From NCBI GenBank assembly GCA_964551375.1, contig CAZKBG010000001.1:867329-899328 (forward strand): DNA of 32,000 nucleotides. The letters are read 5' to 3'. Positions 1-32,000 of the stretch are shown here, piece after piece. The notes under the pieces were generated by a model. The model had not been told where the DNA came from. It made no database searches and saw only the letters and a list, made by a program, of their open reading frames with translations. A program made the position numbers and the translations under genes. Source of the DNA: an uncultured archaeon (lineage in GTDB: Archaea; Iainarchaeota; Iainarchaeia; Iainarchaeales; JAAZKV01). Each line of letters opens with the position of its first letter. Positions within the stretch are counted from its first letter, which is position 1.

Positions 1-7413: not shown

Positions 7414-8214
7414 TTAAGGGGCTTTTTTTAGAAATTCCCCATCCTTCGCAAAGTATCCTTTAATCGGCACACGCTTAACTTGAAGCCCTTTGCCTTTTAA
7501 GTAACTCAAAAATTTCAAATGATCATCGCAAACAGAATTTGCAAGGCTTTTCCACTCGCTTTGATTTTCTGAAGCATCAAGCTGCAGGATTTTTGCGTGA
7601 ATATCCTCGCCCATTTTCACAATCTTCTGGGTTTCTGCATCCGTAAGAGATCCTTCAAGCTTTTTTGAAATCCTGATTGCTGAAGAGCCAATAACTTTGC
7701 CCGCCTCATCCACTGTAATAATATGAGTCGTGCGCCGAAATTTATTCTTTTTAAAATAAAGAACTAAATCAAGAATATCCCCAGGACTTGGATAAGAATT
7801 GATTCTTGCAAGACCCTCAAATTTCGAGCCTTTGGGATAAGACTTAAGCCGATGAGTGTGGATGTCGCTTTTTGCTGATGCGGAACTTGGGTGGAGAATT
7901 GTGGATTGAAGTCCTCTTCTAATCGCAGCTTCCTTAATGAAGCCTGATTTGAACTTAACCCAACCCATTTCAAGATCCGCAATAGCAGGGGTGGATTCAG
8001 CCATTTTAATTACATTTCCTTTTCTGCCTCCAGTATGGTGCTCTTTTAATCTTTCATCCCAAACTCTTTGAAGCTCTTTCTTGCGGGCTGCGGAAATTAA
8101 TTTTCCAGCAACAGGAATTCCAATCGCAGCAGCGGCTCCTGCTCCAGCCATTAAAAGAAAATCCCTTCGAGTAAGCTTTTTTTTAATTGGTTTTCTGCTT
8201 TGCGGAAGGGGCAT
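7414..8214 (-). CDS. Secreted hypothetical protein with twin-arginine (Tat) signal; weak JAMM-like H-x-H ... S-x-x-D motif
   Basis: ATG at 8214. N-terminus ...KKKLTRRDFLLMAGAGAAAAIGIPVAG contains T-R-R-x-F-L followed by an h-region. Internal DIHTHRLKSY...SYPSPGDILDL. TATA (AAAATATATAAA, 8236-8247) is centred ~27 nt upstream. Confidence 0.65.
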   Translation of the reverse strand: MPLPQSRKPIKKKLTRRDFLLMAGAGAAAAIGIPVAGKLISAARKKELQRVWDERLKEHHTGGRKGNVIKMAESTPAIADLEMGWVKFKSGFIKEAAIRRGLQSTILHPSSASAKSDIHTHRLKSYPKGSKFEGLARINSYPSPGDILDLVLYFKKNKFRRTTHIITVDEAGKVIGSSAIRISKKLEGSLTDAETQKIVKMGEDIHAKILQLDASENQSEWKSLANSVCDDHLKFLSYLKGKGLQVKRVPIKGYFAKDGEFLKKAP

Positions 8215-8305
8215 GATAAAACAGGGATTTAGCTGTTTATATATTTTTGCGAAGAGTGAAAAAAATTTATTAATTGGAATTTAAAAAAAATTTGGTGAGA
8301 TTGAA

Positions 8306-8914
8306 TTATTCTTTTGCCTTAATTGTGTGATAAATCTGAACTTTTATTCCCGGCCTTCTCCACTCGTCAGCGTCAAGCCCGGCTTTAAGGCACAACTGGG
8401 TTAAAAATTTCTTTTTATCCTTTAATTCATCCCAAACGCTTGGAAGAAAAGTTGCGTTATAGTATCCTTTGCTTATGATTAGCCCGTCTTTTTTAGGAGT
8501 GATTTTTGCAAGCAAATCTTTCTCATCCTTAAACTCAAGCAAAACAGGGTCGGTTAAAATTGAAATCTCAATTACAACTTCGTTTAAATCTTCTTTTCTT
8601 AAAGCATCAAATCTTGGGTCTGAAAAAGCCGCGTTAAACGCATTTTCAATAATATCCTTATACAAAGGCTGAATTGCGCTTAAGTGCCCGATGCAGCCGC
8701 GAAGCTCGCCGTTCTTATGAAGCGTAACAAAACAGGCTTTTTTTTCTAAAAGTTTTCTTGGAAAAGAAGTAAGTTCAAAATCGGTAAATTTCAAAAGAGA
8801 ATCGTTTCTAAGCGAAAATCCGATGCTTCTTCTCGCAAGATTAGTGCAAAAATCCTGCTCTTTTTTATTCAAAGAAAATTTTTCCTTCCCCGCGACTGAT
8901 TTTGTGCCCGCCAT
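8306..8914 (-). CDS. amrA: AMMECR1-domain protein (AmmeMemoRadiSam system protein A)
   Basis: GELRGCIGHL motif, FSDPRF, and ISILT...ATFLPSVW, which are characteristic of AMMECR1. It lies immediately downstream of the Memo-like and radical SAM partners. Confidence 0.9.
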   Translation of the reverse strand: MAGTKSVAGKEKFSLNKKEQDFCTNLARRSIGFSLRNDSLLKFTDFELTSFPRKLLEKKACFVTLHKNGELRGCIGHLSAIQPLYKDIIENAFNAAFSDPRFDALRKEDLNEVVIEISILTDPVLLEFKDEKDLLAKITPKKDGLIISKGYYNATFLPSVWDELKDKKKFLTQLCLKAGLDADEWRRPGIKVQIYHTIKAKE

Positions 8915-8940
8915 GGTTAATCACTTCCTATTAAGGCGAC

Positions 8941-9729
8941 CTACTTAATAAATGCAACAGCCGAGTAACCCACTACATGGCTCTTATCGCCCGCGGTATC
9001 TCCTGAATTTTTATAATCCAAAAGAACTGGTTTCCAATTGTTCTTTTTTGCAAGCATTATCACTGCGGCGATTCCAGTTTTTCCGCACGCATCCCCGATT
9101 TGTAAAAACTTTTTCAAATCAAGAGAAAGAATTGAATTAATTGTTTTATTATCAACTTTTTTTGCAAGAGGATAAGACAAATAATGGCTCAAATCAGAAC
9201 TTGCAATTATTACTGAATTATCATTTGAAAGCTCAACGCATGTTTCTGCAATCAAATCAGGGGCATTAATTCCATAAATTATTGGAATGAACTCAAAAAT
9301 TGAATCTGAAAAAACTTTTTGAATGAAAGGAAGCTGAACTTCAAGAGAATGCTCGTTATCATTTTCAACAACAGAGAGCCCTGATTTATGGATTTTAGTT
9401 TTACCAATAGGAGTGGCCCACTCGCCTTCAAATGAATAAATTCCGTCAATATAATCATGATGCGCGGGGCCCAAGAGAATAATTCTTTTTGAATCGGAAC
9501 TCGAATTTTTTTTAATATGGGATTTTAGAGTATTATACGCAAATGCGGCAACTTCCCCTGAATAAACATACCCTGCGTGCGGAACAATAAGCGCCTTTAA
9601 CTCCCCATTGATTTTTTTTTGCTTTGAACTAGAAAGCATTTTATCAATTAAATCCGAAAGCTCCTTTTTATTTGCGGGGTAAAAAGAGCCCGCGTACTTT
9701 GGAGTTCTTATTTTGATGCTTTCTTTCAT
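8941..9729 (-). CDS. amrB: MEMO1-family protein (AmmeMemoRadiSam system protein B)
   Basis: PKYAGSFYP..., ALIVPHAGYVYSG, ILLGPAHH, HSLEVQLPFIQ, SSDLSHY and D...G: the Memo/extradiol-dioxygenase-like His/Asp pattern. Confidence 0.9.
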   Translation of the reverse strand: MKESIKIRTPKYAGSFYPANKKELSDLIDKMLSSSKQKKINGELKALIVPHAGYVYSGEVAAFAYNTLKSHIKKNSSSDSKRIILLGPAHHDYIDGIYSFEGEWATPIGKTKIHKSGLSVVENDNEHSLEVQLPFIQKVFSDSIFEFIPIIYGINAPDLIAETCVELSNDNSVIIASSDLSHYLSYPLAKKVDNKTINSILSLDLKKFLQIGDACGKTGIAAVIMLAKKNNWKPVLLDYKNSGDTAGDKSHVVGYSAVAFIK

Positions 9730-9769
9730 AAAAAATCAACTTAAAAAATTAATTTGCGTTAAATGGAGT

Positions 9770-10795
9770 TTAAACAAAAACTCCTTTAATTTTTTCGCCG
9801 CAATTAATGCACTTGTCGTTATTCATTCCTATTACTTTTGACTTAAATCCCTCGCGCTCAATCAAAAGCGAATTGCACTTAGTGCAAAATGTGCTTTCAT
9901 TCTTAGAATTATGCACATTTCCGGAATAAACAAAATTAAGCCCTGCTTCTTTTCCAATCCTAACAGCATTTTCAATAGATTCTTTTGAAGTCGGAGGAGT
10001 GCTTTTCATTTTATGCATCGGGAAAAAAGCGGACAAGTGCCAGGGGATATTTTTATCAACACTAAAAATAAATTCAGCCATTTGTTTAATTTCGGAATCA
10101 GAATCATTTTGATTTGGAATAAGAAGGGTGGTTAATTCAACCCAAACTCCCGCTTTGTGAAATAATTTAATGCTGTCAAGCACTCCTTCAAGAGAGGCTC
10201 CGCAGGTTTTTTTATAAAACTCATTATCAAAACTTTTTAAATCAATATTAATCGCATCAAGAAGAGATTTTCCCTTAACGAGGGCATTAATCTGCTCAAC
10301 GCTTTCATAACCGTTGCTCACATAAACAGTCCCAAGAGAGTATCCTTTCTTTTTCGCTTCCAAAAAAACATCCAAATTATACTCCACTGTGATTGCTGGC
10401 TCGTTATAAGTAATCGCAACGCTTTTTGCGCCTTCTTTTTTTGCAAAATCAACAAACTTATCAGGGGCGACTTCATTTAACAGCTCGCTGTCCTTCTCCG
10501 CGGAAGAACCTCGAACAAAACTAATGTCAAAATTTTGGCAAAAGTCGCACTTAAAATTGCAACCGAAAAAACCAATGCTCATTGTCTTTGAAGAAGGCAA
10601 ATAGTGAAACAAAGGCTTCTTTTCAATCGGATCAAGATTCATAGAGCATGGCTTTGCATAAACTACTAACTTGATTTTTCCATTTTCGTTCTTTCGAACT
10701 CCGCACATCCCAAAACTTCCCTTTGGAATTATGCAGTAATGCCTGCAAGCAAGGCACTTAATGCTTGAAATCGAATTCTTGGCTGAAAAAATCAT
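9770..10795 (-). CDS. amrS: AmmeMemoRadiSam system radical SAM enzyme (PflA-like activase family)
   Basis: N-terminal Cys motif KCLACRHYCIIPKGSFGMCGVRKN, then DPIEKKPLFHYLP and the radical SAM CNFKCDFCQN (CX3CX2C). The track ORF begins at TTG 10849. ATG 10795 (MIFSAKN...) is preferred because an AT-rich TATA region (10811-10827) sits ~20-26 nt upstream. Confidence 0.9.
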   Translation of the reverse strand: MIFSAKNSISSIKCLACRHYCIIPKGSFGMCGVRKNENGKIKLVVYAKPCSMNLDPIEKKPLFHYLPSSKTMSIGFFGCNFKCDFCQNFDISFVRGSSAEKDSELLNEVAPDKFVDFAKKEGAKSVAITYNEPAITVEYNLDVFLEAKKKGYSLGTVYVSNGYESVEQINALVKGKSLLDAINIDLKSFDNEFYKKTCGASLEGVLDSIKLFHKAGVWVELTTLLIPNQNDSDSEIKQMAEFIFSVDKNIPWHLSAFFPMHKMKSTPPTSKESIENAVRIGKEAGLNFVYSGNVHNSKNESTFCTKCNSLLIEREGFKSKVIGMNNDKCINCGEKIKGVFV

Positions 10796-10907
10796 AAAAA
10801 TAAAATGCATTTTATAGTATAATATTGTTATGAGAGAGAAATATAACAAAAAATGATAAAAAATTCAGGCGCGGTGTAATGCACAGACTGAATTTTTTAA
10901 AAATTAT

Positions 10908-11174
10908 TTACTTTTCCCAAGGGGAGCGTTCATTAGTCTCTGAAATAACTCTTGAGCGTGCCATTTCGGACTGTACTTTTCTAAGTTTTGCCTTCATATC
11001 GGAAAGACGATAATTCATCTCTTCAATTTCGGCTTTAATATCAGCTTCATAATTACTGTCAGCCAAATTAAGCTTCTTTCTCCTGTCCAAATTCTTCTGC
11101 AGACTGTCTCTAAGCCTTACAGCCTTCTCGTACTCGTACTTTAAATCTTCCATTTCAGCAATACTTGCGCTCAT
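10908..11174 (-). CDS. Small coiled-coil hypothetical protein (88 aa)
   Basis: The track start is GTG 11183. ATG 11174 is preceded by GGGTGTGGTG. The sequence is heptad-like and charged (EMEDLKYEYEKAVRLRDSLQKNLDRRKK...). No family recognised. Confidence 0.5.
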   Translation of the reverse strand: MSASIAEMEDLKYEYEKAVRLRDSLQKNLDRRKKLNLADSNYEADIKAEIEEMNYRLSDMKAKLRKVQSEMARSRVISETNERSPWEK

Positions 11175-11270
11175 ACACCACACCCTGTATTATTGATACG
11201 GCTAAACTCTTTAAAAAACATAATACTAAGGCAAAATTTGCTCCTTTTTAGCCCAAATTAAATAAACACC

Positions 11271-11280
11271 TTTAAATATA
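11271..11280 (+). promoter_or_regulatory. TATA box upstream of the Kazal-protein gene
   Basis: TTTAAATATA, centred ~27-30 nt upstream of the TTG 11303/ATG 11306 start cluster. No SD is present. Confidence 0.35.
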
Positions 11281-11305
11281 ACAAAAGTCCATAGAGTAAC
11301 TATTG

Positions 11306-13558
11306 ATGGGCATGAAAATTAATCGAGTTTTTGCAGTAGCGCTAATAATGTTTTTAATTTCCGCGGCAGTTTTTGCTCCCGGAACTGATTCTAATACCCA
11401 GACTTCAATTTACATGCCTGAAAGGGTTTGTACAGCTGATTACAATCCCGTGTGCGGAATGGTAAAAACATTCGCCTGCCCTGAATGCACAGGAGATGCA
11501 TGCGGCGGATGCGTTTCATCTTATGATTACAAAACTTACTCAAACAAATGCATGCTTGAAGCAGCAGGCGCAGAAATGATATCCTCTGGAGAATGCCTTA
11601 CTTGCACTCCTGAAGGACAGTCAGTTCCTGTTTATCCAGGCGCAAGATGCTGCGCAGGACTCACTGCAATACCTCCAACTAAACTAAACTCAGTGGGGGA
11701 TTATGAAGTTGACAGAATGATTGTAGGCACAGGCGGGATATGCTCAAAATGCGGAAACGGGGTGTGCGAAGCATGGGAAAACAAAGCAAACTGCCCAAAA
11801 GACTGCCTAGTTTCTGATGTTAATTATATTAAAGAAACAGTAAAATGCGTGTTCAACGGAAATGTTGAAGGTAAAAATCAAAAATGCTACCAAGCTCTTA
11901 ATACAGCGGCTGAATACGAAAACGGATGCTACGGAATAAACGACTGCACAGCTGCAATCGGAGGCACAATCGGCACTTCACAGCTTTGGAAAAGCTCATG
12001 CCTTGGAGAAGCAAAAGTAGTTCTTGACGGGAAAGGACAGGAAATTGAATTTAATTGTAAAACAAATGCATGCGTGTGCACAATGGAATATATGCCTGTG
12101 TGCGGGATAAACGGAGTAACTTACGGAAACAAATGCGGAGCAGCATGCGAAAATATTGAAATAGCTTATGTTGGCGAATGCAAACAAGCTCCATGCGCAT
12201 GCACAAAAGAATATGCTCCAGTATGCGGAAAAAATGGAGTAACTTACGGAAACAAATGCATGGCAGCATGCGAACATGTTGCAATAGCTTACACCGGCGA
12301 ATGCAAAAATGAATGCGCTGAAGATAAAGATTGCATGGAATCAAGCTGTCCTGACGGAAGCAGAATACATCAGACTTGCGAAGTTGGAAGATGCATTTGG
12401 AAAGCAAAATGCGCACAGTCTCAAAGCGATTTTTACAAATCAGCATTCTGGAAATGCTCAAACGGAAAAGAATTCAGCCAAGTTGGAGAAAAATGCCTTC
12501 CTTACGCTGAATGGAAAAATATTGCAAGATTATCATGCGAAAAACTTACTCCTAAATGCGCGGGCGGAAGCACCGGCGGAGGAAGCGGGTCGGTTATGCC
12601 AAGCGAAACAAACTCGGTTTCAACAACATCAAACTTTGTAGCAATTGTTGCAGTGGATGGCAATGCTGTTAGTTCAAACAGTATCACAACAAGCAACACA
12701 ATTAATGACATTGAAGCAATAGAGCCAATTTCAACTACAATAGAACCGGTTGAGCCAGTTGCAATGCCTCCTTTTATTGACAATAAATGCATAGGCGCAG
12801 AAGCTGTGACTTTAGTTGACTTGCAGGTAAAAGAACAATGCGAAGTAGGATGCAAATATTATGTTAATGCAGACGGATGCAAAATAAAAGACTGCGGAGC
12901 AAGGGGAATTGAAAACAGCTGCGTTGCACAAGCATGCAAAGAACAGCCAATTGAAGATATTAAAAATTTAAAAGAAAAATGCTACGCAAATAACTGGAAA
13001 GTAGTTATAAAATACGATGGCAAATGCCCAACTTACCTATGCCTTGATCCAAATGATGCTAACTCAATACAGCAAAACTGCAAAAAGCCGGAAGACTTAA
13101 GCGATAATGAAGAAAGATGCTCTAATTTGGGCGGAAAGTTCCTAACAAAAACAAACGAATTCGGATGCATAACAATTGCAGAATGCGTTGGAGTAAAACC
13201 AACAGTTGAAACAAACACAACAACTACAATCAACAAAGCAGTTTTGACTGACTCTGGAAAATTACTTGAACTTGCGCTAAAACTTGAAAGCCTAAGAATT
13301 GACCTAAAAGCAACTGCTGCAAAAATAAAATCAATCGCAAATTATTACAGAGAACAAAACGAGCTTGAACAGGCCGCAAAGTTTGACAAAGCGGCTGAAC
13401 TGCTAAACAGCGCGGTTGTCAAAGTTGATTCAATCAAACAGGGAATAAAAGATAATATTAATAATTTCAGCGAAGAAGACGCAATCAGCGTAAGAGAAGG
13501 AATAAAAGAAATAAGAGAGAATATACTAAAAGAAGTAATAATCACAATTTTAGGGTGA
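11306..13558 (+). CDS. Secreted cysteine-rich protein with tandem Kazal-type modules and C-terminal coiled coil
   Basis: Signal peptide MKINRVFAVALIMFLISAAVFAPG. Two canonical Kazal cores: CTMEYMPVCGINGVTYGNKCGAACENIEIAYVGEC and CTKEYAPVCGKNGVTYGNKCMAACEHVAIAYTGEC. One split Kazal-like module lies near the N-terminus (CTADYNPVCG...KTYSNKCMLEAAGAEMISSGEC). A CGNGVCEAWENKANCPKDC motif and many further Cys are present. The last ~110 aa are Cys-free and coiled-coil-like. Confidence 0.85.
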   Translation: MGMKINRVFAVALIMFLISAAVFAPGTDSNTQTSIYMPERVCTADYNPVCGMVKTFACPECTGDACGGCVSSYDYKTYSNKCMLEAAGAEMISSGECLTCTPEGQSVPVYPGARCCAGLTAIPPTKLNSVGDYEVDRMIVGTGGICSKCGNGVCEAWENKANCPKDCLVSDVNYIKETVKCVFNGNVEGKNQKCYQALNTAAEYENGCYGINDCTAAIGGTIGTSQLWKSSCLGEAKVVLDGKGQEIEFNCKTNACVCTMEYMPVCGINGVTYGNKCGAACENIEIAYVGECKQAPCACTKEYAPVCGKNGVTYGNKCMAACEHVAIAYTGECKNECAEDKDCMESSCPDGSRIHQTCEVGRCIWKAKCAQSQSDFYKSAFWKCSNGKEFSQVGEKCLPYAEWKNIARLSCEKLTPKCAGGSTGGGSGSVMPSETNSVSTTSNFVAIVAVDGNAVSSNSITTSNTINDIEAIEPISTTIEPVEPVAMPPFIDNKCIGAEAVTLVDLQVKEQCEVGCKYYVNADGCKIKDCGARGIENSCVAQACKEQPIEDIKNLKEKCYANNWKVVIKYDGKCPTYLCLDPNDANSIQQNCKKPEDLSDNEERCSNLGGKFLTKTNEFGCITIAECVGVKPTVETNTTTTINKAVLTDSGKLLELALKLESLRIDLKATAAKIKSIANYYREQNELEQAAKFDKAAELLNSAVVKVDSIKQGIKDNINNFSEEDAISVREGIKEIRENILKEVIITILG
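12071..12316 (+). repeat. Tandem 123-bp (41-codon) duplication encoding the two Kazal modules
   Basis: Unit 1 is 12071-12193 and unit 2 is 12194-12316. A 24-nt identical core GGAGTAACTTACGGAAACAAATGC occurs at 12112-12135 and 12235-12258. Confidence 0.85.
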
Positions 13559-13563
13559 AATGA

Positions 13564-13800
13564 ATGAAAAATAAAATAATTGCAATAGTTGCCGCAGTAA
13601 TCATAGTTGTTGTCATAGCTGCAGGAATACTAATCGGACTATCTATGATGAATAACACCCCAAGCGGCGGAGACACAAGCGCAAAACTTACTTCAGAAGG
13701 CGATGTGAGCAGAACAATTGACGATGTGGGCTCTGATATTTCAGGAATATCAGGCACCTTAGATCAAATAGATTCAACGTTTTCAGACTCCAATGCTTAA
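13564..13800 (+). CDS. Small membrane-anchored protein (78 aa), coupled to the Kazal-protein gene
   Basis: The ATG lies 5 nt after the upstream TGA, with GGGTGA as SD. N-terminal TM IIAIVAAVIIVVVIAAGILIGL is followed by a Ser/Asp/Gly-rich tail. Confidence 0.55.
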   Translation: MKNKIIAIVAAVIIVVVIAAGILIGLSMMNNTPSGGDTSAKLTSEGDVSRTIDDVGSDISGISGTLDQIDSTFSDSNA

Positions 13801-13832
13801 ACTAATAAAGCATTCGAGGAGCCTATTTTCTT

Positions 13833-14726
13833 ATGAGAAGCACATACTTTCCAAAAGAGTTTTTGGACAAATACTCAAAACTATTGGGCTCTGAATGGGA
13901 CTTATTCTTTGAAACAATAAAACAAAAACAGCCAAAATCATTCTGGGTGAATTCAAACAAAGCAACCGTTGAACAGGTAATTGAATCGCTAACTAAAAAA
14001 GGAATCAAAACAACCCCTCTTTTATTTCACCCCCAAGCATTTGGAATTGAATACTCCGAGCCCGGAAAACTTGAAGAATACGAAAAAGGATGGATAAGTG
14101 TTCAGGAAAAAGCGAGCATGATGCCCGCAGTTGCGCTCAATCCAACAAAAAATGACACAGTTCTTGACGCATGCGCCGCGCCTGGAATGAAGACAATCCA
14201 ATTAAGCAATTTGGCTCAAAAAGTGCTTGCAACTGATCTTCACACAAAAAGACTTACAATTTTAAACAAATCAAAGGCAATGTTCGGGCTTGAAAATGTT
14301 GGAACTAAAAGAATTGATTTTAGAAATCTAAAAAGAAACAAAAGATTTGACAAAATACTTCTTGATGCGCCATGCTCAAGCGAAGGACTTGTGAGAAAAA
14401 AAAGAGAAGCGCTAATTGACTGGTCGCAAAAACTTGTAATTAAAAAAGCGGAAGAGCAAAAACACTTAATTGTAAGAGCGTTTGATTATCTAAAAGACGG
14501 CGGAGAAATGGTTTACTCCACATGCTCATTTTCCCCTGAAGAGAATGAAGAAGTTGTAATGCAGCTCTTGCGGCAGAGAAAAAACGCAATAGTTGAGAAA
14601 GTGAATTTAGAAGGAGTAAAAATCCGCAAAAATGAAATCTGCGAAAACTGCGTAAGACTTTACCCTCAGGACAACAACACACAGCAGTTCTTTTTTGCCA
14701 AAATAAAAAAAATTCCCAAAGCTTAA
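13833..14726 (+). CDS. NOL1/NOP2/Sun-family RNA cytosine-C5 methyltransferase
   Basis: SAM motif VLDACAAPGMKT, motif IV ILLDAPCSSEG (catalytic Cys) and motif VI MVYSTCSFSPEENE. GAGGAG lies upstream of the ATG. Confidence 0.9.
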   Translation: MRSTYFPKEFLDKYSKLLGSEWDLFFETIKQKQPKSFWVNSNKATVEQVIESLTKKGIKTTPLLFHPQAFGIEYSEPGKLEEYEKGWISVQEKASMMPAVALNPTKNDTVLDACAAPGMKTIQLSNLAQKVLATDLHTKRLTILNKSKAMFGLENVGTKRIDFRNLKRNKRFDKILLDAPCSSEGLVRKKREALIDWSQKLVIKKAEEQKHLIVRAFDYLKDGGEMVYSTCSFSPEENEEVVMQLLRQRKNAIVEKVNLEGVKIRKNEICENCVRLYPQDNNTQQFFFAKIKKIPKA

Positions 14727-14743
14727 ATGAGGCAAAATTATTT

Positions 14744-15409
14744 TTAATGCTTTTTCAAAACTATCTTTTTTCTTTTTAAAAATGACTTCACTCTTGAAGG
14801 GCTTCTGATTGAAAAAATACTTGCTCCCCGTTCCTTTGATTTCACAGCTTCAAGAAACTCAATCGCTTCGCTCTTTGAAACAGTGTGCCCAAGAATCCTT
14901 GAAGCATAAGAAGCAAAATCCTTTACTGAAAGCGCGCTTATTTCCTTGTATGTTGCCAAAATATTTTGTTTGGCTTTGAGGCGGATTGAAAGAATCTGCG
15001 CAAGCGGGCCTCCAATTGCGCGGACGCACGCGCCCGCATGCTGTCCATAATATCTAATCTTAACATTTTTAGCAAGACTTTTTCTGGAAAGCCACCGCTC
15101 AATCTCAAGCCCCTGCTGAAGCGAATTGCCCGCCCAGTCGGAGTATCCTATTCCCTGCATCTTTAATTCTTGAAAAGCGCGCTCAAACTTATTGATAAAA
15201 GGAACTGCTTCGCGCTCGTACTCCTCCATGTTGTGCTCCACCATGTGCAGAACAACAAAAACAGTGTCGCGGGTTTTAAGCCCCTGTTCCATATTTCTTA
15301 TCCACTGATTGCACTTTCGCTGACCGTTAGGAGTTTTTAATTCAAAACCCAATCCAAAAAAAGGATACACGATAATGTCAATATTTTTTATTTTAACAGG
15401 AGTGTTCAT
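14744..15409 (-). CDS. Hypothetical protein (221 aa)
   Basis: Clean ATG ORF with an AT-rich TATA-like element (15432-15444) ~29 nt upstream. No motif I can assign. Some lines are locally GC-richer (50-58%). Confidence 0.6.
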   Translation of the reverse strand: MNTPVKIKNIDIIVYPFFGLGFELKTPNGQRKCNQWIRNMEQGLKTRDTVFVVLHMVEHNMEEYEREAVPFINKFERAFQELKMQGIGYSDWAGNSLQQGLEIERWLSRKSLAKNVKIRYYGQHAGACVRAIGGPLAQILSIRLKAKQNILATYKEISALSVKDFASYASRILGHTVSKSEAIEFLEAVKSKERGASIFSIRSPSRVKSFLKRKKIVLKKH

Positions 15410-15471
15410 TAACTAAACTTGATTTTTGGAGAATAAAATTATTTGCAAAAGCCGGCAGGCAGTTTGGAATG

Positions 15472-15915
15472 CTATTTTAACAAGAGCCTTATGTATCTAT
15501 CGTTAATTCCAAGGACTTTATGAACGCCCCTTTCTTTAGCAATTGCTGATTTTAACGCGCCAAGTCTTTTTGCTTCGTCAGCTCTAAGAGCCCTTTTTTC
15601 CTTCTCTCCAAGCAAAGTAATTGCCTGACTGATATTAGTAGTTGCATTAACAAGCCTTCTTACTCCCGCGTCAGTTTCTGCCCTTTTTGAAGGAAAACCA
15701 TATTTAGTTACAAGTCTCTCTTGAGCAGCGTTTAATGCAAGAGTTATCGCTCCAATTTGAATTCCCCTCGGAGCCTTTTCAATAGGAATAAGTCCTGGAA
15801 CAGGGCGCTTGATTTTTGCCCTTGCCGCGCTTAATTCCCTAATTGGGGCTATTGGATCCTTTTTTTTTGGCTTAAGAACTCCACCAACTGTAAACAGTTT
15901 TCCTGCTGGTTTCAT
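15472..15915 (-). CDS. Hypothetical basic protein (147 aa)
   Basis: Clean ATG ORF. The N-terminus is Lys/Pro/Arg-rich and the C-terminal half is Ala/Arg-rich and helical. No family recognised. Confidence 0.6.
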   Translation of the reverse strand: MKPAGKLFTVGGVLKPKKKDPIAPIRELSAARAKIKRPVPGLIPIEKAPRGIQIGAITLALNAAQERLVTKYGFPSKRAETDAGVRRLVNATTNISQAITLLGEKEKRALRADEAKRLGALKSAIAKERGVHKVLGINDRYIRLLLK

Positions 15916-16074
15916 GAAAAAGTTATGCTTCCGATGAATAAAAAGCTATCATGGGGGCAGGGGGGGTTTTGGATTAATCAAGTATTCCTGAGTATTTTTA
16001 GTGATTTAGTTTAGAAGTTAGAGGCTATAAGTTGTATTTTGTTATTTTTTTTAAGGTGTTTTTCAGGGGATTAT

Positions 16075-16095
16075 TTAAGGTATTATTTCCGCGCA
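16075..16095. repeat. 21-bp perfect direct repeat, copy 1 (orphan copy of the radical SAM gene 3' end)
   Basis: TTAAGGTATTATTTCCGCGCA is identical to 16178-16198. On the minus strand it reads ...KLNCAEIIP*, versus KYNCAEIIP* in the real gene. Confidence 0.9.
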
Positions 16096-16177
16096 ATTTA
16101 ATTTGCCAATTCCATTAGGCGAAAGGAATACGCTGACATCCTTTCTTCGAAAGGATTAGAGAATTATTAAAAAGGTT

Positions 16178-16198
16178 TTAAGGTATTATTTCCGCGCA
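16178..16198. repeat. 21-bp perfect direct repeat, copy 2 (true stop plus last 6 codons of the radical SAM/SPASM gene)
   Basis: Identical to 16075-16095. The two copies are spaced 103 bp apart. Confidence 0.9.
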
Positions 16199-17308
16199 GT
16201 TATATTTTAAAAACTGCAAATCTTTTTTCTTAATTTTCCCTTCTTTAATCCCTTTTTCAACAATCGGCTGAATGCGCTTCATTTCTTTAATTAAATGATT
16301 AATTGAAGCGCAGACTTCATTTATTCCTTTTTTTGGCCAAACGGGGTGAAGATTTGAATAAAGGCATCTTCCGCCGCACAATTCAAAATCGCCGCAAGAA
16401 ATACACGGCTCTTTCACAGTAAGTTTGAAAGGCAACTCACTCGGGTGCGCAGTTTTAATATCTCCAAGATAATTTTCCTTAATTCCTGACATTATCGGAC
16501 AGACAGAAATCTTTCCATTAGGAAGAATTGTGAAATTTCCAATTCCTGAACCGCAACGCAAATGGTACTCGGTTTTGTTAATCAAAGAATCCATTATTCC
16601 CATAAAAGGATAAAGCCTTAGCACATTTCCTTTCAAAAGTTCTCCAGCCCAAAAATCCGCAAGCTTTGAAATGTCCCTATTGTAAGACTTAACCCATTGT
16701 GAAAAATTTCTCTTTTCATAATCGTGCCACATATTTGCGTCAAGCTGCCAGTGAACAGAAGTGAATCTAAAAGAGTCTTTTTCTTTTGGAGAAATCAAAT
16801 CCATAATATCCTTGTAAAAATCAGTGGGCTCTTCAACAGCCATTCTTGCGATAACTTCCCCATTAAAACCGTTCTTAATCAATCGATTAAGATTTTTATT
16901 TACTTTCTCAAAAACCCCTTCTCCTCTGTTGGAGTTAGTGGTTTCTTTTCCGCCGTCAATTGAAACAAGAATGGTGTGAAACTTGTTCGCATATTTTTTT
17001 GGAAGAGAATCAAGAAGAACGCCGTTAGTCTGAATCAAAAAATTATCCACAGTTTTGTACTTTGCCTGCGAATCCATGACTTTTTTGATGAACTCAACAT
17101 TCATTAGCGGCTCTCCGCCGTAGAAAATCAGCGAAATTGGATTATCTTTGTCGCGCTTTAAGAAATCATTAAGCTCTTGCGGTGAATACTGGGGTGAATG
17201 AGGCACTGCTTCAAATTCGAGTTTTGAATCTGGCTCGTCAAAAGCCTTTCCGCAGCAATACTCGCAGCACAAATTGCATTCAGGAGTTGTAATCACATGG
17301 TAAATCAT
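16178..17308 (-). CDS. Radical SAM enzyme with complete C-terminal SPASM domain (anSME/peptide-maturase-like)
   Basis: CNLCCEYC = CX3CX2C near the N-terminus. SPASM: CGSGIGNFTILPNGKISVC (C-x12-G-x4-C), CISCGDFELCGGRC (CX2CX5CX3C), then a later Cys (EVCAS). The track ORF starts at TTG 17335 and the first ATG is 17308 (MIYHVITTPE...), so the start is uncertain. Confidence 0.85.
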   Translation of the reverse strand: MIYHVITTPECNLCCEYCCGKAFDEPDSKLEFEAVPHSPQYSPQELNDFLKRDKDNPISLIFYGGEPLMNVEFIKKVMDSQAKYKTVDNFLIQTNGVLLDSLPKKYANKFHTILVSIDGGKETTNSNRGEGVFEKVNKNLNRLIKNGFNGEVIARMAVEEPTDFYKDIMDLISPKEKDSFRFTSVHWQLDANMWHDYEKRNFSQWVKSYNRDISKLADFWAGELLKGNVLRLYPFMGIMDSLINKTEYHLRCGSGIGNFTILPNGKISVCPIMSGIKENYLGDIKTAHPSELPFKLTVKEPCISCGDFELCGGRCLYSNLHPVWPKKGINEVCASINHLIKEMKRIQPIVEKGIKEGKIKKKDLQFLKYNCAEIIP

Positions 17309-17403
17309 AAAATCACACACATTTTGGCTAAGCAATATTTTGAATAAGAAAAAAATGAATGCAAATAATTAAAAGTATCATGCTTGGGGCAGATGCTTAA
17401 AAT

Positions 17404-18390
17404 TTATTTGTAGAAGTGTTTTGAAAAATCAATTCCTTTAATATATTCTTCTGTTCCCTGTTTTTTTGCAGTTTTGTGCTTCTTTGAATGAGCCTTGTAT
17501 CTAAGCACTCTCTGCTTTCTTATTGAAATCGGGGCTCTTGAAGCAACTCCTGGGCCTCCAATGCACCCTCCATTGCAGAACAAAATATCATAAAACACCT
17601 TGTCGGGATTTTTAGAAAAAAGCGAAGTGAGATTATTGCAGCCGTCGCAGGCAACCATGTCTTTTTTGTCAAGAATTTCCTTATAGTGAAGAGTGGCGCT
17701 CAAGCCCCCAGCGAGAGGATAAATTGAAGTGTATGAATTATTGAAAGAATCAAAAATAGGAGAGCAGTGGTGCTTTGAAGGCTTTTCTTTTGCAACAATC
17801 TGCTTCATCTCCGCAAAAGTAACGCAGGCTTCAATTAATCTTTTTCCTTTATTATCAACAAAACCCACTGCTTCTACTTTCTTTGCTCCGCACGGGGCAA
17901 GGAAAACAATTGTGTGGTTCGGAAAATTCTTTTTTGCAACTTTCGCCATCGCAGCCATGGGAGAAACAAATGGAAGAAGATATTTTTTTAATTCAGGATG
18001 CTGATGCTCAATAAGAGAAACACTCGCTGGACAAACTGAAGCAATAAATTTATCCTTGAAATTTTTATCCTTCTTTTTTCCGCCTTTAATATAATCAGAG
18101 TAATGCTCCTTGATATATTTGTGATACTGCTGATTTACTATCTTCGCTCCAAAAGTCAGTTCAGTGACTTTATCAAAACCCAAATTTTTCATTACCTGAA
18201 CAAAATACTTATAATCAAAATCAACAACATAAGCAGGCGCAGCCATAAGGCAGAGTTTTATTTTAGTTCTTGGTTTAGTTGCTTCCTTAATAAGCGCAAG
18301 GACCTTTCTCTGGTCCTCATTGTAGCCGAAGAAATCAAGATTATCAATCTCAACCATGCTACAACAAGGACCAAAGGAGTATTTATTCAT
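17404..18390 (-). CDS. Minimal [FeFe]-hydrogenase-like protein (H-cluster domain only, Fe_hyd_lg_C-like), 328 aa
   Basis: AAPAYVVDF...MKNLGFDKVTELTFGA resembles the HydA APAVR...LGFDKVFDTNFAAD region. L1-like ASVCPASVSLIEHQHPELKKYLLPFVSPM (Cys codon 18031-18033). L2 APCGAKKVE = P-C-x2-K-x2-E (Cys 17890-17892). L3 FCNGGCIGGPG (Cys 17575-17577 and 17563-17565). The ATG shares one nt with the GNAT stop (TAATG). Confidence 0.78.
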   Translation of the reverse strand: MNKYSFGPCCSMVEIDNLDFFGYNEDQRKVLALIKEATKPRTKIKLCLMAAPAYVVDFDYKYFVQVMKNLGFDKVTELTFGAKIVNQQYHKYIKEHYSDYIKGGKKKDKNFKDKFIASVCPASVSLIEHQHPELKKYLLPFVSPMAAMAKVAKKNFPNHTIVFLAPCGAKKVEAVGFVDNKGKRLIEACVTFAEMKQIVAKEKPSKHHCSPIFDSFNNSYTSIYPLAGGLSATLHYKEILDKKDMVACDGCNNLTSLFSKNPDKVFYDILFCNGGCIGGPGVASRAPISIRKQRVLRYKAHSKKHKTAKKQGTEEYIKGIDFSKHFYK

Positions 18391-18995
18391 TATTTTTGGT
18401 TTTTTTCTTTTTCTCCGCGCATTTTAATCCAATCTTCCCTCAAAAGCCCGTACTCATTAATATCATGCACGCGTCCGGTTGCTTTTGAGCGATGCCTTTG
18501 CCTTCTTGTGCCCTCATAAGAGAAGCCAAGCGAGCGGATCAATACATTTGAGGCAGTGTTGTCTGGAACCGCGCTGATATCAATTCTTCTCAAATTGATT
18601 CGGCTAAACGCAAAGTCAATTACTGCCCTTGCTGCTTCGCCCATGATTCCTCTCCGCCAGAATCTTTCGCCAAGCCAGTAACCAACAGTGCCTGTTCCTT
18701 CAAACCTGTCAATCTTTGAAAGCCCAATAACTCCCATCAGAACATCTTCGTCCCTAAAAGTTACTGCGAAATCAAAGTTTGTCCTCTCATCAACGCTTTG
18801 CGCTGATTGTGGAATGTTCTTGTTCACAAACCACTCTGCGTCGCTAAGATTATATGGGTAAGGGAGCAGAGTCATGTACTGCGAGATGCTCAAACTATTT
18901 GCATTCTCAACAATGCTTGCCTCATCCCCCCTCCTTAAATCTCTTAGCACAAGACGGTTTGTTTCAATCCTTATGCCTAAATTATTTTCAACCAT
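18390..18995 (-). CDS. GNAT-family N-acetyltransferase (RimJ/RimL-like)
   Basis: TNRLVLRDLRRGD..., GVIGL...GYWLGERFWRRGIMGEAARAVIDFAF, LRRIDISAVPDNTASNVLIRSLGFSYEG: the RimJ/RimL-type pattern. My hand count over four 60-nt lines gives ~47% GC, above its neighbours. Confidence 0.85.
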   Translation of the reverse strand: MVENNLGIRIETNRLVLRDLRRGDEASIVENANSLSISQYMTLLPYPYNLSDAEWFVNKNIPQSAQSVDERTNFDFAVTFRDEDVLMGVIGLSKIDRFEGTGTVGYWLGERFWRRGIMGEAARAVIDFAFSRINLRRIDISAVPDNTASNVLIRSLGFSYEGTRRQRHRSKATGRVHDINEYGLLREDWIKMRGEKEKNQK

Positions 18996-19512
18996 TTGCT
19001 TTCGCTCCTACGCACCAAAAACCTCCTTCAACTGACTTTTCCAAGACTAATTTCTACGCCGATGGCTTACGCTAACTAAAAATCTATATTTGAATTAACT
19101 GCCGCGCAAAATTCTCTGCAGCAAAAGAAAGTCCAAATTGCGGCAAAAAGCCAAAAATCAATTTAGCTGGTTAAAGAAAGCAAAAAAGCAGGATTATTTT
19201 TTTATTTTCATAAAACCTTGCTAAAAGCTTTAATGCATCCAATAGCCTTCCAATTGCTGCCAGCCAAATCTTTAGGCAAGCTGCATTGACGGAGCTTTTG
19301 ATTTACAATTAGCGGTCGCTACGGGGATAGCCCCATTAGCTTCGAAAAGCCCTCTGAAGTTATATAATTGATGCATATTATACTTTTATTCTTTTTATTA
19401 AAAAGAAATCCTTGCTTTTTGATGTAATAATTAGAACATAACAATTGACGAACTAAACGCAATATTTTTAATAGGCGGAAGCGATTACTTTGTATTGTTA
19501 AAGTGATGAAAT

Positions 19513-21204
19513 TTGAATAAATTTGGAAAACTATTAATTCTGTCATTAATCCTGATAGGCTTTATGGCTTTTGCAAGCGCTGATTATTTGACTGTGCTTA
19601 AGCCAAACGGGGGCGAATACTTAAGCGGAACATATCAAGTAGATTATTTGCTTTATATTGCCGACCAAACTTATCCTCAAGATATTTTAGACCCGATTCT
19701 TTCGCTTTATTTAACAGAGCTGACTGATTTGAACGGAGTTATTGGGTATAAAGACCATTTAATCGAACGACTGTCAAAAAGTGAAATTATTTGCGATGGA
19801 AATTTTTACTCTGAAATAATTGCCTGTCATTATGATTGGAATACTCTTGCCCCTGTGTTTAATATGCCGAGCGGAAATGACGGCAATTTTTTCTTAAAAG
19901 CGCGCTTTGACAGCGACAATTCAGCGGACATTTCGGACAATGAATTTACAATTGACAATTCAAACCCAATGACTAATTTAGAAATTAGCGGCTGGCAAAA
20001 GAATGACTTTAATGTTTTATTCTCGTGCTATGACACAGGAACTGGATGCGCTTTTACCTATTATCAAATACCGGCAATTGACTCTAACTGGATGACTATA
20101 GGAAGCGGAGAGTATATTGCAATTGATTCTGATGGAAATTATATTGTGAATTTTTACTCGAAAGACAATGCGGGAAACATTGAAGCTATGCAAAGCGGAT
20201 TTTTGCTTTTGGATAAAAATTCTCCAATTGCGCCTGTATTGAATTTGCCGATAGGATTTGATATTAATTTTGGGTTAAATCCTGTTGCCCTTGAATGGAG
20301 CGGGGCAGGCGATGGTTTGAGCGGAATTAATAATTATTTAATATGGAAAAAACAATCTGACTCAAATTCTTGGACATATCTTGGAGAAACCCCTGATTCA
20401 AATTATTTTGACTATGCTATAATTTCTGATTTAAATTATTGCTATATTGTTGAAGCATTTGATTTGGCTGGAAATGATTCCAACTCGACTGAAAGCTGTG
20501 TAATGATTGACTCAACCGTTCCTGTAATGACTTCCTTAAATGCAAGCGTGAACGGCTCAAGCGTTACATTAACTTACTTGGCAACTGATGAGAACAGCTC
20601 TGGAATAAAAAATTATTTTATTCAAAACGGAACTAATGGGTGGATTAGCACAACCGAAATCAGCTATGTTTTTGACGGACTGGCAAACGGAACTTATTTA
20701 TTTTATGCAAAATCAATTGACCATGCAGGTCATGATTCAAACGCACTTCTTGCAGAAGCAACGGTAAATGTTGTTCCAACTGGAGGAGGAAGCCCTCCGG
20801 CAAGCACAGGGGCATTGGCATCAGCAAATCCAGTTGGAGGAAGCGCTCCATTAGCTAATAATTCGCAAAATCAACCTGTGGAAAATGGTTCTTTAATAAC
20901 GCATCCAAAAGTGAGAATTTCAAATCCAACAAAACCAAACAAACTTAATGCGACACCTGACACTAATACAAAAGAAAATCTTGTAATTAATTCAGGGCAT
21001 GTTGAAGCATCGGCTGAGGAGCCAATCAAAAGCACTTCACTGTTCCAGTTCGGGCAGAGCGAATCAATTATTTCAATTGTGATAATAATTCTTCTCTCAA
21101 TATTGATTCTATACTTGGCTGAAGTAAGAAGAAGGAGAAAAGAAAGCGCGATTGACGACCATTTGCAAATAAAAGAGCATAAATTTGGAAAATGGTCTGC
21201 TTAA
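19513..21204 (+). CDS. Cell-surface protein with signal peptide, three Ig-like modules (D-x-AGN-type) and C-terminal membrane anchor
   Basis: TTG start at 19513, the only start that retains the signal peptide NKFGKLLILSLILIGFMAFASA, with GTGAT 5 nt upstream. Repeated module endings YSKDNAGNIE / AFDLAGNDSN / SIDHAGHDSN. Gly/Pro/Ser linker, then TM IISIVIIILLSILILYL followed by RRRRKE. Confidence 0.75.
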   Translation: MNKFGKLLILSLILIGFMAFASADYLTVLKPNGGEYLSGTYQVDYLLYIADQTYPQDILDPILSLYLTELTDLNGVIGYKDHLIERLSKSEIICDGNFYSEIIACHYDWNTLAPVFNMPSGNDGNFFLKARFDSDNSADISDNEFTIDNSNPMTNLEISGWQKNDFNVLFSCYDTGTGCAFTYYQIPAIDSNWMTIGSGEYIAIDSDGNYIVNFYSKDNAGNIEAMQSGFLLLDKNSPIAPVLNLPIGFDINFGLNPVALEWSGAGDGLSGINNYLIWKKQSDSNSWTYLGETPDSNYFDYAIISDLNYCYIVEAFDLAGNDSNSTESCVMIDSTVPVMTSLNASVNGSSVTLTYLATDENSSGIKNYFIQNGTNGWISTTEISYVFDGLANGTYLFYAKSIDHAGHDSNALLAEATVNVVPTGGGSPPASTGALASANPVGGSAPLANNSQNQPVENGSLITHPKVRISNPTKPNKLNATPDTNTKENLVINSGHVEASAEEPIKSTSLFQFGQSESIISIVIIILLSILILYLAEVRRRRKESAIDDHLQIKEHKFGKWSA

Positions 21205-21245
21205 ATAAATTAAGTTTAAGCACTTTTTCTGGTTAATTCAAAAAT

Positions 21246-22469
21246 TTATTTTCTTTCTCTCAATGCAAAAACTTTATCATTAATTCTTACTCTTTCGCTT
21301 GTTTTAATTCCGACAAGATCGCCCTTTTTAGCGCTTGAAACATTTTTGTGATGCACCTGCATTGAGTCAAGAGTCTGCTCAATAAAAGTAGTAATCCCCT
21401 CAATCACAAGCTTGTCCCCAAGTTTTATATCATCAATGACTTTGATTTCAGCAACCTGCACTTTTGCATAATAATTAACAACAATACCAACCTGCACCCT
21501 TTTCTGCTTTTGAAAACTTCCCTGCCCCCTTGCTAAATCATTTCCGTCAGGAATTTTATTAAAAAATCCTTCAGAAAATTCTCTATTATATACTTTCTCA
21601 AGCTCTCTATTCCAATGTGCAACCTTTTCTTTAGAAAAAGTTCCATCACTTACTGCATCAATCGCTTCTCTATAACATTTAGTAACTCCAGCCACATAAT
21701 CGCTTGGCTTTGTTCTTCCCTCAATTTTAAGCGAATCAACGCCGGTATCAATAACCTTATCCAAAAAATCAATTGTCTTCATATCCTTTGCGGAGAGAAT
21801 TGTGTCGCCGTCAAGATACACTTCCTTTTTTTCATAATTAGGCGCAGTCCCGTCAAGGAAAAAAGCTCTTCTGCACGGCTGAAGGCACTCGCCTCTATTA
21901 GCGCTTCTTCCAAATAAATCATGGCTCAAAAAACATCTTCCTGAAACTGAAATGCACATAGCGCCGTGAATAAAGCATTCAACTTCAACTTTGCTTTTCA
22001 TTGCGCCTCTCTTCACAGCCTTTATTTGCTTTAAATTTAATTCCCTTGCAAGAATAATTCTTGATACTCCTAAAGTTGCAAATTCTTTTAATGCTAAGGA
22101 ATTAGAAACGCTTGCCTGAGTGCTCAAAAATATTTTCATTTTGTGCTTTTTAGCAACCGCAAGCACTCCCATATCAGAAAGAATTACTGCATCAACACTT
22201 GCTTTCTTTGCGGCAAGAATAATTTTTTCCACTTTCTTTAATTCTTCCTCAAAAATAATTGTATTAAGAGCAAGGTATCCTTTTACTTTATTTTCATGCA
22301 AATATTTCATTAATTTCGCAAGTTCTTTTTCAGTAAAATTAGTTCCAAGATCCCTCATGTTATATCCTTTAACTCCAAAATAAACCGCATCAGCGCCGTT
22401 CTTTACAGCGGCAATTGCGCATGTAAAATCTGCAATTCCAACCAATAATTCAGGCTTTGTTTTATTCAT
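21246..22469 (-). CDS. Peptidase U32-family protein (collagenase-like / RNA hydroxylation-associated family)
   Basis: The U32 signature E-x-F-x-H-G-A-x-C-x-x-x-S-G-x-C reads as ECFIHGAMCISVSGRC. N-terminal TIM-barrel-like GADAVYFG. The track start is TTG 22478 and the first ATG is 22469 (MNKTKPELL...). Confidence 0.9.
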   Translation of the reverse strand: MNKTKPELLVGIADFTCAIAAVKNGADAVYFGVKGYNMRDLGTNFTEKELAKLMKYLHENKVKGYLALNTIIFEEELKKVEKIILAAKKASVDAVILSDMGVLAVAKKHKMKIFLSTQASVSNSLALKEFATLGVSRIILARELNLKQIKAVKRGAMKSKVEVECFIHGAMCISVSGRCFLSHDLFGRSANRGECLQPCRRAFFLDGTAPNYEKKEVYLDGDTILSAKDMKTIDFLDKVIDTGVDSLKIEGRTKPSDYVAGVTKCYREAIDAVSDGTFSKEKVAHWNRELEKVYNREFSEGFFNKIPDGNDLARGQGSFQKQKRVQVGIVVNYYAKVQVAEIKVIDDIKLGDKLVIEGITTFIEQTLDSMQVHHKNVSSAKKGDLVGIKTSERVRINDKVFALRERK

Positions 22470-22544
22470 ACAAATCAATTCAATATCAAATCACAATATC
22501 AAGAAGCAATTTTGCCCCCGACTAAAATCTCATTCCTCCAATAC

Positions 22545-22552
22545 TTTATAAA
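22545..22552 (+). promoter_or_regulatory. TATA box, leaderless arrangement for the DUF2203-like gene
   Basis: TTTATAAA, centred 26 nt upstream of the ATG at 22575. Confidence 0.4.
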
Positions 22553-22574
22553 TGATTATCACTCCCAATTAGAT

Positions 22575-23003
22575 ATGCCTAGGATCTACTTTTCATTAAA
22601 GCAGGCGAATGAACTTTTGAAGAAATTGCGCCCCGAAGTTGAGCGAGTAAGCGAGCTAAATGAACAGCTTCAGATGCTTGACAACACTAAAATTGAATTT
22701 GACGAAGATAATGTCGAAAACTTTCTGCTTGAAGTTGAATTAAACAAAAACTTCCACGAAAAAAACGTTGAACTTTATTCTCTGCTCGGGTTTTTGATAA
22801 GGCAGGGCTGCGTAGTAAGAGACCTTGATAAAATGGAAATTGATTTGTACTCAAAATTCAATGACAAGGAAATATTATTCTGCTGGAGGCCAATAGAAGA
22901 CTCAATTTCTTTCTGGCATTACTCTGGAGAAGATATGTCCAAAAGAAAACCGATAAAACAGGTTGAAGAAGCTTATTTTGAACAGCTGAGAAGGATGAAG
23001 TAG
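22575..23003 (+). CDS. DUF2203-family protein
   Basis: MPRIYFSLKQANELLKKLRPEVERV... and ...VVRDLDKMEIDLYSKFNDKEILFCWRPIEDSISFWHYSGEDMSKRKPI match the DUF2203 pattern as I remember it (F-x-L-x-EAN-x-LLP-x-L ... KDL-x-x-G-L-x-DF ... LCW-x-x-GE ... WH ... R-x-P). The track ORF begins upstream at an alternative start, 22512. Confidence 0.72.
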   Translation: MPRIYFSLKQANELLKKLRPEVERVSELNEQLQMLDNTKIEFDEDNVENFLLEVELNKNFHEKNVELYSLLGFLIRQGCVVRDLDKMEIDLYSKFNDKEILFCWRPIEDSISFWHYSGEDMSKRKPIKQVEEAYFEQLRRMK

Positions 23004-23194
23004 CCAAAAGGGGCGAATTTTATCAGCTTAACACCAACCATTATAAAGGTTTCTAAATCTACTTTCTATATTATTGGCCTTAGATGGCTGTTAGGCGCTT
23101 GGTGAATTATAGGTTTTTTGCTTGATTGTTTATAACTTTCTCGCTTCCTATTTCGCATGACGCTAAAAAGAGAGAATATTTGCCTGGTGGTAGA

Positions 23195-23422
23195 TTGGTT
23201 GAACAAAAAAGACACTATTTAGTTCCAGAGCATGTACTGATTAAGAAAGAAAAAGTTGCAGAATTAATGGCAGAACTTGGAATAAAAAAAGACGCTCTGC
23301 CAAGAATCGAAAAACTAGACGCTGCAATAAAACACCTAAAGCCTGAAAAAGGCGATGTTGTAAAAATAATCCGAGACTCTCTAACAGCTGGCCAAACAGT
23401 TTACTATAGAAGAGTAATTTAA
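23195..23422 (+). CDS. rpoH: DNA-directed RNA polymerase subunit H (Rpo5)
   Basis: HYLVPEHVLIKKEKVAELMAELGIKKDALPRIEKLDAAIKHLKPEKGDVVKIIRDSLTAGQTVYYRRVI matches the RpoH consensus (H-x-LVP-x-H ... LP-x-I ... GD-V/I-x-x-I-x-R-x-S-x-TAG ... YR-x-V). There is no in-frame ATG. TTG 23195 has GGTGG 4 nt upstream. The longest ORF starts at TTG 23126, so the start is uncertain. Confidence 0.85.
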   Translation: MVEQKRHYLVPEHVLIKKEKVAELMAELGIKKDALPRIEKLDAAIKHLKPEKGDVVKIIRDSLTAGQTVYYRRVI

Positions 23423-23529
23423 ATTTAGGCTGGCCAAAATGGTCGGATTATAATTAAAGCCGAAATGGGTTGATTCGGCTAATCTGCTCTAAAAGGGCAA
23501 AGCAATCCGCAACATAAAGGGTGAAATGC

Positions 23530-24993
23530 ATGTCTTGGGAATTAATGGAATCATATTTAAGAAATAAGAATATTGCACAAATGGAGATTGACTCATTTAA
23601 CCAATTCATAGATCAAAAATTAACTGACATTGTTCAAGAGAACGCCCTAATTGTTCCAAAAATCGAAGAAGTAAGAATTGAACTTTCTAATATTGAACTT
23701 GACAAGCCAAAAATCATTGAAGCTGACGGCTCCCCAAGAGACGAATTCACTCCAATGGAAGCAAGACTAAGAAACAGAACATACGCAGGACCAATTTACT
23801 TAACTATGAGACTTTTTAGAAGAGATGTTGAACAAGACGCAAGAAGAACATACATTGGAGATTTGCCAATAATGGTAAAATCAAATTTATGCTGGTTAAA
23901 TGGAAAAAGCCCTGAAGAATTAACCGAAATGGGCGAAGATCCAAAAGACTTTGGCGGATATTTTATTGTAAACGGAAGCGAAAAAGCATTAATGACACAA
24001 GAAGTGCTTTCAAGCGACAGAGTATTAATTTCTGAAGGAGAAAAAGGAGTTGTTGCAGAAGTTATCTCAACTAGAGGTGCGTTTAAAGGAAGAGTAAGAA
24101 TACTAAGATCAAACGAAGGATTAATTTACGCATCATTCCCAACAAGCCCAAAGAAACTTTCACTATTCTCATTATTCAAAGCGCTAGGGCTTAAAACAAA
24201 AAAAGATATTTTTGACGCATTCCCTGAACAAATTGAAATACAAAACGACTTATTATTGAACTGGGAAGAATGCGAAATCAATACTGAAGAAGAAGCGCTT
24301 GATAAGATTGGTAAATTCGTTGCTCCAGGACAGGTAATTGATTACAGATTAAGAAGAGCAAAAGAAGTAATAGACGGATTTTTGCTTCCTCACATCGGAC
24401 AGGACGAGCCTGCAAGACTTGCTAAAGCATATTACTTGGCAATGATGGCAACAAAAGCTATCGAACGCTCATACGGATTAAGAGGAAAAGACGATAAGGA
24501 CCATTACACAAACAAAAGACTTGAACTATCAGGAAAGTTAATGGAACACTTATTCAGATACTCATTCAAGTACTTTGTAAAAGATTTGAGATTCCAGATT
24601 GACAGAACTGTAACAAGAAGAAGAAAATTAAACATTTCAACAATCGTAAGACCTGGAGCAGTAAGCGAAAGAATCAAATTCGCAATGAGCACAGGAAACT
24701 GGATTGGAAGAAGCACTGGTGTTGCAAAATTCATGGATAGAGTAAATTACCTGGCTCCATTAACAGACTTAAGAAAAGTAAAATCACAATTAAGCAAAAC
24801 AAGAGAATTATACGAAGCACGTGACGTTCACGGAACACACTGGGGAAGACTTGATCCAATAGAAACTCCTGACGGACCGCAGTGCGGACTAGTAAAAAAT
24901 CTCTGCTTCATGGCGGAAGTAACAACAGAAGCAAAAGAAACTCCTGTTGAAGAATTTTTGCACAAACAGGGAGTAAAGTTAAAAAAATTATAA
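23530..24993 (+). CDS. rpoB2: DNA-directed RNA polymerase subunit B'' (N-terminal half of split Rpo2)
   Basis: ATG 23530 with GGTGA 6 nt upstream; the track GTG 23521 lies inside the SD. IDSFNQFI, FTPMEARLRNRTYAGPIY, GGYFIVNGSEKAL, HYTNKRLELSG, and the C-terminal end ...IETPDGPQCGLVKNL. Position in the operon supports the call. Confidence 0.95.
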   Translation: MSWELMESYLRNKNIAQMEIDSFNQFIDQKLTDIVQENALIVPKIEEVRIELSNIELDKPKIIEADGSPRDEFTPMEARLRNRTYAGPIYLTMRLFRRDVEQDARRTYIGDLPIMVKSNLCWLNGKSPEELTEMGEDPKDFGGYFIVNGSEKALMTQEVLSSDRVLISEGEKGVVAEVISTRGAFKGRVRILRSNEGLIYASFPTSPKKLSLFSLFKALGLKTKKDIFDAFPEQIEIQNDLLLNWEECEINTEEEALDKIGKFVAPGQVIDYRLRRAKEVIDGFLLPHIGQDEPARLAKAYYLAMMATKAIERSYGLRGKDDKDHYTNKRLELSGKLMEHLFRYSFKYFVKDLRFQIDRTVTRRRKLNISTIVRPGAVSERIKFAMSTGNWIGRSTGVAKFMDRVNYLAPLTDLRKVKSQLSKTRELYEARDVHGTHWGRLDPIETPDGPQCGLVKNLCFMAEVTTEAKETPVEEFLHKQGVKLKKL

Positions 24994-25006
24994 AAAATCA
25001 GAATAA

Positions 25007-25031
25007 AAAGCGCGAAGAAATTTTGCGCTTT
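25007..25031 (+). other. Stable stem-loop in the rpoB''-rpoB' spacer
   Basis: AAAGCGCGAAG-aaa-TTTTGCGCTTT: up to 11 pairs (7 Watson-Crick GC-rich/AT pairs, then G-U, A-U, A-U, G-U) with a 3-nt loop. It is followed by the AT-rich TTAATTATATTT and the SD GGGTGAGG. Confidence 0.5.
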
Positions 25032-25080
25032 AATTATATTTAGGTGTTGAAGGAAAAAAATAATTTGTGGGTGAGGAAAA

Positions 25081-26895
25081 ATGGCAACGATAGCAAAGGT
25101 TTACATCAATGGAAGGTTAATCGGATTTCACGAAAATCCTGAAGAGCTGACTCAAAAAATAATTGACGCAAGAAGACAAAGTAAACTTCCAATCCAGATG
25201 AACGTATCCCACCACAAAGACACTAATGAAATATACCTAAACACCGACGCAGGAAGACTGCAAAGACCTGTAATTGTAGTAAAAAACGGAAAAAGCGCTT
25301 ACACTCCTGAACTTGCAAAACAAGTAAAGGAAGGAAAATTATCATTCAACCAGTTAGTTGAAATGGGCGTAATTGAATACCTTGATTCTGAAGAAGAAGA
25401 AAACGCACTGGCTGCGCAGGACGAAAGCCAGATTACAAAAGAAACAACTCATCTTGAAATTGACGGAGCAGCAACACTAAGTGTGATAACAAGCTTAGTT
25501 CCATACGTACAGCACAACATGGCTGGAAAGGCACTGCACGGAGCAAAGATGTTTAAGCAGGCAATCGGAATGGGAGCAATCAACTACAAAATAAGACACG
25601 ACACAGAAGGATACATGCTTTACTACCCAGAAAAAAACTTGGTAAAAACAAAAACAATGGATTTTATTGAACTAGACAAAAGACCTCAAAGCCAAAACTT
25701 TGTAATGGCAGTAATGCCATACTACGGCTTCAACACAATGGATGCAATAATTTTAAACAAAGGAGCAATCGATAGAGGACTTGCAAGAGCTTCATACTTT
25801 AGAAATTACGAAACAATTGAACAGAGATACCCAGGCGGGCAGAGAGACAAATTCGAAATACCAACAGAAGAAAAAGTTGGGTACGTAGAAGAAGACAACT
25901 ATAAAAAATTAGGCCCTGACGGAATCATACAGCTTGAACAGAGAATTGAAGAAGACGAAGCAATAATCGGAAAAACTTCCCCTCCAAGATTCTTTGAAGA
26001 AATGACTGAATTTGGGGTAGATGAAGAAAAAAGAAGAGACGCTTCACTAACTATTAGAAAAGGAAAACCAGGATACATTGACACAGTAATGATGACAGAA
26101 GCAGAAGACGGAAGCAGACTTGTAAAAGTAAAAGTAAGAACTCCGTTAATTCCAGCAGTTGGAGACAAACTTGCATCAAGACACGGACAAAAAGGTGTTG
26201 TGGCAATGATTGTTCCAGAAGAAGACATGCCATTCACAATTGATGGAATAAAGCCGGACCTCATAATTAACCCTCACTCAATCCCATCAAGAATGACAAT
26301 GGGACACTTATTAGAAATGTTGGGCGGAAAAGCAGGCGCTGCGGCAGGAAAAATAATTGACGGAACACCGTTCAATTCAACTCCAATGCTTGAACTTGAA
26401 GCGCTATTACGCGAAAACGGATTTAGAGGAGACGGAATGGAAATCTTCTATGACGGAATCAGCGGAAAAAGAATTGAAGGAGAAATATTTACTGGTGTAA
26501 TTGCAACTCAGAAACTTTACCACGTAGTAACACACAAACTGCAGGCAAGAGCAAGAGGACCTGTGCAGGTTTTGACAAGACAGCCAACCGAAGGAAAAGA
26601 AAAAGAAGGCGGACTAAGATTTGGAGAAATGGAAGGCGAAACACTTGTCGGACACGGAGCTGCAATGCTGCTTCACGAAAAACTAATCGAAGACTCAGAC
26701 AAGACAGTTGAACTTGTATGCGAAAAATGCGGAGTAATAGCGGTAAACGACGAAATAAGAAGAAAAAGATACTGCCCTCTTTGCAAAACTACAGCAGTAT
26801 ATCCTGTAGAAATGTCATACGGTTTCAAACTACTGCTTGAGGAATTAAAAGCATTAGGAATAATGGGCAAAATAAACTTAGTGGACAAGGTGTAA
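25081..26895 (+). CDS. rpoB1: DNA-directed RNA polymerase subunit B' (C-terminal half of split Rpo2)
   Basis: GDKLASRHGQKGVV, PDLIINPHSIPSRMTMG, LYHVVTHKLQARARGP, GGLRFGEMEGETL, and the C-terminal Zn motif CEKCG...CPLCK. SD GGGTGAGG lies upstream. Confidence 0.96.
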   Translation: MATIAKVYINGRLIGFHENPEELTQKIIDARRQSKLPIQMNVSHHKDTNEIYLNTDAGRLQRPVIVVKNGKSAYTPELAKQVKEGKLSFNQLVEMGVIEYLDSEEEENALAAQDESQITKETTHLEIDGAATLSVITSLVPYVQHNMAGKALHGAKMFKQAIGMGAINYKIRHDTEGYMLYYPEKNLVKTKTMDFIELDKRPQSQNFVMAVMPYYGFNTMDAIILNKGAIDRGLARASYFRNYETIEQRYPGGQRDKFEIPTEEKVGYVEEDNYKKLGPDGIIQLEQRIEEDEAIIGKTSPPRFFEEMTEFGVDEEKRRDASLTIRKGKPGYIDTVMMTEAEDGSRLVKVKVRTPLIPAVGDKLASRHGQKGVVAMIVPEEDMPFTIDGIKPDLIINPHSIPSRMTMGHLLEMLGGKAGAAAGKIIDGTPFNSTPMLELEALLRENGFRGDGMEIFYDGISGKRIEGEIFTGVIATQKLYHVVTHKLQARARGPVQVLTRQPTEGKEKEGGLRFGEMEGETLVGHGAAMLLHEKLIEDSDKTVELVCEKCGVIAVNDEIRRKRYCPLCKTTAVYPVEMSYGFKLLLEELKALGIMGKINLVDKV

Positions 26896-26915
26896 AATCA
26901 GGTATTAAATTTTTA

Positions 26916-26942
26916 GGGTGTAGAATAGGCGGGTGTAGAATA
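26916..26942 (+). repeat. Tandem duplication of the SD-containing 12-mer GGGTGTAGAATA upstream of rpoA'
   Basis: GGGTGTAGAATA (26916-26927), ggc, GGGTGTAGAATA (26931-26942). The final A of copy 2 is the A of the rpoA' ATG. Confidence 0.8.
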
Positions 26943-29563
26943 TGATAATGAAAAAAATCGGAAGCGTTGATTTCAATTTCCTGGATCCGGAAACAGTAAG
27001 AAAAATGAGTGCAATAGAAATAAAGACTCCTGAAACTTACGACAAAGACGGATACCCAATGGAAGGCGGATTAATGGACCCGCACTTAGGAGTAATTAAC
27101 CCCGGAATAAAATGCAAAACCTGCGGACAGACAATGAAGAACTGCTCAGGACACTTCGGACACCTAGAATTAGAACGCCCAGTAATACACTCAGAATTCG
27201 GAAGAAGAATTGAATTATTAATGAACTGCACATGCAAAGAATGCGGACACCTTTTAATCGCAGACGAACAAATCAAGAAATTAAACGAAGGCGGAAAAGG
27301 AAAAGTAAGCGATTACACAAAAAGAATTTTACTAAAAGCAAAAAATGCTAAAAAGTGCCCACACTGCAGCGCAGCGGTGCACAAAACACAGCTTGACAAA
27401 CCAACAAACTTTTACTTCAACAAGGAAAGAATCTATCCTACTCAGATAAGAGAATGGGTAGAAAAAATTCCTGAAGAACATTTGAAGCTGCTTGGATATG
27501 ACACTACAAGAATCAGACCCGAATGGTTCATCTTAACTTCACTGCAAGTACCTCCAATCACAATCAGACCAAGTATCACACTTGAATCAGGAATAAAATC
27601 TGAAGATGATTTGACTCACAAATTAGTTGATATTATTAGAATCAATAATAGACTTAAGGACAATATTGAAGCAGGAGCACCGCAGTTAATCATAGAAGAC
27701 TTGTGGGACTTGCTACAGTACCACGTAACAACATACTTTGACAACAACACAGCAGGAGTTCCTCCGGCTAAACACAGAAGCGGACGACCTCTAAGAACAA
27801 TTATACAGAGATTAAAAGGAAAGAAAGGAAGATTTAGGTACAATTTGACTGGAAAGAGAGTAAATCACGCAGCAAGATCTACAATCGTTCCTGATCCATA
27901 CATTGACATTTCAGAACTTGGAGTTCCTGAAGAAGCGGCAAAAGAATTAACCGTTCCGGAATTTGTTACTGAATGGAATTTAGAAACAATGAAGAAAATG
28001 GTTGAAAAAAGCGACAAGCCAGTTTACATTATCAGACCAAATGGAACAAGAAGAAAAGTAAGCGAAGAAAACAGAGAAGAAATTTCAAAAGAACTTGATA
28101 TTGGATACAGAGTAGAAAGAAACCTTGAAAACGGAGACATTGTTCTATTCAATAGACAACCATCACTGCACAGAATATCAATGATGGCGCACTACGCAAG
28201 AATAATGCCGGGCAAAGTTTTCAGAATCAACCCAATCGTATGTCCTCCATACAACGCGGACTTTGATGGGGATGAAATGAACTGCCACGTTCCACAAACA
28301 GAAGAAGGAAAAGCAGAAGCAAAAAAACTAATGCTTGTAAGAGACCAAATCATTTCTCCAAGATACGGTAGCCCAGTAATTGCGCCAAAGGAAGACGGCG
28401 TAAGCGGATGCTTCACACTGACAATGCCACAAACAACATTCACAAAAGAAGAAGCAATGCAATTACTTTTCTCAATTGGAGTAACTGATTTGCCAAAAGC
28501 AGACAAAGGCAAAATGTATTCGGGAAAATTAATCTTCTCGCAGATACTTCCAAAAGATTTGAACCTTGAATTTGAATCATTCACAAGCAAGGTATTCAAA
28601 GACGCAGGATACACTCAAGCTGACTCAAAAATAATCAGCGAAATAATGGAAAAAGTAAAAATAGTTGACGGAAAACTTGTAAGCGGAGTAATTGACTCAT
28701 CAGCCCTAAGCGAAGGCAGAGGAAGATTAGTTGACACTCTTGCAAGAGAATACCCAAGCACAGTGATTGAAGAATTCTACAGAGGAATAAACAGAATCAC
28801 AGCATATCTATTAACACACAAAGGAATGACTGCATCACTCTCAGAATTTGAAGTAAGCGATGAAATTGAAGAGCTGAAGAAAAAAGTAATCAGCGATGCA
28901 ATGAAAAAAGCTGAAGTAATAGTTGAACAATACGAAAAAGGAACGCTGGACGTAATCCCGGGAAGAACAATCCTTGAAAGTTTCGAACTTTACATGGTGA
29001 GAATCGCGGGAGAAGCAAAAGACAAAGTGGAAAAAGCAATCCTAAAAGAAAAACTTCACTTCGTGATAGGCGAAGAAATAACACTAAACACAATCTCAAT
29101 GATCCTGGCAAAATCAAGAGGAAGCTCAATTAACCTGATGAACATTGCAGGATTCTGGGGACAGGCAAGCGTAAGAGAAGGAAGACCAAAGAAAGGATTC
29201 TACAAGAGACTAATCACATCAAACGAAAAAGGAGATGTTGGATTACTCGCAGGAGGATTCATAAGATCAAACTTCCTTGACGGAATGAACGCAAAAGAGT
29301 ACTTCTACCACTCAATGGGTGGAAGACAGGGAGAAGTTGACACAGGTGTATCAACAAAAGTATCAGGATACCTGTACAGAAGACTCGCAAACTCATTAAA
29401 GGACTTAGTAGCAGCTCCTGACGGAACAGTAAGAACAGCATCAAACATGCTTGTTCAATACCAGTACGGAGAAGACGGCGTATTCCCTAAGAACACAAAA
29501 GGCGGAATGAGCGTTGATGTAAAAGAAGAATACAAGAAGCTCAAAGACAAGGGCTCCTTGTAA
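26942..29563 (+). CDS. rpoA1: DNA-directed RNA polymerase subunit A' (Rpo1N)
   Basis: Zn motifs CKTCGQTMKNCSGHFGH and CKECGH. NRQPSLHRISMMAH and the catalytic YNADFDGDEMN. Length (873 aa) is typical. Confidence 0.96.
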   Translation: MIMKKIGSVDFNFLDPETVRKMSAIEIKTPETYDKDGYPMEGGLMDPHLGVINPGIKCKTCGQTMKNCSGHFGHLELERPVIHSEFGRRIELLMNCTCKECGHLLIADEQIKKLNEGGKGKVSDYTKRILLKAKNAKKCPHCSAAVHKTQLDKPTNFYFNKERIYPTQIREWVEKIPEEHLKLLGYDTTRIRPEWFILTSLQVPPITIRPSITLESGIKSEDDLTHKLVDIIRINNRLKDNIEAGAPQLIIEDLWDLLQYHVTTYFDNNTAGVPPAKHRSGRPLRTIIQRLKGKKGRFRYNLTGKRVNHAARSTIVPDPYIDISELGVPEEAAKELTVPEFVTEWNLETMKKMVEKSDKPVYIIRPNGTRRKVSEENREEISKELDIGYRVERNLENGDIVLFNRQPSLHRISMMAHYARIMPGKVFRINPIVCPPYNADFDGDEMNCHVPQTEEGKAEAKKLMLVRDQIISPRYGSPVIAPKEDGVSGCFTLTMPQTTFTKEEAMQLLFSIGVTDLPKADKGKMYSGKLIFSQILPKDLNLEFESFTSKVFKDAGYTQADSKIISEIMEKVKIVDGKLVSGVIDSSALSEGRGRLVDTLAREYPSTVIEEFYRGINRITAYLLTHKGMTASLSEFEVSDEIEELKKKVISDAMKKAEVIVEQYEKGTLDVIPGRTILESFELYMVRIAGEAKDKVEKAILKEKLHFVIGEEITLNTISMILAKSRGSSINLMNIAGFWGQASVREGRPKKGFYKRLITSNEKGDVGLLAGGFIRSNFLDGMNAKEYFYHSMGGRQGEVDTGVSTKVSGYLYRRLANSLKDLVAAPDGTVRTASNMLVQYQYGEDGVFPKNTKGGMSVDVKEEYKKLKDKGSL

Positions 29564-29582
29564 ATTATTTTTAGCTGACTAA

Positions 29583-30983
<1,401 letters not shown>

Positions 30984-31062
30984 AAGATAGGATTGATTAA
31001 AGTTAAGGGATTTGGCGGGAAAAAGCTTCTCGCCAGATTTTTAAACCTTGGCTAAAGTTAAG

Positions 31063-31072
31063 TTTTATATTA
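31063..31072 (+). promoter_or_regulatory. TATA-like element inside the rpoA''-rpl30e spacer
   Basis: TTTTATATTA lies ~95 nt upstream of the rpl30e ATG. This would give a ~70-nt leader containing the hairpin GAGTAA-n12-TTACTC (31096-31119) and the SD GGTGA. Confidence 0.3.
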
Positions 31073-31165
31073 AAGCCTTGAGAAGCATTAGAGCGGAGTA
31101 AGGTTAGAAAAGATTACTCATTCTAAGTTCGCGTTTTAGGGCTCATAACAGCAAAAGGTGAAATT

Positions 31166-31462
31166 ATGAGCGTAGATGCAAATAAGGAAATAAGAAGAGC
31201 AGTAGACACAGGAAAAGTAGCGTTCGGATTCAAACAATGCAAGAAAAAAATGCTTGCAAACGAAGGCGAAATGCTAATCGTGTCAAAAAACATGCCGAAA
31301 AACGATAGAGAAACTCTAAAGCAGATAGCAACAGTTGAAAGCAAAAAATACTACGAATACGACGGAACAGGACTAGTTCTTGGAAGCGTATGCGGAAAGC
31401 CGTTTGTTATATCAACAATGCTAATCCTTGACGCAGGAAAAAGCAAAGTGCTTGAAATCTAA
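31166..31462 (+). CDS. rpl30e: 50S ribosomal protein L30e
   Basis: IRRAVDTGKVAFGFKQCKK...ETLKQIA...Y.YDGTGLVLGSVCGKPFVISTMLILDAG fits L30e. Its operon position after rpoA'' is conserved in archaea. Confidence 0.92.
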   Translation: MSVDANKEIRRAVDTGKVAFGFKQCKKKMLANEGEMLIVSKNMPKNDRETLKQIATVESKKYYEYDGTGLVLGSVCGKPFVISTMLILDAGKSKVLEI

Positions 31463-31527
31463 AAATGGCGTGAATTTGCTGTAATTAATTTTGCAGCAAA
31501 ATTATTTTTATAAAATTGGTGGGCGAA

Positions 31528-31923
31528 ATGAAACTAACAATGGACGACTTATTATTAATGAGCGCGCTTGAAAAAGTTACAGGCGTCAGCGCAAAAGACT
31601 GCTTAGTTGAAGGACAATTGGTTTCATTCTTGATTAACGAAAAAGACATGGGCAAAGCAATAGGAAAAAAAGCAATAAATGTGAAAACCCTGCAGGAAAA
31701 GCTAAATAAAAGAATAGAACTGCTCCCTTATTTTGAAAAAGCGGAAGATGTATTTGCAAAATCACTTGAAATTGACTACGTTACTGCAAGAAAAACAGCT
31801 GATAAAATAATTGTAATGCTTGATGCGCAGAATAAGGCAAAAGCATTCAAAAACAACTCCAGAATAAAAAGAGTTAGAGAAATAATTCAGAGAAATTTTG
31901 GACTTGAACTAGTTATAAGTTAA
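31528..31923 (+). CDS. nusA: Archaeal NusA-like transcription termination/antitermination factor (two KH domains)
   Basis: ATG 31528 with GGTGG upstream; the track start is TTG 31516. LMSALEKVTGVSAKDCLVEG...FLINEKDMGKAIGKKAINVKTLQEKLNKRIEL and a second KH-like half. Its conserved position after rpl30e supports the call. Confidence 0.88.
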   Translation: MKLTMDDLLLMSALEKVTGVSAKDCLVEGQLVSFLINEKDMGKAIGKKAINVKTLQEKLNKRIELLPYFEKAEDVFAKSLEIDYVTARKTADKIIVMLDAQNKAKAFKNNSRIKRVREIIQRNFGLELVIS

Positions 31924-32000
31924 AAGAACTGCTATGCTAAACTGGATATTTCTCCATAAGTGCCTGGCTAAAATTGTTAGGCTTATTAGTTGGGTTTTTT

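Follow-up and report, generated by a model that had tools for sequence, protein, structure and literature searches.

In a small-genome archaeon of the Iainarchaeota (DPANN) we identified a native gene for a secreted, cysteine-rich protein (P0001) with two genuine non-classical Kazal domains and a third, divergent Kazal-like unit. With a probability of about 0.6, we propose that P0001 is exported to the cell surface, that its Kazal heads inhibit foreign proteases of the S1 and S8 families, and that its C-terminal scaffold is tethered to the membrane by the product of a small partner gene. P0001 probably shields the archaeon from the proteases of other organisms. The following features were located in the window, the whole stretch of 32,000 nucleotides that was analysed.

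11271-11278, plus strand: TATA-box-like TTTAAATA, 27 nt 5' of the ATG of P0001, read from the sequence
11306-13558, plus strand: gene of the Kazal-bearing, secreted Cys-rich protein P0001, 750 amino acids, open reading frame from ATG
11306-11377, plus strand: Sec-type signal peptide, residues 1-24, with basic n-region, 17-residue hydrophobic core and VFA before PG
11426-11596, plus strand: Kazal unit A, residues 41-97, without Cys1 and Cys5; loop C42-T-A44(P1)-D-Y
11459-11533, plus strand: four-Cys insert in the hairpin turn of unit A, residues 52-76, net about 21 residues
11597-11812, plus strand: Cys-rich module, residues 98-169, 8 Cys, with a CC pair and CGNGVCE...NCPKDC; kept in several relatives (alignment A1); pLDDT about 70-78
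11822-12061, plus strand: beta-sandwich domain, residues 173-252, 6 Cys; model strands 174-250, pLDDT 75-85
12065-12181, plus strand: Kazal unit B, residues 254-292, six Cys (256, 258, 266, 277, 281, 292), P1 Met260
12188-12304, plus strand: Kazal unit C, residues 295-333, six Cys (297, 299, 307, 318, 322, 333), P1 Lys301
12308-12412, plus strand: small Cys knot after the Kazal pair, residues 335-369, 6 Cys; kept in P0004 and P0007
12425-12559, plus strand: 'DFYK-A-W-C-NGKE' module, residues 374-418, beta-hairpin and helix; invariant columns in alignments A1 and A2; pLDDT about 80
12560-12799, plus strand: Ser/Thr/Asn/Gly-rich low-complexity linker, residues 419-498; pLDDT 25-40, no secondary structure
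12800-13195, plus strand: Cys-rich alpha/beta region, residues 499-630, 13 Cys, near-invariant in alignments A1, A2 and A3
13223-13555, plus strand: Cys-free three-helix bundle, residues 640-750 (helices 650-683, 687-716 and 723-749); pLDDT about 90
13564-13800, plus strand: small partner gene, 78 amino acids, 5-nt gap after P0001, probably co-transcribed with it; N-terminal membrane anchor

For the open reading frame of P0001 an alternative start, TTG at 11303, is available. The upstream sequence suggests a leaderless or short-leader transcript of the archaeal type. The signal peptide is the sole hydrophobic segment of the protein and is modelled as a helix at residues 5-21. Its end, VFA-x-DSN, is common to the relatives of P0001 (alignment A1), and from the sequence we infer a signal peptide cleavage site. 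All 58 cysteines are found within residues 42-627. Thus, the description of a secreted 750-residue Cys-rich protein with Sec signal, given in a first-pass annotation of this DNA, was borne out for reading frame, signal and cysteines. Of the other features listed there, the CGNGVCE...NCPKDC motif was recovered at residues 149-167, the linker rich in Ser, Thr and Asn at residues 419-498, where the model is disordered, and the coupled gene for a small membrane protein 5 nt downstream. A Cys-free coiled-coil C-terminus had also been proposed; residues 640-750 are indeed Cys-free and helical, but they are modelled as a three-helix bundle instead of a long coiled coil.

A scan with Kazal HMMs and an inspection of the P1 residues had been recommended as checks. 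The whole protein matched Pfam Kazal_1 with an E-value of 2.7e-15 and 56.6 bits (cut-off 21) and Kazal_2 (PF07648) with an E-value of 2.4e-7. For stand-alone scans the stretches 11417-11599 (A), 12065-12187 (B) and 12188-12310 (C) were used. Units B and C each passed the Kazal_1 cut-off of 21 bits, with 36.7 and 37.9 bits, respectively. Both are adjacent repeats of 41 residues (123 nt) with 78% identity at the nucleotide level and 29 of 41 identical amino acids (71%). This tandem pair was seen only in P0001 and its closest relative. The cysteine spacing, C1-x-C2-x7-C3-x10-C4-x3-C5-x10-C6, is non-classical. Sequence searches against the PDB yielded ovomucoid (E 2.3e-14), and unit C matched the Anemonia elastase inhibitor (AEI, 1y1c) with an E-value of 1.7e-9. 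With Foldseek, the modelled unit C was superimposed on LDTI in its trypsin complex (1an1_I) with a TMt of 0.90, an rmsd of 0.7 A and 50% identity; further matches were 4hgu (TMt 0.86) and 2kmo (TMt 0.79). The model of unit C thus shows the Kazal fold of beta-hairpin, short helix and C-terminal strand. Unit B had a pLDDT below 50 in the model. Because of the HMM scores, the PDB sequence matches and the overlay of the model on LDTI, units B and C are genuine non-classical Kazal domains. The two adjacent 41-residue units of the first-pass annotation were therefore confirmed. Its hallmark motif is also present, except that the reported x(10)-GEC has to be read as C-x(8)-GEC, with ten residues between Cys5 and Cys6.

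Unit A retains C42, C50, C82 and C97, and no cysteine was found at C2-2 or at C4+3/+4. Both Kazal flanks and the T-Y are kept around the four-Cys insert. In a phmmer search unit A matched GmSPI-2 (2m5x/4hgu) with an E-value of 2.9e-5 and with both flanks aligned. Scanned alone, it reached 19.9 bits with Kazal_1 in two pieces, just below the cut-off of 21. The best of five models of the isolated unit showed the order beta-beta-alpha-beta at a pLDDT of 73 (37-47 for the other four); a Foldseek search with the isolated model retrieved no Kazal fold (best E 2.7). The sequence supports unit A as a two-disulfide Kazal unit of the GmSPI-2 type that is split by the insert, and the four-Cys arm is probably stapled by disulfides. 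Hence, the earlier proposal of a third unit with a Cys-rich insert stands with respect to the flanks and is strengthened by the GmSPI-2 match; the T-Y, thought to be replaced, is retained, and the fold was not retrieved with the model. The reactive loops read C-T-A-D-Y in A, C-T-M-E-Y in B and C-T-K-E-Y in C, i.e. Ala44, Met260 and Lys301 occupy P1, and T-Y-x-N-K-C is found in all three units.

The survey of loops and cysteines covered 56 units from 37 proteins of the family, collected by a regular expression. Cys1 and Cys5 were both present in 33 units and both absent in 23, and never did one of them occur alone, as a disulfide between positions 1 and 5 predicts. Together with the LDTI overlay, this covariation indirectly suggests the Kazal disulfide topology 1-5, 2-4, 3-6. 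An insert in the hairpin turn was found in 32 of the 56 units; the inserts hold four, two or no cysteines, never an odd number. Such a hairpin arm was not found described for any solved Kazal structure. Variability within the loop peaks at P1 (3.23 bits), whereas Thr at P2 (46/56), Tyr at P2' (55/56) and the spacer Asn before Cys4 (55/56) are conserved, a conservation which the collecting expression itself enforces in part.

The remaining parts of P0001 gave no Pfam match when each non-Kazal sub-region was scanned. For the beta-sandwich domain a weak likeness to sandwiches of the CBM20/CBM41 type was detected with Foldseek (E 4e-3, TMt 0.46). The DFYK module, duplicated in P0007 and P0010, marks the start of the C-terminal core that defines the family. 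It is followed by the linker, the length of which varies among the relatives, by the alpha/beta region with two helix-plus-hairpin repeats (a weak internal repeat), and by the three-helix bundle, which is kept to the last residue in the relatives. A search of the PDB with the scaffold profile of alignment A2 yielded nothing (E 0.61). The scaffold family comprises 338 representatives at E<=1e-3; ten distant members were nearly all Pfam-dark, and one distant member bears Antistasin.

All 30 full-length matches of the small partner in the phylum are encoded directly downstream of a scaffold-family gene. The partners share a conserved acidic segment, D-x-S/G-T/S-D-I-S-G-I ... L-x-E-I-D (alignment A4), and a lipobox Cys (FGC, SGC, LGC or IGC) is present in 14 of 16 unique copies. 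The partner of P0001 has a plain N-terminal membrane anchor, contains no cysteine and lacks the lipobox [LVI][ASTG][GA]C. No charge complementarity was detected between the C-terminal bundle (net charge about 0) and the acidic partner. This and the missing lipobox Cys count against a tether. Presumably the partner nevertheless fixes the scaffold to the membrane. In general, the Kazal domain type is already known, while the C-terminal scaffold and the small partner gene are undescribed parts.

Animals are the best-known source of Kazal domains, and the nearest solved structures are from invertebrates. Furthermore, a 2026 fold survey regarded Kazal assignments in DPANN archaea as unverified and as possible products of horizontal gene transfer or classification artefacts (PMC13607799). 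One could hence suspect that the Kazal region entered the assembly as contamination, or that it was acquired once and recently from a eukaryote and has no function in the archaeon. This is extremely improbable. The gene is native to the archaeon: it is located on a contig of 946 kb with the archaeal split rpoB/rpoA, five archaeal MAGs share the gene order around it, and the scaffold occurs in 18 of the 21 genomes of the genus. Within the phylum, Kazal_1 matched 64 of the 215 genomes and 28 of the 79 genera. In addition, the reading frame is intact and the cysteines covary in the way that a functional fold demands. Archaeal Kazal proteins have been annotated before as arCOG10350 (PMC6697440), and the NCBI record of a relative reads [quoted passage not shown]. 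With these counts and public annotations, the earlier statement that Kazal domains are uncommon in prokaryotes does not hold for this phylum. A tree was calculated from 106 Kazal units on 37 alignment columns, and 5 of its 103 branches were supported. The units of the family cluster loosely in it and are interleaved with bacterial and eukaryotic units; no donor of a horizontal transfer can be named from this tree.

Two other functions were weighed against the inhibition of foreign proteases. Kazal inhibitors in animals frequently control endogenous enzymes, and P0001 might accordingly regulate a secreted serine protease of the archaeon itself, as zymogen or activity control. Within the phylum S8 is present in 16 of the 64 Kazal-positive genomes, and in one relative (G143:C68) S8 and Kazal matches share a single open frame of 959 amino acids. 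However, the profiles Peptidase_S8, Trypsin and Trypsin_2 gave no match in the 93% complete genome of the archaeon, for which regulation of an own protease was rejected. S8 is also absent from 48 of the 64 Kazal-positive genomes, among them 13 of 16 in the own genus, and across the phylum there is a tendency towards mutual exclusion of Kazal and S8 (odds ratio 0.48, relatedness ignored). We consider this function very unlikely. Since the genome is without a match for S1 or S8, any targets are probably foreign. The second alternative is a structural or adhesive role of the Kazal units as in agrin, follistatin/SPARC and RECK; a disulfide-rich adhesin had been put forward in the first-pass annotation as well, next to protection against proteases. 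P0001 would then be an adhesin or host-contact protein, the variable N-terminal modules of which bind surface molecules of a host. Such a role fits an architecture in which a conserved anchor is combined with a CBM-like beta-sandwich and with heads that vary, evolve fast and bear inserts, and an adhesive type IV pilus cluster is also encoded in the window. Kazal modules may be non-inhibitory, and RECK (E 4.6e-11), agrin-like proteins and SLCO transporters are among the matches, which speaks against inhibition. Moreover, most of the distant scaffold members are without any Kazal unit (15/113), so the role of the scaffold is independent of inhibition. On the other hand, A, B and C all have the full canonical loop and the spacer Asn, a hypervariable P1 in a fixed loop frame is typical of working canonical inhibitors but unexpected in a module with a structural role alone, and the nearest solved relatives (LDTI, AEI, GmSPI-2 and infestin) are all active inhibitors. 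We regard an adhesive function as rather unlikely.

A further point counted against a disulfide-rich inhibitor is that the organism, judged by its genes, looks anaerobic; an [FeFe]-hydrogenase gene is located within the window. The genome encodes a DsbA-like lipoprotein with a CPFC site, which makes extracytoplasmic disulfide formation plausible. A VKOR as disulfide-forming partner was not found in the genome.

As an inhibitor of foreign proteases, P0001 would be exported by the Sec pathway and form a fully disulfide-bonded cell-surface protein in two halves. The variable N-terminal half would present three Kazal heads, A with two and B and C with three disulfides, the latter two being a recent tandem pair. 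Because they keep the loop Cys-Thr-P1-Glu/Asp-Tyr-x-Pro-Val-Cys and the spacer Asn, all three most likely bind S1 and/or S8 serine proteases tightly and inhibit them in the standard substrate-like manner (Laskowski mechanism). Each head may have a different protease specificity. Proteases of a host, of competitors or of the surrounding community would be the targets, and P0001 would protect the surface of the archaeon. The conserved C-terminal half, with FYK module, glyco-type linker, Cys-rich alpha/beta region and three-helix bundle, would serve as a lineage-specific display scaffold, always encoded with the small lipoprotein-like partner as putative membrane holder. Tentatively, and with considerable doubt, this can be extended to a two-gene cassette for surface display. 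In such a cassette the lipoprotein would tether the scaffold via the three-helix bundle, and interchangeable inhibitor heads would act as an anti-protease shield or block surface proteases of a host. These heads would be Kazal units in which P1 is hypervariable and the hairpin arms are stapled by disulfides or, in a distant member, Antistasin.

Comparable inhibitors are known from several sources. Units B and C share with LDTI (1an1/1ldt/2kmo) and AEI (1y1b/1y1c), both of MEROPS I1 and PF00050, the pattern C-x-C ... C-x3-C, the length of 40-41 residues and the loop C-T-P1-E-Y-x-P-V-C-G. LDTI and AEI are free inhibitors of 4-5 kDa, whereas B and C are archaeal and part of a 750-residue multidomain protein, predicted to be located at the surface. 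Unit A lacks exactly the same Cys1-Cys5 pair as GmSPI-2 and domain 1 of CrSPI-1, and it differs from GmSPI-2 by the four-Cys insert in the hairpin turn. Active inhibition of microbial subtilisin and proteinase K is known for GmSPI-2 with its two disulfides (PMC4169406), and CrSPI-1, with one two-disulfide and one three-disulfide Kazal head, binds two subtilisins (PMC3082530). Other Kazal proteins of DPANN archaea and CPR bacteria (arCOG10350) are likewise disulfide-rich mosaics that bear compact Kazal heads and are either secreted or anchored by a lipid, and they are widespread in ultrasmall prokaryotes. The subfamily of P0001 is distinguished from them by its own C-terminal scaffold and the obligatory partner gene. 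Oomycetes and apicomplexans secrete soluble multi-Kazal effectors that block host proteases, and their targets have been demonstrated. The logic proposed for P0001 is the same, exported Kazal heads against foreign subtilisin-like or trypsin-like proteases, but its heads would be mounted on a probable surface scaffold.

In the literature searched, no archaeal Kazal inhibitor was found as biochemically characterised. The locus described here is a clean case for testing, with three heads of different P1, a cysteine covariation that supports the fold and a genome without a match for S1 or S8, the protease families usually targeted. The undescribed C-terminal scaffold and its partner are a separate lead on how proteins are mounted on the surface of DPANN cells. 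Inhibition of microbial subtilisins or trypsin-like enzymes would make the heads a source of small, stable, disulfide-rich inhibitor scaffolds, including the new hairpin-arm variant, and would make protease warfare a tangible element in the survival of ultrasmall archaea on or close to other cells. Should the two-gene cassette prove true, it would give the DPANN archaea their first functional inhibitor system and be a prokaryotic counterpart of the oomycete Kazal effectors, placed at the interface between symbiont and host.

The Kazal protein (P0001) is encoded in a stretch with split rpoB (B'' and B') and rpoA (A' and A'') genes as archaeal marks, together with an AMMECR1-Memo-radical-SAM trio and a minimal [FeFe]-hydrogenase gene. 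The host contig (946 kb) is part of a 1.09-Mb genome, 93% complete, of the Iainarchaeota/Diapherotrites (DPANN) lineage. MAG sources of the gene's relatives are uncultured archaeon and Candidatus Forterrea sp. The locus includes the following genes:

11306-13558, + strand, Kazal protein gene, ORF for the 750-aa protein
13564-13800, + strand, partner gene, 78-aa membrane protein, 5 nt after the Kazal gene
10908-11183, - strand, coiled-coil ORF, 91 aa, cytoplasmic-looking, divergent from the Kazal gene

An element TTTAAATA is located 27 nt upstream of the P0001 ATG. The order AMMECR1/Memo/radical SAM - small coiled-coil ORF - Kazal gene - small membrane protein - RsmB/F is shared by five archaeal MAGs; a contaminant origin of the Kazal gene was rejected. 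The coiled-coil ORF is kept at the same position in three loci of relatives, L003, L004 and L006 (91-117 aa, common EDxKYEYEKA start), and gave no match in a Pfam search. The first-pass annotation had described a Sec-signal protein with dozens of further cysteines and a coupled small membrane protein downstream. This agrees with the single hydrophobic segment of P0001, which is N-terminal, with its 58 cysteines, all within residues 42-627, and with the adjoining partner gene.

The Kazal identity of units B and C is secure. On Pfam Kazal_1 (cut-off 21 bits) entire P0001 reached E 2.7e-15 and 56.6 bits, while unit B (residues 254-292) and unit C (295-333) by themselves scored 36.7 and 37.9 bits, respectively, bearing out the two tandem units proposed before. 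Among sequences of solved structures the B/C pair matched ovomucoid (2.3e-14), RECK (4.6e-11) and the Anemonia elastase inhibitor (1.7e-9) as well as infestin, LDTI and rhodniin. Both units have the cysteine pattern C-x-C ... C-x3-C in common with the non-classical Kazals (PMC3082530) and retain the spacer Asn in T-Y-G-N-K-C. Inspection of the reactive loops gave C-T-M-E-Y for unit B and C-T-K-E-Y for unit C; thus, P1 is Met260 (B) and Lys301 (C). A full-length AlphaFold model was built on a 13-sequence alignment (mean pLDDT 63.9). Its unit C superposes on LDTI as seen in the trypsin complex, with an rmsd of 0.7 A over 38 columns (TMt 0.90, 50% identity). The pLDDT of unit B was below 50, probably because, within the alignment, this unit occurs in P0001 alone. 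The two units are identical at 29 of 41 positions. Between them (12065-12310), 12 non-synonymous and 5 synonymous codon differences were counted, P4, P1 and P3' of the reactive loop among them, and two directly adjacent Kazal units were seen only in P0001 and its closest relative. The pair fits a recent duplication, then a specificity change.

The loop of unit A (residues 41-97) reads C-T-A-D-Y-N-P-V-C-G and its tail K-T-Y-S-N-K-C ... G-E-C; Cys1 and Cys5 are lacking. Its insert site holds 25 residues including four cysteines, compared with four residues in a normal Kazal. [quoted passage not shown] By itself unit A scored 19.9 bits on Kazal_1, just below the cut-off. A separate model (5 sequences, pLDDT 73) predicted a long beta-hairpin, a helix and a strand, and no Kazal match was found for it by Foldseek. 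Therefore, the assignment is based on sequence, not fold, and unit A is a probable Kazal; the earlier claim of a third unit with a Cys-rich insert is supported by the sequence match to GmSPI-2, and was not confirmed by profile score and fold comparison.

For the family of P0001, 56 Kazal-like units from 37 unique proteins were extracted by a loop-plus-Cys4 pattern; as units from related proteins are non-independent, the counts are descriptive. Cys1, which lies two residues ahead of Cys2, and Cys5, three or four residues past Cys4, were jointly present in 33 units, jointly absent in 23 and never found singly, as a Cys1-Cys5 disulfide predicts. A long insert at the common hairpin position was carried by 32/56 units, with four (24 units), two (5) or no cysteines (3); an odd number never occurred, as would suit an arm stapled internally. 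Among the loop positions P1 varies most (3.23 bits; M, K, T, A, Q and others), and this variability is not imposed by the search pattern, whereas the conservation of P2 Thr (46/56), P2' Tyr (55/56) and spacer Asn (55/56) partly is.

The family-defining part of P0001 is the scaffold (residues 365-750). Out of 1.84 billion, its profile found 338 representatives at E<=1e-3, 77 of them at E<=1e-30; it also matched 37/215 phylum genomes and 18/21 other genomes of the genus. No relative was found in the PDB, and no Pfam match for the sub-regions. AlphaFold predicted a disordered stretch at 419-498, in line with the Ser/Thr/Asn-rich linker annotated before, then a Cys-rich alpha/beta region and, with confidence (pLDDT about 90), a three-helix bundle (650-749). 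Kazal units are present in 30/35 close scaffold members versus 15/113 distant ones. Pfam domains are nearly lacking in the latter; a sample of ten contained a single Antistasin, a single Thioredoxin and a single PEGA domain. Antistasin, a disulfide-rich serine-protease-inhibitor family, was seen on the distant member P0146, and beside Kazal units in the metagenomic proteins P0043, P0088, P0089, P0093 and P0103. These occurrences hint at swapped inhibitor heads.

The partner protein is conserved across relatives (alignment A4). A lipobox such as FGC closes its signal peptide in 14/16 unique copies; the lipobox Cys is absent from the window's copy and from that of the closest relative (L003:6896-7135). 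In these two partners the hydrophobic anchor is longer and plain; apparently, a lipid anchor has given way to a transmembrane one. In a phylum-wide search, each of the 30 full-length matches shares contig and strand with a scaffold-family gene and follows it within about 1.1 kb downstream, also in distant families where the large protein is free of Kazal units. Thus, the partner is tied to the scaffold, not to the Kazal heads. It may tether the scaffold. Charge complementarity between scaffold bundle and partner was looked for and not found.

Kazal domains had been called uncommon in prokaryotes. This does not hold within the phylum, where 64/215 genomes and 28/79 genera, including 15/21 other genomes of the own genus, were positive above the Kazal_1 cut-off, with 0/14 control genomes. 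Small multi-Kazal proteins anchored as lipoproteins are among the other architectures of the phylum; outside DPANN, the Nitrosopumilus-type proteins P0120, P0112 and P0117 combine rhodanese and Kazal domains. A tree of 106 Kazal units resolved no transfer direction. A public record of a relative is already named 'Kazal-type serine protease inhibitor family protein [archaeon]', arCOG10350 already exists (PMC6697440), and a 2026 survey listed Kazal among DPANN-unique fold groups, called unverified (PMC13607799).

Peptidase_S8, Trypsin and Trypsin_2 profiles gave no match in the own genome, although they did hit between 8 and 12 of the 14 control genomes. S8 was absent from 48/64 Kazal-positive phylum genomes and from 13/16 in the genus. 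This makes an endogenous protease target unlikely in this organism. In a relative genome of the same family-level group (G143:C68), Peptidase_S8 (188-328) and Kazal_1 (2633-2710) matches share one 959-aa open frame, which may be a protease-inhibitor fusion or propeptide-like arrangement. For disulfide formation one gene elsewhere in the genome was considered, whose product matched Thioredoxin_4 (E 1.1e-32) and has a lipobox (LLGC) and a CPFC active site:

L050:1426-2118 (= G000:C1:240506-240967), - strand, DsbA-like lipoprotein, Thioredoxin_4 match

This lipoprotein is a candidate for the extracytoplasmic disulfide oxidase that would serve the many Cys-rich secreted proteins of this genome, in which a search for VKOR found none.

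The main rival, a non-inhibitory adhesive role of P0001, is considered rather unlikely. The Kazal domain itself is of a known kind and common in the Iainarchaeota lineage; the hairpin-arm variant is new, and so are the dark scaffold and its obligatory partner gene. Most likely (probability about 0.6), P0001 would display three canonical inhibitor heads against foreign serine proteases at the cell surface, carried by a lineage-specific scaffold.

What the first reader, a model, noticed from the sequence alone, without database searches (positions are those of the whole stretch)
16178..18995. GNAT - minimal [FeFe]-hydrogenase-like - radical SAM/SPASM cluster: possible self-contained or alternative maturation module
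Three co-directional genes are involved. The GNAT stop and the ATG of the 328-aa H-cluster-domain protein share a nucleotide (TAATG at 18388-18392), which implies translational coupling. 68 nt further on sits a radical SAM enzyme with CX3CX2C and a full 7-Cys SPASM domain. Established knowledge: [FeFe]-hydrogenase activation needs HydE and HydG (radical SAM, non-SPASM) plus the HydF scaffold, and SPASM enzymes modify proteins or peptides (anSME, RiPP maturases). None of hydE/F/G is in this window. As I recall, an ultraminimal [FeFe] hydrogenase has been reported in DPANN archaea (Cell, 2024), so the enzyme class itself may be known. A conserved SPASM radical SAM plus acetyltransferase partnership would still be undescribed. 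It could represent an alternative maturation or post-translational modification route, or a different function for the hydrogenase-like protein.
Basis: partly seen in the sequence, partly recalled or inferred. Interest (0 to 1): 0.8.

Follow-up and report, generated by a model that had tools for sequence, protein, structure and literature searches.

The report
Minimal archaeal hydrogenase with recurrent radical-SAM neighbour
This is a known type of very small hydrogen-producing enzyme gene from a tiny archaeon; the radical-SAM gene beside it is a real, recurrent neighbour in two archaeal lineages but belongs to a widespread archaeal family, so its proposed role in building the enzyme's metal centre is a testable lead and not shown.

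Summary
The three minus-strand genes exist as described. The 328-aa protein (317 aa in public annotation) is a group E "ultraminimal" [FeFe]-hydrogenase (Greening et al., Cell 2024). It matches PF02906, has all four H-cluster cysteines, and its model has the HydA fold. The radical SAM protein belongs to NCBIfam TIGR04084 and is built like anSME, with no peptide-recognition domain. The acetyltransferase is RimL/RimJ-like.

- **Radical SAM gene:** it follows hydA in 28 of 29 informative Iainarchaeota loci. There it is part of a larger inherited block beside the RNA polymerase operon. In a second, distant DPANN lineage (9 loci) it lies convergent to hydA.
- **Acetyltransferase:** it is patchy. 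Few Iainarchaeota loci carry it, although an unrelated RimI-like one sits upstream of hydA in the second lineage.
- **Against a dedicated module:** TIGR04084 phylogeny groups with the broad taxon of the few named members. Seven of seven other members lie in unrelated contexts without hydA. At least 43 hydA loci, including CPR bacteria, have no such gene within 3 kb or more. There hydA neighbours 2-oxoacid:ferredoxin oxidoreductase and acetyl-CoA synthetase genes.

The adjacency is non-random, but a maturation role is unproven (about 12%).

The parts
17404..18390 (-). hydA: group E 'ultraminimal' [FeFe]-hydrogenase, H-domain only. It is 328 aa from ATG 18390, or 317 aa from ATG 18357 as in public annotation.
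   Evidence: PF02906 E=1.6e-33, 116.8 bits against a cut-off of 22.1. Weak partial matches to group A/B models. A family profile hits HydA H-domains in the PDB at 4e-26. The AF2 model has pLDDT 88.9, and the top Foldseek PDB hits are CbA5H, CrHydA1, TmHydA and CpI with prob 1.0 and TMq 0.61-0.69. C120, C167, C272 and C276 are invariant in 58 homologues. The proton-relay Cys of TSCCP is Val119. 404 homologues of 280-330 aa were found; the few that carry an organism name are DPANN archaea.
16178..17308 (-). TIGR04084-family radical SAM/SPASM enzyme, 376 aa. The conserved ATG start is at 17308; the TTG at 17335 is probably not used.
   Evidence: TIGR04084 scores 299 bits against a cut-off of 225. 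PapB, anSME, QhpD and others score far below their cut-offs. PDB sequence hits are anSME 4K37 (1.9e-14) and CteB 5WGG. The AF2 model has pLDDT 90.6; the top Foldseek hits are anSME 4K36-39 (TMq 0.69) and then CteB. The radical SAM cysteines begin at residue 11, so there is no N-terminal RRE. The 3+7 cysteines are invariant.
18390..18995 (-). GNAT N-acetyltransferase, Acetyltransf_3, RimL/RimJ-like, 201 aa. It is a lineage-restricted insertion between the U32 gene and hydA.
   Evidence: PF13302 E=5.4e-26. RimL scores 52 bits against a cut-off of 184, and RimJ 37.6 against 190. Homologues were found only in L006 (51% id) and L173/L174 among Iainarchaeota-type loci.
17309..17403 (-). 95-nt hydA-SPASM spacer. 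It is AT-rich with a TTTTAATTA TATA-like element. GTGAT lies 4 nt upstream of ATG 17308.
   Evidence: Read directly. In relatives the spacer is 27-311 nt in 22 loci. In 6 loci it is 438-1878 nt, and in six loci (L013, L014, L019, L023, L024, L025) an opposite-strand ORF lies in it.
21246..22478 (-). Peptidase U32 / TrhP-UbiU-like gene. It is the conserved upstream member of the block.
   Evidence: PF01136 E=4.6e-75. TrhP scores 214 bits, below its cut-off. It lies upstream of hydA in 26-27 Iainarchaeota-type loci.
22512..23003 (+). DUF2203 gene. It is a conserved block member next to rpoH and the RNA polymerase operon (23521-30983).
13833..14726 (+). RsmB/F-type rRNA m5C methyltransferase. It is the conserved, convergent downstream end of the block.
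   Evidence: PF01189 E=6.5e-47. It is present in 25 loci.
19513..21204 (+). 563-aa opposite-strand ORF with a weak Ig-like match, probably secreted. It is a lineage-specific insertion between the U32 gene and the GNAT.
   Evidence: Homologues occur in only 3 loci, at other positions.
14744..15915 (-). Two ORFs of 147 and 221 aa downstream of the SPASM gene, with no family match. They occur only in the closest relatives.
   Evidence: No Pfam or NCBIfam hit. Homologues occur only in L001 among the first 80 loci. orf147 is also present in L173 and in the P0001 contig.

Best explanation
The locus carries an ordinary member of the recently described group E ultraminimal [FeFe]-hydrogenases in an Iainarchaeota (DPANN) genome.

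HydA here is an H-domain-only enzyme. By inference it takes electrons from reduced ferredoxin and evolves H2. In other lineages the same hydA family sits beside 2-oxoacid:ferredoxin oxidoreductase and ADP-forming acetyl-CoA synthetase genes, which is the classic fermentative arrangement.

In this clade hydA lies inside a vertically inherited block next to the RNA polymerase operon: rpoH - DUF2203 - U32 - [GNAT] - hydA - TIGR04084 - ... - RsmB/F.

The TIGR04084 radical SAM/SPASM enzyme has the anSME architecture and no RRE. It is widely distributed in archaea and its tree groups with the broad taxon of the few members that carry an organism name. I infer it is a single-copy, vertically inherited protein- or metabolite-modifying enzyme whose substrate is not specific to hydA. 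The GNAT is a Rim-type acetyltransferase inserted in one small sub-branch.

The three genes therefore do not form a dedicated, self-contained maturation module. How the H-cluster is made in these organisms remains unknown.

Shown: family assignments, folds, synteny counts. Inferred: ferredoxin-dependent H2 evolution, lack of functional coupling, and single-copy vertical inheritance of TIGR04084.
For: HydA identity. The paper PMC11216029 defines group E and shows that a Ca. Forterrea enzyme is active after artificial maturation. The window protein is 63% identical to a Ca. Forterrea sp. homologue (L005).

Block synteny: U32 in 26-27 loci, DUF2203 in 20 and RsmB in 25 of about 30 Iainarchaeota-type loci. 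The AmmeMemoRadiSam radical SAM gene lies about 7 kb further on in 10 loci. The U32|hydA junction is interrupted about as often (6 loci plus the window) as the hydA|SPASM junction (6 of 28).

TIGR04084 breadth: 3005 homologues at E<=1e-10. Members 45-50% identical are named Aenigmarchaeota, Bathyarchaeia and other Iainarchaeota. Seven of seven such contexts lack hydA: a purine operon, Dph2, a DEAD helicase, RtcB-archease-HIT and others.

TIGR04084 tree: in the NJ tree the two hydA-linked clades are not sisters. Each nests among non-linked members.

hydA without SPASM: 26 genome loci and 17 metagenome loci with at least 3 kb on both sides have no SPASM gene. These include CPR bacteria.

Fermentative neighbours: OFOR alpha/beta and acetyl-CoA synthetase.

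SPASM fold: anSME and CteB are the top hits; no HydE or HydG in the top 50.
Against: The hydA-TIGR04084 adjacency arose, or was retained, in two far-diverged lineages with opposite relative orientation.
- Iainarchaeota: 28 of 29 informative loci, co-directional.
- A Pace/Woesearchaeota-like clade: 9 loci, convergent, with 6-935 nt between the genes.

My rough estimate is about 20-25 distinct hydA contexts and a 2-4 in 800 chance per context. On that basis two independent juxtapositions of a pre-specified gene have p of roughly 0.002-0.007. This figure is my inference, not a formal test.

GNAT genes lie directly upstream of hydA in both of these lineages, with 4-nt overlaps in L079 and L092. 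Otherwise GNAT-like ORFs are about 0.4-0.9% of the ORFs in the loci.

Every sampled SPASM protein at least 58% identical to the window's has hydA next to it.

Genome-wide co-occurrence could not be tested.
Confidence: 0.5

Rival explanations
1. TIGR04084 is a functional partner of group E HydA in these lineages. It could be an accessory or maturation factor, for example supplying or processing a ligand or cluster precursor in place of HydG/HydE. It could instead be an anSME-like enzyme that modifies HydA after translation, or an enzyme tied to the same low-potential ferredoxin pool. Selection for co-inheritance or co-regulation would then keep the genes together.
For: Adjacency in two independent, deeply diverged DPANN lineages with different orientation.

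In lineage 2 the genes between OFOR-beta and hydA vary (GNAT, ABC transporter, TspO, DUF362-Fer4) while the SPASM gene stays downstream.

PMC11216029 states that only 5 of 130 hydA-bearing archaeal genomes have a full HydEFG set and that an alternative pathway is likely.

The enzyme has no RRE and no conserved adjacent peptide gene. That fits a protein or small-molecule substrate rather than a RiPP.
Against: The family occurs in archaea without an adjacent hydA and in unrelated contexts. Its eponymous member AF0577 is from Archaeoglobus fulgidus, which has no [FeFe] hydrogenase (my own knowledge).

At least 43 well-flanked hydA loci lack it, including CPR bacteria.

The genes are convergent, so not co-transcribed, in lineage 2. 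Opposite-strand genes interrupt the pair in 6 lineage-1 loci.

There is no similarity to HydE or HydG beyond the radical SAM core.

L028 keeps hydA between the U32 and RsmB genes without the SPASM gene.
Confidence: 0.3
2. All three genes (GNAT, hydA, SPASM) form one module. A Rim-type acetyltransferase acetylates HydA, or a maturation intermediate, and the SPASM enzyme acts on the same target.
For: The triple recurs in a distant lineage with a different GNAT type. L079 has OFORa-OFORb-GNAT-GNAT-hydA with 4-nt overlaps, followed by a convergent SPASM gene. L090-L093 are similar.

In the window the GNAT stop may overlap the hydA start.

L173 has the GNAT 5 nt upstream of hydA.
Against: In lineage 1 the GNAT is present only in the window, L006, L173/L174 and possibly the P0001 contig, out of about 33 distinct loci. 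It is absent from L002, L003, L005 and L019 inside the same sub-clade.

The two lineages use unrelated GNAT subfamilies: Acetyltransf_3 RimL/J-like versus Acetyltransf_1/7 RimI-like.

In lineage 2, L074, L094, L097 and L128 have the SPASM gene but no GNAT, and L129 has a GNAT but no SPASM gene.

Public annotation does not use the overlapping start.
Confidence: 0.1
3. The H-domain protein is not a working hydrogenase in vivo. It would be a sensor or a Nar1/NARF-like Fe-S protein, because it lacks the canonical proton-relay cysteine and the organism lacks known maturases.
For: Val replaces the first Cys of the TSCCP motif throughout the family. hydEFG is absent from the window. The paper notes altered proton-transfer residues.
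Against: A group E enzyme from Ca. Forterrea bound the H-cluster and produced H2 after artificial maturation (PMC11216029).

All four H-cluster cysteines are invariant.

hydA lies in operon-like arrays with OFOR and acetyl-CoA synthetase genes in many Woese/Pacearchaeota and CPR loci, as expected for ferredoxin-dependent H2 evolution.
Confidence: 0.07

Closest known systems
Group E 'ultraminimal' [FeFe]-hydrogenase (Greening et al., Cell 2024, PMC11216029; e.g. the Ca. Forterrea multitransposorum enzyme 'Fm')
   Same: It is an H-domain-only protein of about 300 aa from a DPANN archaeon. It has all four H-cluster cysteines, condensed loops, no accessory FeS domains and altered proton-transfer residues. 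It is 63% identical to a Ca. Forterrea sp. homologue, and no hydEFG genes lie nearby.
   Different: It is slightly longer (317-328 aa against a group mean of 286) because of an insert (KGGKKKDKNFK region) and a possibly disordered N-terminus. The published text does not discuss the conserved TIGR04084 neighbour ('radical SAM' and 'SPASM' occur 0 times). Its supplementary tables could not be read.
Anaerobic sulfatase-maturating enzyme anSME (PDB 4K36-4K39)
   Same: It is the best structural and sequence match for the radical SAM protein. Both are about 370 aa, have CX3CX2C near the N-terminus, a C-terminal SPASM domain with two auxiliary-cluster cysteine sets, and no RRE. anSME acts directly on a protein substrate.
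   Different: Identity is only 23-24%. The NCBIfam anSME equivalog scores 72.5 bits against a cut-off of 349. There is no sulfatase gene nearby and no C/S-x-P-x-R motif in HydA. The substrate is unknown.
HydE/HydG/HydF maturation system of [FeFe]-hydrogenases
   Same: A radical SAM enzyme is encoded beside a hydA gene in organisms that need to build an H-cluster.
   Different: HydE and HydG are BioB-like, non-SPASM radical SAM enzymes. The protein here gave no listed match to the HydE/HydG models and its fold matches anSME and CteB. No HydF-like GTPase is present. The adjacency is limited to two DPANN lineages.
RiPP radical SAM/SPASM maturases (PapB, CteB, SuiB, PqqE)
   Same: They share the SPASM radical SAM chemistry scaffold. 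PapB is the next-best NCBIfam hit (96 bits) and CteB the second-best structure.
   Different: There is no RRE domain, no conserved precursor-peptide gene and no transporter or protease genes. The family is a conserved stand-alone archaeal gene in housekeeping contexts.

Membership tests
[FeFe]-hydrogenase catalytic H-domain (PF02906) | Profile match above the curated threshold | tested here: met
   116.8 bits against a cut-off of 22.1, covering profile positions 5-245 of 245.
[FeFe]-hydrogenase catalytic H-domain (PF02906) | Four H-cluster-ligating cysteines in the L1/L2/L3 motifs | tested here: met
   C120 (SVCP), C167 (APCGAKKVE), C272 and C276 (FCNGGCIGGPG). All four are invariant in 58 homologues and align to the CpI and TmHydA motifs.
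[FeFe]-hydrogenase catalytic H-domain (PF02906) | H-domain fold | tested here: met
   AF2 pLDDT 88.9, pTM 0.87. The top 50 Foldseek PDB hits are all [FeFe]-hydrogenases, with prob 1.0 and TMq 0.61-0.69.
Prototypical group A [FeFe]-hydrogenase | Proton-relay cysteine (first Cys of TSCCP; C299 in CpI) | tested here: not met
   Val119 aligns with that Cys. The family has V/A/P there. Group A models score far below their cut-offs.
Group E ultraminimal [FeFe]-hydrogenase | H-domain only, about 290-330 aa, no accessory FeS-cluster motifs, DPANN origin, clusters with the validated group E enzymes | tested here: inconclusive
   Architecture and length fit. It is 63% identical to a Ca. Forterrea sp. 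homologue and nests with it in an NJ tree. The published Fm and Na sequences and a HydDB-style phylogeny were not available to me.
Group E ultraminimal [FeFe]-hydrogenase | Binds the H-cluster and evolves H2 | not testable with these tools
   Shown for a relative in PMC11216029 after artificial maturation. Not shown for this protein.
TIGR04084 (rSAM_AF0577) radical SAM/SPASM family | NCBIfam score above the cut-off, plus CX3CX2C and the 7-Cys SPASM motif | tested here: met
   299 bits against a cut-off of 225. C11/C15/C18 and seven C-terminal cysteines are invariant. The lineage-2 neighbours L079 and L074 score 276 and 293 bits.
HydE / HydG radical SAM maturases | Match to the rSAM_HydE / rSAM_HydG models, BioB-like full TIM barrel, HydG C-terminal CX2CX22C | tested here: not met
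   Neither model is among the listed NCBIfam hits for either radical SAM protein of the window. For the SPASM protein only the best 25 of 63 hits were shown. The fold search gives anSME and CteB, with no HydE or HydG in the top 50.
HydF scaffold GTPase | A GTPase gene with HydF dimerisation and cluster domains in the neighbourhood | tested here: not met
   No GTPase family appears among the 26 window ORFs scanned with Pfam. The rest of the roughly 946-kb contig could not be examined.
RiPP radical SAM/SPASM maturase system | N-terminal RRE domain and an adjacent conserved precursor-peptide gene | tested here: not met
   The radical SAM motif starts at residue 11. Every named RiPP maturase model listed scores below its cut-off. 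The downstream ORFs are not conserved beyond the closest relatives.
Anaerobic sulfatase-maturating enzyme | Equivalog-level match and a sulfatase substrate with C/SxPxR | tested here: not met
   72.5 bits against a cut-off of 349. There is no sulfatase gene in the window. The fold is similar.
RimL/RimJ ribosomal-protein N-acetyltransferases | Equivalog-level match | tested here: not met
   RimL scores 52 bits against a cut-off of 184, and RimJ 37.6 against 190. Only the general GNAT domain PF13302 is met, at 92 bits.

The most novel reading that the evidence does not exclude
The TIGR04084 radical SAM/SPASM enzyme, possibly helped by a Rim-type acetyltransferase, is the missing HydEFG-independent factor for group E [FeFe]-hydrogenases in DPANN archaea. 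It would either build or insert the [2Fe] subcluster or install an essential post-translational modification. That would explain why its gene has twice become, and stayed, the neighbour of hydA.
Probability: 0.12. Interest if true: 0.9.

Novelty: new member of a known kind. Interest (0 to 1): 0.5.

Why it matters
The 2024 description of archaeal [FeFe]-hydrogenases left an explicit open question. Nearly all of these genomes lack HydE, HydF and HydG, so an unknown maturation route is presumed. Eukaryotes such as Giardia and Entamoeba pose the same puzzle.

A radical SAM gene that has twice become a stable neighbour of hydA is a concrete candidate that is cheap to test. Expressing hydA with and without it in E. 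coli, without hydEFG, would answer the question directly.

If the link is real, it would reveal new H-cluster biosynthetic chemistry and simplify heterologous production of minimal hydrogenases.

If it is not, the result still has value. It fixes the annotation of this locus. It assigns TIGR04084 as a broadly conserved archaeal enzyme of unknown substrate. It also shows that the fermentative OFOR-ACS-hydA arrangement and a small membrane protein are the more widespread hydA partners.

Tried and rejected
- **Gms (GMGT lipid synthase, PMC11186832) as the identity of the SPASM enzyme: rejected.** Gms homologues are longer than 420 aa and have an N-terminal six-helix domain. This protein is 376 aa with the radical SAM motif at residue 11.
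- **RiPP cluster: rejected.** There is no RRE and no conserved precursor gene. orf147 and orf221 occur only in the closest relatives.
- **Second radical SAM gene in the window as HydE/G: rejected.** It is the AmmeMemoRadiSam enzyme TIGR04337.
- **GNAT conservation by tblastn alone:** this found 1 locus and missed the unrelated GNATs of lineage 2. I redid it with Pfam and iterative HMMs.
- **Supplementary Table S2 of the Cell paper (gene neighbourhoods):** not held.
- **Literature searches:** searches for TIGR04084, AF0577 and SPASM plus [FeFe] in archaea found nothing relevant.
- **Sigma-70 promoter and terminator scan:** uninformative for an archaeon.
- **Whole-genome check for hydEFG or a second TIGR04084 copy:** not possible.
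- **AF2 run with an alignment that included locus-derived sequences:** I repeated it without them.

Full report
**Observation.** Three minus-strand ORFs occupy 16178-18995.
- A 201-aa GNAT lies at 18390-18995.
- A 328-aa Fe-hydrogenase H-domain protein lies at 17404-18390.
- A radical SAM/SPASM protein lies at 16178-17335.

The TAATG overlap at 18392->18388 is present. NCBI and Logan gene calls start hydA at the next ATG (Met12, 317 aa), which leaves a 32-nt gap. Residues 1-17 are low-confidence in the structure model. A relative that is 82% identical is called with the long N-terminus, 5 nt after its GNAT. Coupling is therefore possible but not established.

The radical SAM gene almost certainly starts at ATG 17308. 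Its family has a nearly invariant Met1 and the N-terminus M-x-Y-H-x-I-T-T. That gives a 376-aa protein and a 95-nt spacer, not 68 nt. CX3CX2C (C11/C15/C18) and seven SPASM cysteines are invariant in 55-57 homologues.

No hydE, hydF or hydG lies in the window. The only other radical SAM gene (9770-10849) is the AmmeMemoRadiSam enzyme, and it sits with its Memo and AMMECR1 partners.

**What the hydrogenase-like protein is.**
- It matches PF02906 at 116.8 bits.
- A profile of the family hits HydA H-domains in the PDB at 4e-26, with aligned L1, L2 and L3 motifs.
- C120, C167, C272 and C276 are invariant in 58 homologues.
- An AlphaFold2 model (pLDDT 88.9) matches only [FeFe]-hydrogenases: CbA5H, CrHydA1, TmHydA and CpI, with TMq 0.61-0.69.
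- The proton-relay Cys of TSCCP is Val throughout the family.

The search found 404 homologues of 280-330 aa; the few that carry an organism name are DPANN archaea. A scan of GTDB representative genomes found 207 relatives, including CPR bacteria: Dojkabacteria, Saccharibacteria, Microgenomates and Peribacteria.

This is the group E 'ultraminimal' class of Greening et al. 2024 (PMC11216029). That paper showed a Ca. Forterrea enzyme to be active after artificial maturation. It reported that only 5 of 130 hydA-bearing archaeal genomes carry hydEFG, and it concluded that an alternative pathway is likely. Its text does not mention radical SAM or SPASM neighbours. The window protein is 63% identical to a Ca. 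Forterrea sp. homologue (L005).

**What the neighbours are.** The radical SAM protein is a member of NCBIfam TIGR04084, with 299 bits against a cut-off of 225. PapB, anSME, QhpD and other named maturases score far below their cut-offs. Its closest solved relatives by sequence and by predicted fold (pLDDT 90.6) are anSME (4K36-39, TMq 0.69) and CteB. No HydE or HydG appears in the top 50. It has no N-terminal RRE.

The GNAT is an Acetyltransf_3 protein with weak RimL/RimJ similarity.

The window is archaeal, with split RNA polymerase B and A subunit genes.

**Synteny test, lineage 1.** I fetched 80 hydA loci from species-representative genomes with 10-kb flanks. In the Iainarchaeota-type clade (hydA 46-84% identical to the window's), a TIGR04084 gene follows hydA on the same strand in 28 of 29 informative loci. 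The spacer is 27-311 nt in 22 loci. In six loci (L013, L014, L019, L023, L024, L025) an opposite-strand ORF intervenes.

The pair is embedded in a larger conserved block: rpoH - DUF2203 - U32 - hydA - SPASM - RsmB/F. The AmmeMemoRadiSam genes lie about 7 kb further on. The U32|hydA junction is interrupted about as often as the hydA|SPASM junction. Within this clade, inherited gene order is therefore a sufficient explanation.

The GNAT is present only in the window, L006 (51% id), L173/L174 and possibly one more contig.

**Synteny test, other lineages.** Elsewhere hydA sits in quite different contexts.
- It lies downstream of OFOR alpha/beta genes.
- It lies beside an ADP-forming acetyl-CoA synthetase gene.
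- It lies next to a 176-aa multi-pass membrane protein in 16 loci from both CPR and DPANN.
- It lies in an Sm - RNase Z-like - hydA - GlyRS-like array (these names are my reading of unannotated cluster representatives).

The OFOR and ACS linkage supports a fermentative, ferredoxin-dependent H2-evolving role.

Two loci, L074 and L079, had a bona fide TIGR04084 gene (293 and 276 bits) immediately after hydA on the opposite strand. In L079 two RimI-like GNAT genes overlap one another, and the second overlaps hydA.

A metagenome scan seeded with this hydA type confirmed a second conserved arrangement. Nine distinct loci have a convergent SPASM gene 6-935 nt from hydA, with hydA 56-81% identical to L079. 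A GNAT lies directly upstream, or one ORF further upstream, in L079, L090-L093 and L129.

L074 and L079 are sisters in the hydA tree, well away from lineage 1.

**Is the radical SAM enzyme specific to hydA?** No.
- TIGR04084 homologues 45-50% identical to the window's are named Aenigmarchaeota, Bathyarchaeia and other Iainarchaeota.
- All seven contexts I sampled lack hydA. They are a purine operon, next to Dph2, after a DEAD helicase, RtcB-archease-HIT, and three others.
- In an NJ tree the two hydA-linked clades are not sisters. Each nests among non-linked members that, where named, come from the same broad taxon. I read this as a vertically inherited gene beside which hydA came to lie twice, or once very anciently. 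Copy number per genome was not measured.
- Conversely, 43 hydA loci with at least 3 kb on both sides have no TIGR04084 gene.

**Weighing the evidence.** Against a dedicated module:
- The family is broad.
- Most hydA loci lack it.
- The genes are convergent in lineage 2.
- Opposite-strand genes interrupt the pair in lineage 1.
- The protein has no resemblance to HydE or HydG.

For a functional link:
- A pre-specified gene was found adjacent to hydA in two deeply separated lineages. My rough estimate for chance is p of 0.002-0.007. It assumes about 20-25 independent contexts and genomes of about 800 genes, and it is an inference, not a formal test.
- A GNAT recurs upstream in both lineages.
- Every SPASM protein at least 58% identical to the window's has hydA beside it.

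I conclude that the hydrogenase is a new member of a known class. The SPASM adjacency is real and undescribed, but its meaning is open.

My probabilities are:
- about 0.5 that the neighbours are functionally unrelated housekeeping genes;
- about 0.3 that there is some functional coupling;
- about 0.12 that TIGR04084 is the missing maturation or modification factor.

**Limits.**
- Genome-wide presence or absence of hydEFG and TIGR04084 could not be tested.
- The Cell paper's neighbourhood tables were not available.
- The trees are quick NJ trees.
- ORF calls in the fetched loci are my own longest-ORF heuristic.

Noticed in passing
window 8306-10849 (-): A complete AmmeMemoRadiSam triad: AMMECR1 (TIGR04335), Memo (TIGR04336) and a radical SAM enzyme (TIGR04337, 319 bits). 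This is a known system of unknown function. Its radical SAM gene lies about 7 kb from hydA in 10 related loci, so it is part of the same long conserved block.
   Followed up: partly
window 16074-16104 and 16177-16207: A 31-nt direct repeat (90% identical) duplicates the last codons and stop of the SPASM gene (NCAEIIP*) 103 nt downstream. Between the copies lies a short hairpin (TCCTTTCGAAGAAAGGA). It looks like a footprint of an insertion or recombination event.
   Followed up: no
window 16178-16204 (C-terminus of the SPASM protein); alignments A4/A5: The extreme C-terminus of TIGR04084 proteins (K-Y-N-x-A-E-I-I-P-COOH) is almost invariant across archaeal phyla. E373 and P376 are invariant in 55-57 sequences. 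That is unusual for a protein tail and suggests a functional role, such as cluster ligation or partner docking.
   Followed up: no
L076:1197-1727 and 15 other loci (e.g. L030, L033, L035, L037, L042, L043, L051, L053, L061-L063, L072, L077, L078): A roughly 176-aa multi-pass membrane protein with no Pfam or NCBIfam match lies directly next to hydA in both CPR bacteria and DPANN archaea. It is the most widely shared hydA neighbour across the two domains. It may correspond to the 'hyd6TM' protein mentioned in PMC11216029. It is absent from the window but lies about 8 kb away in L012 and L018.
   Followed up: partly
L035, L037, L042, L051, L053, L058, L060-L063, L065, L066, L069, L072, L073, L075-L078: Group E-like hydA genes occur in CPR bacteria (Dojkabacteria, Saccharibacteria, Microgenomates, Peribacteria). 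They form a clade of their own and usually sit with CTP synthase, ADP-forming acetyl-CoA synthetase and OFOR genes.
   Followed up: partly
L080:5186-6058 and L126 (cluster c80): An unclassified 290-aa radical SAM protein (best hit MoaA, 57 bits, far below its cut-off) is inserted between the OFOR alpha and beta genes immediately upstream of hydA in two loci. It is a different radical SAM enzyme next to hydA in a third lineage.
   Followed up: partly
L093:6819-7973: A DUF362 protein fused to a 2x[4Fe-4S] ferredoxin domain lies directly upstream of hydA. It could be an electron-transfer partner.
   Followed up: no
L085:7062-9116; L170:5656-9101; L083: Non-hydA-linked TIGR04084 genes sit co-directionally right after Dph2 (diphthamide synthesis), after archease-RtcB-HIT with a 16-nt overlap with the HIT gene, or inside a purine biosynthesis cluster. 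These may be hints to the family's general function.
   Followed up: no
window 11303-13558 (+) and 3025-5307 (-): Two large proteins that are probably secreted or surface-located: a 751-aa protein with Kazal-type protease-inhibitor domains (rare in archaea) and a 760-aa VWA-domain protein. A Kazal-domain protein is also present at the equivalent position in L173.
   Followed up: no
L019:11004-11996 (-): In isolate LFW-252_2, a close relative of the Ca. Forterrea sp. locus L005, a 330-aa ORF with no family match is inserted on the opposite strand between hydA and the SPASM gene.
   Followed up: partly
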